A stretch of DNA of 64,000 bases, from contig JBLIEI010000014.1 of NCBI GenBank assembly GCA_047633055.1, positions 10,833-74,832 on the forward strand. Direction: 5' to 3'. Under the pieces are notes generated by a model. It had not been told where the DNA came from. It saw only the letters and a program-made list of their open reading frames with translations, and did no database searches. The position numbers and the translations under genes were made by a program. Source of the stretch: Halieaceae bacterium. Lineage in GTDB: Bacteria; Pseudomonadota; Gammaproteobacteria; Pseudomonadales; Halieaceae. Within the stretch, counting starts at the first letter, position 1. Each line of letters begins with the position of its first letter. Positions 1-64,000 of the stretch are shown piece after piece.

Positions 1-115
1 TTATCTGGCCCTTCTTGCCCAAATAATCTACCCGCAGCTGCTCAAGCACACCGCCTTCTTCGGCTGCGGCAATTGCAGCTTTGGCTTCGTTTGCTAATGG
101 TTCGAGGTTTTCCAT
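1..115 (-). CDS. pheS: phenylalanine--tRNA ligase alpha subunit, N-terminal fragment running off the window
   Basis: Reverse-strand ATG at 115-113 translates to MENLEPLANEAKAAIAAAEEGGVLEQLRVDYLGKKGQI, the conserved PheS N-terminus (VxYLGKKG). Its position after rplT fits the thrS-infC-rpmI-rplT-pheST order. It is truncated, so it is absent from the ORF track. Confidence 0.8.
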   Translation of the reverse strand, partial: MENLEPLANEAKAAIAAAEEGGVLEQLRVDYLGKKGQI

Positions 116-170
116 CTCTTCCCGTCTCTTGATTTTTCAGTCACTGTGCTCAGTCATAATAACGAGCAAT

Positions 171-199
171 AAAAAAGGGAAAGAGCCAAGCCCTTTCCC
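171..199 (-). terminator. rho-independent terminator/attenuator-like hairpin between rplT and pheS
   Basis: GGGAAAG (177-183) pairs with CTTTCCC (193-199). On the minus strand the hairpin is followed by a T-run (complement of A171-176). Confidence 0.6.
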
Positions 200-262
200 T
201 TTAAATCTTCATGTAGCCAGCGAACCGCGGGGCTAACTTCAGCCGATGCGATCAGGGTAGAC

Positions 263-622
263 TTAGGCGGCTAACGCCGACTTCGCTTGCTCCACGATGG
301 CTGCAAAAGCCGGCTTGTCATGTACCGCTAGGTCCGCGAGGACACGACGATCAAGACCAATTTCGGCTTTCTTCAGGCCATTAATCAAACGACTGTAGCT
401 CAGACCGTTTGCACGAGACTGTGCATTGATGCGAGTGATCCACAGCGCACGAAACTGACGCTTGCGCTGACGACGGTCACGGTATGCATACTGGCCGGCC
501 TTGGTTACGGCTTGCTTAGCAACTCGAAAAATACGGCTACGGGCTCCATAATAACCCTTGGCCTGCTTTAGAACTTTCTTGTGACGGCGGCTAGCCACCA
601 CACCACGTTTTACTCTAGGCAT
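263..622 (-). CDS. rplT: 50S ribosomal protein L20
   Basis: The 119-aa ORF begins [30 protein letters not shown], the canonical L20 sequence. Confidence 0.97.
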
Positions 623-653
623 AAGTCTTCTCCTTAATTATCCAATGGACCGA

Positions 654-848
654 TTACTTGGCTCGCAACAAACGATCAATAAGAACTTCATCATTCTTAT
701 GTATCATTGAAGTACCGCGCAACTGACGCTTACGCTTGGTAGTCATCTTGGTCAGGATGTGACTTCTGTTAGCGCTCTTGCGCTTGTATCCACCGGCAGT
801 TTTTTTAAACCGCTTGGCAGCCCCACTGTGAATTTTTGCTTTAGGCAT
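654..848 (-). CDS. rpmI: 50S ribosomal protein L35
   Basis: An internal start gives [45 protein letters not shown] (64 aa), typical of L35. The 18-aa N-terminal extension in the ORF track was trimmed. Confidence 0.93.
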
Positions 849-919
849 AATCAAATACTCCGCATTTGAGTTTAAAAGTAGAGATACTAATATGAAGAAC
901 ATAGGGCATTCACAGGCCG

Positions 920-1462
920 CTAGCTCTTCTTCTTGGGGGCGATAACCATAGTGAGTTGTCGGCCTTCCATTTTTGGAAATTGCTCGACTGCACCCAACTC
1001 GGCCAGATCAGCTTCTACTCGTTTGAGTAGCTCCATGCCGATTTCCTGGTGAGCCATCTCACGACCGCGAAAACGCAGTGTGACTTTGGCCTTATCGCCG
1101 TTTTCAAGGAAACGTGTCAGGTTGCGTAGTTTTACCTGATAGTCTCCATCCTCCGTCCCTGGACGAAACTTCATTTCTTTGACTTGCGTTCGTTTCTGCT
1201 TCTTACGCTGAGCAGATTTTTGCTTCTTGGCTTCGAATACGTGTTTACCGTAGTCCATAATCTTACAGACAACCGGGTCAGAATCAGCTATCTGTACCAG
1301 ATCCATACTTGCAGCTTCTGCTGCAGCAATGGCTTCACTTAGCGGGACAACTCCCACCTGCTCGCCTTCGGCGCCAACCAAACGGACCGGATCCGCCGTA
1401 ATTTGTTCGTTAGTTACTGCCTTTTTACTGCCACCTTTGCCACTGTCTTTCTTAATGCTCAT
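920..1462 (-). CDS. infC: translation initiation factor IF-3
   Basis: The segment [45 protein letters not shown] closely resembles E. coli IF3. The start is uncertain. An ATG at 1462 (MSIKK) overlaps the thrS stop, and an in-frame ATT at 1456 could be the classical IF3 AUU start. Confidence 0.9.
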
Positions 1463-3383
1463 TCTCCAATGAAATACGACCACGTCGCGCTACGTCTTCG
1501 GTGAGGAGTTGGCAAAATGCCTCGAGATCCATTGATCCCAGGTCCTCACCACGACGGGCGCGCACGGCCAAGGTCTGTGATTCTACTTCTTTATCCCCTA
1601 CCACCAATAGGTACGGAACCTTCTGAATCGTGTGCTCGCGGATTTTAAAGCCGATTTTTTCATTTCTCAAGTCCGAAATGACCCTAAAACCCTTGTTTCT
1701 TAAGCAATCCTCCACATTTTTCGCATATTCGGACTGTTTGTCGGTGATATTCAGCACAACGGCCTGCTGAGGGGCCAGCCAAGTAGGAAAAACCCCCTCG
1801 TAATGTTCGATCAAAATACCGATGAAACGCTCAAAAGAGCCCAAAATGGCTCGGTGCAACATCACGGGTACCTGACGGGTACCGTCTTCTGCCACATACT
1901 GGGCATCCAACCGTCCGGGCATGGAGAAGTCGACTTGAATAGTGCCCAATTGCCACACTCGACCAATACAATCCTTCAGAGAAAATTCAATTTTCGGCCC
2001 ATAAAACGCACCTTCGCCGGGGAGCTCTTCCCAAGGCAAATTCTGTGCGTCCAGCGCATCTGCAAGTGCTTTCTCGGCCCGATCCCAGTCGGCGTCAGAT
2101 CCGACTCGTTGCTCGGGGCGGGTGGATAAGCGATAGATAACGTCGCTAAAGCCAAAGTCGGCATACACATCATGCAGGAAGTCGATAAAAGTGGAGACTT
2201 CCGGCTGAATCTGGGCCTCGGTGCAGAATATATGGGCATCGTCCTGAACAAAGCCCCGTACCCGCATGATGCCGTGCAGGGAACCGGAAGGCTCGTTGCG
2301 ATGGCAGCTACCGAATTCCGCCAATTTCAAGGGCAGGTCACGATAGGATTTAAGCCCCTGATTGAACACCTGCACATGGCAGGGGCAGTTCATCGGTTTA
2401 ACGGCAAACTCGCGTTCGTCCGTTTTCAGCATGAACATGTTGTCGCCAAATTTATCTGCGTGGCCTGACTTCTCCCACAAGGACATATCGACCAATTGAG
2501 GCGTTTTAATCTCCTCGTAGCCATGGTTGAACTGGGCCCGCCGCATGTACTGCTCTATGGTTTGGTAGATAGTCCAACCGGCCGGATGCCAAAACACCAT
2601 GCCTGGCGCTTCTTCCTGGGTGTGGAACAAGTCCAGCTTCTTACCAATTTTCCGGTGATCACGCTTTTCGGCTTCCGCAATACGGTTTAGGTATTGCTTG
2701 AGCTGTTTTTTAGTGGCCCAGGCAGTGCCGTAAATGCGCTGCAACATCTTGTTGTTGGAATCACCACGCCAATAGGCGCCTGCGACTTTGGTCAGCTTGA
2801 ATGCTTTCAACTTTCCAGTGCTGGGCACATGGGGGCCTCGGCACAGATCCATCCAGGCGCCCTGCCTGTAGATCGAAATCTCTTCGTTTTCCGGTAATTC
2901 CTCGATAATTTGTACTTTGTAGCGCTCCCCCATATTGCGGAAGATTTCTACTGCTTTCTCCCTACTGCAAACAATACGTTCTACAGGCAAATCATCGGCG
3001 ACAATCTGTTCCATCCGCTCTTCGATTTTTTCCAGATCTTCCGGACTGAAGTTGTTACCCGTGGCAAAATCGTAGAAGAAGCCGTCTTCAATGACCGGGC
3101 CGATGGTGACCTGGACTCCGGGAAAGAGCTGCTGAGTCGCCATCGCCATCAGGTGGGCGGTAGAGTGACGGATCACCTCTAGCCCCGCGTCGTCCCGCTC
3201 GGTAATTATGGCAAGCCCCGCGTCGGCTTCAATTATGTAGGACGTATCAACTTCACGGCCGTCTACGACGCCAGCAAGAGCAGCTTTGGCCAGGCCGGCG
3301 CCGATATCCGCGGCCACATCGTGGACCGAAACAGGATTATCAAACGAACGAATACTGCCGTCCGGCAGGGTAATAGCAGGCAT
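1452..3383 (-). CDS. thrS: threonine--tRNA ligase
   Basis: The 643-aa ORF has a TGS-like N-terminus ([10 protein letters not shown]), class II aaRS core motifs and the operon context thrS-infC. Confidence 0.96.
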
Positions 3384-3619
3384 GAGCTTTCCTTTAATCA
3401 GTGGTGACCCCTACCAAAGGCCACGTGGTTTGGAGCAAGCTGTTCAGAACAGAGCTGTGTAAAAATCTTTCTCAATTAATTCCCGCGGGAGACTATGAAA
3501 GTGGCTCCTCTGCGCGGGACGCAATATTGCCCTAAAAAGTGAGTGAACTAAAGGGCTCACGGTACTTTCACCGCTCTTTTAAATCTGCCCTCCGCTGCAT
3601 CTGCCAAGCGACACCAGAT

Positions 3620-4069
3620 TCAGTAATGAGCGTCGAGCCGCTCGGGGTGGTATTCGCCAAGCAAATTGACCAAACAGTGGGTGCTCAGGGGTATCGCATG
3701 GCTTTGGTTATTTAAAAAAGCAGAGACCGGTCGCACATCGCCGAGTAAATGACGATTCATCGCATTCAAGTCACTCACCGGAAGGCGATACTCGAGGTGC
3801 TCCTCATAGGCCACGGTTTCAAGATCATATTGACCTATAACATCAATGGGCAGCATTATCCGCACCACATAGCCTGCTCCGTGAAGCGGTACCTCCCACT
3901 GCCTGGCCATCATCTCCGCGTATCGCTGACAGAGCTTCAGGTAGAGAAAGTGCTCGCCATCCCAACCCGGCTCAATACGCCGCCAATCAGCGCGAATCAG
4001 CGCAGCAAGCTGCTTGGGACTAAGAGCCTGATATAACGCGATAGGTTCGCGGTGCTGCAGAGGTTTCAT
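3620..4069 (-). CDS. hypothetical cytoplasmic protein (149 aa), translationally coupled to the sortase gene
   Basis: The ATG at 4069-4067 overlaps the sortase TGA (ATGA at 4069-4066). No signal peptide or recognisable motif was found. The longer ORF-track start at 4120 would overlap the sortase by 55 nt. Confidence 0.55.
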   Translation of the reverse strand: MKPLQHREPIALYQALSPKQLAALIRADWRRIEPGWDGEHFLYLKLCQRYAEMMARQWEVPLHGAGYVVRIMLPIDVIGQYDLETVAYEEHLEYRLPVSDLNAMNRHLLGDVRPVSAFLNNQSHAIPLSTHCLVNLLGEYHPERLDAHY

Positions 4070-4695
4070 AAAGCGTACTCCTGAGAGCGGGATGGGGAAC
4101 CTGAGGTGATATTGACCCATTGCGGCAATGGCCTAGCACTCACCACATAACGCATTGAGCCGGCGGCGGAGAGCGCGTCGAAGGGATAGCAGGTAACCAG
4201 AATCAATCCGGCAGCGTTGCTATTTTGTACCAACGCCTGACGGCTGGCGTCGATAACTACAGTGTCCTCGACAACATAAGTTAGCGTTGCTCCACTGGCG
4301 TCCTGAAGTCTTATTTCGGCGCCAAGCGTCAGTTCCTCTAAAAAAGCGAAGTGTGTATCCCGGTGACCACCGATCACCACCAGGCCATCCTTACCGGGCA
4401 GAGCTGAGGCCGTGGCATGGCCGGGACCAAACGCCAGTGCATTGCCAGAGTCTCCAGCAAGCACCATCAAATCTACATCTTGATTGGGAACCTGCAAGCG
4501 GGCCACCGGCCACGTATCTGCCCAAGGCCAGGGCTTCACCGAGGTGCCAGCACCAAGTAATGTCGTCTCCCAGGCGCGCTCGACAAGAACGGGGGCCAGC
4601 CACGCCTTGGCTTTTATCACTGCGGCACTGCTTAGCTGATGAGATCCGGCCAGGGCGGCACACAGAGCCAACACACTGAAACCGGTTTTAAACAC
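4066..4695 (-). CDS. class GN (proteobacterial dedicated) sortase
   Basis: The protein has an N-terminal membrane anchor, a catalytic His context (VIGGHRDTHF) and a TLxTC-like Cys motif (LILVTCYPF). It overlaps its target gene by 8 nt. Confidence 0.85.
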   Translation of the reverse strand: MFKTGFSVLALCAALAGSHQLSSAAVIKAKAWLAPVLVERAWETTLLGAGTSVKPWPWADTWPVARLQVPNQDVDLMVLAGDSGNALAFGPGHATASALPGKDGLVVIGGHRDTHFAFLEELTLGAEIRLQDASGATLTYVVEDTVVIDASRQALVQNSNAAGLILVTCYPFDALSAAGSMRYVVSARPLPQWVNITSGSPSRSQEYAL

Positions 4696-6877
4696 GAAGA
4701 TTGTCCTCCTCAGCTCTGCGCATCACGTAAAACATCATCGCTAAAAACAGCAGAAATGTGCCGAGATAGACCTGCGCAGGTCCATTGGTTGCAGTCCTTG
4801 GGTAAGCATAGCTCTGGGAGCTTTGGCCTTGCGGGCGCGTGTTGGCGACGGCCTTTTTGCCAAGCAATTCACTGGTGGGCCGTGAAATTAATTCTTCGAC
4901 CGCAACAAAGCTGGTGTAAGGGCTCATTAACTGATGCTTAAGTGCTACCGGTAACACGTCGGCGCGAACCGAGTCCTCGTCGCGGCCCAGCACCTTTTTA
5001 TCCAATAGCCCGGCAATTTTTTGACGGGCCCAGAGGCTCGCAATTCCCGGGTGCTGGTTAAATTGGCTATCGCCATCCGGAGCGACCAGCTTGAGCTGTT
5101 TTCGCCACTGCTGGTCGCTGAGTCGCCCGCTGATCTCAACTTCCCCTACCGGCTGCTTGTCACCGAAGTTGACTGCCACCAATACAGGTTCTCCACTGTA
5201 AAGATCTGGCACACGCTTTGGCCATACCTCCACCGACACAGGCCAGCTAATGGATATATCCAGGGCGGCAGGCTCCGCTAGCTGCTCAAATAGCAGACTC
5301 ATCTTGTCACCGATTTCGGTCAGATCGCCAATATGCGTGTGGGTTCCCCGACCAAAATCCGCGGCTTTACGCATGAACCAACTGTTGGGCGCCGAACCAA
5401 TACCCACGGTAAACAGACGGGTGTCGCCAAGGCGGCTGGCGATTTCCTCGAACAGAGCCAATTCATTACCTACTGCCCCGTCAGTGATAAAAACCACTTG
5501 GCGCAGGCCGACTTGCTCACGATACAGATCAGGATCGCCTTCTGGAGACAGCGCGCGACGCAGTGCTGGCAGCATTTCTGTGCCTCCTGAGGCCTTCAGT
5601 TGGCGCACAAACTCCTGGGCCCTTTGCACATTGTGCCGGCTGGCTGAAACAGGTTGTTTGTACAACGCGCGGTGAATGGAGTTGAACTCAATGATATTAA
5701 AGCGATCCTGGGAGCTCAGTCGCTGCAGGGCCAGGGCAAGGCTTTTTCTGGCCTGGGCAATAGATACGCCGCCCATGGAGCCCGAGGTATCCACCACAAA
5801 GATAATCTCTCTGGGCAGGGGCGCTGCCATTTTGGTCGAGGTCGGCGGGACAACAAGCATCAACCCAAAATATTCGTCCCCCACCTGCTCAGTGAACAGG
5901 GCCGCCGTCGGCGCAGAGCCGGTGACCGGTTGCCAGCTCAGCACAAAGTCTCTGTCCATTTCCGAGACCCCACTTACCAGCTCGATGGAGTAACGCCCCT
6001 TATCCCGCGCGAGACTCAATTGGTGATAGGAGGACTCAACTTTCGCCAGTGGCATTCCCATATCCAATTGCGCGGTAATTTCAATCGGGTTGAGCGGCGA
6101 GCGATCGGAGCCTGAACGCTGGTACTGGGCTGGGGATATAGCGCCTGCATCTGGCACCTGGTCGGTGGCCATCGCCCAACCCAGGTAGGGGTTCACCTCA
6201 ACACTTTCAGCGTCTTCGGGATCATGATCTGCTGTTATCGGCGAGCCCGGCATGTAACGGGGCGTTATGGTCATGGGAAAGCGCAACGAGAACTCACCCG
6301 CTACATAGTCTACCTGCTGCACGTATTCCAGACGCACAGTGATCAGCTCGCCAGGGCCTATATTGGCAACCCGGTTAGTGAATATATTGGGGCGCTGCTG
6401 CTCAATCAGACTGGCTTTCTTACCGGTTTTTTTTGCGGCCCGGTAGATCGCCTTCGCCTGCGCTTTTTCCCGCACCTTACCGACAATTTTTCGATCGCCA
6501 ATCACCAGCTCTAAATAGCGTACGGCGGCCGTTTCCGGCAGTGGAAAACTGTAAACGCCCTCCATCCAGCGATCGCTGGGATTGCTGAAAGTCTGCTCAA
6601 GACTTACCACAGCGACCATGCCGCTAATATCGAAGTGAACTTTACTGCCCTGCACAATCGCCCGACCGGAGGCACCTTCAGCAGACTGCAGTAGCATATA
6701 ACCGCCCTCCACCTCGCCCTGCTCTTCCGTCGCGCGCACTAAGCCACCCCCTAGCAGCACTGCCACCAAAGTGACGCCGATCAGGCGTGGCAGGCAGTGA
6801 AAACAGACCCACAGGGCCGAGTTTAGATTTGCAGTCCGACCACCCCCATGACGTTCATGAACCGTTACTAAATACAC
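4688..6877 (-). CDS. sortase target protein with VIT-like and von Willebrand A domains
   Basis: It has a signal/TM segment, a vWA MIDAS motif (FVVDTSGSMGG) and a C-terminal sorting signal: YPRTAT, then the hydrophobic helix LGTFLLFLAMMFYV, then the charged tail RRAEED. The start codon is not certain. Confidence 0.85.
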   Translation of the reverse strand: MYLVTVHERHGGGRTANLNSALWVCFHCLPRLIGVTLVAVLLGGGLVRATEEQGEVEGGYMLLQSAEGASGRAIVQGSKVHFDISGMVAVVSLEQTFSNPSDRWMEGVYSFPLPETAAVRYLELVIGDRKIVGKVREKAQAKAIYRAAKKTGKKASLIEQQRPNIFTNRVANIGPGELITVRLEYVQQVDYVAGEFSLRFPMTITPRYMPGSPITADHDPEDAESVEVNPYLGWAMATDQVPDAGAISPAQYQRSGSDRSPLNPIEITAQLDMGMPLAKVESSYHQLSLARDKGRYSIELVSGVSEMDRDFVLSWQPVTGSAPTAALFTEQVGDEYFGLMLVVPPTSTKMAAPLPREIIFVVDTSGSMGGVSIAQARKSLALALQRLSSQDRFNIIEFNSIHRALYKQPVSASRHNVQRAQEFVRQLKASGGTEMLPALRRALSPEGDPDLYREQVGLRQVVFITDGAVGNELALFEEIASRLGDTRLFTVGIGSAPNSWFMRKAADFGRGTHTHIGDLTEIGDKMSLLFEQLAEPAALDISISWPVSVEVWPKRVPDLYSGEPVLVAVNFGDKQPVGEVEISGRLSDQQWRKQLKLVAPDGDSQFNQHPGIASLWARQKIAGLLDKKVLGRDEDSVRADVLPVALKHQLMSPYTSFVAVEELISRPTSELLGKKAVANTRPQGQSSQSYAYPRTATNGPAQVYLGTFLLFLAMMFYVMRRAEEDNLRV

Positions 6878-6964
6878 TATCCCTCTCCCGCTTAATGTCG
6901 ATGAGAGGCATTACACCTGTAATTTATGGCATTCATAGGTAACAATAGTGACGAAGAGACGACA

Positions 6965-6983
6965 AATTGTGGCGAATTGTGGC
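6965..6983 (+). promoter_or_regulatory. tandem direct repeat AATTGTGGC-N1-AATTGTGGC in the divergent sortase/regulator promoter region (candidate OmpR-family box)
   Basis: Two identical 9-mers sit at 6965-6973 and 6975-6983 with 10-bp periodicity, upstream of the likely response-regulator start at 7049. Confidence 0.35.
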
Positions 6984-7048
6984 AAGGGCTTGAGCAAATC
7001 TCTGGAATTTGGAACTATGGGTATCCCAAAGTCAGGCTCAACAACGCA

Positions 7049-7741
7049 ATGCCCCATCACATCGCTATTGTGGAAGATGAACCCACCATCGCTGCGAATT
7101 ATCGCGATGCCTTACAGCGTCGCGGCTTTCGCGTGAGCGTGCATCGCGACCGATGCAGTGCAAGTCTGGCCTTTGACCGCGGCATGCCTGATCTCGCCAT
7201 CATCGACGTCGGTCTGGGTGATGACATTGAAGGCGGCTTCGAGCTCTGCCGCGAACTGCGCAGCCGCTGCCCCGAACTACCTATCGTATTTCTGACCGCG
7301 CGTGATACCGAACTCGACATCATCAGTGGGTTACGACTGGGGGCCGATGATTACCTGACCAAGGACATCAGCCAGGCCCATATGCTCGCTCGCATAGTCG
7401 CCCTGTTTCGTCGGGTGCAGGCGATGAAATCACCGGTCGCCAAGGAAGATGTTATTAAACAAGGGGAACTTGCGGTTAACCTCCAGCGCATGACAGTAAC
7501 CTGGCAGGAGGAGACGGTCGACTTAACGGTCACGGAATTCTGGATGGTCCACGCGCTGGTGGCTCATCCCGGCCACGTCAAGAACCGTCAACAACTCATG
7601 GATGCGGCCAACGTGGTCCTGGATGACAACACGATCACCTCGCATATAAAACGAATTCGGCGCAAGTTCCACACTCTTGATCCGCAGTTTAACGCTATCG
7701 AAACGGCCTACGGTTTAGGCTACCGCTGGCTATCGAGCTAA
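7049..7741 (+). CDS. OmpR-family response regulator of the dedicated sortase system
   Basis: The receiver domain begins MPHHIAIVEDEP and contains DLAIIDVGLGD. The C-terminus is a winged-helix domain (AYGLGYRW). The ORF-track start at 6926 was trimmed to the first Met preceding the receiver fold. Confidence 0.85.
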   Translation: MPHHIAIVEDEPTIAANYRDALQRRGFRVSVHRDRCSASLAFDRGMPDLAIIDVGLGDDIEGGFELCRELRSRCPELPIVFLTARDTELDIISGLRLGADDYLTKDISQAHMLARIVALFRRVQAMKSPVAKEDVIKQGELAVNLQRMTVTWQEETVDLTVTEFWMVHALVAHPGHVKNRQQLMDAANVVLDDNTITSHIKRIRRKFHTLDPQFNAIETAYGLGYRWLSS

Positions 7742-7744
7742 CAG

Positions 7745-9832
7745 ATGAATCTACGGAGACAGTTATTGTTGGTTAGCCTGCTATTGCTCGCTCTACCCTG
7801 GGCCGGTTGTCAGTTTGTGCGTGAAATAGAAGGCACCATGCGCCAGGGACAAGTGCAGTCACTGCAGGCCACCACTCAGGCGATAGCCGCCGCCCTGCGC
7901 GACCAGCCAACGCTGCTATATCCCGACCCGCGTCGTTCCTCAACACTGCCCGCCAAAGACGGCAGCATTTATGCCCGTGAGAGTACCGCACCGATTATAG
8001 TAGATGGCTACGCCGACGGCTGGGAGCCACGCTATAACACTCGCCTGCGTGCATCCATTGATGAGACTGAGTTTGCCGTGCAGTACCAGGCTCACACCCG
8101 TGACAGCAGGCTTTATCTACTATTTCAGGTAGAAGATCCCAGCGTTATATTTCACAACCCGGGGATTTCACGGGAGGCCAATGGCGACCGGTTAATACTG
8201 CAGACCTGGCTTGCGAACAAGCGCCAGCAATACGTCATCGCCAGTGCAGCGCCAGGCGTGGTACGAGCGCAATTTGGCGGCCGACGCCACCCCGGGATCA
8301 ATCCTGCTCGCATTCATGGCGTGTGGCAGGACGCCGCCAATGGCTATACCCTGGAACTGGAAATGCCTCTTTCACTCATAGGAGAGCGTCTCGGGTTTTT
8401 TATCATCAACGCAAGCAGCGGCAGCGGCAAGATTCTGGGCACAGTTGGCAACATAGATGCCCTGCGCACAGCGGCGCCCCCCTGGCTAATTCATTCGCCA
8501 GCACTGTTACCGGAAGTGCTGCAGCCCTTCGCGCAACTAGGCGGTACCGTCACAGTCTTTGATAGAGGAAACTGGCAGCTGGCTGAAGCGCAACCGAATC
8601 TGGAGGACGCTAACCCGATCGACGGGGATGAGCAGGAAACCTTCTGGCTACTCAAATTACTTTACCGCAGCATTCTAGCCGAAGAGCCGCTACCCGCGCT
8701 GCACCCAACCGACGATACAGGCCAGCGTCAGTCGGTAGAAATTAGCGCGGCTCTGGCTGGCCGCGCTGAAAGTCGATGGTACGGCAGCCAATCGGGCGGT
8801 GCGCGGGCTACCCTATCATCAGCTGCACCCATTATTGACCAAAATATTGTTATTGGTGCTGTGGTCGTACAACAGAACAGCGAGCAGTACCTTTCTCTGA
8901 CTGATCGCGCATTCAGCCGACTGCTTGGCTACAGCTTCCTAGCCCTGGTAATCGCCAGTATGGGGCTTTTAGGTTACGCCACGGTGTTAAGTTGGCGGAT
9001 AAAGCAGCTGAGTATAGCCGCAGCCAATGTCGTGCAAAGAGATCGATCTGTGGGTAAAAACTTTCCGCGAAGTCAGGCCAAGGATGAGATTGGTGAACTG
9101 TCACGACGTTATGCCGATCTACTGACAGAGCTGGGGGAATACAATGAGTACCTGCGAACGTTAAGTAGCAAACTATCGCATGAGTTACGAACCCCCATTG
9201 CTGTCATCCAGTCCTCACTGGACAATCTTGAACAATCGCAGGACTCAGCGGGAGAACGGGAAATCTATGTACAACGAGCCAGAGAGGGGCTAAGTAGACT
9301 TGCAGGGATTTTGACGGCGATGAGTGAGTCTTCGCGAGTAGAAGAAAGCATTTACAGCAGCAACAATACAGCCATTGATCTTCAGCCGTTATTAAACGAA
9401 CTGCAAGCAGCTTACGCTGCCGTCTACCCGACATTCGATATCCGGCTAGATTGCTCGGTTTCTATTGCAGAAACTTACGGTTCAGCTGATCTGTTGGTTC
9501 AGGCGCTGGACAAGCTGCTGGAGAATGCTGCCTCATTCTCCAAACCCGGCGGCGTCATTACCTTAGAGCTTAACGAGAGCGAGCAGAAAAAAGCCTGGTT
9601 AATATCGGTAACCAATACCGGCTCCAGCCTGCCTGAAGACATGAAGAATCGCTTGTTTGAACCTATGGTTTCGGTGCGCAGTTCGGCCAGCACCGAGCAG
9701 GTACACCTGGGCTTGGGCTTGCATATCGTGTCGTTGATCTGCGCATCTTTCAATGGATCCGTATTCGCTGAAAACCTTGCCGATAGTCAAGGCGTGCGAT
9801 TTTCTCTAGGCTTACCCAAACATCCTACATAA
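7745..9832 (+). CDS. sensor histidine kinase of the dedicated sortase system
   Basis: The 695-aa protein has an N-terminal TM segment, a large periplasmic domain, a second TM segment and an H-box (SHELRTPIAVIQSS). The C-terminal ATPase N/G boxes are present (LLENAASFS and HLGLGLHIV). Confidence 0.85.
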   Translation: MNLRRQLLLVSLLLLALPWAGCQFVREIEGTMRQGQVQSLQATTQAIAAALRDQPTLLYPDPRRSSTLPAKDGSIYARESTAPIIVDGYADGWEPRYNTRLRASIDETEFAVQYQAHTRDSRLYLLFQVEDPSVIFHNPGISREANGDRLILQTWLANKRQQYVIASAAPGVVRAQFGGRRHPGINPARIHGVWQDAANGYTLELEMPLSLIGERLGFFIINASSGSGKILGTVGNIDALRTAAPPWLIHSPALLPEVLQPFAQLGGTVTVFDRGNWQLAEAQPNLEDANPIDGDEQETFWLLKLLYRSILAEEPLPALHPTDDTGQRQSVEISAALAGRAESRWYGSQSGGARATLSSAAPIIDQNIVIGAVVVQQNSEQYLSLTDRAFSRLLGYSFLALVIASMGLLGYATVLSWRIKQLSIAAANVVQRDRSVGKNFPRSQAKDEIGELSRRYADLLTELGEYNEYLRTLSSKLSHELRTPIAVIQSSLDNLEQSQDSAGEREIYVQRAREGLSRLAGILTAMSESSRVEESIYSSNNTAIDLQPLLNELQAAYAAVYPTFDIRLDCSVSIAETYGSADLLVQALDKLLENAASFSKPGGVITLELNESEQKKAWLISVTNTGSSLPEDMKNRLFEPMVSVRSSASTEQVHLGLGLHIVSLICASFNGSVFAENLADSQGVRFSLGLPKHPT

Positions 9833-9904
9833 TAAATCAAGCCACTGACGGTCGTAGTCGTGTCGCTGGCGCACAGGTTTAAAATAGTCACCACTATGAC
9901 ACTG

Positions 9905-11923
9905 TTAGGCAATAAAAGCCTGCTGCTTGATTTCCGTTAACTGATCGCGAAGGTTTGCGGCCTGCTCAAATTCCAAATTCTTGGCATGCTCGTGCATCTG
10001 TCGCTCCAGTTGTTGCATTTTACGCGCCAGCGCCGCTGGCGATAATCTGGCAAGTTCCGCTGCATAACTCGCTCGCTCCTCCGCGACCCTCCTGCCCTTG
10101 GCATTGGCTTTGGTCGGCATGCGCCTGGAGCCCTCCATAATATCCTGCACCGATTTCACTACCCCTCTGGGGATAATGCCATGCTCGGCATTGTGGGCCA
10201 GTTGCTTGTTCCTCCGGCGGGTGGTCTCTGCGATGGCGCGCTCCATCGAACCGGTCATCTTATCTGCGTATAAAATAGCCCGACCATTAATGTGGCGAGC
10301 CGCGCGGCCAATCGTCTGAATGAGGGAGCGATCAGAACGCAGGAAACCCTCCTTGTCCGCGTCGAGTATCGCCACCAACGACACCTCGGGCATATCGAGC
10401 CCCTCTCGCAAGAGATTAATACCCACCAACACATCAAACTCTCCGAGTCGAAGATCGCGGATGATTTCCACCCGCTCCACGGTATCGATATCAGAGTGCA
10501 AATAGCGGACCCGCACGCCGTTATCACTGAGGTATTCAGTGAGATCCTCAGACATTCGCTTGGTCAGGGTGGTCACAATAACCCGCTCATCACGCGCGAC
10601 CGTCACCGCGATCTGTAGCATGAGATCGTCTACTTGATTGATCGCAGGTAAAACTTCTATATCAGGATCGACAAGGCCCGTAGGTCTTACTAACTGCTCT
10701 ACCGTGCGCCCGGCATGCTCCTTTTCATACTTCCCCGGGGTAGCTGAAACGTAAATTGCCTGAGGCGCAAGTCGCTCCCACTCCTCAAATTTCAGGGGTC
10801 GATTGTCCAGCGCTGAAGGTAACCGAAAACCGTACTCCACCAAGGTTTCCTTGCGTGAGCGATCGCCTTTGAACATTGCACCGATCTGGGGAATACTGGC
10901 GTGCGATTCGTCAACGATCACCAGCGCGTTGTCTGGCAGGTACTCGAACAGCGTGGGTGGCGGCTCGCCGGACGCCCGACCAGACAGGTAGCGGGAGTAG
11001 TTTTCAATGCCCTGGCAGTAACCCAACTCGCGGATCATCTCTAGATCATACAGGGTGCGCTGCTGCAGACGCTGGGCTTCAACCAGCTTTTCGTGCTCCT
11101 TCAGCTGCTTCAAACGGACCTTCAACTCGGCCTCGATATGCTCAACCGCACCCAACATAACGTCCTTACCAGTGACGTAATGACTCTTTGGGAAGATCGT
11201 CACACGGGGCACCCTGGCCTCGACTGCACCCGTCAGAGGATCGAACAACGAGAGGCTTTCAATTTCTTCGTCAAACAATTCAACGCGAATCGCCTCGTAT
11301 TCCGAATCGGCAGGGAAAATATCGATCACATCTCCCCGAACACGATAGGTTCCGCGCTGGAAATCCACATCGTTGCGGGTGTATTGCAGCTCAGCAAGGT
11401 GTCTAAGCACTCCGCGCTGATCAATCACTTCACCCCGGGAGAGATGCATCACCATTTTAAAATAGGCTTCGGGGTCACCCAGACCATAAATCGCCGATAC
11501 CGTGGCGACTACCAGGCAATCTTCTCGTTCCAGCAGGGCCTTGGTCGCCGATAGACGCATCTGCTCGATATGCTCGTTGACCGAGGCATCCTTCTCAATA
11601 AAGGTGTCTGAGGAAGGCACGTAGGCCTCAGGCTGAAAATAATCGTAATAAGAGACGAAGTATTCCACGGCATTGTTGGGGAAAAACTCCTTGAACTCGC
11701 CGTAGAGCTGGGCCGCCAAGGTCTTGTTGTGGGCCATGATAATGGTCGGCCGCTGCAGCTTCTCAATCACTTTGGCCACGGTGAAGGTTTTACCGGATCC
11801 GGTAACCCCGAGTAGAATTTGCGAGGCCAAACCGGCCTGCACCCCTTCCACAAGCTGTTTTATAGCCTCTGGTTGGTCACCGGCGGGTTCAAAACTGGAT
11901 TTCACTTGAAAAGGGCGGGTCAT
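9905..11923 (-). CDS. uvrB: excinuclease ABC subunit B
   Basis: [21 protein letters not shown], Walker [11 protein letters not shown] and the C-terminal UVR motif [13 protein letters not shown] are all present. The start was trimmed from 11950 to the ATG at 11923. Confidence 0.96.
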
Positions 11924-12090
11924 ACAACTCCGGCGGGTGTGCGGGGTCAAAACAGCCCTGCATTATCATCTACATACGCAAGAATTGCAGCCTGTAGATC
12001 GCTCTGAAGGTGATTATGTAATATTCCCGATTTAGCGGTTGACCGAACCCACCGTCGACATTAATATACGCGGCCTCAGGTTATTACCAT

Positions 12091-12166
12091 TCCGCTTTAG
12101 CTCAGTTGGTAGAGCAATTGACTGTTAATCAATGGGTCGCTGGTTCGAGCCCAGCAAGCGGAGCCA
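12091..12166 (+). tRNA. tRNA-Asn (anticodon GTT)
   Basis: The acceptor stem TCCGCTT/AAGCGGA is followed by G-CCA. The D-arm is AGCTCAGTTGGTAGAGC, the anticodon loop is CTGTTAA and the T-arm is GGTTCGAGCCC. Total length is 76 nt. Confidence 0.93.
12121..12166 (+). repeat. attL: 46-bp direct repeat formed by the 3' part of tRNA-Asn
   Basis: ACTGTTAATCAATGGGTCGCTGGTTCGAGCCCAGCAAGCGGAGCCA is identical to 22988-23033. Confidence 0.9.
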
Positions 12167-12173
12167 GATACAA

Positions 12174-12206
12174 CCCCCGTAAACGTTAAGTTTCGGGGGT
12201 TTTTTT
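12174..12206 (+). terminator. rho-independent terminator supplied by the island downstream of the reconstituted tRNA-Asn
   Basis: CCCCCG (12174-12179) pairs with CGGGGG (12194-12199) and is followed by T7 (12200-12206). Confidence 0.7.
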
Positions 12207-12360
12207 ATGCCAAAAATAACGCAATAAATCCAAAAATAGTCCTATATTAGGACACTAGCAATTGTTTTTAGTTGCGGCTATACTTTGTGGATCGCGTACC
12301 GGAACGCAACAAGATGCAAACCGACGCAATGGGGTGAAAAGTCCAAGGCAGTTCGAAACT

Positions 12361-12384
12361 GCCGCAACTATTGCCGCAACTATT
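12361..12384 (+). repeat. tandem 12-mer GCCGCAACTATT x2 (candidate integrase arm-type site, left end)
   Basis: GCCGCAACTATTGCCGCAACTATT recurs at 22918-22941 as GCCGCAACTATTGCCGCACCTATT. Both copies are followed by an ACCCAATGA(T/C) motif. Confidence 0.5.
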
Positions 12385-12439
12385 TTGACCCAATGACTAA
12401 AATGTTGCGAACCAATGATCGTATTTTCAAGGGCAATGC

Positions 12440-13753
12440 ATGGCAATTCCAGAGGAAAGGACGTTCTCGAACGATACGCGGCTCCAATCGATCAAATGGC
12501 CTGGCGGATGCCGAGAGCCAAGACTCGATTTTGTCGACACACAAGAGGCTGGCCTCCGGTTCCGGATCACCCCCAAGGGAAAGCGCACTTTCGTCTATCG
12601 CTACTTTCCGAACGGCAGCAAGACCGGCAAACAGGTAACCTTGGGCACCTACCCCGCATACACCCTCAAGGAGGCGCGGGAACAGGTTCGGCAATTACGG
12701 AAGTCACGGGAAAGCGGAATCGACCCAAAGGTCGCCCTTGCCGACCAAAAACGGGCAGCGGCCGAAGCTGCTACCCCTGCCGAGGGTCGCTCGGCGCACT
12801 ACACTGTGAACGCCCTTTGCAGGGAGTGGCTCGACGATGTGCAAAATACAAAATCGAATAACACCTATAAGCAATATAAACACGTGGTTGAAAACTGGAT
12901 AAAGCCCGAGCTCGGCACTATCGCAGTTGCAAACGTTGGGCGGGACGATATCGCCAATATGCGACAGGCAATCCTAAGCAAGCGACATCGAAAAACAGGA
13001 AAGCCTCTAAACACACTCGCAAACAGATTGCAGGCGATCACGCGGGCCATGTTCAATTGGTGTATCGAAAACCGGAGCCAGAAAAGTGGGATCGAACTCA
13101 ATCCGGTTAATGGCCGCCAGAAATGGGGGGGCAAAGAAAATCCGCTTCGGCTGACCCTCCCCCCGCTAACGATCGACGCGGTTGCAAAAATCATCTACTA
13201 CGCCCGAGAGTCAAAGGCCAGCGACGCTATCCGGCTTTGTATCGAACTATGCTGGCGGATTGGACTTAGGCCGACTGAGGCCCGCACCGCCAAAAAGGGC
13301 GACTTTGATTTAAAGGCAAATATCTGGACGATACCCAAAACAAAAAACGGTATTCCCCTTCGTGTGATGTTGCCCAGCCAGGTCGCAAAGATAATCAAGA
13401 ACTATCTCGACACGCACAAATTCAATAAGTCCGACTCCATTTTCCGGAAATCCAGGGGGACAGGCCCTATGGACGCAAAACGAATCCAAAAAGTAATGAC
13501 CGCGCTTCACGACAACGAGCTATATGGCGGGAAAATGCACATCTCGCGACACGCCTTTATGTCATGGGCGAAAGCGAACAAGATCGGGCTCGACGTCCGC
13601 AACCGACTTACAAACCACGTCGACCGAAGCATCGATGCCACATACTCCCATGCAGACCTCGACGACGAGGCTCGCGAAGCATGGCATCGATATAGCAATG
13701 AGATCGAGCGCGAGATAAAGAAACTGCAAAAGAATTCGCCTAAAAAGCGATAA
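12440..13753 (+). CDS. tyrosine-type site-specific integrase (P4/CP4-57-like, DUF4102-type arm-binding N-terminus)
   Basis: The N-terminus reads GLRFRITPKGKRTFVYRYF..VTLGTYPAYTLKEAREQ. The C-terminal catalytic region carries SRHAF and ATYSH (the Tyr nucleophile context). The gene is adjacent to attL. Confidence 0.88.
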   Translation: MAIPEERTFSNDTRLQSIKWPGGCREPRLDFVDTQEAGLRFRITPKGKRTFVYRYFPNGSKTGKQVTLGTYPAYTLKEAREQVRQLRKSRESGIDPKVALADQKRAAAEAATPAEGRSAHYTVNALCREWLDDVQNTKSNNTYKQYKHVVENWIKPELGTIAVANVGRDDIANMRQAILSKRHRKTGKPLNTLANRLQAITRAMFNWCIENRSQKSGIELNPVNGRQKWGGKENPLRLTLPPLTIDAVAKIIYYARESKASDAIRLCIELCWRIGLRPTEARTAKKGDFDLKANIWTIPKTKNGIPLRVMLPSQVAKIIKNYLDTHKFNKSDSIFRKSRGTGPMDAKRIQKVMTALHDNELYGGKMHISRHAFMSWAKANKIGLDVRNRLTNHVDRSIDATYSHADLDDEAREAWHRYSNEIEREIKKLQKNSPKKR

Positions 13754-13822
13754 AATCGGGGGTGAAGGTGAACCACCACCAACCCCCCCTAATCAAAGTA
13801 CGACTAAAAAGGTAATCGTAAA

Positions 13823-14077
13823 ATGACTGATAACAATTCTACTACTAACAACAGCAATACGCCCTCTGCCAGGTCTGCCGGAGAAATCTGCAACCTGGCG
13901 GCCTCACTTGGCGCCCTGTGCGACGACGCACTCGACAACCCCCAGCAGGTAACGTCCGCCCAGCTCGTCGCCATGAAAGCCCTGGCGGGCAATATTGGCG
14001 CGCTTGCCGATCATATTGGCGGGGGTGGGTATCGAACCGATGCGCTCGAATGGATGGGGGTGAACCCAAATGCCTAG
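13823..14077 (+). CDS. hypothetical protein (84 aa), island
   Basis: The ORF has a plausible RBS (AAGGT) and an 8-nt overlap with the next ORF. It has a low-complexity N-terminus and no recognisable motif. Confidence 0.45.
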   Translation: MTDNNSTTNNSNTPSARSAGEICNLAASLGALCDDALDNPQQVTSAQLVAMKALAGNIGALADHIGGGGYRTDALEWMGVNPNA

Positions 14078-15068
14078 CTTGCCTCGCCCTAATGTGGCGC
14101 AGCCAGAGTATACCCTCGACGAGTATACCCACTACTGCGGTCTTCATCGGGATACGGTTGACCGCCAAATAGACGGGGGCGAGCTTCGGCTTGCCTCTCC
14201 CTGTCCTGACAGAACACCTGGTAGACGCGGCTGTAAATCGATCGGGATATCGCTCGAAACTATGGATCGCAAAGCGCGGGCACTATTGGGAATGATACTT
14301 GAGCGCCGACTTGCCCATTCAGAGGTAACGATCAACGAGGCCAACGGACTGCTGCGCAAAGAGCTACTGCGCGAAAAGCTACTACTGCGCAAAAAGTTAC
14401 CGCCGCGCGAAAGGATACGGCGCGGAGGCCCCCCTAAATCCCCCAAGCTGTTGAGCCTACCCCGATCAGAGCCGCCCGAATACCTGTATGAAAGCGATAT
14501 AACTCGCGACTTCAATTTGTGCCGAGGAGGTTTCCAGACACCGGAAACTAAATACGAGCATGCAGCGTGGAAACGTTATTTTTATCAAGACCTGGACGGT
14601 CGCGAATATTTGCTCTGCCGTATCACTGCGGAGTTTGTCGAGGGAAAATTTTCGGGCGAAACATTGACGGTAGATGTTGTCGGCTCAGGCGACGTTATTC
14701 CATCGGAGCAATTCGAGGGTCGCCCCGCCACCCCGGCACAAGAATCCGCACCGGCAACTATAGAGCCTTTTGTTAGCCCCCAGAGAGGCAACCCGTTAAC
14801 AAATGCGATCGTTCAATTTGGTAACAATCTATTCAAGGAATCTAAAGAGGGCGAAACTCCAGGGTGGGGGGCTGTTCTACGCGCAATGCTCGACGAAGAA
14901 GGCAGAGAAGCTATGACGGAACTCGAATGCAAATACGACAAAGATACTAACGAGTTTTTCTATACGGACAGCAACGGCAAGAAAGAACGGGTAAGCAAAA
15001 GTACGGCGAGAGGGCGATACAACAGGAGGCGAAGAAAAGCCAATAAGGATGCAATAACGACCGATTAA
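14070..15068 (+). CDS. hypothetical protein with an excisionase-like HTH N-terminus (332 aa), island
   Basis: YTLDEYTHYCGLHRDTVDRQIDGGELRLA resembles excisionase/MerR-type HTHs. A basic repeat region (LLRKELLREKLLLRKKLPPRERIRR) follows. The remainder is unrecognised. Confidence 0.5.
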   Translation: MPSLPRPNVAQPEYTLDEYTHYCGLHRDTVDRQIDGGELRLASPCPDRTPGRRGCKSIGISLETMDRKARALLGMILERRLAHSEVTINEANGLLRKELLREKLLLRKKLPPRERIRRGGPPKSPKLLSLPRSEPPEYLYESDITRDFNLCRGGFQTPETKYEHAAWKRYFYQDLDGREYLLCRITAEFVEGKFSGETLTVDVVGSGDVIPSEQFEGRPATPAQESAPATIEPFVSPQRGNPLTNAIVQFGNNLFKESKEGETPGWGAVLRAMLDEEGREAMTELECKYDKDTNEFFYTDSNGKKERVSKSTARGRYNRRRRKANKDAITTD

Positions 15069-15129
15069 CAGAAAGATAGCCATTAGCGCGCAGTAGCCCG
15101 TTTTTTGCGCGCGGGTTCGCCCTGCGCCT

Positions 15130-15166
15130 TATACCTTGCAAACATTCCAATCAAAAGCAAGGTATA
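15130..15166 (+). promoter_or_regulatory. perfect 10-bp inverted repeat TATACCTTGC-N17-GCAAGGTATA covering the RBS of the HTH gene (operator or RBS-sequestering hairpin)
   Basis: The arms at 15130-15139 and 15157-15166 are exact reverse complements. AAGG at 15159-15162 lies 8 nt upstream of the ATG at 15171. Confidence 0.45.
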
Positions 15167-15170
15167 CAAA

Positions 15171-15416
15171 ATGGGCGCCACCACCCAAACAACGCTCCAG
15201 CAACTCGCCACGGAGTGCCACGTTTCGCTCCGAAAACTCCAGCTTGATGTAAAAAGTGGGATCCTAGAGATAACCCGCGTCGGGCGGACGCCGTTCGTTA
15301 CAGAAGAGCAAAAAGAAATCTACTTTTTACGCAACCGCGTTGCGAATAGCCCACGAACGTATGCCGAGGAACGAGAGCTCGAGCGCCTAGGTTTCCGAGC
15401 TAAACCGAATGAATAA
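15171..15416 (+). CDS. excisionase-family HTH DNA-binding protein (81 aa), island
   Basis: TLQQLATECHVSLRKLQLDVKSGILEITRVGRTPFV fits the excisionase-type HTH pattern. The start was trimmed to the ATG at 15171. The gene overlaps the next gene by 8 nt. Confidence 0.55.
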   Translation: MGATTQTTLQQLATECHVSLRKLQLDVKSGILEITRVGRTPFVTEEQKEIYFLRNRVANSPRTYAEERELERLGFRAKPNE

Positions 15417-16578
15417 GTGCGCAAGCGCGTCGCCAAAGTTCCGGCGCCGACTCGAGCTACTGTTACCGAAAAGCGACTTGCTGACTAGCCTCGACTGGCC
15501 AGACGAACAGGCCTATCAATTTCTTGTCGATCTCGACCAGGATATTGATCTGGGCGATGGCGGCCAATACTCCGTAGTTGCAAAAAAGAATGCTGCCATG
15601 CGAATGCTGAATGTCGGCGTCGACCATTCAGCCGTTGCCGTCTGGTATGTGTTAGCCGACTACGCATACAAAGGCAGCAAAGGCATTTGTTTCCCAAGCC
15701 TAACAACTATAGCCGGTCGTGTGAGCCTCTCCAGGCGCGCTGTTATCCGATGGATCAATTACCTAGTCGAGCTAGGGGCCGTTGAGAGACTGACCCGAGG
15801 CAACGGCAGAAACGAAGCTACCCGATATTTCATCATTACGACCTGGAACCCGTCGTTCGGCTTACACACTAGCGGCGCAAAGGGTGACGGCAACGGCACT
15901 ATTCCTACGAAATCTAATAGTGACAGTAGCGACACCGTTCCGGCCGAAATAGTGACACCTGTGACATTAAATAGTGACACCTATGACACGCAAATAGTGA
16001 CGCAGGTGTCACACGAATCTATCTATGAAACCGGCATTAAGCCGGTTGAAATAGATAGACAGGCTAACGCGCAAAAATCTTCGGGCGCTGAGGCGCCCTG
16101 CGATTTGGTCGCTCCGCCTGGAGAGCTGCGATTGTCTGAGGTATTTCGCAGGGGGTGGGGCGGGCTTAAACCTCGCGAGGCAAAACACACACAGCGGCAA
16201 CTAGCAAAATCCATGGCTGAGGGCGACACCCCCGACGAAATAGCCGACGGCCTGTTACGACACCTGGCGTGGGCTATGGCGTGGGAAAAGCCCCCCTGGC
16301 AACTCGCAGCGCTTTTACGCACATCGAAGTATCACGACGACTGGGACACTCGGCCTCCGGCAAAAAAGGATAAACCCAAAGCAAAGGCCGCCACCAGGTC
16401 AACGCCAGCACAACTCGCCCGGAGCATCTCAGACGATGATGCGGCATCGCTCGGCCCCACCCAGGCTCGAAAAATCTTTGACGAGCACCTCAAAGGCGAT
16501 TGCAAACTTTGCTCCAGCGGGGGTGCGACTCCGCCATGCGATAGCGGGGCGCGGCTAATACGGAAAATAACAGGCTAA
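15409..16578 (+). CDS. replication-initiator-like HTH protein (389 aa), island
   Basis: FPSLTTIAGRVSLSRRAVIRWINYLVELGAVERL is typical of HTH_36/Rep-O-like winged-helix initiators. The gene contains an iteron array (15916-16012). Confidence 0.55.
   Translation: MNKCASASPKFRRRLELLLPKSDLLTSLDWPDEQAYQFLVDLDQDIDLGDGGQYSVVAKKNAAMRMLNVGVDHSAVAVWYVLADYAYKGSKGICFPSLTTIAGRVSLSRRAVIRWINYLVELGAVERLTRGNGRNEATRYFIITTWNPSFGLHTSGAKGDGNGTIPTKSNSDSSDTVPAEIVTPVTLNSDTYDTQIVTQVSHESIYETGIKPVEIDRQANAQKSSGAEAPCDLVAPPGELRLSEVFRRGWGGLKPREAKHTQRQLAKSMAEGDTPDEIADGLLRHLAWAMAWEKPPWQLAALLRTSKYHDDWDTRPPAKKDKPKAKAATRSTPAQLARSISDDDAASLGPTQARKIFDEHLKGDCKLCSSGGATPPCDSGARLIRKITG
15916..16012 (+). repeat. iteron array (candidate island origin of replication) inside the Rep-like gene
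   Basis: Four copies of (A)AATAGTGAC start at about 15916, 15948, 15970 and 15993. The last three are spaced 22-23 bp apart. The last copy is part of the inverted repeat GTGAC-N6-GTCAC. Confidence 0.6.
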
Positions 16579-16607
16579 CAAAAGTACCAATAATAATAGA
16601 GGCAAAA

Positions 16608-16928
16608 ATGAAACAAAAACACAAAATCGAAAATCAAAACGCGCTCGACGACCTGGCAAAGACAATCGGAAAGGTGGCCACAGAAAGTCGACGCCGGAAA
16701 CTGTGGCGACTGCATTCTGAGTTGAGCCGAACGTCTCCAGGTATACAGTCTGCACGCGCGAAAAACGTGGTGGGGTTTGTTGGCGTAAAACAGACCAAGA
16801 ACGGCAGGTATAGCGCAATGGCAGCCATTCGAGGGAAGCGAATTCACATAGGCACATTCAACAGACCGTATGAGGCCTACGCAGCGCGAGCGATTTTTCT
16901 CGCAAAGCATCGTGACGACGAAAAGTGA
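16608..16928 (+). CDS. AP2-like DNA-binding domain protein (106 aa), island
   Basis: VGFVGVKQTKNGRYSAMAAIRGKRIHIGTFNRPYEAYAARAIF matches the AP2/ERF-type fold pattern seen in phage and HNH-associated proteins. No HNH motif is present. Confidence 0.5.
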   Translation: MKQKHKIENQNALDDLAKTIGKVATESRRRKLWRLHSELSRTSPGIQSARAKNVVGFVGVKQTKNGRYSAMAAIRGKRIHIGTFNRPYEAYAARAIFLAKHRDDEK

Positions 16929-17043
16929 AATTCGCCTGAGTTCGCGCGAGTTCGTTTTGATAGTAAAAAGACAGAGCATTTCGTCGGGTTACATAGAGGA
17001 CTTACACCAATGCAAACTAAACTAATTTTTACAACATAAAGAG

Positions 17044-17331
17044 GTGTTTATGACTGACCCAGAAAACAAAGATCAAGTCGTGAGAATTGACGGCAGCGGC
17101 ACAACCTCCGCTAAAGTTCGTGAAGCGGCAAGCCTTTATCTACAGCGTGCCGGAGGCGGCCCAGAGGTGAGCTTCGCCAAGTCCCTAAGGTTCTATGCCG
17201 AGATTGGGGCTGAATTCGAAAGGCTTCGCATCCTTGGCGGAAACTTCCCGTTCTCGACCGAGCAGGCATTGAAGCTTCACGCGCAAAAAATGGCAGGGGG
17301 TCGTGAGTCGACCCACCTGGAGATCAAATAA
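17044..17331 (+). CDS. hypothetical protein (95 aa) translationally coupled to the capsid gene, island
   Basis: A good RBS (AAAGAGG) precedes it and its stop overlaps the next start (TAATG at 17329-17333). The function is unrecognised. Confidence 0.55.
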   Translation: MFMTDPENKDQVVRIDGSGTTSAKVREAASLYLQRAGGGPEVSFAKSLRFYAEIGAEFERLRILGGNFPFSTEQALKLHAQKMAGGRESTHLEIK

Positions 17332-19280
17332 TGGGGGTGAAATCCCCCACCACGCCCGACTGGCTCGAACTGTCGAACTTGTGTCGATCTGATCGAGTCG
17401 AGGGTAAAACCTGGTTCGATATGAAAGCGCAAGGGGAAACCCTCGAACTTTCGATATACGACGAAATCGGAATGTGGGGCGTTAATGGCTCCGACTTTAA
17501 ACGCGCCCTCGACGGGTTCGATAATGTTTCCGAGATTGTTTTAAATATGCACTCGCCAGGCGGATCGGTTTTCGACGGCCTGGCAATTTACAATCAACTG
17601 AAAAACCATAAAGCGAAAGTTACCGTCAAAATCGACGGCCTCGCGGCCTCAATCGCGAGCGTTATCGCTATGGCGGGGGATACGATAATTATTCCCGAGA
17701 ACGCTTTTATTATGATTCATAAACCGCGAATGCCCGCAAATGGTATCGCGGACGAATTGCGCGAAAGCGCCGATCTTTTAGATAAGGTCGAAACGACGTT
17801 GATTGCGGCCTACCGCGTCAAAACGGGTTTAACCGATTCCGATATTTCTGAAATGCTCGAGGCCGAAACATGGCTAACTGGCATCGAAGCAGTCGAGATG
17901 GGATTTGCCGACGAAATAGCCGAGCCAATCCAGGCAGCGGCTACTTTAAACAATGGCTTAATCGAGGAGTACTCTCAAATGCCAAGCAAAGCTAAAACAC
18001 TAATCAGCGCCACCCCCGCCGATAAATTCAAGGCTGCCGAACTGGCTCGCCGTACTGAGGTAAAAGCGGTATTCGCAGATTTCCCCCAGCACGACGACGT
18101 TCGCAATGGTTGCCTCGACGATATGGAGTGCTCCGCCGAGACTGCCCGCGCTAAACTGCTGGCAACTATGGGCGCCGCTGCTACTCCGAGCGCGGCAGCC
18201 ATCCACGTCGGCAACGGCTCCATAGTTCGCGACGTGCTCCAGGATGCGCTACAGGCGCGCACTGGAGCCGCCACGCTGCAAGATAAAGGCAACCCCTACC
18301 AGGCATCGAGTTTGCTTGATCTGGCGCGCGCATCGCTGATACAGAACGGTACGGGCGTTGCAACACTTGCGCCTATGCAGGTCGTAGCGGCCGCCTTTAC
18401 ACACAGCTCCGGCGACTTTGGCTCGGTTCTTTCCAATGTGGCCGAGAAATCGCTACTGAATGGCTGGAACTCCGCGCCAGAAACATATCCCCTGTGGACG
18501 CGTAAAGGCACGTTGTCATCGTTTCGGCCCGCATTGCGCGCCGGTATTGGTGGCTACCCAGTGTTGCCGTCTGTTGCAGAGGGCGCCGAGTATACACACG
18601 CCACCATGAACGACACTGGGGAAGTAATCGCCCTGGCGAAACACGGTTCCATGTTCTCAATCACCCGCGAGGCGATCATTAACGACGACCTGGACGCGTT
18701 CTACCGCATACCGGCCGGACAGGGTCGAGCGGCCATGCGGACGATCGGAAGCCTGGTGTATGCATGCCTAACTGGCAATACGGTGATGAGCGACGGCAAG
18801 GGTATATTCCATGCCGATCACGGCGGCAACACAATCGTAGACGCCCTCGACATAGGCGGCATCGCAAACATGCGTAGAATTATGCGTATGCAGACTGATA
18901 ACGCCGGACAATCTCTGAACATTGCCCCTGGTTATTTGCTCGTTCCGGCGGCGCTGGAATCGCAAGCGCAACAGGTTATCGCCTCGACGGCCGTACCTGG
19001 CGCCGACAGTAATTCCGGCATTAAGAATCCGGTCAACTCCGCAGCCGAGATCGTTGTCGAGAGTCGCCTCGATGCGGCCTCTGCTGACAGTTTTTACATG
19101 GTTGCGGGCGCTGGCGACACGATCGAGGTTGCATTCCTCGACGGCATGGACACTCCCTACCTGGAACAGCAGGCCGGTTGGAGCGTTGACGGCGTTAGCT
19201 TCAAGGTACGGATCGAAGCTGGCGTTGCGCCGATAGACTACCGTGGATTTGTTCGCGGAACTGGCGGTTTGCCCGTATAG
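17331..19280 (+). CDS. prohead protease / major capsid protein fusion (ClpP-type S14/S49 protease N-terminus, HK97-fold capsid C-terminus)
   Basis: The N-terminus reads MHSPGGSVFDGLAIYNQL..IDGLAASIASVIAMAGD..FIMIHKP, with ClpP-like Ser and His contexts. The C-terminal ~320 aa (..YPLWTRKG..GAEYTHATMND..FSITREAIINDD..) resemble phage major capsid proteins. Confidence 0.75.
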   Translation: MGVKSPTTPDWLELSNLCRSDRVEGKTWFDMKAQGETLELSIYDEIGMWGVNGSDFKRALDGFDNVSEIVLNMHSPGGSVFDGLAIYNQLKNHKAKVTVKIDGLAASIASVIAMAGDTIIIPENAFIMIHKPRMPANGIADELRESADLLDKVETTLIAAYRVKTGLTDSDISEMLEAETWLTGIEAVEMGFADEIAEPIQAAATLNNGLIEEYSQMPSKAKTLISATPADKFKAAELARRTEVKAVFADFPQHDDVRNGCLDDMECSAETARAKLLATMGAAATPSAAAIHVGNGSIVRDVLQDALQARTGAATLQDKGNPYQASSLLDLARASLIQNGTGVATLAPMQVVAAAFTHSSGDFGSVLSNVAEKSLLNGWNSAPETYPLWTRKGTLSSFRPALRAGIGGYPVLPSVAEGAEYTHATMNDTGEVIALAKHGSMFSITREAIINDDLDAFYRIPAGQGRAAMRTIGSLVYACLTGNTVMSDGKGIFHADHGGNTIVDALDIGGIANMRRIMRMQTDNAGQSLNIAPGYLLVPAALESQAQQVIASTAVPGADSNSGIKNPVNSAAEIVVESRLDAASADSFYMVAGAGDTIEVAFLDGMDTPYLEQQAGWSVDGVSFKVRIEAGVAPIDYRGFVRGTGGLPV

Positions 19281-19386
19281 GTTTACCCGCTATTGGCATG
19301 GCGGGAACCCCTAAGGGGTGAAAGTCCGGAACTTGAAGAACTCCGGCAAAAGTCCTGGCGGTTTAGTTGGCCGTTAGGCGCCTCGA

Positions 19387-19428
19387 GGGGGCGCATTTGG
19401 CTGGAAGCCTCATGCGTCCCCTTTTTTT
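19387..19428 (+). terminator. rho-independent terminator after the capsid gene
   Basis: GGGG(G)CGCAT (19387-19396) pairs with ATGCGTCCCC (19412-19421) and is followed by T7 (19422-19428). Confidence 0.65.
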
Positions 19429-19451
19429 GAAAAGGTACTCCCGCCGATCTG

Positions 19452-19502
19452 AGGTATACGGGGGCGCGGAGTCGCAGTCGCTCACTATTTACGAATTTTT
19501 TT
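19452..19502 (+). promoter_or_regulatory. lambda cosN-like sequence (candidate cohesive-end packaging site of the island)
   Basis: The island sequence is AGGTATACGGGGGCGCGGAGTCGCAGTCGCTCACTATTTACGAATTTTTTT. As I recall it, lambda reads AGGTTACG|GGGCGGCGACCT|CGCGGGTTTTCGCTATTTATGAAAATTTT. The site lies directly upstream of a Nu1 homologue. Confidence 0.5.
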
Positions 19503-19503
19503 A

Positions 19504-20055
19504 ATGGAGGTTGTTGTTTTGTCGAGCACAGATATAGACCCGCTCTGGTTAAACAAACGTGACGCCGCAGCGTCGGTGGGGATTTCAACACAAGCCTTTA
19601 GTAAATGGGGTGTAAAGCCCGTTCAGCGTTCAGGCCGCGAGGTGTTTTTCACTGTTCGCGATATCGTCGACAATCGGGTTGAGAGAGCACTTAAAGGAGC
19701 AAACGGCGAAACTCCCGGGGAACTCGAGAATTTGGGGCGCAAGAAGTATCTCGAGGACTACCGTCTCGCGAAAGCCCGTCGAATAGCTCAAGAGCAAAAA
19801 AATGATCTCGCTGCCGGAACAATGATTCCGACTGATTTCGCAACGTTTGCACTCTCGAAGATTGCCGCTCGAATCGCCTCGATCCTGGACACGCTCCCGC
19901 TAACTATGCGGCGGGCTCACCCGGACCTCGAGTCTCGACACATTGATTCCTTTACTCGCGAAGTTGCGAAGGCGCGAAACGTGGCGGCGGAGGTCGACGA
20001 AATCCTACCTGAGTTGGTCGAGGAATATGCCGCCCTTACAAACGAGTCAAGTTAA
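19504..20055 (+). CDS. terminase small subunit, lambda Nu1-like
   Basis: TFALSKIAARIASILDTLPLTMRRAHPDLESRHIDSFTREVAKARNVAAEVDEILPELVEEYA aligns closely with lambda Nu1 (TFVLSRIAGEIASILDGLPLSVQRRFPELENRHVDFLKRDIIKAMNKAAALDELIPGLLSEYI). An N-terminal HTH (AASVGISTQAFSKWG) is present. Confidence 0.85.
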   Translation: MEVVVLSSTDIDPLWLNKRDAAASVGISTQAFSKWGVKPVQRSGREVFFTVRDIVDNRVERALKGANGETPGELENLGRKKYLEDYRLAKARRIAQEQKNDLAAGTMIPTDFATFALSKIAARIASILDTLPLTMRRAHPDLESRHIDSFTREVAKARNVAAEVDEILPELVEEYAALTNESS

Positions 20056-20320
20056 GAATTTAATAAAAGCAGTTTGCCTCGGCCTGTCTTCACTATTCCG
20101 GCCGGAGCCATTGAGAGCTGCTAAGCGCGCCGCTTTTGACTTCACCGCCGCGTCAATCGCGCTGGGAGATGCTCCCCGACTGTTGGGCGTATTTGTACGG
20201 TCGATTTGCCCCCCCCCCCAGCCCTTGGCCCAGCAAGCGGTTCACTGGGGCGCACGAGACCGTCGGAACGGGCTCAGCCTTCCGTGCCCCCGTTTCCGAC
20301 CTGCGCCTCAGCTAGAGAAA

Positions 20321-22339
20321 TCACCTCAGCAATTTATTAACTCGATCGATTAGGCCCGACCACTGGGCAGCTTCATTTTCTTGAAGGTCGGCGGCAGTGT
20401 GGTCTCTAGTCCATCGGACATATGCTTTCGCCAATTTATACTTCGAAAACCCCTCAACGTCAGAGGTAAAAATATCTACTATCGGTCTTCCCGGTTGACT
20501 TAGAGCCGCGCTAGAAGTATCGACGCCAAACTCACTTGCAACAATGCTGATCAGCGTTCCCCTAAGCAGGTCTTCGATTTCGGCTTTTTCCACTCCCGAG
20601 CAATAGTCTTTAGTTCTAAGAATATTTTTGTTACCTAGAGTGTGGACCAGATTTTCTTGTTGTGCTGCTTGATCGCCAGCGGCGTCAGAGTCTAATAGGG
20701 CAGCGACCTTTAATCTGTGTGCGTGCAATATAGTTGCGTAGTAAACAAGCTTTCCTGCGGAGTTTGCAAAAACCAGAGAAATTTTATTGTTTAAATCAAT
20801 AATCTCACTCTCCCGAAGCATTGCGGACGTAGATTCCAGGTACCAATAGTCGGTGATGCCCTCCATGACTAGATTTCTACTCTGCGAAAAAAGGCTGCTA
20901 GCAAGGTCGTAGCCAAGGGCTTCTTGCAGGGGCAGCAATCCAGCGGGATCACCAGACGAAATGGCTAGGTGAACTTTCGTGCCTTCGGCTCTCGTCTTCA
21001 TTTCAACCACTCTGACGATATCTAATTCGTCGGGCCCCACTAGAAACGGAGAATGTGTTGAAAAAAGAGTTTGGTTCGCTGCCGCAAGCCGCGATAGGGT
21101 GTTTCTAAATTCACATTGCTTGAGCCCATGTAGGCTCATTCCGGGCTCGTCCAACAATAGAATTGCGTTCTCGTGTTTGTCTATCGCCTCCGCGAAAAAA
21201 ACAACGAAGAATGAAACAAGCCATTGAAAGCCCTCGGATCGTTGATCCAATTCGATATCCACTCCAAGATCATCTTCCACCACAACCTTCAAGTATTGCC
21301 CATCGACCAAAACTTTCAGTTTGTCCGCCTCAGGCCGATTGGAATCAGGCAGCCAAACAGATAGTATTTCCCTTGTTAGCCGGACGCTCGCAGCGTTGAG
21401 TTGGTAACTTCTTATATCGAGATTGTCTCTATAGGTTTTAAGGGCCTCAGCGTCATTTATGCCCGGTTCGGGGGTTTTTCCTAGAGCGGAAAGCTCTCTC
21501 GGCGTAAACCCAAGTAGCTTCAAGAGGCAGATGTTTCCGTAATCAAAGAACTCATCGTCAAGTATCTGATCTTCGGTTCTTCTCGCAAGATGCTCCAAAT
21601 GAATTAAAGGTTTTACGCGAAAGTAATTATTGAAAAGAATAAAGACTGGGACCCGTTCACCGAGCGTTTTCAGCGCGGATTCCCACAAGCCGTTGAACGC
21701 AATAGCTTCAATCAATGCGTCGTATCTGGCCTCTTCTTTATCATTATCCTCATCGACAAACTCGTAGCTTTCCTCCAGCCATTTATTAAGATTTTTTGAC
21801 GTATCCCCCGAAACCCATGTGTAGTCGGCCCAATCGCTCGTTAAAGCCTTGAGCGAATCGCTAGGTTTTATTGGATCAGTATCCGATTCCTCGGGTGAAT
21901 ACTGTTTGTCCATGTGAGCGGCAATCCTGACTAAGTCCTTTTTCAAGTCTTTAAACCAAATTTTTTCCTGGCCACCCACCAGCGTATGCGTCCCTCGATT
22001 TGAATAATACCGACTAAGCTTGTATTCACTATCATGAAAAGCTTCCGGTATGAGGGCCTTGTCGGTATCTTCCAGTCTAAAGGTCCCCTCAACGACAACA
22101 GTTTCGTTCGGCTCCACTGCACCGGTCGTAACGTCATTATATTTCGACCGCGGGTAGTCTCTAAGGATGTCAAACCCCGGCGTATCCTCTGGCCGATTTA
22201 GCTGTTGCAAGGCCCTAAATAAAACTGTTTTTCCAGCTTCATTGGGGCCGACTAAAATTGTTTTTAAGTCTTCAATTTCGAATTCCGTAGAATCTACAAT
22301 GCTTCGATAGCTCTGAACTCTTGCTTTTACTAATTTCAT
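20321..22339 (-). CDS. OLD-family nuclease-like protein: ABC/AAA_15-type ATPase fused to a C-terminal TOPRIM domain (672 aa)
   Basis: Walker A is GPNEAGKT (aa 31-38), the signature-like motif is SEGFQWLV, Walker B is ILLLDEPGMSLH and the H-loop is FSTHSPF. The TOPRIM Glu (NLVMEGITDYWYL) and DxD (LLDSDAAGD) are present. Sampled 60-nt lines are ~35-47% GC against ~57-60% in neighbouring genes. Confidence 0.75.
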   Translation of the reverse strand: MKLVKARVQSYRSIVDSTEFEIEDLKTILVGPNEAGKTVLFRALQQLNRPEDTPGFDILRDYPRSKYNDVTTGAVEPNETVVVEGTFRLEDTDKALIPEAFHDSEYKLSRYYSNRGTHTLVGGQEKIWFKDLKKDLVRIAAHMDKQYSPEESDTDPIKPSDSLKALTSDWADYTWVSGDTSKNLNKWLEESYEFVDEDNDKEEARYDALIEAIAFNGLWESALKTLGERVPVFILFNNYFRVKPLIHLEHLARRTEDQILDDEFFDYGNICLLKLLGFTPRELSALGKTPEPGINDAEALKTYRDNLDIRSYQLNAASVRLTREILSVWLPDSNRPEADKLKVLVDGQYLKVVVEDDLGVDIELDQRSEGFQWLVSFFVVFFAEAIDKHENAILLLDEPGMSLHGLKQCEFRNTLSRLAAANQTLFSTHSPFLVGPDELDIVRVVEMKTRAEGTKVHLAISSGDPAGLLPLQEALGYDLASSLFSQSRNLVMEGITDYWYLESTSAMLRESEIIDLNNKISLVFANSAGKLVYYATILHAHRLKVAALLDSDAAGDQAAQQENLVHTLGNKNILRTKDYCSGVEKAEIEDLLRGTLISIVASEFGVDTSSAALSQPGRPIVDIFTSDVEGFSKYKLAKAYVRWTRDHTAADLQENEAAQWSGLIDRVNKLLR

Positions 22340-22513
22340 TAGTTGATAGATCCCTTTTTACTGTTGATACGTTTCCGTATCCATTTACTTAAGGGGCTGC
22401 GAGCCCAGCTTGACTGTCTAGATGCTTAGTTGCAAAGCTAACCTTGGACCCCGCCCCGTTCAGATGTCCCTGTGTACTTCTCGGCCGCTGGCCGTTAATC
22501 AAAACTCGAACGC

Positions 22514-22855
22514 CTACTTAACGCTATCGACCAGCGCCACGGCAAGCGCCCCAACTCCAACAACGAATCCCAAGAGTACAAGGGCTGAAGCGACCCGAAG
22601 CACCGTGTTAGTGGTAGTACCGATCTTTTCACCGTAGCGTTCAAGATTCGCCAACAGTATGGTAATTGCAACAATCGAAGCCAGAATGCACACACCAAGC
22701 CCAGCGGCTACGAACGGAATTAACTGGGTGCCTAACTGCCCGGCGCTGAGGTCACTGAGAAGGGCTGCACAAACAGCAAGCCCCGCAGTAGAGACCGTGG
22801 CAAGGTGCTTGTAGAGGTCGATTGCTATCTTGCGCTTTTCAACACCGATGTTCAT
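22514..22855 (-). CDS. small integral membrane protein (about 113 aa, 3 predicted TM helices)
   Basis: Three hydrophobic stretches are present: LATVSTAGLAVCAALL, LIPFVAAGLGVCILASIVAITILL and VLRVASALVLLGFVVGVGALAVALV. The ORF-track start at 22873 is a TTG, so the first ATG at 22855 is used here. The start is uncertain. Confidence 0.5.
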   Translation of the reverse strand: MNIGVEKRKIAIDLYKHLATVSTAGLAVCAALLSDLSAGQLGTQLIPFVAAGLGVCILASIVAITILLANLERYGEKIGTTTNTVLRVASALVLLGFVVGVGALAVALVDSVK

Positions 22856-22917
22856 GCTGGAAGGATAACCCAACTAGCCAATACACTGAAACGTTGCGGT
22901 AAACCTACAGAAAGAAT

Positions 22918-22941
22918 GCCGCAACTATTGCCGCACCTATT
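22918..22941 (+). repeat. tandem 12-mer GCCGCAACTATT/GCCGCACCTATT (candidate integrase arm-type site, right end)
   Basis: A near-identical copy of 12361-12384, in the same orientation, lying 47 bp inside attR. Confidence 0.5.
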
Positions 22942-22987
22942 ATAGGAATATTACCCAATGATCACTATTTTAGAGACTTTGCGAATA

Positions 22988-23033
22988 ACTGTTAATCAAT
23001 GGGTCGCTGGTTCGAGCCCAGCAAGCGGAGCCA
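22988..23033 (+). repeat. attR: 46-bp direct repeat (duplicated 3' part of tRNA-Asn)
   Basis: Identical to 12121-12166. The sequence diverges immediately on both sides. Confidence 0.9.
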
Positions 23034-23054
23034 TATTTAGTATTGAATATCAAA

Positions 23055-23080
23055 GGGTTGCAGAAATGCAGCCCTTTTTT
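23055..23080 (+). terminator. rho-independent terminator, probably the native tRNA-Asn terminator displaced by the island
   Basis: GGGTTGCA-GAAA-TGCAGCCC followed by T6, 22 bp after attR. Confidence 0.65.
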
Positions 23081-23301
23081 ATTGCGCTAATAAATCACTT
23101 TGCCATTTGAAGGGCTTTGCGCTCCTATATTCAGCTAAATAACCCGTGTGCTTACGAGAACAGCTTACTCGGCTCCCGCCCTCTGTAGCGCTCATTGAGT
23201 TAACAACCCTCGAATATGAATATCGTCGGGTAGCGGAACTAAATCGACAAATGCGTCTCTTCAATTCAATGCGCTTGCCCTAGACACCAGGAGTAAAAAG
23301 C

Positions 23302-24078
23302 ATGATCAGTAAACTGTTTTCCATGGAGGGCAAGGTCTGCCTCATTACCGGCGGTTCTCGAGGCCTTGGCTACGCTATCGCACAGGCATTTTTCACCGCC
23401 GGAGCCAAACGGATATACATTACGGCGCGCAAAGCGGAAGCCTGCGAGCAAGCGGCGAAAGAACTTTCCAAACTCGGTGAGTGTATAGCACTGCCCGGTG
23501 ATATCAGCGATATGTCTGAGATAGATCGCCTGGCAAAGACGCTTCAGGAGAAAGAGACCTCCATCGATGTGCTGGTAAACAACGCAGGTGTAGGTTGGTT
23601 GGCGCCTTTAGGACAGTTCCCGGAAAAAGGATGGGACAAAGTAATGGATCTCAACGTGAAAACACCTTTCTTCCTAATCCAGGCATTACTGCCTCTTCTT
23701 AGAAATGGTGCCAGCTCCGAGGCGACCGCCAGCGTCATCAACATTGGCTCTATCGCCGGCATTCTGGGCCGCACTGACACATTCAGTTATGCCCCCGCGA
23801 AGGCAGCAGTGCATCAGGTTACTCGCAACATGGCAGTGGTTTTGGCAGAAGATAATATTCGGGTAAACGCAATTGCCCCGGGGCGATTTCACACCAAAAT
23901 GACCGAATACGCCAGCCAAGACAAAGCACTGTACGACGCTGAGATAGCAGCGATACCCCTACACCGCTGGGGCCGCGATCCAGACATAATGGGAGTTGCG
24001 GTCATGCTGGCAAGTTCGGCCAGCGCTTTTATGACAGGACAGATATTAACTATCGATGGTGGAACCACGTTGGTATAA
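23302..24078 (+). CDS. SDR family oxidoreductase
   Basis: The cofactor motif TGGSRGLG, NNAG and the catalytic YxxxK context (YAPAKAAV) are present. Confidence 0.85.
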   Translation: MISKLFSMEGKVCLITGGSRGLGYAIAQAFFTAGAKRIYITARKAEACEQAAKELSKLGECIALPGDISDMSEIDRLAKTLQEKETSIDVLVNNAGVGWLAPLGQFPEKGWDKVMDLNVKTPFFLIQALLPLLRNGASSEATASVINIGSIAGILGRTDTFSYAPAKAAVHQVTRNMAVVLAEDNIRVNAIAPGRFHTKMTEYASQDKALYDAEIAAIPLHRWGRDPDIMGVAVMLASSASAFMTGQILTIDGGTTLV

Positions 24079-24104
24079 CGTGTGTCACCGAATGACCCAA
24101 CCTG

Positions 24105-24989
24105 CTAACGCTGGTTGCTGTTAATCGGGTTGCGGACTGGCAACACCCAGCGGCGCCACATCAACGGCAGCAGCAAGAGGCGATCCGGGCGCGAATCGCG
24201 GCTCTTGCGGAGATACTCAAGGCCCACGGGCATGATCCCCGCATCCTCGAACGGCACGCTGCGTGCCGTGCCGAACAAATAATCAAACCAGGGAACAACC
24301 GTGCCGTAGTTGCTGTTGGTGAACTGTAGGTCGAGGCTGTGGTGCAGGCGGTGAAAGTCTGGCGTGACAATGACTTTGCGCAGTACACGATCGACTGCGG
24401 CTGGCACATAGATATTACTGTGATTGAACAGTACCAGCAGCACTCGAAGCAGTTGATAAAGAACCAGCATCAGCGTGGGCGCACCAAATAACAGAAAGAC
24501 CGGCAGCAGAACGAGTGTGCCTATCACCACCTCTGCGATGTGGTGCCTGTGGGAGGTGGTCACATCAAAGGTGGTATCTGTGTGGTGTACAGCATGCATG
24601 CGCCACAGGCCGCTGACACGATGAAAAACCCGGTGAATCCAGTACTGAGCGAACTCGACCAGGACCACTATTATTACGACGGCTACCGCCGGCTGCAGGC
24701 GCTCATAAAGGCCGGGGTCAGGGAAATATGAACGCAGTAGCGCCCAGCTTCCTAATTGCAGAGTGAGCCAAAACATAACGAAGAAATTGAGGCTGGCGAG
24801 AAACCAGTTCGTGAGCCAATGCGCTACCGGGACATCCGCACTGTGGCGCCTGGGCCACAGTTGCTCCAGCACCATAAGAAGCAGCATACCGCCAAAAGTA
24901 AAGACCAGCAGCGTGAGACTTCGCTGGTCAATAAGAAAGGCCAGTAAGAAGTCGTCGTGTGACGGTGCGAGTGTTATCCGATTCGACAA
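24105..24989 (-). CDS. fatty acid hydroxylase / sterol desaturase family membrane protein (copy 1)
   Basis: Histidine boxes HRVFH, HAVHH, HRHH and HRLHH lie in a multi-TM protein. It is a paralogue of 63015-63827 (shared WR.H.VHH.D, TS.RHH, TP.FHR.HH and PWFDYLF). Confidence 0.8.
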   Translation of the reverse strand: MSNRITLAPSHDDFLLAFLIDQRSLTLLVFTFGGMLLLMVLEQLWPRRHSADVPVAHWLTNWFLASLNFFVMFWLTLQLGSWALLRSYFPDPGLYERLQPAVAVVIIVVLVEFAQYWIHRVFHRVSGLWRMHAVHHTDTTFDVTTSHRHHIAEVVIGTLVLLPVFLLFGAPTLMLVLYQLLRVLLVLFNHSNIYVPAAVDRVLRKVIVTPDFHRLHHSLDLQFTNSNYGTVVPWFDYLFGTARSVPFEDAGIMPVGLEYLRKSRDSRPDRLLLLPLMWRRWVLPVRNPINSNQR

Positions 24990-24997
24990 AGCCTGAC

Positions 24998-25777
24998 TCA
25001 GTTCAAGGCCCGCATCGAAAGACCCAGCATGGCATAGTCTACAGCCATGTAACCGTTGGTCATGGTGCGCACGGCGGCCGGGGTGTGTTTGAGCACGTCT
25101 TGGGCCATTACGCCGTTGTAAACAGTTTCACCATTAATGTACCGGAACCGGTACCAGGGCAGGCCGGATTGCGTTATCCCGATTTGGGCGATGTCTGCTT
25201 TGAGTCTGACATCACTTGATTCGAAGAGACGACAGTCTACGTTACACTCCGCACCGTCCGCCAGCTGGGAACCGTCGACACAGGCATCGAGCAACTCCAG
25301 TGCGTTGGGTGGGCATGAGCCAAGGGGGGGCAGCGTCACAGGCCCTATACTCAAGGGGACTCCAGATTCATTCATATAAATATTAAGATCGTTGCCATTG
25401 ATAACCTGTGTCTCACCTGCAGGATCGGAGATTTCTATACCCACAAAAGCTCCTGCATGGGCATTGTGCATCAGGCTGACGCCACCACCGGCACTGGCCA
25501 GCGAAGCCAGCGCCAGCGCGCCTGCAATAACGGGTATAACGCCATTTTGCCTCTTTCTGAATGATATAAACGCAGTGAATGCCAGCAGTAGCGCTAGCAG
25601 TATCAACATGGTGCTGCCCAGTATCGGCACGGCCACAGCCGCCGTCGGCAGGGGCCCAAAGGTAATGCTGCCGCTGCCAAGTACCCCCGCCTGGGCTATC
25701 GCGGCGCCAAGCAATAGAACACTGCCCGTTAAAATAGATTGGATAAGGATGAGTAATCGCTGCTGAATTTTTCTCAC
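24998..25777 (-). CDS. secreted/membrane protein with an internal IPTL-CTERM-like sorting signal and a C-terminal peptidase S74 intramolecular chaperone domain
   Basis: The likely GTG start at 25777 follows AAGGAA. The ORF-track ATG at 25861 adds 28 non-signal residues. The domain order is signal peptide (RKIQQRLLILIQSILTGSVLLLGAAIAQA), then VPILGSTMLILLALLLAFTAFISFRKRQ, then a second hydrophobic segment, then a Cys-containing domain, then SDVRLKADI..VMAQDV..VDY (S74-like). Confidence 0.6.
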   Translation of the reverse strand: MRKIQQRLLILIQSILTGSVLLLGAAIAQAGVLGSGSITFGPLPTAAVAVPILGSTMLILLALLLAFTAFISFRKRQNGVIPVIAGALALASLASAGGGVSLMHNAHAGAFVGIEISDPAGETQVINGNDLNIYMNESGVPLSIGPVTLPPLGSCPPNALELLDACVDGSQLADGAECNVDCRLFESSDVRLKADIAQIGITQSGLPWYRFRYINGETVYNGVMAQDVLKHTPAAVRTMTNGYMAVDYAMLGLSMRALN

Positions 25778-26059
25778 GTTAAATTCCTTGCCTACTTTAA
25801 TTAATTTTTTTAGACTCTCGATTGTCCCATTAAGCCCCAAGGAGGCAAGCCCGTCTAGCATTCTTTCACGCTTGCAGACCTACCCCCCCCTTCGCAACCC
25901 CGCCCAAGGCCCTGCGTTACCCCTGTTTGCGAGGTTGCGTAGGTGTATAAGCCATCTCTCAAACCCTGTATCAATTTTGCTGAAAGGGTTACTGCAGTCA
26001 CGTAAACTGTCCTAATATTTTTAAACACAAATGATACTCGCGACAATAGGACTCCCGCT

Positions 26060-26452
26060 ATGCTTGGAAAGATACTTCTGTGGATCTCAGCAGTGACATT
26101 TATCTCATACGGTCTGGTGTGCTTTTTCGCGCCGGGTGTACCCGCAGGTTATGCCGGGCTAACGATGACCAATGGAGACGCGTTCGCTGAAATAGTTGCT
26201 ATGTATGGCGGGCTGCAAACCGGGTTCGGAATATTCTGCCTGCTGGCCGCACTGCGCAGCGAGTACTTTCGGGCGGGCCTGATGCTTTTAGCGCTGTGTA
26301 TTGGGATGCTGGCGCTGGGCCGACTTTACTCTTTCGCGACTGGCGGGAATCCTGTGGGTGCTTATACCTACGGCGCATTCGCCTATGAAATGACCACTGC
26401 AATACTGGCGATTGTTGCTATAAAACTCTCTGCCAGAGTGCAACCAGAGTGA
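26060..26452 (+). CDS. DUF4345-like small membrane protein
   Basis: A 130-aa, 4-TM protein. The YGGLQTGFG pattern is recalled from DUF4345 family members. Confidence 0.55.
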   Translation: MLGKILLWISAVTFISYGLVCFFAPGVPAGYAGLTMTNGDAFAEIVAMYGGLQTGFGIFCLLAALRSEYFRAGLMLLALCIGMLALGRLYSFATGGNPVGAYTYGAFAYEMTTAILAIVAIKLSARVQPE

Positions 26453-26472
26453 GCGCACTCTGAGATTGACGG

Positions 26473-27843
26473 CTAGGGCAACCGTCCCTCAATGTAGTCA
26501 TCAATCATTTCATGATAGCGGCGTACCCGGATCTCCTGATTCGAGAGGTAAACTCCCTTGAATCCTCGCGAGCGAAAGCCACGTTGCTGCGACACGAATA
26601 TCGCCACGTCGTCTTCAATCGCAGGGCCGATGTAATCTTCACCATAAGTCAGCATTGACACCGCCGTTTCACTTCCGTCAAGCGAGGTAGCAAGGGTCGC
26701 GCTGTTACCCGGGTCCAGCCCGGCATCGATAGAGGCTGGACTACCGTACCACCAGTTATCAAACAGACATTGCTCCGGATCATCACGGTGAGGGCGCGCT
26801 CGCAAAAAGTGAAAACCGTCGGCCCAAACCGTTACCGCAAAATTCGGGAAAAGTGTGTAATGAAAGGCGTCTGTCAATTGCTCGTCTGGCACATTGCCGT
26901 AGTGTGCATAGCCAAGAGCTCGCCCATGCTGACGCTTGGCATTCTGGAGTGCTTCGCGCGTTGCCTCGGGGCGACCATTAAATTCGTTCGGATCCAAGGA
27001 CCAATAACGTAACAAACTGGCCAAAGGTTCCAAAATGTTGCCGTCGCTGTCTGTATAAGACGAGCCATACCCCCCCTTCATGATCATCCGGTTGTGGCCC
27101 TCGTCGGCAAGATCAAACCGGGTTTCTTTGAAATAGGTATTGATATCACTGCGAATCGCAGCGCGGTCGTCACCGGGCTTGGCACCCTGGTGAACCGTAG
27201 GCACGTGGTAGGACTCATTAAAATTATCCAGAACAACTTTCCAATTGCACGGTAGCCACATGGTATTGGCCATGGTGCGTTTCCAAGTGTGTATTTCTCG
27301 CGCCTCCCAGTCATCCCAGATCGGGCCGAGAAATTCCCGCAGCGGTTTACAGTCCGTGTCCATGTTGACCCAGACAAAACCAGCGAACGTTTCACAGGCC
27401 AGTTCCTGTAATTTAATTTTTCCACAAGGGTTCCCTTCGGGAAAATCCTCTTTGTCTGGCGCGAAACTTAAACTGCCATCCGGAAGAAAAGCCCAGCTGT
27501 GGTACTTGCAAACAAAGCGCCGCGGTGAGGATCCCTTGCTTTCGCAGACCAGCGGATTACCCCTGTGCTGGCAGACGTTGTAGAACGCCTTCACTGAGTC
27601 ATTCTGTTGACGCACCATCAAGATTTCCTCGGGCCCCAATTCTTCCATCTGCCAATCACCGGGATTGGGCAACTCAGCTTCACGCCCTAATAACAACCAC
27701 GATTTGGTCCACATACCCTCCCACTCCTCGCGCATAAAATCGCGCGAGGTATAGCGGCTGCCCGGAATGGTGTGTCCCCGGGTCTGTTGCTCCGGCCAAC
27801 GCTCTATAGTGCTTGTTGTTGATACCACTGCAGACTTCCTCAA
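26473..27843 (-). CDS. Rieske [2Fe-2S] aromatic-ring-hydroxylating oxygenase alpha subunit
   Basis: The Rieske motif is CQHRGNPL..CKYHSWAF and the mononuclear iron motif is DNFNESYHVPTVH. Confidence 0.85.
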   Translation of the reverse strand: MRKSAVVSTTSTIERWPEQQTRGHTIPGSRYTSRDFMREEWEGMWTKSWLLLGREAELPNPGDWQMEELGPEEILMVRQQNDSVKAFYNVCQHRGNPLVCESKGSSPRRFVCKYHSWAFLPDGSLSFAPDKEDFPEGNPCGKIKLQELACETFAGFVWVNMDTDCKPLREFLGPIWDDWEAREIHTWKRTMANTMWLPCNWKVVLDNFNESYHVPTVHQGAKPGDDRAAIRSDINTYFKETRFDLADEGHNRMIMKGGYGSSYTDSDGNILEPLASLLRYWSLDPNEFNGRPEATREALQNAKRQHGRALGYAHYGNVPDEQLTDAFHYTLFPNFAVTVWADGFHFLRARPHRDDPEQCLFDNWWYGSPASIDAGLDPGNSATLATSLDGSETAVSMLTYGEDYIGPAIEDDVAIFVSQQRGFRSRGFKGVYLSNQEIRVRRYHEMIDDYIEGRLP

Positions 27844-27985
27844 AAATTATGATTATTTTTTTAAACCAGGGGAGAGTTTACTCATCTCCCGTTGATTATC
27901 GATCATTAGTTTTGAACCAAAAGGAAGTGGCTGTCTATAATAGAGCGGAATATCTCTACTCGCCCTTTGATTATGGACTTACCGT

Positions 27986-28402
27986 ATGGCACAAGAATTT
28001 AACGCAGGTAGTTTTTTCGCAAGATGGCTTTTTGCTGCACTGTTGGTATTTGGCACCTACAACCCTACGGCTTACTCGTTTTTTAGCTGGGTCCTGGCGG
28101 AGGGTACGGAGTTCGGTCCTATTGTCGCTATCATCGGGCTGGCGTTGTTGATCTGCTGGATTATTTTTCTGCGGGCGACCTTTCTGTCCATGGGCTGGCT
28201 GGGCATCTGCCTGGGCGGCGCTCTGTTTGCCTGCGTGCTGTGGCTATTTGTAGACCTCGGCTGGATCACCCTCGACTCCACCGGAGCCATTACGTGGCTG
28301 GTGCTGCTCGTTATGTCGCTAATTCTGGCCACGGGTATATCCTGGTCACATATCAGGCGGAGGCTTACCGGCCAGCTTGACGTAGACGATATTGAAGATT
28401 GA
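27986..28402 (+). CDS. hypothetical integral membrane protein
   Basis: A 138-aa ORF with about four hydrophobic helices and an acidic C-terminus. Confidence 0.55.
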   Translation: MAQEFNAGSFFARWLFAALLVFGTYNPTAYSFFSWVLAEGTEFGPIVAIIGLALLICWIIFLRATFLSMGWLGICLGGALFACVLWLFVDLGWITLDSTGAITWLVLLVMSLILATGISWSHIRRRLTGQLDVDDIED

Positions 28403-28482
28403 GCACCCATGAAAAAGCCGCCCGGAGGCGGCTGATAACCGTGTTGCGATACCACTAGGGAGCAGTGATTGGGCAAATCCGG

Positions 28483-28818
28483 TCAGTCACTTAATGATAC
28501 CGTCTCAGCGCCCTCGCGATAGGCAGGAGTGGCCATTGCTACGCCTTGCTTATCACTCATATTGGTGTTGCCTTCCTTGTCTATCCAGCAGATTACCAAT
28601 TGGCTTTCGCCGTCTGTTGGCGCTGCGTGAATCTTCATTTTGGCCCCTACGCGTGAGCGCTTGACGCCTTTCAGCTTCATCCGGGTATCGTCGCCAAATA
28701 CGCTAGCAATATCCGACTTACACTGCGCCAGATGCTGGCTGTCTAGCTTTGCGGCCATGGTGGACGCGGAAGCGCCGGTCAAGACCAGTCCAAGTGTTGC
28801 TATGGCTACCATTTTCAT
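28483..28818 (-). CDS. hypothetical secreted protein
   Basis: A 111-aa ORF with a signal peptide (MKMVAIATLGLVLTGASASTMA). Confidence 0.5.
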   Translation of the reverse strand: MKMVAIATLGLVLTGASASTMAAKLDSQHLAQCKSDIASVFGDDTRMKLKGVKRSRVGAKMKIHAAPTDGESQLVICWIDKEGNTNMSDKQGVAMATPAYREGAETVSLSD

Positions 28819-28940
28819 CGTTCACTCTCCTTAAAAGTTAAGCAGCGATAATAGACCTATCCATTTTTATTCGAAATGCCCGCAAATGATCCAGGGTGTC
28901 GCATTTTTCGGCATGCCTCATAGTCCACTTCCTCGCCGGG

Positions 28941-29831
28941 TTACTCCGCGGGGCGAGAATCCAGTTGGTGGCTAATACCGGCGAATGCCCGTGCGATAAC
29001 TTCTCGCAAAACGCGCATACGGGCACTCAAGCGCAGGTCTTTGTGGGTTAAAACCCACATATCCGCATGATGATTTATCCTGGCACCCGGGATTCGGATG
29101 ACATCAGGCTGGCCGTAGGCCGTAAAACACGGCATGTAAGCCATGCCCATTTTGCAGTTCACTGCCTCATAAAGCAGGGCAAGGTTATCTATCGCATGGC
29201 GAACCGGTCGTGGGGGGACGTCTGTTTCGGACAGCCAGGGCTCGACCTGGTCACCCAGGTTTTTACCTATCCAAGTTAGGTGTGAAGTGTCGTCCGGCTG
29301 ATTGGAGTTAAGCATACTGCGGTGGACATAAGTCGATGCGGAAATTGGAGAAAGATAACGACCAATCAGATATTCAGGCGGTTTCACGCCTTGCGGCATT
29401 ACCCGAATAGCAATATCAGCCTCCCGTCGACTTAGATCCAAGGCATCATTACTGGCCATTAACTCGAGCTCTATAAGCGGGTACTGCTGAGAAAACGCGC
29501 TAAGTGCCTCGACCAAAAAATGCAGTCCGCTCGTGGGCGGAAGCGTAAGTCGGATCGCGCCCTCCAACTCCTGGTCACCCCCGGTTATTTTGCGCTCAGC
29601 AGAAAGCACCAGTTCTTCGACGTGTTCAGCGGTGGGCAGGAACGCTTCAGCAGCCACGGTCATTCGGTAGCCATCTGGGGTGCGATCAAACAGCTGGGTG
29701 CCCAGCACTCGCTCCATTTCATCCAGTCGTCGGGTTACAGTTGAATTGCTCACTCCCAGGGCTTGGGCGGCACCGCGAGCTGAGCCTTTGCGACTCAGTG
29801 CTAACAAGATTTTTAAATCATCCCAATCCAA
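28941..29831 (-). CDS. LysR family transcriptional regulator
   Basis: It has an N-terminal HTH (MDWDDLKILLALSRKGSARGAAQALGVSNSTVTRRL) and a LysR substrate-binding domain of the expected length. Confidence 0.9.
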   Translation of the reverse strand: MDWDDLKILLALSRKGSARGAAQALGVSNSTVTRRLDEMERVLGTQLFDRTPDGYRMTVAAEAFLPTAEHVEELVLSAERKITGGDQELEGAIRLTLPPTSGLHFLVEALSAFSQQYPLIELELMASNDALDLSRREADIAIRVMPQGVKPPEYLIGRYLSPISASTYVHRSMLNSNQPDDTSHLTWIGKNLGDQVEPWLSETDVPPRPVRHAIDNLALLYEAVNCKMGMAYMPCFTAYGQPDVIRIPGARINHHADMWVLTHKDLRLSARMRVLREVIARAFAGISHQLDSRPAE

Positions 29832-29906
29832 ATGATGACTCCAGAGACCGTTAAGTCAACTTACCTTTTGCCAAGGTGGGGATAAGTGCAATATGGTGTG
29901 GCGTAC

Positions 29907-31952
29907 TTACTCTCGCTGAGTGCGGCCGTCGGGAAAAAGCTCTTTTACGTTGGATGCAATTTCTTCGCGGGTTTGCTGACCGACTCGCTGCGCGGCCCTG
30001 CCCTGCTTTACCCAGAGATGGTCGTGACGCACCTCTTGGCCTCCATAACCGCTAACCGCAGCATTAAAGACTTCTATGATGCCAACGCAGTCCATGGTGT
30101 CGCAATACTGCATCAATTCGCTCAATGCGCTGCGCATCTCGCTGTAAGACAGGCATTCTTCTTCAGCACGCATAATCATTGGGTGTCCCGTACCCGCCAC
30201 CTCGGTACCCAGCAATAATTCCTCGTGCAACTTTTCGCCGGGACGCAGACCGATAAAATCAATGTCGATGTGCTCTCCAACCGGCGTATCGTGGTCCATT
30301 TCATAGCCGCTGAGGCGGATCATACGTTTAGCCAGATCAACTATTTTTACAGGCTCGCCCATGTCCAGCACAAACACGTCTCCGCCAGTACCCATGGCGC
30401 CCGCCTGTAAAACCAATTGGGCGGCTTCCTGAATACTCATAAAGTAGCGAGACACCTCCGGGTGGGTGACCGTCACTGGGCCGCGCTTTTCTATCTGCTC
30501 GCGAAACAGCGGTACCACTGAACCCGATGAACCCAGTACATTACCAAACCGGACTATACAGAACCGGGTGCCGGTTTCTTGCTGAGAGAGCCCCTGAAGA
30601 ATCAACTCAGCAAAGCGTTTCGAGGCGCCCATAATATTAGTGGGCCGCACTGCCTTATCTGTAGACACCAACACAAAGGTTTCAACCCCAGCTCTAAGGG
30701 CGGCTTCAGCGGCATACCAGGTGCCAAACACGTTATTGGATACACCCTCAGAGACATTGTACTCAACCATGGGCACATGCTTGTAGGCCGCAGCGTGGTA
30801 TACCGTTTGCACGCCGAAAGTACGGTAGATCGTTTCCAGCCTACGTTGATCCTGGACCGAGCCCAACAGCACGATCATCTCCACATGCTTGCTACCCAGA
30901 CTCGACTGCACTTCCTTTAATTCTCGCTCGACCTGATACAGTGCAAACTCCGAGTTATCCAGTAACAACAGCTCTTTGGGTCCCGACATCAAAATCTGGC
31001 GGCAGAGTTCCGAACCGATCGAACCTCCCGCTCCAGTTACCATCACCACTTTGTCGGTGATACACCGGTCCAACAACTCCGGATGAGGCGGTACGGGCTC
31101 TCGGCCCAACAGGTCATCAAGGTCGATGTCTTGGATTTGATTGACGCTGGCAAGACCCGCCACCAATTCATTAATCTTGGGGACAGTGCGAACATACACA
31201 GGCAGTCCAACCAATGAGTTAATAATTTCGCGACGCCGCTCTGGCGAGGCCGAGGGAATGGCCAACAAAACCTGAGTAATATTATGCTGGTTGATCAGCC
31301 GCTCCAGTTGCTCAGGCTTAGCCACCTGCAACCCGTTGATCACTGTGTGCTGCATTCTGGGATCGTCATCGACAAACTCGACTACCCGATACTGGTCACC
31401 GTGGTGGAGTGCCGTAAGCAATTGACGACCTGATTCTCCAGCCCCGTAAATTATAACATTCTTGGTCATCGATCGCAGTTTGGCCTGATAGTAGGCTCGC
31501 ACAGTCAACCGGGTGCCGCCGATAGTCAGCAATGCCAGCACCCAGTAGATAAATGGCAGGGAACGAGGAACATCTGCCTGGGTAAAAAACACGCAGGCTC
31601 CCAACACCAGGGTCGAATAACTGACGGCAGTAATAATGGCCCAAATCGCCTGCTGCCCCATAAATCGGATAACTGCACGGTATAGACCCAGGCGGAGAAA
31701 AATGACAGCGCTGGCCAGAACGGTAAAAACTGCACAGGCAATTTCGATGGTACCAACAGGGAAATCCGTGTGGCCCCAGCGCAGCGCAGTAGCCAGCCAC
31801 ATGGAGCCGGCCACAAACAACATGTCCAAGACCAGCAAAAAAGTTTGCTTAATATTGCGAGGGAGTTCTATTAATTTTTCGAGGGCATCACGCAAACTTC
31901 CGGCAATAACAGACACAAAACGTAAACCAAGCGTAGCAATTGTTCTAAGCAA
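29907..31952 (-). CDS. polysaccharide biosynthesis protein, membrane-anchored nucleotide-sugar 4,6-dehydratase (WbpM/PglF/CapD-like)
   Basis: It has N-terminal TM helices and two Rossmann motifs (IIYGAGESG and VTGAGGSIGSEL) and is ~680 aa long. Confidence 0.85.
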   Translation of the reverse strand: MLRTIATLGLRFVSVIAGSLRDALEKLIELPRNIKQTFLLVLDMLFVAGSMWLATALRWGHTDFPVGTIEIACAVFTVLASAVIFLRLGLYRAVIRFMGQQAIWAIITAVSYSTLVLGACVFFTQADVPRSLPFIYWVLALLTIGGTRLTVRAYYQAKLRSMTKNVIIYGAGESGRQLLTALHHGDQYRVVEFVDDDPRMQHTVINGLQVAKPEQLERLINQHNITQVLLAIPSASPERRREIINSLVGLPVYVRTVPKINELVAGLASVNQIQDIDLDDLLGREPVPPHPELLDRCITDKVVMVTGAGGSIGSELCRQILMSGPKELLLLDNSEFALYQVERELKEVQSSLGSKHVEMIVLLGSVQDQRRLETIYRTFGVQTVYHAAAYKHVPMVEYNVSEGVSNNVFGTWYAAEAALRAGVETFVLVSTDKAVRPTNIMGASKRFAELILQGLSQQETGTRFCIVRFGNVLGSSGSVVPLFREQIEKRGPVTVTHPEVSRYFMSIQEAAQLVLQAGAMGTGGDVFVLDMGEPVKIVDLAKRMIRLSGYEMDHDTPVGEHIDIDFIGLRPGEKLHEELLLGTEVAGTGHPMIMRAEEECLSYSEMRSALSELMQYCDTMDCVGIIEVFNAAVSGYGGQEVRHDHLWVKQGRAAQRVGQQTREEIASNVKELFPDGRTQRE

Positions 31953-32027
31953 GTTTCCCCCATTCCCAACGGCCGTAAACCCACCTTAGAGTCTGTTTTT
32001 TTTCGGCGACCGGCTAAATAAAGAATA

Positions 32028-33005
32028 CTACGGTAATTGTCGCAATTTCGCCATTGCACAAAGGAGTGGAAAATAGGCCACTATTACCAAAATAAGTTGC
32101 CATTCAGGCCAGATTTTAGCTGCCCAAGCCAGGGGAAACAGCCACAACGCATTCATCGCAATGACCACAAAATCTACCGCCAGGTGCGACTGCCAGTGTC
32201 GGCTGAGTCGCTGATAAGCATGCAGTCGATGGGCCTGAAATATGCGATGCCCCTTACTCAGCCGCCAACACAGGGTCCAACTGCTGTCGGTGATGAAAAT
32301 CGCTAGCAATATCAACCAGCAGACCGCAGGCAACGCTCCGGACACTTCGCCAAGAAAAGCCAGGCCAGCAAGTAAAAAGCCAGTGGGCACACTCCCCGCG
32401 TCCCCCATGAACAGGCGGGCAGGGGGCCAATTCCAAATCAGGAAACCCAGGTGACTGAAAGCCAGAATAAGGCAAAATAAGGCGTATTGGCCATCATTTC
32501 CACCAACAAAGACTAATAACCCTGCGCCAGAGGCCGCCAAAAAACATTGAACGGCGGCGATGCCGTCTATCCCATCCATGAAATTGTAGAGATTGAGAGC
32601 CCACAGAATAGCCAGAACCGAGAACAGTGAGAATGTCAGAGACGCTGCTGCCTGGCCCTCTGGCGTCAACCACCAAACTCCGAGCGCGGCAGTGCCACTG
32701 TAGCAGGCGAAGCGGAACTTTACCGACAAACCCCGCATGTCATCTACGACCCCCAGTAGCGTCAGAGCCAGAGCCAGACCAGCGAGAATCAACAAGGATG
32801 AATGCCAGGAGTAGGAACCTATCGCACAGATCGACATTGCCAGCAGCATGGAGAGTAACAGCGGTATACCCCCGCCATGAGGGGTAGCCTGGGTATGGGA
32901 ACTGCGATCATTGGGGCGGTCAACAATATTCCAGCGCTGCGCTAATTTCAGATAGACCCAACAGCCCAGCGCGGAGGCGACGAACGCACACATAACAACA
33001 ATCAT
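32028..33005 (-). CDS. MraY/WecA-family polyprenyl-phosphate N-acetylhexosamine-1-phosphate transferase (WbpL-like)
   Basis: A polytopic membrane protein with NFMDGIDG and GDAGS motifs. Confidence 0.85.
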   Translation of the reverse strand: MIVVMCAFVASALGCWVYLKLAQRWNIVDRPNDRSSHTQATPHGGGIPLLLSMLLAMSICAIGSYSWHSSLLILAGLALALTLLGVVDDMRGLSVKFRFACYSGTAALGVWWLTPEGQAAASLTFSLFSVLAILWALNLYNFMDGIDGIAAVQCFLAASGAGLLVFVGGNDGQYALFCLILAFSHLGFLIWNWPPARLFMGDAGSVPTGFLLAGLAFLGEVSGALPAVCWLILLAIFITDSSWTLCWRLSKGHRIFQAHRLHAYQRLSRHWQSHLAVDFVVIAMNALWLFPLAWAAKIWPEWQLILVIVAYFPLLCAMAKLRQLP

Positions 33006-33964
33006 TGGCTGAGCTCTGCCGGTTCAGTCGACGGCGCGGTAGTGAGGCTCATGCCCTCTTCCAACGTTTGTTGCGGCCGCCAGTCAGTGGCCGCGAGGAT
33101 CGCACTGCAGTCGTAGCACTCGTCACCAAACAGCTTATGCAAAGTGCCATCAGTACCGCTGCTATTTCGGCCCCGAGCAATATCGTAGGCCTGCGCTGCC
33201 AGTCGCCAGCACCAGGCCGGTAACCATGCTCGGACTGGCGCCCTGCCAACTGCTGCAGCCAAGGCATCAAAACTTCGTCGCAGAGAGTAGCGCTCACCAT
33301 CTGTCACTATCCATGTACGCACACCGGTCAAGGATACTGTTCCACACTCAATAAGTACCGTTACCAAATCAGCACGACCAATCATCGACCGGAGGCCACC
33401 CGGCGGAGGGCGCGGCAAGCCTATGGACACCGCTCGCTGCAGCATCCCAAGGTTACCTCTGACTCCAGGCCCGTAAACCAGAGGAGGCCTTAGTATGACC
33501 ACTGACATTGCGCTATCGGAGTAGGAATCTCGCAGGGCATTCTCAGCCAGTATTTTGCTGCGCCCGTAAGGATCTAAAGGTTCGACACAGGCTGTTTCAT
33601 CTCTGGCCTGTGCGTCGTCGGCGGCGCCCATCGCCTTTACGCTACTGAGGAACACGAACCGGCGCACCCCCGCCGCGGCTGCCGCCGCCGCCAGCGCTGT
33701 CGTGGCATGATGATTAACCGCTGAATAAGCGGACTCACTAGCCTGGGTGTGGGCGATTCCCGCCAGATGAAATACGACATCGACCCCCGGGAACATTGCT
33801 GAGTCGACGGGTGTGATAGACAAATCCACCGCCAAAGACGATGTGCCGCTGACCAGTTGCCCGCCGTATCGGCTCAGCGGAATCAGATCACAATCCAACT
33901 GACGCAACTGTTCGCAAAGTTCGCGACCGATGAAACCCGTAGCTCCTGTAACCAAACATTTCAC
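33002..33964 (-). CDS. NAD-dependent epimerase/dehydratase family protein
   Basis: It carries VTGATGFIG and a YGRSK catalytic context, and overlaps the glycosyltransferase gene by 4 nt. Confidence 0.85.
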   Translation of the reverse strand: MKCLVTGATGFIGRELCEQLRQLDCDLIPLSRYGGQLVSGTSSLAVDLSITPVDSAMFPGVDVVFHLAGIAHTQASESAYSAVNHHATTALAAAAAAAGVRRFVFLSSVKAMGAADDAQARDETACVEPLDPYGRSKILAENALRDSYSDSAMSVVILRPPLVYGPGVRGNLGMLQRAVSIGLPRPPPGGLRSMIGRADLVTVLIECGTVSLTGVRTWIVTDGERYSLRRSFDALAAAVGRAPVRAWLPAWCWRLAAQAYDIARGRNSSGTDGTLHKLFGDECYDCSAILAATDWRPQQTLEEGMSLTTAPSTEPAELSQ

Positions 33965-34071
33965 ACGCAGTAATTACCGAGGGTCGACTAAAAACAAGCA
34001 GGCTGCGCCCGCATCCCGCTCGGCCAATGAAAAAGGGGCCGAAGCCCCTTCATGATACGGATGCGGCGGTG

Positions 34072-34449
34072 TTAATCCAGCGATATCAACGCACGATTTT
34101 TGTCTACGGTCGACTTGCCAATACCCTTTACTTCTTCGAGTTCATCGACTGCTGCAAAGGGACCGTAGGCTTCCCTGTGGCGCACAATTTCCTCAGCGCG
34201 ACTCATGCCCACGCCTTTTAAATTTGCGGCTAGCGTAGCCGCATCCGCCTGATTGATGTTAATGCTGGCTACCTGGGTCGCACTTGCCGTCTCCTGAGCA
34301 AACGCCGAGGGCGCCATTACGAAATAGCCAGAGCAAAGCCCCAGCGATAAGGTCAGCGCGAGCACGCGACCCAGCGATGGGCGGACTGCCCGGCCGGTGA
34401 CCCCGTGAGAGAAATAGTGAGCGAGCTGTTCTAGATAAGTATAAGTCAT
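34072..34449 (-). CDS. comEA: ComEA-family helix-hairpin-helix DNA-binding protein
   Basis: A signal/anchor segment is followed by INQADAATLAANLKGVGMSRAEEIVRHREAYGPFAAVDELEEVKGIG. Confidence 0.85.
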   Translation of the reverse strand: MTYTYLEQLAHYFSHGVTGRAVRPSLGRVLALTLSLGLCSGYFVMAPSAFAQETASATQVASININQADAATLAANLKGVGMSRAEEIVRHREAYGPFAAVDELEEVKGIGKSTVDKNRALISLD

Positions 34450-34561
34450 GATGTAATCTCCATATTACGGGTCAGCTTCCTTGCTGGCGTCCGTATCAGG
34501 GAGAAGTCTAGCAGTACCTGGCGGTGCGGCCAGCAAGTGGCCGCATTTGATTCTATGCTGT

Positions 34562-35263
34562 TTATGCGTGCTGTATCTGCAATTCTTCGTGCACGCGCTG
34601 CAGTGCTGCCAGAGGGTCATTTGCGCCTGTTATTGAGCGCCCTATAACCAGAAAATCTGCGCCATTGTCGATTGCGTCTTTGGGCGTAACCACCCGTCGC
34701 TGATCACCAGAGGCATCACCCGCCAACCGAATTCCTGGTGTCACCAGCGCAAAGTTGTCGGGATAATTCTTGCGCAAATCAGTGGTTTCCTGAGCCGAGG
34801 AAACAACGCCATCCAGACCACTGGCAGCGACCAGGCCGGCAAGCCTCGCTACCCGCTGAGGTGCAGTTTCGGTATAACCCATTTCGGCAAGGTCCTCATC
34901 CGACATACTGGTCAGCACCGTCACCCCGATTAATAGAGGTGGTGTAGAAAATCCCGCCAACGATTCCCGGGCCGCTTCCATCATCCGCCGGCCGCCAGCG
35001 GCATGTACGTTGACCATCCACACGCCCAACTCCGCCGCCGCCTTAACGGCGCCTGCTACAGTATTGGGAATATCATGAAATTTAAGATCCAGAAATATCT
35101 CAAAGCCCATACCCTGTAGCTTGCGGACCAGGTCCGGGCCGCTGCGAGTAAAGGCTTCCTTACCTATTTTGAGACGACAAAGCTCTGGAGACAGCCTTTT
35201 TGCCAAAGCCACAGACAATGCCTCATCCGGGTAATCCAGGGCGACAATAACAGGTGAGATCAT
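34562..35263 (-). CDS. pyrF: orotidine-5'-phosphate decarboxylase
   Basis: VIVALDYP and [10 protein letters not shown] motifs are present. The start was trimmed to the ATG at 35263. Confidence 0.93.
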
Positions 35264-35289
35264 AATCAGTCCTTCAGGGATGAACATGG

Positions 35290-36489
35290 CTATTCGAGCC
35301 GTGTCCCGCGAATTGTTTTAACCGTGCCCCAGTGCTTGCAGCCGGGACAGTACCAGTGGAGCTGTTGGCCGGCAAAACCACAGTGACCGCACCGGTAAGT
35401 GGCGCGCTCAGCAACCAAACGCTCCACCAGTAACTGCAATAAACTGAGGCTATCTCTGGCACCAGGATCCGAGGTATCCAGTTGCAGGCCGATCAGGCGT
35501 TCCAGACCTCGCAAGGAGGGCCGGTCTGCGAGCTGAGCCGAAAGAAACTCGCCAGCAATTTGGTCGCCTTCTGACACTCTTAGATCCTCCGCTACAGCCA
35601 ACACCAGCGGCGCCGAAGGATCGGTAAGCAGACAGTCCTGCAAATAGGTTTTCAGGGTCCTATCATCTTTCATCTCGCTGTAGCATTGACGCAAAAGGAG
35701 AATCGTCTCAGACACATATTCAGGGTCCTGTTGCCGCACCTTACGCAGCGCTTTAACTGCCTGCTTATAATTGCCACGGTCGAACTCAACCTCGCCAAGC
35801 AACAACGAGGCCCTGACACATTGTTTATCGTGCGTAAGGGCCTGTTGAATAAAATTAAGGGCGGCAGCCAAATCGCCTTGATCCCGATTGTCACAGGCCA
35901 TCTCGCAGTAATAATGCGCTAGCGCCACCGCAACGGATTGCCCCTCAACAGGCTCAATACCGGCGCTCAGCAGCGATTTACGGGGCAGCAATGCCGTGGC
36001 CACTTCAATAGCCTGCTCCCACTCCCGCTCATTTTGGTAGATTTCCATTAGATGGCGCTGACTGGATCGACGCTGCTCGGGGGACTCTGCCACCAGATCC
36101 AGCAACAAACGCTCGGCCCGGTCCAACAATCCTGCGCTAATGTAATCCCTGGCCAGCTCCAGATGAGCCTGATGGACCTGGCTACTGGGCAAACTGGGGC
36201 GGGCCAGCAGATTCTGGTGAATACGGATAGCGCGATCCACCTCTCCTTTTTTACGCAACATATTACCCAATGCTAGGTGGGTTTCGAGGGTTTCGCTATT
36301 GACCTCCAGAGCATTGATAAATGCGTCTATCGCCCCGTCGGGTCGGCCATCCAACAGATAATTCAGGCCCTTATAATATTGGCTGGGTAATTCCGGGCTC
36401 GCAGGCGCGCCGGGTGCACTGCGTTTGCCCATTAACCAACCGATGGCTATCGCCACAAACAGCAGTGCAAAGATAAAAATGTCATTCAC
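35290..36489 (-). CDS. lapB: lipopolysaccharide assembly protein B (TPR + rubredoxin-type zinc finger)
   Basis: It has an N-terminal TM segment, TPR repeats and a C-terminal [14 protein letters not shown] motif. Confidence 0.9.
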
Positions 36490-36787
36490 TGGCTTTCAGG
36501 CCGGCAGTGCGCAAGGTATCCACCTCGCTGCGGGCACGGGCTAGCTGCCGTTGAGCCGAGCCCAGTGAAGTACGCAGACGTATTACAATCGCTGAAGAAA
36601 TAAGCATTCCTGAAATACCACCCAGAGCCAATGCCGCAAACAACCAAAGCGCCAAACTGCGCGGTTCAAAGGCATAGACCAGCAGGTTTAACGGTACCGG
36701 CTCCTTATTCTGAATGGCGAAGAGCACACCAATCGCGAGCGCGCCCACAACAACGGCAATAGTCAACAAGGTGCGTAAAAATTTCAT
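36482..36787 (-). CDS. lapA: lipopolysaccharide assembly protein A
   Basis: A 101-aa two-TM protein immediately upstream of lapB and overlapping it. Confidence 0.8.
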   Translation of the reverse strand: MKFLRTLLTIAVVVGALAIGVLFAIQNKEPVPLNLLVYAFEPRSLALWLFAALALGGISGMLISSAIVIRLRTSLGSAQRQLARARSEVDTLRTAGLKASE

Positions 36788-36841
36788 AGGCGCTTCCAGA
36801 TAGGATCAAAACATATGTCTGCCAAAGCTGTCTCCGGCGGC

Positions 36842-36875
36842 AAAAAAAAAACGGCATGACCATGAGATCATACCG
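36842..36875 (-). terminator. rho-independent terminator after ihfB
   Basis: The minus-strand hairpin CGGTATGATC-TCAT-GGTCATGCCG is followed by T10 (complement of A36842-36851). Confidence 0.6.
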
Positions 36876-36895
36876 CTTCTGATTTTGCGGGCAAA

Positions 36896-37192
36896 CTACA
36901 ACCCCGCTTGCAGACCCAAATTCACTCGCTCACGCAGCTCCTTGCCCGGCTTGAAATGGGGTACGTACTTTCCGGTCAGCTCCACCGAATCGCCGGTCTT
37001 GGGATTGCGCCCTCTGCGGGGCTCGCGATAATGTAGCGAAAAACTGCCAAAGCCGCGAATCTCAATCCGCTCACCAGTCGATAAAGCCTGTGACATATGT
37101 TCAAGTATAGTTTTCACGGCCAGCTCCACGTCCTTGGACGAGAGCTGGGATTGGCGAGCCGATATTGTTTCAATCAGTTCACTCTTAGTCAT
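36896..37192 (-). CDS. ihfB: integration host factor subunit beta
   Basis: [40 protein letters not shown] is present. The start was trimmed to 37192. Confidence 0.95.
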
Positions 37193-37292
37193 GCTGCCCC
37201 CTTGTATAGAGGTTCTCTTATTCATTGCATCAATATAAAAGGGAATATTCGGAAATTCCACTAAAATCTACGCAAGTTGTTATTTTTTAACG

Positions 37293-37317
37293 AAAAAAAG
37301 CCCACCGAAGTGGGCCT
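37293..37317 (-). terminator. rho-independent terminator after rpsA
   Basis: The minus-strand hairpin GGCCCAC-TTCG-GTGGGCT is followed by T7. Confidence 0.7.
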
Positions 37318-37345
37318 TTTAGGGGGCTTTTGAAATTAAATAAGG

Positions 37346-39022
37346 TTATTTATCACCCATCTGAGCCTTAATCAGGTCGCCGATAGTGCCTGGCGAAGTA
37401 GACTCTGCTTCGGTCTCTTTCAGTGACTTAACCGCTTCTTTCTCGTCGTCGTGGTCCTTGGCTTTGATAGACAGTGCCAAGCCGCGATTCTTGCGATCCA
37501 CCGAAGTGATCTTCGCTTCTACCGAGTCGCCAACTTTGTACAGGCTGCGGGCGTCTTCCACCTTGTCTCGGCTGATATCTGAAGCCTTCAACACGCCGAT
37601 AACTTCCTCAGCCAGCTTTATCACCACGGACTTGGCATCAACTTCAATGACCTCACCGGTGACGATCGCACCGCGGTCATTCTCGGCCACGTAGTTACCG
37701 AAAGGGTCATCTTCCAGCTGCTTAACGCCCAAAGAAATACGCTCGCGTTCTGGATCGATGGACAGGATGACAGTTTCGATCTCATCGCCCTTCTTGTAGT
37801 TGCGCACAGCTTCTTCGCCAGTCTCGTTCCAGCTGATGTCGGACAGGTGGACCAGTCCATCGATCGCGCCTTCCAGTCCGATGAAAATACCAAAGTCAGT
37901 AATGGACTTGATGCTGCCGGCAATCTTGTCGCCTTTGCTGTACTGCGAGGCAAATGCGTCCCAGGGGTTTTGCTGACACTGCTTGATACCCAGTGAGATA
38001 CGACGACGCTCTTCGTCGATATCCAGAACCATAACCTCTACCTCATCGCCCAGTTGGACAATCTTGGAGGGGTGTACGTTCTTGTTGGTCCAATCCATCT
38101 CGGAGACGTGCACCAGACCTTCAACACCTTCTTCAAGCTCGGCGAAACAGCCGTAGTCAGTAAGATTGGTGATCTTGGCGCTAACACGGCTGCCTTCAGG
38201 ATAGCGACCCGTAATTTCAACCCAGGGATCTTCGCCGAGTTGCTTCAAGCCCAGCGATACGCGATTACGCTCACGGTCAAACTTGAGGATCTTAACGTCG
38301 ATTTCCTGTGCCACTTCAACAATTTCAGAAGGATGCTTGATGCGCTTCCAGGACATATCGGTAATGTGCAGCAGGCCGTCCACGCCGCCTAAGTCTACGA
38401 AAGCGCCATAGTCGGTCAGGTTCTTAACGATACCCTTAACAGACATACCTTCTTGCAAGCTTTCCAGCAGCGCGTCACGCTCTACGCTGTTAGCAGCTTC
38501 CATGACTGCGCGACGAGAAACCACCACATTGTTGCGTTTCTGATCGAGCTTGATTACTTTAAATTCGAGTTCTTTTCCTTCCAGATGTGCGGTCTCACGA
38601 ACCGGACGCACATCAACCAGAGAACCGGGCAAGAATGCGCGGATAGTGTTGATGTCGACAGTGAATCCGCCCTTGACCTTACCGTTGATAATACCGGTAA
38701 CCATTTCGTCAGCTTCGTGAGCAGCTTCAAGATCTTTCCATGCCTCGGCACGCTTGGCTTTTTCACGGGAGAGCTTGGTCTCACCAAAACCATCTTCAAC
38801 AGTTTCCAGAGCGACCTGAACTTCATCACCAATACTCAGGGACACTTCACCCGCGGCATCAGCAAACTGGATACGAGGAATAACGCCTTCGGACTTAAGC
38901 CCGGCGTGGACGGTCACCCACTCGCTATCGATATCGATAACAACGCCGGTGACAATGGCACCTGGCTTCATATCGACTGTTTTTAGACTTTCTTCAAAGA
39001 GATCGGCGAAAGATTCGCTCAT
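37346..39022 (-). CDS. rpsA: 30S ribosomal protein S1
   Basis: A 558-aa protein with six S1 repeats, starting [13 protein letters not shown]. Confidence 0.97.
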
Positions 39023-39178
39023 TGGACATTACCTGTAAATATTGTGGCGTTGAACGCCTGCACCGATTCTCCAGCAGAAACGGGTCATCTATATATAAGC
39101 CGCTATATCACGCCAGAGCTGGAACAGCGAGAAAGCAGCAGTTAATGCCATTTTTAAAGAATTTAGCAACAAATAGAG

Positions 39179-39862
39179 CTATTTGAGGCCTTTTTCTTTG
39201 ACCTTGGACATGGCCCGCGCGAACACAGCAGCGATCGGCATGGTTGAACTGTCAAGGACAATAGCATCTTCGGCGGGGCACAAAGGTGAGACCGTGCGAC
39301 TGCTGTCGCGGGCATCTCTTTCCTCGATGTCCTTTAGAAGGCGCGGGAGCGTAACATTTTCACCCTTGGCAATCAATTGCTGGTAGCGCCGCTCAGCGCG
39401 TATTTCCGGGCTGGCCGTGAGGAATATTTTCAAGTTTGCCTCAGGGAAAACAACGGTGCCCATATCGCGACCATCGGCGACCAGGCCAGGGGCAGCACAA
39501 AACTCCCTCTGCCTAGCCAGTAAGGCCTCTCGAACGGAGGGAATGGCGGCGACGGTAGACGCCCCACGGCCACCCTCCTCGGTGCGAATCGCCTTACTGA
39601 CGTCCTGCCCCTTGTAGGCCACCAAAATTTCGCCGCTATCGCAGCTGGTAAAAGTCACTTCAAGGTGACGTGCGACGGTTGTCACTGCCACCTCGTTATC
39701 CCAACGTACGCCCTCAATCAGACAAGCCTGGCCAGTGACACGATACAGAGCACCGCTATCAAGTAGATGCCAACCCAATGCCTCTGCCAGCATATGACTG
39801 AGCGTACCCTTGCCAGCGCCGCTAGGGCCATCAACCGCGATAATAGGTGCCGTGCCGCTCAC
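39179..39862 (-). CDS. cmk: (d)CMP kinase
   Basis: It carries the P-loop IAVDGPSGAGKGT and lies between aroA and rpsA. Confidence 0.93.
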   Translation of the reverse strand: MSGTAPIIAVDGPSGAGKGTLSHMLAEALGWHLLDSGALYRVTGQACLIEGVRWDNEVAVTTVARHLEVTFTSCDSGEILVAYKGQDVSKAIRTEEGGRGASTVAAIPSVREALLARQREFCAAPGLVADGRDMGTVVFPEANLKIFLTASPEIRAERRYQQLIAKGENVTLPRLLKDIEERDARDSSRTVSPLCPAEDAIVLDSSTMPIAAVFARAMSKVKEKGLK

Positions 39863-41167
39863 TTAGGTTGCCACCGCCGAAATCTGCAGACCCACACTAC
39901 GAGCCAGATCGTCGAAGCCGGGAAATGAGGTCGCCACATGATCACAGTCCAGTACGTGGATCTCTCCCTCGGAACGTAAGGCCGCTATGGCAAACGCCAT
40001 CGCGATCCGGTGGTCGTGAAACGTGTTCACCGCCCCAGATCCTATAGTGCCCCCCTCAATAACAATACCGTCGGCCAGTACTTCATTGATTACCCCTAGA
40101 GTAGTCAAACCCTCGGCCATACTGGCAATGCGGTCACTTTCCTTAACGCGCAACTCCTCGGCACCGGTTAAACGGGTAGTGCCTTCGGCGCAGGCCGCCG
40201 CAATGAACAGCACGGGGAATTCATCGATAGCCAGCGGCACGAGGTCCTGCGGTATATCGATCCCTTTTAGTGACGCGTAACGAACGCGGATATCAGCCAC
40301 CGGTTCACCGCCGACTTCACGCTGATTTTGCAGGCTGATATCGGCCCCCATGGCCTGCAATATGCCGATGACACCGGTTCGCGTGGGGTTTATTCCAACG
40401 TGGGTCAACAACAGATCTGAACCTGGTGCGATGCTGGCGGCAACCAGGAAAAATGCCGCCGAGGAGATATCCGCGGGGACATCGATATCGGCCGCAGTCA
40501 GTTCGCCGCCTCCAGTCACACTGATGACTCCATGCTGGGTAGTCACGTCGTAGCTGAACCCGCGCAGCATGCGCTCGGTATGATCACGGGTAGGTGCTGG
40601 CTCGGTGACCGAGGTTTGGCCACGCGCATACAAGCCAGCCAACAAAACACAGGATTTGACCTGTGCACTGGCCATGGGTAAGTCATAACGTATGCCATTC
40701 AGCACTTTTCCCCCGTGAAGACGCAGAGGCGGTCTACCACCCTCGGCGCTATCGACCTGTGCACCCATGAGCTTCAGAGGATCGATAACACGACCCATAG
40801 GACGACCACACAGAGACTCATCGCCCGTCAACTCGCAAGAGAAATCCTGGCCGGCCAGCAAACCACACAACAGCCGGATACTAGTACCCGCATTGCCTAA
40901 ATCCAGTGGTTTGGAAGGCGCCTTTAAGCCATACAGGCCAACACCTTCTATGGTCAGCGCACCGTTTTGCGGCGCGCTGATCTTGACACCCATTTCACGA
41001 AAGGCCGCCACGGTCGCCAGGGCGTCCTCGCCCTCTAGAAAACCCGACACTCGCGTGGTGCCAAGGGCCAGGGCGCCTAGCATTATAGCCCGGTGGGAAA
41101 TGGATTTGTCCCCGGGAACGCGCACTTCACCAGTGATGGTTCCGCCAGGTAAAAGCTTAAATCGCAT
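39863..41167 (-). CDS. aroA: 3-phosphoshikimate 1-carboxyvinyltransferase
   Basis: PGDKSISHRAIMLGALA and LGNAGTSIRLL motifs are present. Confidence 0.95.
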   Translation of the reverse strand: MRFKLLPGGTITGEVRVPGDKSISHRAIMLGALALGTTRVSGFLEGEDALATVAAFREMGVKISAPQNGALTIEGVGLYGLKAPSKPLDLGNAGTSIRLLCGLLAGQDFSCELTGDESLCGRPMGRVIDPLKLMGAQVDSAEGGRPPLRLHGGKVLNGIRYDLPMASAQVKSCVLLAGLYARGQTSVTEPAPTRDHTERMLRGFSYDVTTQHGVISVTGGGELTAADIDVPADISSAAFFLVAASIAPGSDLLLTHVGINPTRTGVIGILQAMGADISLQNQREVGGEPVADIRVRYASLKGIDIPQDLVPLAIDEFPVLFIAAACAEGTTRLTGAEELRVKESDRIASMAEGLTTLGVINEVLADGIVIEGGTIGSGAVNTFHDHRIAMAFAIAALRSEGEIHVLDCDHVATSFPGFDDLARSVGLQISAVAT

Positions 41168-41176
41168 AATATTCTC

Positions 41177-42094
41177 TCAGTCCCGGGTCGTATTGTGACC
41201 GGAGTCGCGGGCGTCAAGCAGGACTGTAAATCGATCCCGCGACTCTTTTGCTCGAGTAAAGGTAGCCAAAAGCGCCTCGCTATCCTCCGCCTCAATCGCG
41301 GCACGTAGAGTGACCAGGTGGTCTTCAAATTTGCCCAATGAATCCAACAATGCACCTTTATTGGCAATGGCAATGTCTTTCCACATAACGGGGTCGCTGG
41401 AGGCAATACGAGTAAAATCACGAAAACCACCGGCGGCAAAGCGAAAAATATCCTCACTGCTATCTGCCTGCGCCAGGGCATCTACCAAAGCATACGCCAG
41501 TACATGGGGTAAATGACTGGTGGCCGCCAGTACCGCGTCATGATTCGCAACCGACATCGCCACTACCTCTGCGCCAGTGCTTTCCCACATGGCCCTGATC
41601 AGATCTACAGCCTTTGAATCCGTGTCTTGCTCTGGGGTAAGAATGACACGGTGCCGTTGAAATAAACCCGCGCTGGATGCCTCCACACCACTGCGTTCCG
41701 AGCCCGCTATCGGATGCCCGAGCACCAGCCGTGGTGGCATTCTTCCATTGGCTGCCATCACCGCACTACGCAAACTGCCTTTGACGCTGGCAACATCGGT
41801 AATAACGGGGCCCGAGTCGTCTTCAGGGAGCAGCGGAAGAATCTCTTGCAGCATATCTGCTGCAATAAGAGTCGGGGTGGCGACAACCAGAATATCTGCC
41901 TGTGCTACGGCTTCTTCAAGATTTAGTGTGAAGCTATCGATAACGCCTAATTCAACGCCGCGTGACAACGAGGGCTCTCGATGCCCCCAGCCCACGATAC
42001 GTTGACTGAAACCGGTAGCGCGCAGAGATCTTGCCAGTGAACCGCCGATCAACCCCAGACCGAGAATTACCACGGTGTCTTGCCGGTAGCTCAT
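41177..42094 (-). CDS. tyrA: prephenate dehydrogenase
   Basis: It has the Rossmann motif VVILGLGLIGGS. The start was trimmed to MSYRQ at 42094, since the longer ORF overlaps pheA. Confidence 0.85.
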   Translation of the reverse strand: MSYRQDTVVILGLGLIGGSLARSLRATGFSQRIVGWGHREPSLSRGVELGVIDSFTLNLEEAVAQADILVVATPTLIAADMLQEILPLLPEDDSGPVITDVASVKGSLRSAVMAANGRMPPRLVLGHPIAGSERSGVEASSAGLFQRHRVILTPEQDTDSKAVDLIRAMWESTGAEVVAMSVANHDAVLAATSHLPHVLAYALVDALAQADSSEDIFRFAAGGFRDFTRIASSDPVMWKDIAIANKGALLDSLGKFEDHLVTLRAAIEAEDSEALLATFTRAKESRDRFTVLLDARDSGHNTTRD

Positions 42095-42105
42095 TTGCCG
42101 GCCTC

Positions 42106-43224
42106 CTACAATACTGCGCGCGGGTAGGAGCCCAGAGGTTTGAGCAAAATGGATTGCTCTTCCAACTCTGTAACGATGGCCGCGATATTGTCGTCCTGCA
42201 CATGGCCCTCGAATTCTATGAAGAATACATAGGCCCATTTTTCGGTGCGAGACGGTCGTGTATCAATGCGGGTTAGGCTAACGCCCCCTTTACGAAAAGG
42301 TTCAAGAAGAGTAAATAATGCACCGGGCTTGTTGCGACTTGCGACTATAATAGAAGTCTTATCTCGACCACTGGGTGGGACTTCCTTGCGGCCAACAATC
42401 AAAAAGCGGGTGGTATTATCAGGGAAGTCCTCGATATTGCTGGCCAGCTTTTCCAAGTGATACTGACTGGCAGCGATATCGCCGGCAACGGCGGCAATGC
42501 CAGGAGTTTCGGCAGCGATAAGAGCGGCCTCACCGTTACTGCTCACGGCTACTCGCTCCACGTTCGGCCAGTGCTGGTCCAACCAGTTGCGGCATTGGGC
42601 AAGCGCCTGCTGATGGGCGTAAATCCGAGTGACCTGTTTTGCGCTGGTGCCAGGCGCCACCAACAGATGATGCATGATGCGCATTTCGACTTCGCCGGAT
42701 ATCTTCAGCGAGGAGTCCATAAAATTATCGAGAGTATGGCTGACCATGCCCTCGGTCGAATTTTCTACCGGCACCACACCGTAATTACATTCACCGGACT
42801 CAACCTGAGAGAACACGGTGTCAATGGTACTTTGCGATACGTTCAGGGCAGCGTGGCCGAAATGCTTAATGGTAGCGGCTTGGGTAAAAGTGCCCTCTGG
42901 GCCGAGATAAGCGACCTGCAAAGGCTTTTCCAAGGCAAGACAAGCTGACATAACCTCGCGAAAGATATGCGCGACAGTTTCTCCGGCCAGAGGGCCCTCG
43001 TTGCGATCTATAATCCCTTGCAATACTTGAGCTTCGCGCTCGGGGCGATAATAAACCACTTCGGCACTTTCATCCCCAGCGGCACGCGCTGCCTGTACAG
43101 CGGCCAGCTTAATATCCGCAACCCGCTGGGCGCACTCGGCCCGACGGTTTAGCAACGCCTGTATTTCGCGGTCAATCGCGTCTATATCCGCCCTGACCTG
43201 ATCCAAGTTCCGTTCGTCTGCCAT
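42106..43224 (-). CDS. pheA: bifunctional chorismate mutase / prephenate dehydratase
   Basis: An N-terminal chorismate mutase domain (LDQVRADIDAIDREIQALLNRR) is followed by a prephenate dehydratase domain and a C-terminal ACT domain. Confidence 0.92.
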   Translation of the reverse strand: MADERNLDQVRADIDAIDREIQALLNRRAECAQRVADIKLAAVQAARAAGDESAEVVYYRPEREAQVLQGIIDRNEGPLAGETVAHIFREVMSACLALEKPLQVAYLGPEGTFTQAATIKHFGHAALNVSQSTIDTVFSQVESGECNYGVVPVENSTEGMVSHTLDNFMDSSLKISGEVEMRIMHHLLVAPGTSAKQVTRIYAHQQALAQCRNWLDQHWPNVERVAVSSNGEAALIAAETPGIAAVAGDIAASQYHLEKLASNIEDFPDNTTRFLIVGRKEVPPSGRDKTSIIVASRNKPGALFTLLEPFRKGGVSLTRIDTRPSRTEKWAYVFFIEFEGHVQDDNIAAIVTELEEQSILLKPLGSYPRAVL

Positions 43225-43236
43225 TAGCTTGAGTAT

Positions 43237-44316
43237 CTAACCATTGCGTCTTTCAAAGTCCCGCATAAAGTCGATCAGCGCAGTTACTGCCTGCTCACTC
43301 ACTGCATTGTAGATACTTGCGCGCATTCCGCCTACTGAGCGATGCCCCTTCAAGTTCAACAGCCCGGCGGCCTCAGACTCCTGTAAAAACTGTTTATCGA
43401 GTTCCGCATCAGCCAGCATAAACGGTATATTCATCAAGGATCGACTGGGGATTTCCACCGGATTGGCGTAGAAATCACTATTGTCGATGGCGCTATACAA
43501 GGCCTCTGCTTTGCCCCTATTGATTGCCTCCATGGCGTCCAGCCCGCCAAGATCCTCCAGCCAGGCAAACACCAGTCCGGCCAGATACAGACCAAAGGTC
43601 GGCGGCGTGTTGTACATTGAATCGTTGTCGGCCGCCACCTGCCAATTCAGCATCGCCGGGCAGTTAGCCATCGCGCGGCCAAGCAGGTCGCGGCGGACAA
43701 TAGCCAGAGTCAGACCTGCAGGGCCGATGTTTTTTTGCGCGCCCGCATAAATAAAGCCAAACTCGCTGACATCGATAGGCCGGGACAAAATAGTGGATGA
43801 CATATCGGCCACTAGCGGCACATCGACTTGCGGCGTCCAAAAGTACTCCACGCCGCCAATGGTTTCGTTTGGGGTGTAATGAAGATACGCCGCATCATCA
43901 CTCAGGGCCCAGCTCTCGCGAGAAGGAATGGTGGAAAACTTGGTATCTTCGGAACTTGCCGCGACATTAACCTCACAGTAACGGCCCGCCTCAGCTATCG
44001 CCTTCTTAGACCACTGCCCGGTATTAATATAGTCAACCTTGTCTCCAGCCGCTGCCAGATTCAAAGGCACGGCGGCAAATTGAGTACTGGCACCGCCCTG
44101 TAAAAACAGTACGGCATAGTCGTCCGTGATGCCCAAAAGACGCCGCAGAGACTGCTCGGCGGCCTCGGCCACACCGACAACCTCAGGGCTGCGGTGGCTC
44201 ATCTCCATCAACGACAGGCCTCTGCCATGCCAGTCTAGCAATTCATCGCGCGCAATCTCGAGAACAGACTCGGGCAAAGAAGCCGGTCCGGCGCAGAAGT
44301 TGTAACAGCGGGTCAT
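43237..44316 (-). CDS. serC: phosphoserine aminotransferase
   Basis: YNFCAGPA at the N-terminus, a 359-aa length and conserved synteny with gyrA and pheA. Confidence 0.93.
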   Translation of the reverse strand: MTRCYNFCAGPASLPESVLEIARDELLDWHGRGLSLMEMSHRSPEVVGVAEAAEQSLRRLLGITDDYAVLFLQGGASTQFAAVPLNLAAAGDKVDYINTGQWSKKAIAEAGRYCEVNVAASSEDTKFSTIPSRESWALSDDAAYLHYTPNETIGGVEYFWTPQVDVPLVADMSSTILSRPIDVSEFGFIYAGAQKNIGPAGLTLAIVRRDLLGRAMANCPAMLNWQVAADNDSMYNTPPTFGLYLAGLVFAWLEDLGGLDAMEAINRGKAEALYSAIDNSDFYANPVEIPSRSLMNIPFMLADAELDKQFLQESEAAGLLNLKGHRSVGGMRASIYNAVSEQAVTALIDFMRDFERRNG

Positions 44317-44352
44317 TTCAGTATTTCCTTGTATGTAACATGAGCGGGGGAC

Positions 44353-46926
44353 TTAGTCCTCACCAGGCTCATTATCCTCTTCCACGAAGGCCACCACTTC
44401 GGGCTCATCAATGCGCTCGACGCTGACCAGGCTTTCACCTTCCTTGGTCCGAATAACGCGAACGCCCTGAGTGTTGCGCCCCAAAATAGAAACCTCGTCG
44501 GCACGGGTTCGAACCAAGGTTCCCTGGTTAGAGATAAGCATCAACTCATCGCCTTCAAAGACCTGAACCGCACCGACAAGATTACCGTTGCGGGCGCTGG
44601 TCGACATGGCGATTACGCCCTTGTTACCTCGTCCTTTAGTGGGGAACTCGGATGCCTCAGTACGCTTGCCGTAGCCATTTTCACTGACGGTAAGTACGCG
44701 ACCGGCTTCCTGCGGAATGATAAGGGAAATCATACGATGACCTTCGCCTAGACGAATGCCACGCACACCGCGAGCGGTTCTGCCCATGGCTCGCACATCC
44801 TCTTCCTTGAAACGGGCGGTTTTACCCTCGCTACTGAACAGCATCACTTCACAGCTACCATCAGTAATGGCAGTGCCGACCAGCACATCGCCCTCGTCGA
44901 GTTCCAGGGCCCTCAAGCCAACACTGCGCCGGCGGGCAAAGTTAGTCAACTCGGTTTTCTTCACAGTGCCATTGGCGGTCGCCATAAAGATGAAGTGACC
45001 CTCTGTATATTCGTCCACCGGTAAAATCGAGGTAACGCGCTCGCCATCCTCCAGCGGTAACAAATTCACCATAGGCCTACCGCGAGAGTTCCGACCCGCC
45101 AGGGGAATCTGGTAGACCTTCAACCAGTACACCTTACCCATATTAGAAAAGCACAGAATAGTGGCGTGAGTGCTGGCAATCAATAAATGCTCGACAAAAT
45201 CCTCATCTTTCACTGCAGTCGCAGACTTGCCGGTACCACCGCGACGCTGCGCCTGGTAATCGGACAGAGCCTGCGTTTTAGCATAGCCCCCGTGAGAGAT
45301 GGTGACCACACGATCTTCTTCGGTGATCAGATCCTCTACCGTTAAATCGTGCTGGGACGCGGTGATTTCAGTTCTACGCTCGTCCCCGAATTCCGCGACA
45401 ATCTCTTCCAATTCCTGGCGAATGACCAGCTTGAGGCGCTCGGTATCAGCCAGTATTTCCATGTAATCGGCAATCTCGACCAGTCGTTCCTGAAATTCGG
45501 CCAGCAGCTTTTCATGCTCGAGGCCAGTGAGGCGGTGCAGCCTTAATTCGAGAATGGCCTGAGCCTGAATCGGTGACAAATGATACTGACCGTCGTGTAG
45601 GCCGAAATGAGGATCGAGATTGTCGGGCCTACAGGCATCGGCTCCCGCCCGTTCCAACATGGTTAACACGTCACCCGCCGGCCAAGCACAGGCAAGTAAT
45701 TTTTCGCGCGCCTCAGCGGGGCTGGGCGAAGCCTTGATTAGGGCTATTATCTCGTCAATATTGACCAGCGCAATGGCCAGGCCTTCAAGAATATGACCGC
45801 GCTCGCGCGCTTTTCGCAGCAGGTAAACCGTTCTGCGGGTCACCACTTCACGGCGGTGCCGAATGAAAGCTTCTATAATTTCCTTCAGATTCAATATTTT
45901 TGGCTGGCCATCGACCAGCGCCACCATGTTGATGCCAAAAACCGACTGCAATTGAGTTTGCGCGTATAAATTATTCAGCACGACATCGCCAATCTCACCG
46001 CGACGCAATTCAATCACTACTCGCATGCCATCCTTGTCGGATTCATCGCGCAATTCAGTGATACCCTCAATCTTTTTCTCTTTCACCAGCTCGGCAATAC
46101 GCTCAATCAAGCGCGCCTTGTTCAGCTGGTAGGGAAGCTCGTGAATGAGGATGATGTCTTTACCGCGTTTTTCGTCGGTAATCACCTCCGCCTTAGCGCG
46201 AACATAAATGCGCCCCCGGCCGGTGCGATAGGCTTGAATGATCCCCGCACGGCCATTAATGATCGCAGCGGTAGGAAAATCGGGACCGGGTATGTGCTCC
46301 ATCAGGTCATCGACGGTCAACTCGGGATTAGCAAGCAACGCCAGCGTTCCACTGATCACCTCAGTGAGATTGTGCGGTGGAATATTAGTGGCCATACCAA
46401 CGGCAATACCCGAAGAACCGTTGATCAATAAATTAGGGACTCGCGTCGGCATAACCGCTGGAATGCGTTCGGTGCCATCATAGTTGTCGACAAAATCAAC
46501 CGTTTCTTTATCCAGGTCGGCTAAAATAGAGTGAGCAATCTTACGCATTCTGATTTCGGTGTAACGCATGGCTGCAGCCGAATCGCCGTCCACTGAGCCG
46601 AAGTTACCCTGACCATCAACCAACATGTAGCGCAGGGAGAAAGGTTGCGCCATTCGTACAATGGCTTCGTATACCGCCGAGTCACCATGAGGGTGGTACT
46701 TACCGATGACGTCGCCAACCACGCGGGCAGATTTTTTGTAGGATTTGTTCCAGTCGTTGTTGAGCTCATTCATGGCGAATAATACGCGCCTGTGAACCGG
46801 CTTCAGGCCGTCGCGAACATCCGGCAATGCCCTACCCACGATTACGCTCATTGCGTAATCCAGATAGGACTGTTTCATCTCGTCTTCAATATTGACGGGG
46901 ACAATTTCTTTGGCTATTTCACCCAT
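44353..46926 (-). CDS. gyrA: DNA gyrase subunit A
   Basis: [28 protein letters not shown] and the QRDR AAMRYTE context are present. Confidence 0.98.
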
Positions 46927-47226
46927 GTAAAATGATTTCCTTAACCTACACGACGAGGGCTGTTTTTATGTGGCTTGTTCCACCTGTTTTTGCTCTGTGA
47001 GACAGCGTTTAAACAGCTTTGCGCGCCCTCTAGCGCAAGCCGGAGATTATACGGAAACTGGCCCCCGACCGCCATGTTTTTACCAATTTCAGGCCACGGA
47101 GTAAGCCGCTTTTAGAGAATTGCGGTTATACTTTCGAGATGGCTCGCCCGGACTGGGTCAATCCGCCAGAATTGGCGTTTTTTTGATCATTATGCTGGCT
47201 TGTAAGTACACGAAAGAAGGGGTTTT

Positions 47227-48549
47227 ATGAACCGGGAACACACCGCTGTCGATACATTGCTGCACCCCGACTGGATCGTTCCCGTGGTGCCCGAAGATGA
47301 AGTCCTCGTAGGCCATAGTCTGGCTATCGCCGGGGGAAAAATTAGTGCCATCCTGCCGCGTGCACAAGCCAGTGTGTTAGAGGCGAAACAAGAGCTGGAG
47401 CTGCCCGGCCATGCGCTGTTGCCTGGGCTGATTAACGGCCATGGGCACGCAGCAATGAGCCTCCTGCGCGGCTTCGCTGATGATCTTCCGGTGATGCCGT
47501 GGCTGGAAAACCATATCTGGCCGGCGGAGGCAGATCACGTCAGTGAAGAATTCGTCGCCGATGGCGTTAAACTTGCTATTGCCGAAATGCTGCGCTGCGG
47601 CACGACCACATTCAGTGATATGTACTTCTTCCCCGATGTCACCGCAAAAATAGCCCGAGAAACAGGTATGCGCTGCCAGATCACTTTCCCTGTTTTCGAC
47701 TTTCCAACCATCTGGGCCCGCGACGCCGACGAGTATATCCGCAAAGGGCTGGACCTTAGGAATGGTCTTCAGCACGAAGGCCTGATCACCCTAGGGTTCG
47801 GTCCGCACGCGCCTTACACCGTGTCTGAGTCGAACCTGGCAAAAGTTGCCACTTTAGCAGCGGAGGCGGATATGGTGGTACAGATCCACCTGCACGAAAC
47901 GAGTGGTGAGGTGCTGCAAGCAGTGGAAGCACATGGGGAGCGACCACTGGATACCTTGCACCGGCTTGGCCTGTTAGGGCCTCGCACCCAGTGCGTGCAT
48001 ATGACCTCACTGGGGCAGCAGGATATCGAATTACTTGCTCGCACCGGGGCGCATGTAATCCACTGCCCACAATCAAATATGAAACTTGCATCTGGCACCT
48101 GTCCAGTGACAAAGTTACTGGCGGCGGGCGTAAATGTTGCATTAGGCACAGATAGTGCAGCCAGCAATAACGACCTGAACATGTTTGGCGAAATGCAGAC
48201 GGCAGCCTTGCTGGCAAAATTAGACAGTGGCAACGCCAGTGCATTACCCGCCGCCCAAGCCCTGACGATGGCGACTATCGCCGGTGCCAGAGCAATGGGC
48301 TTAGACGACAAAATCGGCAGTCTTGAGGTCGGCAAGCAAGCCGACCTTATTGCTGTGGATCTTAGCCAGCCAGAAACTCAACCAATGTATAATATCTTGT
48401 CGCAATTAGTGTATGCCTGCAATGGAAGCCAGGTCACTCACAGCTGGATCGACGGCAAACCGGTGATGCAACAACGTGAATTGGTCAATATCAACCAAAG
48501 CGAACTGGCGCAACAGGTCACTTACTGGCAACGTCAGATATCTTCATGA
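47227..48549 (+). CDS. TRZ/ATZ-family amidohydrolase, probable 5-methylthioadenosine/S-adenosylhomocysteine deaminase
   Basis: It has the metal-binding motif INGHGHAAMS and the HLHET context, and lies upstream of ubiG as in pseudomonads. Confidence 0.8.
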   Translation: MNREHTAVDTLLHPDWIVPVVPEDEVLVGHSLAIAGGKISAILPRAQASVLEAKQELELPGHALLPGLINGHGHAAMSLLRGFADDLPVMPWLENHIWPAEADHVSEEFVADGVKLAIAEMLRCGTTTFSDMYFFPDVTAKIARETGMRCQITFPVFDFPTIWARDADEYIRKGLDLRNGLQHEGLITLGFGPHAPYTVSESNLAKVATLAAEADMVVQIHLHETSGEVLQAVEAHGERPLDTLHRLGLLGPRTQCVHMTSLGQQDIELLARTGAHVIHCPQSNMKLASGTCPVTKLLAAGVNVALGTDSAASNNDLNMFGEMQTAALLAKLDSGNASALPAAQALTMATIAGARAMGLDDKIGSLEVGKQADLIAVDLSQPETQPMYNILSQLVYACNGSQVTHSWIDGKPVMQQRELVNINQSELAQQVTYWQRQISS

Positions 48550-48564
48550 GGAAATTAACCAGCA

Positions 48565-49275
48565 ATGACTAGCACTATTAATGTCGACCCCCAGGAGATC
48601 GCCAAATTCGAAGCACTGGCCTCTCGCTGGTGGGATCGCAACAGCGAATTTAAGCCGCTTCATGATATTAACCCGTTGCGAGTAAACTATATTGATCAAC
48701 ATTCACCTGTTGCCGGCCAACAACTGGTAGATGTGGGTTGTGGGGGCGGCATACTTGCCGAGGCCATGGCGCACAGAGGTGCCACCGTCACTGGCATCGA
48801 CATGGGTGAAGCGCCCTTGTCCGTGGCAAAAATACACCAGTTGGAATCCGGTGTATCGGTGAATTACCGACAATCAACAGCGGAGCAACTGGCCGAAGAA
48901 ATGCCCACCAGCTTCGACATCGTGTGTTGTCTGGAGATGCTGGAGCACGTCCCCGACCCAGCGGCGGTCATCGCAGCCTGCGCCGAAATGGCAAAACCAG
49001 GCGCCTCGCTCTATTTTTCTACCATCAATCGCAACCCAAAAGCCTTTGCGCTAATGATCGTCGGTGCCGAATATGTACTCAAATTACTGCCAGCAGGCAC
49101 CCACGAGTACACCAAGTTCATCAAGCCTTCTGAGCTGGCCAGTTGGTGCCGTGCAGCCGGACTGGTAATGGCTGATATGACCGGCTTGACCTACAACCCG
49201 ATCAGCAAGCGCTACCGACTTAATCCTCGTGACGTGGGAGTGAACTACATGGTTCGCGCGAAAAAACCGGCATGA
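48565..49275 (+). CDS. ubiG: bifunctional 3-demethylubiquinone / 2-polyprenyl-6-hydroxyphenol O-methyltransferase
   Basis: It has an EIAKFEALASRWWD start and the SAM motif VDVGCGGGILAE. Confidence 0.92.
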   Translation: MTSTINVDPQEIAKFEALASRWWDRNSEFKPLHDINPLRVNYIDQHSPVAGQQLVDVGCGGGILAEAMAHRGATVTGIDMGEAPLSVAKIHQLESGVSVNYRQSTAEQLAEEMPTSFDIVCCLEMLEHVPDPAAVIAACAEMAKPGASLYFSTINRNPKAFALMIVGAEYVLKLLPAGTHEYTKFIKPSELASWCRAAGLVMADMTGLTYNPISKRYRLNPRDVGVNYMVRAKKPA

Positions 49276-49946
49276 CCCAAATCCCCAAGCCACTCGCTGC
49301 CGTCATCTTTGACCTGGACGGCACACTTATCGATACCGCCGAAGAATTTGTTGTGGTGGTACAGGCCTTGCGCGCCGAACACAGCTTGGAGGCTATGGAT
49401 GCAGAACTGATTCGCGCCAATGTGTCGAACGGGGCCCGAGTGCTCACGCGGCTGGCGCTAGGTCTGGAAGAGTCGTCTCCAGAGTTCGACAGAAAATGGC
49501 AGCGTCTACTGACACTTTACAGCGAGATTATCGGCACCAGCGCTTGCCTTTATCCAGGTGTTCAACAGCTTATCGAGACTTTTGCCAAGAGAGGCATAGC
49601 CTGGGGAATTGCCACCAACAAGCCACGCGCCTATACCGAACCTCTACTAAAGAAGTTGAACCTGAGTCCCGCTCCCGGCAGCGTGGTGTGCCCGGACGAT
49701 GTGACCGATCGCAAGCCGCACCCTGAGTCCCTCTATCTCAACTGCCGTGAGCTCAATTGCTTGCCGGCTGAGAGCATCTATGTCGGCGACCACCGACGCG
49801 ATATCGAAGCCGGACGCCACGCGGGCATGTATACCGTGGCTGCTGCCTACGGCTATATCGAAGACCACGACGATCCGACCACCTGGGGCGCCAGCGCCAC
49901 GGTCAACGACAGCAATGATTTACAGGCTTTACTACTCGACGACTAA
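49272..49946 (+). CDS. HAD-superfamily phosphatase (phosphoglycolate phosphatase / MupP-like)
   Basis: Motif I is VIFDLDGTLIDT and motif IV is YVGDHRRDIEAG. The gene overlaps ubiG by 4 nt. Confidence 0.8.
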   Translation: MTQIPKPLAAVIFDLDGTLIDTAEEFVVVVQALRAEHSLEAMDAELIRANVSNGARVLTRLALGLEESSPEFDRKWQRLLTLYSEIIGTSACLYPGVQQLIETFAKRGIAWGIATNKPRAYTEPLLKKLNLSPAPGSVVCPDDVTDRKPHPESLYLNCRELNCLPAESIYVGDHRRDIEAGRHAGMYTVAAAYGYIEDHDDPTTWGASATVNDSNDLQALLLDD

Positions 49947-49969
49947 CCGGACGCCAGGACAACCCCGCA

Positions 49970-50725
49970 ATGACGCATGCAATACCACAACCCTATCTGC
50001 CGGATAACAACCTGCTCAAGGGCAAGGCCATTCTGGTGACAGGCGCCGGTGATGGCATTGGCCGCGCAGCCGCTCTCGCTTATGCAAATCATGGCGCAAC
50101 CGTTATTTTGCTAGGACGAACGGTTGCAAAACTGGAATCGGTATACGACGAGATTGAAGCGGCGGGCGGCGCCCAACCCGCTATTTTCCCACTGGACCTC
50201 AATACTGCGGGTAACGAAGAGGTCATCGACATGACCCGGGCGATAAGCGAGTATTTCGGTCACCTGGACGGCCTGTTACACAACGCCAGCGTGCTGGGCG
50301 AACGCCGTCCGATCGAGAGCTCAACATTAGCGGGGTGGCAGGAAGTTATGCAGGTCAACATCAACGCCCAGTTCCTGCTTACTCGCCATCTACTGCCACA
50401 ACTGCAGGCAGCGGCGAGTGCTTCGATTATCTTCACTTCCTCTAGCGTGGGTCGCAAAGGGCGAGCTTTTTGGGGTGCCTATGCGGTTTCTAAATTCGCT
50501 ACCGAGGGTTTCATGCAGGTACTGGCAGACGAGCTGGAAAACACCTGTAAGGTGCGCGTCAACAGCCTTAATCCTGGTGCAACTAACACCGCAATGCGAC
50601 GCATGGCCTATCCCTCTGAAATGCCCACCGAGAATCCCTATGCCGAGGACATCATGCCGGCCTATCTCTATTTGATGGGAGAGGACAGCGTTGGCGTCAC
50701 CGGGCAGGCGCTAAACGCTCAGTAA
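49970..50725 (+). CDS. YciK-family SDR oxidoreductase
   Basis: It carries VTGAGDGIGRAAA and YAVSKFA. Confidence 0.85.
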   Translation: MTHAIPQPYLPDNNLLKGKAILVTGAGDGIGRAAALAYANHGATVILLGRTVAKLESVYDEIEAAGGAQPAIFPLDLNTAGNEEVIDMTRAISEYFGHLDGLLHNASVLGERRPIESSTLAGWQEVMQVNINAQFLLTRHLLPQLQAAASASIIFTSSSVGRKGRAFWGAYAVSKFATEGFMQVLADELENTCKVRVNSLNPGATNTAMRRMAYPSEMPTENPYAEDIMPAYLYLMGEDSVGVTGQALNAQ

Positions 50726-50729
50726 ACAA

Positions 50730-51899
50730 CTAGAGCGCGGCCAGATCGCCGCTCACCGCCGCTCGGAATAATCGCTCCAGATCCTGGGCAGTGACTGGCA
50801 TCGCATTAGAGGCGGCACAAGGATCAAGCGCGGCCAGCTGACCTATCTCTACAGCACGAGCATCATCTACGCCAAGACCGGCCAGATTTTCTGGAATATT
50901 CAGTTGCAGTCGAAAATCAAACAAGAAATTGACGAACGCCTGGGCATCGCCGCCGGGAAGCTCTAGTACCCGCGACAGATACGCCAACCGATCCCCAATG
51001 GCGTCCATGTTCTGCATCACACCGTAGGGCAGCACAATGGCGTTGGTGAGGCCGTGATGCGTATTGTAAAGACCACCAACGACGTGGGACACAGCGTGAA
51101 TGGACCCCAGCCCTTTCTGAAAAGCGGTGGCGCCCATGGAGGCCGCCACTAGCATATTCCCTCGCGCCTCGACATTACCGCCGTCAGCGACTGCGATGGG
51201 CAGCCACTGGCGAATCATGCGCATGGCCTCGACCGCAATCCCCTGGGCGAGTGGATGAAAGCTGGGAGAGCAGTAGGCCTCAAGCGCGTGCACAAAGGCA
51301 TCGATACCGGTCCAGGCGGTGATGTTGGCTGGCAAGCCAAGGGTGAGGCAGGGATCGCTGATCACGATATTGGGTAACATACTGGGGTGGTAGATGATCT
51401 TCTTGCTAGCCGTTGCTGCATCGAGAATTATAGCTGCGCGACCCACCTCAGAGCCCGTGCCAGCGGTTGTGGGTAAGGCGATGACCGGCACCCAATGCTC
51501 CTCAGCGATTTCCGGCGCCTGGGTATCGCTAATCACAAAATCCCACAGCGGCAGCTTCTGCGGAGCGATTAACGCAATGGTCTTGCCCACATCAAGCGCC
51601 GACCCCCCCCCCACGGCAATCACACCGTCGTGCTGTCCGGACCTGAAGGCGGCAACACCGGCAGCCACATTGGCCGCCGTCGGATTGCCCTGCACCTGCG
51701 AAAATACCGCGGTGTGGATCGAGGATGACTGCAATACAGCCACCAGTCTGGCAATAATATCCAAATCAGCGAGACCCTCGTCAGTGACCAGCAGGGGCCG
51801 GTTCATCGCCAACACTTCGCAGGCTAAGGGGAGATCATTGGCCCGGTCGGTGCCGAACCAAATGTCGGTGGGAAAGCTCCACTGCGTGGCTTCAAACAA
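50730..51899 (-). CDS. iron-containing alcohol dehydrogenase
   Basis: It carries VIAVGGGSALDVGK and a His-rich metal site (HALEAY, HAVSH). Confidence 0.85.
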   Translation of the reverse strand: MFEATQWSFPTDIWFGTDRANDLPLACEVLAMNRPLLVTDEGLADLDIIARLVAVLQSSSIHTAVFSQVQGNPTAANVAAGVAAFRSGQHDGVIAVGGGSALDVGKTIALIAPQKLPLWDFVISDTQAPEIAEEHWVPVIALPTTAGTGSEVGRAAIILDAATASKKIIYHPSMLPNIVISDPCLTLGLPANITAWTGIDAFVHALEAYCSPSFHPLAQGIAVEAMRMIRQWLPIAVADGGNVEARGNMLVAASMGATAFQKGLGSIHAVSHVVGGLYNTHHGLTNAIVLPYGVMQNMDAIGDRLAYLSRVLELPGGDAQAFVNFLFDFRLQLNIPENLAGLGVDDARAVEIGQLAALDPCAASNAMPVTAQDLERLFRAAVSGDLAAL

Positions 51900-51911
51900 A
51901 CTCGGCCTCCT

Positions 51912-53279
51912 TCAGATAATCTCGAAGTAACGTTGCAACTGCCAATCAGTCACCGCGCGCCGTTGCTCGGTCTCCTCCCACTCACGGGTGTAGGCGTAAT
52001 GATCGACAAAAGCATCCCCAAACAAATCTCTTGCCGGATCCGAATGACGCAAGCGCGAGGCGGCCTCGCCAAGACTCCGGGGAAATTGCAAAGCACTTTC
52101 AAACTGCCTATCGTAAGCGTTACCCACTACCGGCTCAGCTGGCTCACATTGGTTCTCAATGCCCCAAAGGCCGGAGCCAATAGCCGCCGAAAGCGCCACA
52201 TAGGGATTGATATCTGCAGCAGCAACCCGGTATTCCACCCGCTGGGATTGCGCTGAGCCCGGAATTGCTCGAATCGCACAGGTACGATTATCGATGCCCC
52301 AGGATGCTGCCGTAGGCGCCCAGGCGCCCGGCACGAGTCGGGTATAGCTATTACAGGTGGACGCCACCATAGCCAGCAACTCGGGCATTAGTTTTTGTTG
52401 CCCGCCGATAAACCAGCGCATGGTATCGGACATACCCTGCGAGCCGCCCTCGTAGTAAAAGACATTGTTCCCCGCCTCATCGGCCAGAGACACATGGAGG
52501 TGACCGGATTGACCGGGATAGTCCGGTGACCACTTGGCCATGAAAGTCGCCATCAGGTCATTCTGCTGCGCCAATACTTTCATAAACGTTTTAAACAACA
52601 CCGCATCATCGGCGGCACGTAATGCGTCGGCATAGGTAATCGCAGCCTCTAATACCCCGGGGCCGGTTTCTGTATGCAAGCCTTCCAGGGGCATACCCAT
52701 ACTCTCGGCCATCGCCAGAATTTGGTGGTAAAGGTCTGCATGACTGGAGTTGCGAATAATGGAGTAGCCAAAGTTTGAAGGCGTCATTGGCCGCAGGTGA
52801 CGAAAGCCCTTATCGCGGATACTGTCCGGAGATTCCTGAAAAAGGAAGAACTCAAACTCTGCTGCGGCGCTGGCGTTCAGACCGTGATCGGCGAGTTTGG
52901 CGAGCACCCGCTTGAGGAGTGCCCGGGGGCAAACCGCGGCCGCGGAGGATTCACTGAAGTCTGCCAACAACAACAGTGACTCGCCGCCCTCAAGGGGCAG
53001 TGGTCTGCAGGTATTGGCATCGATCTGCGCCCAGGCATCGGGAAACGCCGTTTCCCAGCCGGTATAGGAATCCCGGCCGTATAACTGGTCGTCGCTGTCC
53101 CAGCCGAAGATAACATCGCAGAAACCAAACCCTTTGGTCAGCGCGCTTTCCAATTTGGCGCGACTGACATACTTGCCGCGTAACACGCCATCCAGATCGG
53201 TGACGCCTAATTTGATATTGGATATACCCAGCGCATCAACCTGAGCAAGTACACTTTTAGCTGCGGCGTGGTGATCCAT
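51912..53279 (-). CDS. glutamine synthetase family protein (gamma-glutamyl-polyamine synthetase-like)
   Basis: GS catalytic-domain motifs are present (HTETGPGVLE, GQSGHLHVSL). The start was trimmed to MDHHAAAK at 53279, since the longer ORF overlaps rluB. Confidence 0.8.
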   Translation of the reverse strand: MDHHAAAKSVLAQVDALGISNIKLGVTDLDGVLRGKYVSRAKLESALTKGFGFCDVIFGWDSDDQLYGRDSYTGWETAFPDAWAQIDANTCRPLPLEGGESLLLLADFSESSAAAVCPRALLKRVLAKLADHGLNASAAAEFEFFLFQESPDSIRDKGFRHLRPMTPSNFGYSIIRNSSHADLYHQILAMAESMGMPLEGLHTETGPGVLEAAITYADALRAADDAVLFKTFMKVLAQQNDLMATFMAKWSPDYPGQSGHLHVSLADEAGNNVFYYEGGSQGMSDTMRWFIGGQQKLMPELLAMVASTCNSYTRLVPGAWAPTAASWGIDNRTCAIRAIPGSAQSQRVEYRVAAADINPYVALSAAIGSGLWGIENQCEPAEPVVGNAYDRQFESALQFPRSLGEAASRLRHSDPARDLFGDAFVDHYAYTREWEETEQRRAVTDWQLQRYFEII

Positions 53280-53289
53280 AGTGCTTATT

Positions 53290-54171
53290 CTAGAATTTGC
53301 CCTGTTTACGAGCCTTACCCCGTCCACTTCGCTTACCAAACTGACGCTCCATGGTTTCACGTTCTTTGACGCTTCCGCGCTGCTGATCTTTGGTCGGCAG
53401 GTCAACCATGCGGTACAGGCCTTTAACCTCTTTACCCTCAAGCTCTACCCACTGGCCCTGCTTGACCTTGGACGGAATAAATACCTCACCGTAGCGCACG
53501 CGTTTCAAGCGGGACACAGTCAAGCCCTGCGACTCCCAGAGGCGACGCACCTCGCGGTTACGGCCCTCCATCAACACCACGTAATACCAACGGTTAATGC
53601 CCTCGCCTCCGGCATCCTGAATGTCGGTGAATCGGGCTACCCCGTCATCGAGCATCACGCCGTCTAGCATGTGCTTCATCATCTCCGGCGTCACATTGCC
53701 CATCACTCGCACCATGTACTCGCGCTCGATGTTTGCAGAAGGGTGCATAAGCACGTTGGCAAGTTCACCATCGGTGGTGAACAACAGCAAACCGGAGGTA
53801 TTGAAATCCAGTCGGCCAATGGATATCCAACGCCCGGCTTTGAGTTTGGGTAATCGCTGGAAAACAGTGCGCCGACCCTGGGGATCAGAGCGGGTACACA
53901 CTTCACCGGTGGGCTTGTGGTACAAAATACAACGGGTTTTTTCTGCCGGGGCAATATCCAGCGACTTCCCGTCCACAGCAATGCGATCTTTCGCCGTGAC
54001 CCGGTCGCCCAGCTTCGCACGCTGGCCGTTCACCGCAATCCGCCCTTCTTCTATCCAGCGCTCCATCTCTCGTCGGGAGCCTGTGCCACTGCGGGCCAGT
54101 ACCTTTTGGAGTTTTTCACCGGAAGGCGCGGGTACGGCGCCTGCCGCTTCTGTTTCAGTAGAAATAGCCAT
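53290..54171 (-). CDS. rluB: 23S rRNA pseudouridine synthase B
   Basis: An S4 domain ([20 protein letters not shown]), a [14 protein letters not shown] motif and a basic C-terminal tail are present. Confidence 0.9.
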
Positions 54172-54182
54172 AATAATTCAGC

Positions 54183-54974
54183 TCAGGCCTGACGCTCGGG
54201 CTCGCTGGCACCCTCGGTTGGCTCTTCAGTTTCAGTAGTTTCTTCAACAACAGGTTGCTCTGCTGCAACGGATAATTCGGGCACGACGTCATCGTCGATG
54301 GCCGTATCAGTATCGAGCTGGTCGCCGACATTTTCGCCATCGACATCCGGATTGTGATCTGTCCCTCCCACTACAGTGAGCCCCGGTGCATCGCCCTCCG
54401 CTATTTCGCCGAGAACATCACTAAACCCCAATTCAGCGGTCAGCGTTTCAAAGTCACGAATTTCTGCCAATGACGGCAATTGATCAAGACTTTTTAGGTT
54501 GAAATAATCCAAAAACTGACGAGTCGTGGCATACATGGCGGGCCTCCCCGGAACATCGCGGTGACCCACGACTCTGATCCATTCGCGTTCATGCAGTGTC
54601 TTGACGATATTGGAACTGACCGCAACACCGCGAATTTCTTCAATTTCACCGCGAGTAATGGGCTGCCTATAGGCTATCAGAGATAGGGTTTCAAGTAGCG
54701 CTCGGGAGTATTTCTGCGGGCGCTCCTGCCACAATCGGGCTATCCAGGGACTTAGATTTTGCCGCACCTGAAAGCGAAAACCGCTGGCCACCTCCAGCAA
54801 TTCAAAGCCCCGATCATCACAGCGCCCGGCAACCTCTTTCAAGGCCTCGCGAATAGTGGCGGTGTCGGGCCGCTCGACCTCTTCAAACAGATCACCAATC
54901 TGGCTGACCGTCATCGCTTTACCGGCCGCCAGCAGCGCACCTTCTAAAATTTGAACCAAGCCTGTTTCCGCCAT
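54183..54974 (-). CDS. scpB: segregation and condensation protein B
   Basis: LEGALLAAGKAMT and ITRGEIEEIRGV motifs and an acidic C-terminus are present. The start was trimmed to 54974. Confidence 0.88.
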   Translation of the reverse strand: MAETGLVQILEGALLAAGKAMTVSQIGDLFEEVERPDTATIREALKEVAGRCDDRGFELLEVASGFRFQVRQNLSPWIARLWQERPQKYSRALLETLSLIAYRQPITRGEIEEIRGVAVSSNIVKTLHEREWIRVVGHRDVPGRPAMYATTRQFLDYFNLKSLDQLPSLAEIRDFETLTAELGFSDVLGEIAEGDAPGLTVVGGTDHNPDVDGENVGDQLDTDTAIDDDVVPELSVAAEQPVVEETTETEEPTEGASEPERQA

Positions 54975-54975
54975 G

Positions 54976-55866
54976 CTACTCAGACCTTGCCTTGATATGA
55001 ATGGGACCAAAATTCTCTGTCTGAACAATTTCCACCAGGGCCTCCTTCATCAGTTCCATGACGGCCAGGAAGGTGACCACTACACCCAAACGGCCCTCCT
55101 GAGCGGTAAACAGCGACACAAAAGGCACAAACTGCTTACCGGAAAGCGCGTCGAGCACCTGCGACATCCGTTCGCGAGTGGACAGCGCCTCACGCTGTAC
55201 GTGGTGACTCTCAAACATATCTGCGCGCCGTAGCACTTCACTCAACGCGACCAACAGCTCGCGCATATCCACTTCCGGGTCGGGCCGGGTACGATTGATC
55301 TCCGGCGGATTGGCGCTACCTATCCAGGTGTCGCGCTCCATACGAGGAATTTCCTCGATATCTTCCGCCGCCTTTTTAAATCGCTCGTATTCCTGCAAGC
55401 GACGAATCAGCTGCGCCCGCGGGTCTTCCTCGTCGTCTTCTATAACGGTTGATCGAGGCAGCAGCATGCGTGATTTAATTTCCGCGAGCACGGCGGCCAT
55501 CAACAGATATTCGGCCGCCAACTCAAATTGCACAGCATCCATCATTTCAACGTAGCGCATGTACTGTTCAGTGATCGCCGAGACATCGATCTCCAGAATA
55601 TCGAGATTTTGACGACGTATCAGGTAAAGAAGCAGGTCAAGCGGCCCTTCAAAGGCTTCCAGAAACACTTCCAGTGCCTGTGGCGGAATGTACAAGTCCT
55701 TGGGCAGCTCCGTAACTGCCTGTCCCATTACCACCGCGAAGGGCATTTCACCTTGTTGAGGGGTGACTATGGTGTTGGAAGTCTCGATTGTTAGCGGGGG
55801 CTGAAGTGTCTCCGTGCTTGCAGGAGAGCTGGGTTGAGCGTCCGGAGAGCTATCGTTCACTGCCAC
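54976..55866 (-). CDS. scpA: segregation and condensation protein A
   Basis: FEGPLDLLLYLIRRQNLDILEIDVSAITEQY is the ScpA hallmark. Confidence 0.9.
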   Translation of the reverse strand: MAVNDSSPDAQPSSPASTETLQPPLTIETSNTIVTPQQGEMPFAVVMGQAVTELPKDLYIPPQALEVFLEAFEGPLDLLLYLIRRQNLDILEIDVSAITEQYMRYVEMMDAVQFELAAEYLLMAAVLAEIKSRMLLPRSTVIEDDEEDPRAQLIRRLQEYERFKKAAEDIEEIPRMERDTWIGSANPPEINRTRPDPEVDMRELLVALSEVLRRADMFESHHVQREALSTRERMSQVLDALSGKQFVPFVSLFTAQEGRLGVVVTFLAVMELMKEALVEIVQTENFGPIHIKARSE

Positions 55867-55904
55867 TGTATTTCCTACGTTTGCCTAAGCCCCAGTATAC
55901 CCCA

Positions 55905-56528
55905 CTAATCGGTAAAAGGCCCTACATCTCCCTTGCCAGCACGCAGTATTAGCGGTGTATCATCGGCCAGATCGACCACGGTTGTGGCCTCCATACCGCA
56001 ATAGCCACCATCGATGACAAGGTCGACCTCGTGTTCCAACAATTCACGAATTTCATAGGGGTCGATAAGTGGATATTCTTCCCCCGGCATAATCAGGGTC
56101 ACACTCATCAGTGGCTCCCCCAAGTCTGCCAGTAATGCTGAAGCGATCGCGTTTTCGGGTACTCTTATGCCTACGGTCTTACGCTTCGGGTGTAACAACC
56201 GTCTAGGCACTTCAGAGGTCGCCTTGAGAATAAAAGTATAAGGCCCTGGCGTACAGGCCCGCAGCAAACGATAAACCTTGTTGTCCACTCGCGAATAGGT
56301 GGCAATTTCTGAAAGATCGCGGCACACCAGGGTGAAATTATGTCGATCATCCAGCTTGCGAATACGCCGAATTCTGTCCAAAGCCTGCTTGTCACCGATA
56401 TGACAGCCCAGCGCATAGGCAGAATCCGTGGGATATACCACCACTCCGCCCTGGCGAATAATATCCGCAGCCTGCCGCACCAGGCGGGTCTGGGGATTGT
56501 CCGGATGTATTTGAAAAAACTGGCTCAC
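55905..56528 (-). CDS. L-threonylcarbamoyladenylate synthase family protein (YciO/YrdC-like)
   Basis: YPTDSAYALGC lies in a YrdC domain. The 207-aa length and the yci-cluster context fit YciO. Confidence 0.85.
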   Translation of the reverse strand: MSQFFQIHPDNPQTRLVRQAADIIRQGGVVVYPTDSAYALGCHIGDKQALDRIRRIRKLDDRHNFTLVCRDLSEIATYSRVDNKVYRLLRACTPGPYTFILKATSEVPRRLLHPKRKTVGIRVPENAIASALLADLGEPLMSVTLIMPGEEYPLIDPYEIRELLEHEVDLVIDGGYCGMEATTVVDLADDTPLILRAGKGDVGPFTD

Positions 56529-57391
56529 AGGCTTGCCGGAGTTGAGTCTGACCGTTTACCGGGCCAACTCTGCCAAATGCCTGCCTGCCCGGCCAGAAGT
56601 CGTAGCTCAACGCCCAAATCCGGGCTGTATCGACCTTCGCGGTGAAAATCACTACCTGCGGAGACTAGCAGCTCATAATCGAGTGCCAGCTTACTCAACT
56701 GCGCCGTCTGATCAGACGTTTGGCGACCGCTGGTCACCTCAATCGCGCTGCCACCAGCCGCTTTGAAATCGACTACCATGCGGCGGAGCTTCATTCGGGT
56801 AAAACGATATTTCAGCGGATGAGCGATAACGGCCACGCCACCGGCCTGCACGATCCACTCTGTCACTTCGGCCAGCTCCGGCCAGAAAGCCTTTACATCG
56901 CCAGTTTTGCCTTGCCCCAGGTATTTATCAAAGGCCTCATTCGCATCACGGACATGACCCGACTCCACCATCCATGCGGCAAAATGAGGCCGCCCCAACT
57001 GACTACGGCCGGCGGCGGCCAGACCGCCAGCCAGAGCGCTGGTAAAGCCCAGCTTTTCCAAACGCTCAGCAATTTTTTCACCGCGACTTTTGCGTGCTGT
57101 CGCCAGCCGCGCTAAGCCCGCTCTCATTGCCGGGTGTTGCTCGTCCATGCCCAGCCCTAAGATGTGGATAGTCACACCCGACCAGCGGCAGGAAAATTCT
57201 ACCCCGGGAACCAGCACCATCTCGCCAACAACTGACGTATAATAGTGCTTGGCGTCCAGGTAGCCCGACATCGTGTCGTGGTCTGTGATGGCAAACTGAT
57301 CGACGCCGCGAGCCAGCGCCCGGTCAATCATCTCGCGAGGAGTGAGCGCACCATCGGAAGCGGTGGTATGTGTATGAAAATCAATTAGCAC
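56525..57391 (-). CDS. PHP-domain phosphoesterase (TrpH/YciV-like)
   Basis: It carries IDFHTHTTASDG and AITDHDT. Confidence 0.85.
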   Translation of the reverse strand: MLIDFHTHTTASDGALTPREMIDRALARGVDQFAITDHDTMSGYLDAKHYYTSVVGEMVLVPGVEFSCRWSGVTIHILGLGMDEQHPAMRAGLARLATARKSRGEKIAERLEKLGFTSALAGGLAAAGRSQLGRPHFAAWMVESGHVRDANEAFDKYLGQGKTGDVKAFWPELAEVTEWIVQAGGVAVIAHPLKYRFTRMKLRRMVVDFKAAGGSAIEVTSGRQTSDQTAQLSKLALDYELLVSAGSDFHREGRYSPDLGVELRLLAGQAGIWQSWPGKRSDSTPASL

Positions 57392-57520
57392 AGTAGCGAC
57401 AATTTCGTTAGTTAAGTAAAAAGGTATTCCCGGCTTGCGGTACCATCGGGGACGGCCCAGCGTGAGACAACAGGCGCTGGCATAACCCTTATAGTACCAT
57501 GCCCAACCCGAGCAAATTTA

Positions 57521-58123
57521 ATGAAGCAGTTAATAGAATTTATCCCCATCGTCCTGTTTTTTGTTGTCTATCAAATGAAGGGCGACTCGATCACTATCGG
57601 ACAGTGGCAGCATACCTTCGATGGCATTTTCACCGCCACGGCCGTTTTGATGGCCGCTACAGTCATTCAAGTGATTTTGAGCTACCTAATTTCACGACGG
57701 CTTGAAAAGCGCCTGCTATGGATGCTGCTGGCGGTTATGGTATTTGGCGGTGCAACCCTGGTGTTTCGCAACCAGCTATTCATCCAGTGGAAGCCGACTA
57801 TCTTTAACTGGGCGCTGGCAGTTGCATTTCTTGCCTCTCAATTCATCGGCGAAAAAAACCTGATGGAGCGTACCCTGGGCACGCAAATTCAATTGCCAAA
57901 ACCCGTGTGGCGCAAGCTGAGTCTGTTATGGATCACCAACTTTACGATTGTCGGCGCGCTTAATCTGGTGGTCGCTTACGGCTATAGCGAGGACACCTGG
58001 GTCAGTTACAAGCTGTATTCAGCGATCGGCTTTACACTACTGCTCACCGCTCTTACCGCCCTGCTTATCAGCCCTCACTTGAAGGATGACGCGCCCGCCA
58101 AAGACCCACTGACCGAAGAGTAA
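57521..58123 (+). CDS. yciB: septation protein A (YciB/IspZ)
   Basis: [17 protein letters not shown] starts a 5-TM protein of ~200 aa. Confidence 0.88.
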
Positions 58124-58133
58124 GGAGCAGCCC

Positions 58134-58433
58134 ATGTACTATGCCATTTTCTGCGAAGATGTCGCCGATAGCCTGCCAATGAGACAACAGGCCAGACCGG
58201 CACACCTGGAGCGTATGCAGACACTTATTGATCAGGGTAAATTACTGGCAGCCGGTCCCCACCCCGCCCTGGATACTGAAGATCCGGGTGAGGCAGGGTT
58301 CACTGGCAGCCTGATTATCGCCGAGTTCAGTAGCCTGGAGGCAGCCACCGCCTGGGCAGACTCGGACCCCTATGTTGAGGCCGGCGTTTTCAGTAAAGTC
58401 ACCGTTAAACCTTACAAGGTGGTACTCCCCTGA
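58134..58433 (+). CDS. YciI family protein
   Basis: A 99-aa ORF with RPAHLER and the characteristic DPY..AG.F ending. Confidence 0.85.
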
Positions 58434-58500
58434 AATCACGCTTCCGTGCTATGCTCTTTCGCCTTTTTTAACGCTCATCCAACCCGCTAAGGAACAGACT

Positions 58501-59175
58501 TTGTTACGCTCGATATGTCTTTTTGTCTTGTTAAATACCTCGGTGGCAAGCTCGCTTGCCCAGGATGTGCGCTATATCAGCGATAAGCAGTACATACCAC
58601 TGCGCAGCGGCGCCGGTGGCGAGTATCGCATCACCCATCGCGGCATCCCTTCCGGCACCCGCCTGACCATTGCCCGGCAGTCCTCCGACGGCACCTGGGC
58701 AGAGATCACTACGGAAAACGGGACCGCTGGCTGGATTCGCACCCAGTACCTGATGGATGAAACGCCCTCGAAATCGTTGTTAACCGCCTCCCAAGAGAAA
58801 GTCCAGACACTGGCACACAGCAATGCTGAGCTCAGCCAAGAGCTTGCCCAGTTAAAGGGTGAACGTTCGGAGTTGACGCAGCAGGTGACTGAAACCGATT
58901 CGGGCCTGCGTTCAGTATCGGAAGAGCTTGCGCAGTTAAAACAGATTTCCGGGAAGGCCGTGCAACTGGACAGCGACAATCAGCGTCTGGTTGAAGAGTC
59001 AGAAAATCTGCGTTCAGAAGTGGACATGCTGGAGTTCGAAAATCAGCGGTTAGTAGACAAGCTGGATAGCGGCGCTTTTTTGGACGGCGCCCTGGCAGTG
59101 TTTCTGGGCGTGATAATTACTTTGGTGGTGCCGCGCCTATGGCCCAAGCGCCGCAAGAGTTCCAGCTGGGCATAA
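58501..59175 (+). CDS. SH3-domain protein with coiled coil and C-terminal TM helix (TIGR04211-like)
   Basis: The probable TTG start at 58501 follows AAGGAA. A signal peptide, an SH3-like segment (YISDKQYIPLRSG..GWIRTQYL), a coiled coil and a TM segment follow. The ORF-track start at 58372 overlaps yciI. Confidence 0.7.
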   Translation: MLRSICLFVLLNTSVASSLAQDVRYISDKQYIPLRSGAGGEYRITHRGIPSGTRLTIARQSSDGTWAEITTENGTAGWIRTQYLMDETPSKSLLTASQEKVQTLAHSNAELSQELAQLKGERSELTQQVTETDSGLRSVSEELAQLKQISGKAVQLDSDNQRLVEESENLRSEVDMLEFENQRLVDKLDSGAFLDGALAVFLGVIITLVVPRLWPKRRKSSSWA

Positions 59176-59206
59176 TTGCCACTACCTTTACCACGGAGAT
59201 TCACCC

Positions 59207-59776
59207 ATGTTTAAACAACTGCTTCTGTCACTGACCATTTTGCTGTTGCCGCTGGCCCATGCTGAAACACCGCTACCCAGCCCCGAGGTTGTGATCAAAA
59301 CTAATCAGGGTGATTTCACCGTGCGGCTTTACGCCGACAAATCCCCCATCACTGTCGCCAACTTTCTCAGTTATGTCGATAGTGGTCATTACAGCGGCAC
59401 CATTTTCCACCGGGTAATGCCGAACTTTATGATTCAGGGCGGCGGGATGCTGCCGGATATGACCGAGAAGGCGGTAGGCGAGCCTATTGTTAACGAAGCC
59501 AAGAACCGAATCCACAATACGCGCGGCACCATTGCCATGGCCCGCACCGACGACCCCGACTCCGCCACCGCACAGTTTTTCATCAACCAGCGCACCAATC
59601 TGAAATTAGACTGGACACCATCCAAAGCCGGCTACACAGTCTTTGGGGAGGTGATAGACGGCATGAACACAGTCGATTACATCGCCACCAGCCCGACCGA
59701 CACTGTCGGCTCCCACGGCGACGTACCCCTTGAATCCGTCATCATTTTGGAGATAACTCGCAAGTCTTATCTATGA
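59207..59776 (+). CDS. ppiA: periplasmic peptidyl-prolyl cis-trans isomerase (cyclophilin type)
   Basis: A signal peptide plus FHRVMPNFMIQGGG and GTIAMAR motifs. Confidence 0.9.
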   Translation: MFKQLLLSLTILLLPLAHAETPLPSPEVVIKTNQGDFTVRLYADKSPITVANFLSYVDSGHYSGTIFHRVMPNFMIQGGGMLPDMTEKAVGEPIVNEAKNRIHNTRGTIAMARTDDPDSATAQFFINQRTNLKLDWTPSKAGYTVFGEVIDGMNTVDYIATSPTDTVGSHGDVPLESVIILEITRKSYL

Positions 59777-60567
59777 TTACTCTAAGCGTCAATCTCAATA
59801 AAATCGCGCTAATACGAAACTCGCGGGACACTACTAATCCAGATGTTCCACAGCACGCTCGCATGTGTATTGATGCCGGGGCCCAAGGTATTACTGTGCA
59901 CCCGCGGCCCGACCAGCGTCATATCAGGGCACAAGACTGCTTCGACCTGGCAGCCACACTTAACACAATGAGTGATATCGAGTTAAATATCGAAGGGAAT
60001 CCAGTGACCACCGCGCGGGCCAGCGACCGCCATGGTATTGGCGACTATCCAGGCTTTATGGCACTGGTCAAAGAGATTCGTCCGGCGCAATGTACCCTGG
60101 TGCCAGACGGCGATGGACAACTCACCTCAGACCACGGCTTTGACCTTAAGCGGGACGGCGATCAGGTCGCACTTTTTGTTGCAGAGCTGAAAGCTCTGGG
60201 TATCCGCACCAGCCTCTTTATGGATCCGGACCCTGAGCAGATACGACTGGCCGCACAAACCGGTGCAGACCGTATAGAGTTATACACTGAGTCTTATGCC
60301 AAGGCCTTTGCCGCGAATAAGGGCCTGGAACGGGTATTTGCCGATTTCATTACTGCTGCAGAAGTCGCTGCCGATGAAGGGCTGGGACTGAACGCAGGCC
60401 ACGACCTGGATTTACATAACCTGACCCGGTTCGCCACCGTACCCGGCCTGCTGGAGGTCTCTATAGGTCACCATCTGACTGTAGATGCAATCCGCATGGG
60501 TCTGGCGTCAGCGGTCGCGGCTTATAAAGAGGCGTTGGCCAACGGTTCATCATTGCCCGCGCATTAA
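59773..60567 (+). CDS. pdxJ: pyridoxine 5'-phosphate synthase
   Basis: LSVNLNKIALIRNSR and GITVHPRPDQRHI are present. Confidence 0.93.
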   Translation: MITLSVNLNKIALIRNSRDTTNPDVPQHARMCIDAGAQGITVHPRPDQRHIRAQDCFDLAATLNTMSDIELNIEGNPVTTARASDRHGIGDYPGFMALVKEIRPAQCTLVPDGDGQLTSDHGFDLKRDGDQVALFVAELKALGIRTSLFMDPDPEQIRLAAQTGADRIELYTESYAKAFAANKGLERVFADFITAAEVAADEGLGLNAGHDLDLHNLTRFATVPGLLEVSIGHHLTVDAIRMGLASAVAAYKEALANGSSLPAH

Positions 60568-60622
60568 ATAGCTAGATCGCGAAATTCTGCGGGTTCATCA
60601 AGGCCCGCAATAGTAGGCCAAC

Positions 60623-61282
60623 ATGTCAGATCAGCCTTACCTAGTACCTCATAGCCAGGAAGAGATTCGTATTTTGTATCAGGATGCGGACCTTTTGTTG
60701 GTGCGCAAACCGGACTTGCTATTGAGCGTTCCCGGCAGACACCCACTGAACAAAGACTGCCTGATCACACGACTGCAGGAAAACTTCCCCAGCGCGACCA
60801 TTGCGCATCGGCTGGACCTGGACACTTCTGGCATTATGGTTATCCCGCTCAACAAACCTACCCATGCCCATATCAGCCGACAGTTTCAGGAGCGCAAGGT
60901 CGCCAAGACCTACACCGCAGTGGTGTTCGGGCAGGTTAATGAGAATGTTGGCGAGGTGAATTTACCCATTGCCCGCGACTGGGAGAACAGACCGCGTCAG
61001 ATAATTTGCCCGGAACGCGGCAAGAATGCCCTCACCCACTACGAAGTGGTCTCCCGGGAATCCGATCGCACCCGCATATTGCTAAAACCAGTCACCGGCA
61101 GGACGCACCAATTACGGATTCATATGCGTGAACTCGGGCACCCAATTTTAGGCTGTGATATGTACGCCCATGAAGCCGCGCTGGCCATGGCCCCCCGATT
61201 AATGCTGCACGCAACCATCCTCGGCTTTGAACACCCAAGCACAGGGCAATGGCTTAGTGAAAAATGCTCGCCAGATTTTTAA
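60623..61282 (+). CDS. rluA: RluA-family RNA pseudouridine synthase
   Basis: It carries the catalytic motif HRLDLDTSGIMV and HQLRIHM. Confidence 0.88.
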   Translation: MSDQPYLVPHSQEEIRILYQDADLLLVRKPDLLLSVPGRHPLNKDCLITRLQENFPSATIAHRLDLDTSGIMVIPLNKPTHAHISRQFQERKVAKTYTAVVFGQVNENVGEVNLPIARDWENRPRQIICPERGKNALTHYEVVSRESDRTRILLKPVTGRTHQLRIHMRELGHPILGCDMYAHEAALAMAPRLMLHATILGFEHPSTGQWLSEKCSPDF

Positions 61283-62079
61283 TCTTGTTGCAGATAGCTG
61301 CACCAATCACTCCAACTTCCAGCGTATAGCACTGCATCGTCCCGTCCCAGCAGCGACAGGGAAAACAGGTTAACGCAGGCAGTCACGCCAGAACCGCAAT
61401 AAACCACCAGCTGCTTTGAATCGAGAGCATCGCCCCAGTGGTCTCGCTGCTCTGTCTCAGCCCGCACTAAACCATGGGCGTCGGTAACCCCCTGCCAGGG
61501 CCGGTTGATGGCTCCGGGAATATGCCCGGCAACCGGATCAATGGGCTCTTCCAGGCCCTGATAGCGCGCGGCCTCCCGAGAATCAATCAGCAGCGCACCT
61601 GCGGCCAGAGCAGCGCGCAGGCCATTGATATCGACACGCTGCTCATAAGCATGAACGGTTGGTGGCAGGCAGGGCCGAGGCTCAGGTTCTGCAGTTTCAG
61701 GTACGCCGCCGCCATTCAGCCAACCGGTGTACCCGCCATTAACCAGGAGTGGAGGTGTATATCCCAAGCTGCGCATCATCCACCAGAGCCGCGACGCAAA
61801 CGCGCAGCGAGAGTCATCGTAGGCGATAGTCTGCGTCTGCTGGTCGACGCCAAACCTCGCCAGCGTGCCGGCAAACACCTGCGGCGCGGGTAAGGGGTGC
61901 CTACCACCGTGTTCTGCCACAGGTGCCGAGAGATCTCCATTTAAATCTATATAGCAGGCCCCCGGGATATGGCCCGCTGAGTAGTCGTTACTACCCGCTT
62001 TCGCATCGCCCAATGCAAAGCGGCAGTCGAAAATGACAGCATCTGTATATTCCTCGATGAGTTCCGGTTCAATCAACAT
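61279..62079 (-). CDS. tandem-rhodanese sulfurtransferase
   Basis: Two rhodanese domains and the active-site loop YCGSGVTA. Confidence 0.85.
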   Translation of the reverse strand: MLIEPELIEEYTDAVIFDCRFALGDAKAGSNDYSAGHIPGACYIDLNGDLSAPVAEHGGRHPLPAPQVFAGTLARFGVDQQTQTIAYDDSRCAFASRLWWMMRSLGYTPPLLVNGGYTGWLNGGGVPETAEPEPRPCLPPTVHAYEQRVDINGLRAALAAGALLIDSREAARYQGLEEPIDPVAGHIPGAINRPWQGVTDAHGLVRAETEQRDHWGDALDSKQLVVYCGSGVTACVNLFSLSLLGRDDAVLYAGSWSDWCSYLQQD

Positions 62080-62281
62080 CGTCGTTGTTCCTCAGTCCTG
62101 ACGGTTCGGGTAAAATCCAGACAAGCATAGCAGCCTGACGTCAGTCTTTAGACACAACTGGAAAGGAGCTAACAGATAACCTATTGAGCTCTCAGCGACT
62201 ATAGCACTCGCAACCCTAAAGCCCTGTTGGCTACGCATCGCAATCACTATACACCGCGTCCGGTCAATTATTTATCAACCG

Positions 62282-62905
62282 ATGGAATGGTGCAGCGCTT
62301 TGAAAAACTTAATAACGGGTTTATTGTTGGGGATAGGATCCGCGTCGGGCGCATTAGCGCGATCTGCCGGATTTTCTACGTTCCAGATAAGTTGGTCTGG
62401 CACAGCGGCGCCCCCTGTAACTACCATGAGTACCTATGCGCTGATTTGCTTAGCGGTTCTAGTCGCTATTGCTGCTTACCGACTTTTACGCGACAGGAGT
62501 TTCATTGTCCGAGCCCTGGCACCGCTTGTAACCTTCGGTGTCGCCGGTTTCTTTTTGGTATCCGCCGAGCAGCCTATAGCTGGTGTAGACAATATCCTGA
62601 CGCCGCCTATTGACGTAGCCAGTTGCAGCGGTTCCGCAACTTACACGGCCGATCGCCTCACCCCCCCACCTTGCTTTGTGAACACTTGCGGCTCACCCGT
62701 CACCGTATCTTACACATTTATTGATGGACAGGACTCTCAAGGAACGCCAATTACAGACGGCACCTGCACGCGAGATGTCTATTGTGCCACTGAACCGCCA
62801 TTTGCAGCTGGTGGCGCGCAAATCCCCAGCGATGGTATATCCTACGCGACGGCTTATTGCGAAGAGCTGTTTAATGAGGGGGGGGGAAACTACGGAAGAG
62901 ACTAG
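62282..62905 (+). CDS. secreted/membrane protein with an internal IPTL-CTERM-like sorting signal (copy 2 of the architecture at 24998-25777)
   Basis: The order is signal peptide (LITGLLLGIGSASGALA), ~20 aa, VTTMSTYALICLAVLVAIAAYRLLRDR (62417-62497), a second hydrophobic segment and a Cys-rich C-terminal domain. Confidence 0.6.
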   Translation: MEWCSALKNLITGLLLGIGSASGALARSAGFSTFQISWSGTAAPPVTTMSTYALICLAVLVAIAAYRLLRDRSFIVRALAPLVTFGVAGFFLVSAEQPIAGVDNILTPPIDVASCSGSATYTADRLTPPPCFVNTCGSPVTVSYTFIDGQDSQGTPITDGTCTRDVYCATEPPFAAGGAQIPSDGISYATAYCEELFNEGGGNYGRD

Positions 62906-63014
62906 CTTGTTTTTCGCCACGGTAACATGGGCCCGCGCTTGCATAGATTGACTCGTCAACGTGCAAGCAATTTAGGCTGTCAGGTGTATCATTCCGCCAC
63001 GCCCTCACTCGACT

Positions 63015-63827
63015 ATGATTGAAGCCGCGCCAAATTTTCATTTAGACCTGATAGCAATAACACTGCTCGCACTCGTTGTCGGCATGCTGTTAGAAATGGT
63101 GAGGCCTGCGCGTGACATACCGATGTCTCTTACTCGCTGGCTCAATAACGGCAGTTTGGCCTTAATCGCCTACGCGATTAATTATGTATTCGCGACATTG
63201 ATCGGACTTTACATCCTCTACAGATTTGAGTCGCCTGACCTACTGGGTCTGAGTAGCGCGCCGTTATGGCTGAATCTATTGGTCACCTTTTTAGTCCTGG
63301 AGGGGGCCCGATACTCGATTCATGTGGCCGCGCACAAGGTCGACTGGCTGTGGCGATTTCACTCAGTACATCACTCGGACGCCGAAGTGGATCTATCAAC
63401 GTCCTTCAGGCATCACCCCGTTGAAGGGATGCTCAATGCCATTCCTATGACTGCACTGATCTGGTTAATTGCCAGTGGGCCCCAGGCCCTGATTCTCTGT
63501 CGTGCATGGGATTTAGTATCGACTGTGTTAACTCATACCAACGTAGATATTCCGCATAAGATTGAGCGATGGCTGCGCTTTGCAATGGTGACACCTGCTT
63601 TTCACCGAACACATCACTTCGCCGAAAAGCGCTTTACAGACTCGAATTACAGCGCTACGCTCCCCTGGTTCGATTATCTTTTTTCTACTTACCAACCAAC
63701 CACCGTGGAACAACAAACGTCTGCAAAAATTGGCCTGGACACACATACCGTCAATGAGCTGCGCTTGGACGGTATGATTTTAGCGCCCTTCCTGGATAAT
63801 ATAAAAAAACCCGATCTGAAAAAATGA
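63015..63827 (+). CDS. fatty acid hydroxylase / sterol desaturase family membrane protein (copy 2)
   Basis: It has histidine boxes HVAAH, HSVHH, FRHH and HRTHH, and is a paralogue of 24105-24989. Confidence 0.8.
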   Translation: MIEAAPNFHLDLIAITLLALVVGMLLEMVRPARDIPMSLTRWLNNGSLALIAYAINYVFATLIGLYILYRFESPDLLGLSSAPLWLNLLVTFLVLEGARYSIHVAAHKVDWLWRFHSVHHSDAEVDLSTSFRHHPVEGMLNAIPMTALIWLIASGPQALILCRAWDLVSTVLTHTNVDIPHKIERWLRFAMVTPAFHRTHHFAEKRFTDSNYSATLPWFDYLFSTYQPTTVEQQTSAKIGLDTHTVNELRLDGMILAPFLDNIKKPDLKK

Positions 63828-63842
63828 CAGGACTCTGCTAAA

Positions 63843-64000
63843 TTATTCACCGTCGCCCAAGGCGACATTGCTCAATAGTGAAAAACGGCACGGTATTGAC
63901 GAGCAGGTATCACCAAAAATACCCGTATCCTCTCCATTCAGGCACTCACGGTTTTTGCTTTCCAGTACTCCTCGATGCGAGCCCTGACCGTGCTTCTCTG
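63843..64000 (-). CDS. C-terminal fragment of an unidentified ORF running off the window
   Basis: The reverse-strand frame is open from the window edge to a TAA at 63845-63843 (..ECLNGEDTGIFGDTCSSIPCRFSLLSNVALGDGE*). No motif was recognised. Confidence 0.25.
   Translation of the reverse strand, partial: EKHGQGSHRGVLESKNRECLNGEDTGIFGDTCSSIPCRFSLLSNVALGDGE

Follow-up and report, generated by a model that had tools for sequence, protein, structure and literature searches.

Two co-diverged copies of a midcut–hydroxylase gene cassette of the XrtH/IPTL-CTERM sorting system in a Halieaceae genome

The 64-kb stretch of Halieaceae DNA analysed here (the window) carries a conserved two-gene cassette of the XrtH/IPTL-CTERM sorting system in two copies, paralogues that have diverged together. 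In each copy, a gene for a midcut-by-XrtH family protein or close relative is followed immediately downstream, on the same strand, by a gene for a membrane enzyme of the fatty acid (FA) hydroxylase superfamily. The gene order and the gaps of 8 nt in copy A and 109 nt in copy B agreed with those given in the initial annotation. Only two matches to the midcut profile and only two to the hydroxylase profile were found among all window ORFs, and by our own arithmetic the chance of such an arrangement is roughly 2 × 10−4 for about 55 genes. Our main explanation, in which a midcut protein cut by XrtH is coupled to a dedicated lipid-type hydroxylase, we consider probable as a whole, by a narrow measure.

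The A-type midcut gene, midcutA, lies at 24998–25777 on the minus strand and encodes a 259-aa protein from a GTG codon at 25777. The longest ORF spans 24998–25861 (−), and the internal start is supported by homologues of 253–257 aa, which begin ~30 codons inside it. Residues 1–30 (25688–25777, −) read as a Sec signal peptide ending in AIAQA before a glycine, with a helix at 2–20 in the AlphaFold model. There follows a conserved pre-signal peptide (residues 31–49; 25631–25687, −), which includes GSITFGP and is the presumed cargo freed by a mid-protein cut. The IPTL-CTERM-like block (residues 50–77; 25547–25630, −) consists of VPILG, a transmembrane (TM) helix, and the basic cluster RKRQ, the motif being near-invariant in the family. 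A second TM helix, assigned from hydropathy to residues 80–99 (25481–25540, −) and modelled as a helix at 81–98, would return the chain to the periplasm. The predicted periplasmic beta domain (residues 112–186; 25220–25444, −) contains four cysteines, at positions 155, 166, 178, and 182, and was modelled with pLDDT values mostly of 86–93, with one block at 77. As 182 residues come after the RKRQ cluster, the signal in copy A is internal rather than C-terminal.

The last part of midcutA (residues 188–259; 25001–25216, −) corresponds to a Peptidase_S74 intramolecular chaperone/autoprocessing domain, with the Ser-Lys site SDVRLK at residue 188. The domain scored 23.5 bits against PF13884 (cutoff 22), and a Foldseek search of BFVD found it to resemble phage autoprocessing chaperone domains (E = 1.2 × 10−6, rmsd 1.9 Å over 72 columns). 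Judged by score, Ser-Lys site, and fold, midcutA is a Peptidase_S74 carrier, for which self-cleavage is predicted. It shares with phage tailspike and endosialidase S74 domains the domain itself, the Ser-x4-Lys site (SDVRLK), and a close structural match. Its setting differs, the partner being a small bacterial periplasmic domain anchored in the membrane instead of a long phage fibre. Copy B has no S74 domain, nor do about two thirds of the sampled family members. When the Pseudazoarcus protein P0017 was searched against plasmids with tblastn, the only matches were to S74 domains of Rhizobium tail-fibre proteins.

The second copy, midcutB (62282–62905, +), is a short (about 200 aa), B-type relative of the midcut family that lacks the S74 domain and has six conserved cysteines. 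Its N-terminal part reads as a signal peptide ending in ALA before RS, then GFSTFQISWSG, and then the motif. The IPTL-like block (residues 46–72; 62417–62497, +) is degenerate in alignment A4, comprising VTTMSTY, a TM helix, and RLLRDR. Residue 47 is threonine where all nine other rows of A4 have proline; P0032, which is nearly identical to midcutB, likewise has threonine at the motif proline position. Without this proline, the window's copy B may have lost XrtH cleavage. The second TM helix was placed at residues 78–96 by hydropathy (62513–62569, +) and at 73–94 by the model. The predicted periplasmic domain (62609–62881, +), modelled with beta strands, contains PPCFVNTCGSPVTVSYTFIDG. The six B-type cysteines, invariant in A4, are C115, C131, C136, C162, C168, and C193. 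The loop and second helix are also strongly conserved among B-type proteins, with invariant R67, R70, V76, R77, A80, P81, G86, and A88. A total of 135 residues come after the RLLRDR cluster, so that here too the signal is not at the C-terminus. The protein is 52–63% identical to the conserved B-type subfamily and scored 311.7 bits against the A4 profile.

Both copies thus display the architecture described in the initial annotation, namely a signal peptide, ~20 residues, an IPTL-like block, a second helix, and a Cys-containing domain. AlphaFold models of the midcut proteins were of moderate confidence (pLDDT 62 and 76). In the midcutA model the pre-signal peptide forms a beta strand at residues 36–42 (mean pLDDT 74 for residues 31–40), and in midcutB a strand at residues 31–40, where the covering 10-residue blocks have a mean pLDDT of 83. 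A strand assigned by DSSP needs a hydrogen-bonded partner, and the other strands occur only in the C-terminal domain. In both copies, therefore, the conserved pre-signal peptide is apparently modelled as a beta strand docked on the C-terminal domain. Foldseek found no meaningful PDB fold match for either midcut model, and PDB sequence searches found no relative for the midcut or hydroxylase profiles.

A midcut-by-XrtH family, named in the initial annotation, does exist as NF033207, and copy A exceeded its NCBI cutoff of 45 bits with a score of 83.6. The expectation that the mid-protein segments would score against exosortase-signal models held in this respect for copy A but not for copy B, which scored 42.3 bits, nor for the IPTL-CTERM models, which were below threshold on both window proteins. 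TIGR04174 gave 12.4 bits against a cutoff of 20.5 for copy A, matching residues 81–104 of the long ORF, and no match for copy B. Copy B is treated here as a sub-threshold sister subfamily of NF033207. With scores of 40–42 bits, the about 200-aa, six-Cys B subfamily falls under the cutoff and is consequently annotated as hypothetical by NCBI. By these scores it is a well-conserved subfamily missed by the current NCBIfam model. Relatives did pass IPTL-CTERM models, at 25.0 bits against 20.8 for PF18203 (locus L017) and at 23.6 against 20.5 for TIGR04174 (L014). The pattern P-x-[LMI]-[GSN], followed by a TM helix and mostly by a basic residue, was present in 122 of the 135 midcut-profile matches. 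By eye, a peptide G[ST][IL][TV][FY]xP recurrently precedes the signal across the listed family members. The only named NF033207-type match was WP_164084862.1 of Pseudazoarcus pumilus.

The A-type hydroxylase gene, hydA (24105–24989, −), encodes a 294-aa putative membrane di-iron enzyme and begins 8 nt downstream of midcutA. The long ORF is supported by its N-terminal extension, which is also found in L004, L014, and L037. The B-type gene, hydB (63015–63827, +), encodes 270 aa and begins 109 nt downstream of midcutB. Scores against PF04116 were 100.3 and 89.2 bits, respectively, relative to a cutoff of 31. Membership of the superfamily also calls for the boxes HX3-4H, HX2-3HH, and HX2-3HH, which occur as HRVFH, HAVHH, and HRLHH in hydA and as HVAAH, HSVHH, and HRTHH in hydB. 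With all three His boxes intact, both enzymes look competent. The full-length domain and the boxes are shared with the wider superfamily, including OlsE, sterol desaturases, and sphingolipid hydroxylases. An OlsE identity was rejected, as the NF052566 scores of 74.3 and 69.5 bits compare with an equivalog cutoff of 475; this far-sub-threshold match was the only one among NCBIfam models, and no XrtH-associated NCBIfam model matched either hydroxylase.

Sequence identity between the two enzymes is 31% (E = 2 × 10−41), and both belong to PF04116, in keeping with their earlier designation as paralogues. Hydroxylases located beside B-type midcut genes elsewhere are 54–59% identical to hydB. Those linked to midcut genes form a clade of their own, scoring about 240 bits or higher against the profile, and none of the outgroup hydroxylases, at 191 bits or less, has a midcut neighbour. 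The di-iron site of the FA hydroxylase superfamily faces the cytoplasmic side of the membrane. This location suits a lipid substrate, and not direct action on a periplasmic peptide.

The pair recurs across several genomic contexts and no fewer than 10 distinct lineages, although the counts are inflated by shared ancestry, since every named genome with the pair belongs to the Halieaceae. A-type pairs occur at L004, L014, L037, and L039. B-type pairs occur at L005–10, L011/L015, L016, and L017, and at 11 of the 13 informative metagenome loci, the genome and metagenome censuses having been scanned with alignment A4 and hence for B-type only. In every pair the two genes share a strand and lie 8–141 nt apart. 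An A-type midcut gene is always accompanied by an A-type hydroxylase and a B-type by a B-type, and the pairwise identities of the two partners are correlated (r = 0.94). The arrangement is kept in at least six neighbourhoods by cassettes that have diverged to 31–37% hydroxylase identity. At two loci, L014 and L017, tandem midcut duplicates are followed by one hydroxylase gene. There are also exceptions. No hydroxylase is within reach in two lineages, P0014 (L001–3) and L018/L019; the hydroxylase is lost at L026 and L034; and L038 has a B-type hydroxylase and no midcut gene. The pairing is frequent, not obligatory. Among cultured Halieaceae, Mangrovimicrobium sediminis SAOS 164 carries the cassette. 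The adjacency thus extends beyond the source genome, into unrelated neighbourhoods in at least 10 lineages and with co-varying subtypes.

A link to exosortase H comes from gene order in a Haliea metagenome-assembled genome (L011–13, L015), in which midcutB, the hydroxylase, xrtH, and the gene for the XrtH-associated membrane protein follow one another. Here xrtH scored 210 bits against TIGR04177 (cutoff 86) and the associated protein 155 bits against NF041730 (cutoff 35). At L034, where the hydroxylase is lost, a gene for an ordinary IPTL-CTERM protein lies downstream of the midcut gene. A tblastn search of plasmids with XrtH gave no match. Within the 64-kb window there is no homologue of xrtH or of the XrtH-associated gene, consistent with the initial annotation. 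A position for xrtH just past the window end was rejected, as the last 60 nt belong to a convergent minus-strand gene, of which they form the 3′ end; because that end falls within 173 nt after hydB, xrtH is not directly downstream.

No terminator-like site was found between the midcut and hydroxylase genes of the window, in which scans for sigma-70 promoters and terminators remained at background level. A sigma-54 promoter pattern did not exceed chance frequency, with no site upstream of either midcut gene, and Rfam matches were to tRNA only. That locus A is part of the adjoining mobile element is unlikely, as the order Rieske–midcut–hydroxylase is also found in L004 without the element.

NF033207 is a curated in-silico family whose members resemble the cassette proteins in having a signal peptide, a mid-protein IPTL-CTERM homology region, and further sequence. 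No experimental work on it was found in the literature, nor did the literature search return any paper mentioning midcut-by-XrtH or XrtH. The IPTL-CTERM/exosortase H system (TIGR04174 or PF18203, TIGR04177, and NF041730) has in common with the cassette the motif, TM helix, and basic cluster. It differs in that the midcut signal is internal, with ~20 residues upstream and a folded domain downstream in place of a discarded tail. ArtA needs the lipid-synthesis enzymes PssA and PssD in order to function; the candidate lipid enzyme here is of another type, a di-iron hydroxylase in place of a phospholipid synthase or decarboxylase, and the likeness is one of analogy, not of accessory-gene homology. 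We know of no lipid attachment for any exosortase. As summarised in one source, archaeosortase A/PGF-CTERM of Haloferax volcanii and rhombosortase/GlyGly-CTERM of Vibrio use a polytopic membrane peptidase to take off a C-terminal TM signal, after which the exposed end is joined to a membrane lipid (bioRxiv 10.1101/2023.06.07.544157). The initial annotation knew of no described link to a lipid-modifying enzyme, and our literature search likewise found none tying exosortases to FA hydroxylases or sterol desaturases.

These observations would fit the following scheme. After cleavage by signal peptidase, both ends of the midcut protein would be periplasmic and its two helices would form a membrane hairpin, with the N-terminal peptide packed as a beta strand against the C-terminal domain. 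Cleavage by XrtH would then occur at the (I/V)-P-T-(L/M)-(S/G) motif and, if archaeosortase A and rhombosortase are a guide, the C-terminus freed on the short peptide might be transferred by XrtH to a membrane lipid. A single chain would thereby give rise to a periplasmic protein of two chains retained at the membrane. The hydroxylase encoded next door would most likely make or tailor the acceptor lipid, for example by adding its hydroxyl group; alternatively, it might act in complex with the midcut hairpin. A-type proteins would, in addition, use the S74 domain to trimerise the periplasmic domain, after which the S74 domain would remove itself. The coupled processing, anchoring, or lipid-modification system proposed in the initial annotation is supported by the co-varying subtypes, the conserved adjacency, and the xrtH neighbour in Haliea, while the chemical role is one that we infer. 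Several observations count against the scheme: the 64-kb window contains neither xrtH nor the XrtH-associated gene, both window proteins score below the IPTL-CTERM cutoffs, copy B lacks the proline and misses the NF033207 cutoff, some loci have one partner gene only, and the named carriers of the pair are all Halieaceae.

Other explanations were weighed against this coupling. The midcut protein could be a partner or regulatory subunit whose hairpin binds the hydroxylase, with the XrtH cut, if any, switching its activity, and with the product a general envelope lipid that is not attached to protein. The conserved loop and second helix, unusual for a plain membrane anchor, would suit such a role, as would the short intergenic gaps and the subtype-for-subtype co-diversification typical of physically interacting proteins. 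However, the conserved exported N-terminal peptide and the periplasmic Cys domain would be left unexplained, as would tandem midcut copies served by a single hydroxylase gene, and each gene also occurs without the other adjoining it. We regard a partner subunit as rather unlikely. A different reading would have the hydroxylase modify the midcut protein itself, for example at a residue in or near the membrane segment, as a tailoring enzyme does its precursor in gene clusters for ribosomal peptide natural products; XrtH would then serve as the maturation protease. The short conserved peptide ahead of the cut site, the two tandem precursor-like genes followed by one enzyme gene at L014 and L017, and the protease gene adjoining in one genome are all reminiscent of this. 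Yet the PF04116 active site is at the cytoplasmic face of the membrane and the conserved peptide is exported, the characterised PF04116 enzymes known to us act on lipids, sterols, and carotenoids and not on proteins, and the large folded C-terminal domain is unlike typical precursor peptides. Such tailoring seems to us quite improbable.

It might also be that the adjacency is inherited synteny in one bacterial family, free of functional coupling, and that the likeness of a two-helix protein to IPTL-CTERM is incidental. That all named pair genomes are Halieaceae, that exceptions to the pairing exist, and that the window proteins fall under the IPTL-CTERM cutoffs would be expected in this case. 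Against it, two cassettes at 31–37% hydroxylase identity have both kept their order in at least six neighbourhoods. Across 122 sequences the motif scarcely varies, some members pass IPTL-CTERM models, and one locus adjoins xrtH and its associated gene. The name given to NF033207 shows, moreover, that NCBI curators had connected the family with XrtH independently. We give mere synteny little credence. A more specific extension of the XrtH-coupled reading is that XrtH acts as a transpeptidase or transesterase that joins the 20-residue peptide to a special lipid, that the neighbouring hydroxylase makes the acceptor group, and that the resulting, ribosomally made lipopeptide strand either remains bound to its own carrier domain or is set free from it. 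We put this forward as speculative and, on balance, unlikely.

Exosortases are widespread, and our literature search found no study showing the fate of the protein end that they cut. The cassette is an odd minimal substrate, with a ~20-residue cargo and a mid-protein signal, tied to one dedicated lipid-type enzyme. The S74 autoprocessing domain in the midcut family and the split beta-domain layout are two unreported features. Were the transpeptidase or transesterase extension true, its lipopeptide would be the first defined exosortase product with its acceptor, and would give Gram-negative bacteria a new way of making lipid-linked peptides. The cassette offers a small, two-to-four-gene system in which to ask what exosortases join to the proteins that they cut.

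The two gene pairs were found at the positions, on the strands and with the intergenic gaps reported in the initial annotation. In locus A, on the minus strand, the gene midcutA (24998..25777) encodes a membrane protein with an exosortase signal in mid-protein and is followed after 8 nt by hydA (24105..24989; 294 aa), which encodes a fatty-acid hydroxylase. In locus B, on the plus strand, the midcutB ORF (62282..62905) is followed after 109 nt by hydB (63015..63827). The longest midcutA ORF reaches 25861, but the GTG at 25777 was preferred as the start, since the 253-257-aa homologues begin at the matching position. HydA and HydB scored 100.3 and 89.2 bits against PF04116 (cutoff 31) and were 31% identical (E 2e-41), in keeping with their description as paralogous hydroxylases; all three histidine boxes are intact in both, and the active site is apparently intact. 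The midcut proteins were only weakly similar to one another (E 0.014). The family proposed for them, midcut-by-XrtH, exists as NCBIfam NF033207: by profile score copy A is a member (83.6 bits, cutoff 45) and copy B a near miss (42.3 bits), so that the assignment held for copy A and fell just short for copy B. Among all window ORFs these were the only two midcut-profile matches and the only two hydroxylase matches, and chance is therefore a very unlikely source of the two adjacencies (about 2e-4 by our own arithmetic).

Numbered from the GTG start, MidcutA comprises a signal peptide (residues 1-30, ending in AQA before G), a peptide containing GSITFGP (31-49), the segment V50-P-I-L-G, TM helix and R74-K-R-Q (50-77), a second hydrophobic helix (80-99), a four-Cys beta domain (~112-186) and a Peptidase_S74 domain (188-259). 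The last assignment rests on the PF13884 score (23.5 bits, cutoff 22), a Ser-x4-Lys site (SDVRLK) and a Foldseek match (E 1.2e-6, rmsd 1.9 A) to phage domains of the auto-processing intramolecular chaperone type. MidcutB follows the same plan without S74; it has six Cys, invariant across the B-type subfamily, and a strongly conserved PPCFVNTCGSPVTVSYTFIDG stretch. A whole-library profile search, combined with earlier searches, gave 135 proteins with a midcut region. A mid-protein P-x-[LMI]-[GSN] motif followed by a TM helix was present in 122 of these, most commonly as [IV]-P-[TAS]-[LM]-[GS], with a basic residue after the helix in most; a G[ST][IL][TV][FY]xP peptide recurred ~10-14 residues upstream, and 44 of the 122 carried the S74 site. 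The internal signal also occurs outside small proteins, as P0247 (1424 aa), P0242 (424 aa) and P0149 (404 aa) carry the midcut region, N-terminally in the first two and with a profile match from residue 169 in the third.

The proposed likeness of the mid-protein block to exosortase signals was borne out in relatives, which passed IPTL-CTERM models (25.0 vs 20.8; 23.6 vs 20.5), and not in the window proteins, which were sub-threshold (copy A, 12.4 vs 20.5) or gave no match (copy B). In MidcutB residues 46-53 (window 62417-62440), Thr replaces the near-invariant Pro of the IPTL motif, giving VTTMSTY against [IV]P[TS][ML][SG] in nine other B-type alignment rows. The same Thr occurs in P0032, a near-identical protein and the closest metagenome relative of copy B, and is thus not a sequencing error of the window. 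P0032 also carries a frameshift following a PPPP run, and one MAG annotates the copy-B gene as a fragment of 85 aa. Copy B may be undergoing decay in this lineage.

Predicted structures had mean pLDDT values of 76 (copy A, with most of the C-terminal domain at 86-93) and 62 (copy B). In both models the peptide preceding the signal forms a beta strand (A residues 36-42, B residues 31-40), with mean pLDDT of 74 (A) and 83 (B) over the corresponding 10-residue blocks and disordered flanks. A DSSP strand call requires hydrogen bonding to another strand, and the only other strands lie in the C-terminal domain; from the models we infer docking between the exported N-terminal peptide and the periplasmic C-terminal domain, with the two TM helices as a hairpin inserted into an otherwise single beta domain. 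Neither C-terminal domain had PDB relatives by fold or sequence.

The pairing extends beyond this genome. A-type pairs, resembling copy A, were found in L004 (midcut 68-69% identical, same local synteny), L014 (a tandem pair of midcut genes ahead of a hydroxylase gene at the contig end), L037 (a nifH/DRAT neighbourhood, found via the hydroxylase) and L039 (a Congregibacter MAG). B-type pairs were found in L005-L010, L011-13 and L015 (Haliea MAG), L016 (Halioglobus) and L017 (Mangrovimicrobium sediminis, again with a tandem midcut pair), and in 11 of 13 informative JGI metagenome contigs, a set made up largely of close relatives. All pairs are same-strand with gaps of 8-141 nt. A-type midcut genes adjoin only A-type hydroxylase genes and B-type only B-type, and the partners co-vary, their pairwise identities correlating with r = 0.94. 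Outgroup hydroxylases (profile scores 191 and 151 bits) had no midcut neighbour and lay in unrelated operons. Manual grouping gave at least 10 distinct lineages with the pair and two without it; the sample is dominated by one bacterial family. The pairing is widely conserved within the clade sampled; the original observation is confirmed and its interpretation supported at the genomic level.

Near locus A, a Rieske oxygenase gene (26473-27843) is flanked by DUF4345 and DUF6524 genes (26060-26452, 27986-28402), whose products are small multi-pass membrane proteins of unassigned function; the order Rieske-midcut-hydroxylase is common to locus A and L004. Three A-type cassettes have sulfatase genes or gene fragments no more than a few kb away (L004 209-2461, L014 375-2267, L039 7558-8001), which could be coincidence, Halieaceae being sulfatase-rich.

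Unpaired loci were also seen. No hydroxylase gene occurred within 10 kb of the gene for the related protein P0014 in three contexts, and in two Haliea MAGs an integrase or HipA island lies directly 3' of the midcut gene. L026 and L034 are population deletion variants without the hydroxylase; L034 (1022-1838) retains the first ~18 hydroxylase codons (MIEAGPSFFIDLTLVTL), and the gene after them encodes an ordinary IPTL-CTERM protein of 210 aa, whose signal is truly C-terminal (PF18203, 21.4 bits). In L038 a DUF1330 protein takes the place of the midcut gene before a B-type hydroxylase. Integrase genes or islands directly adjoin midcut genes at three unrelated loci (L018 10872-12191, L019 10884-13912, L003 9101-9727); the L019 island also encodes an HTH protein and a HipA-like toxin, and no tRNA gene was found there. 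The window itself holds an integrated mobile element (12091-22900) next to tRNA-Asn (12091-12166), ending ~1-2 kb before locus A. It encodes a tyrosine integrase (12440-13753), a ClpP-protease/major-capsid fusion (17331-19280), a Nu1-like small terminase (19504-20055), an OLD-family AAA/TOPRIM nuclease (20321-22339) and an HTH protein, and resembles a phage satellite or what remains of a prophage.

Membership of the pair in the exosortase H (XrtH) system is best supported by L011-13 and L015, where the gene order is midcutB, hydroxylase, xrtH, exosortase H-associated membrane protein and a small ORF. The 168-aa exosortase is XrtH by TIGR04177 (210 bits, cutoff 86), and its associated protein matches NF041730 (155 bits, cutoff 35). 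The B-type midcut protein there is missed by NF033207 (39.8 bits), and this gene order places its subfamily in the XrtH system as well. The small ORF (L011 8204-8467, L015 12766-13056; 87 aa as called, no family match) overlaps the end of the XrtH-associated gene and might encode another part of the system. As first noted, no exosortase gene lies in the 64-kb window: its ORFs included no homologue of xrtH or the XrtH-associated gene, and past hydB comes the 3' end of a convergent gene. By accession numbers, hydA and a hydB-like gene are spaced 42 genes apart on a contig of 75 kb from Halieaceae MAGs, one of which is labelled Alcanivorax sp.

In the mechanism we propose, Sec export and signal-peptidase cleavage would place both termini of the midcut protein in the periplasm, joined through a TM hairpin, and XrtH would cut at the motif. 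The 20-residue peptide could then be transferred through its new C-terminus to a membrane lipid, a step drawn by analogy with two sortase-like systems: lipid attachment has been connected with archaeosortase A, and the substrate of rhombosortase may become joined to a lipid that contains glycerophosphoethanolamine (bioRxiv 10.1101/2023.06.07.544157). The neighbouring hydroxylase would most plausibly make or tailor the acceptor lipid. In phage tailspikes the S74 domain trimerises and self-cleaves; its A-type counterpart would likewise trimerise the periplasmic domain and cut itself off.

Three other readings were weighed. That the TM hairpin serves as a partner or regulator of the hydroxylase seems unlikely. 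That the enzyme modifies the midcut protein itself is very doubtful, because the PF04116 superfamily acts on lipids and from the cytoplasmic membrane face, which disfavours direct action on an exported peptide. Plain inherited synteny is likewise improbable as the source of the adjacency, since the two cassettes have diverged to ~31-37% identity and yet both keep the arrangement in many neighbourhoods.

The sorting system and its odd midcut substrate family are already known, midcut-by-XrtH, XrtH, XrtH-associated protein and IPTL-CTERM having been defined in silico by NCBI curators. Our literature search found no paper mentioning midcut-by-XrtH or XrtH, only one mentioning IPTL-CTERM, and none linking exosortases with fatty acid hydroxylases or sterol desaturases. 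No XrtH-related NCBIfam model covers the hydroxylases, whose sole match, OlsE, is far below cutoff. The dedicated hydroxylase partner, the B-type subfamily, the A-type S74 end and the split-domain layout appear to be undescribed. To a specialist a conserved enzyme partner is useful rather than astonishing, and the cassette makes it feasible to address by experiment what exosortases attach.
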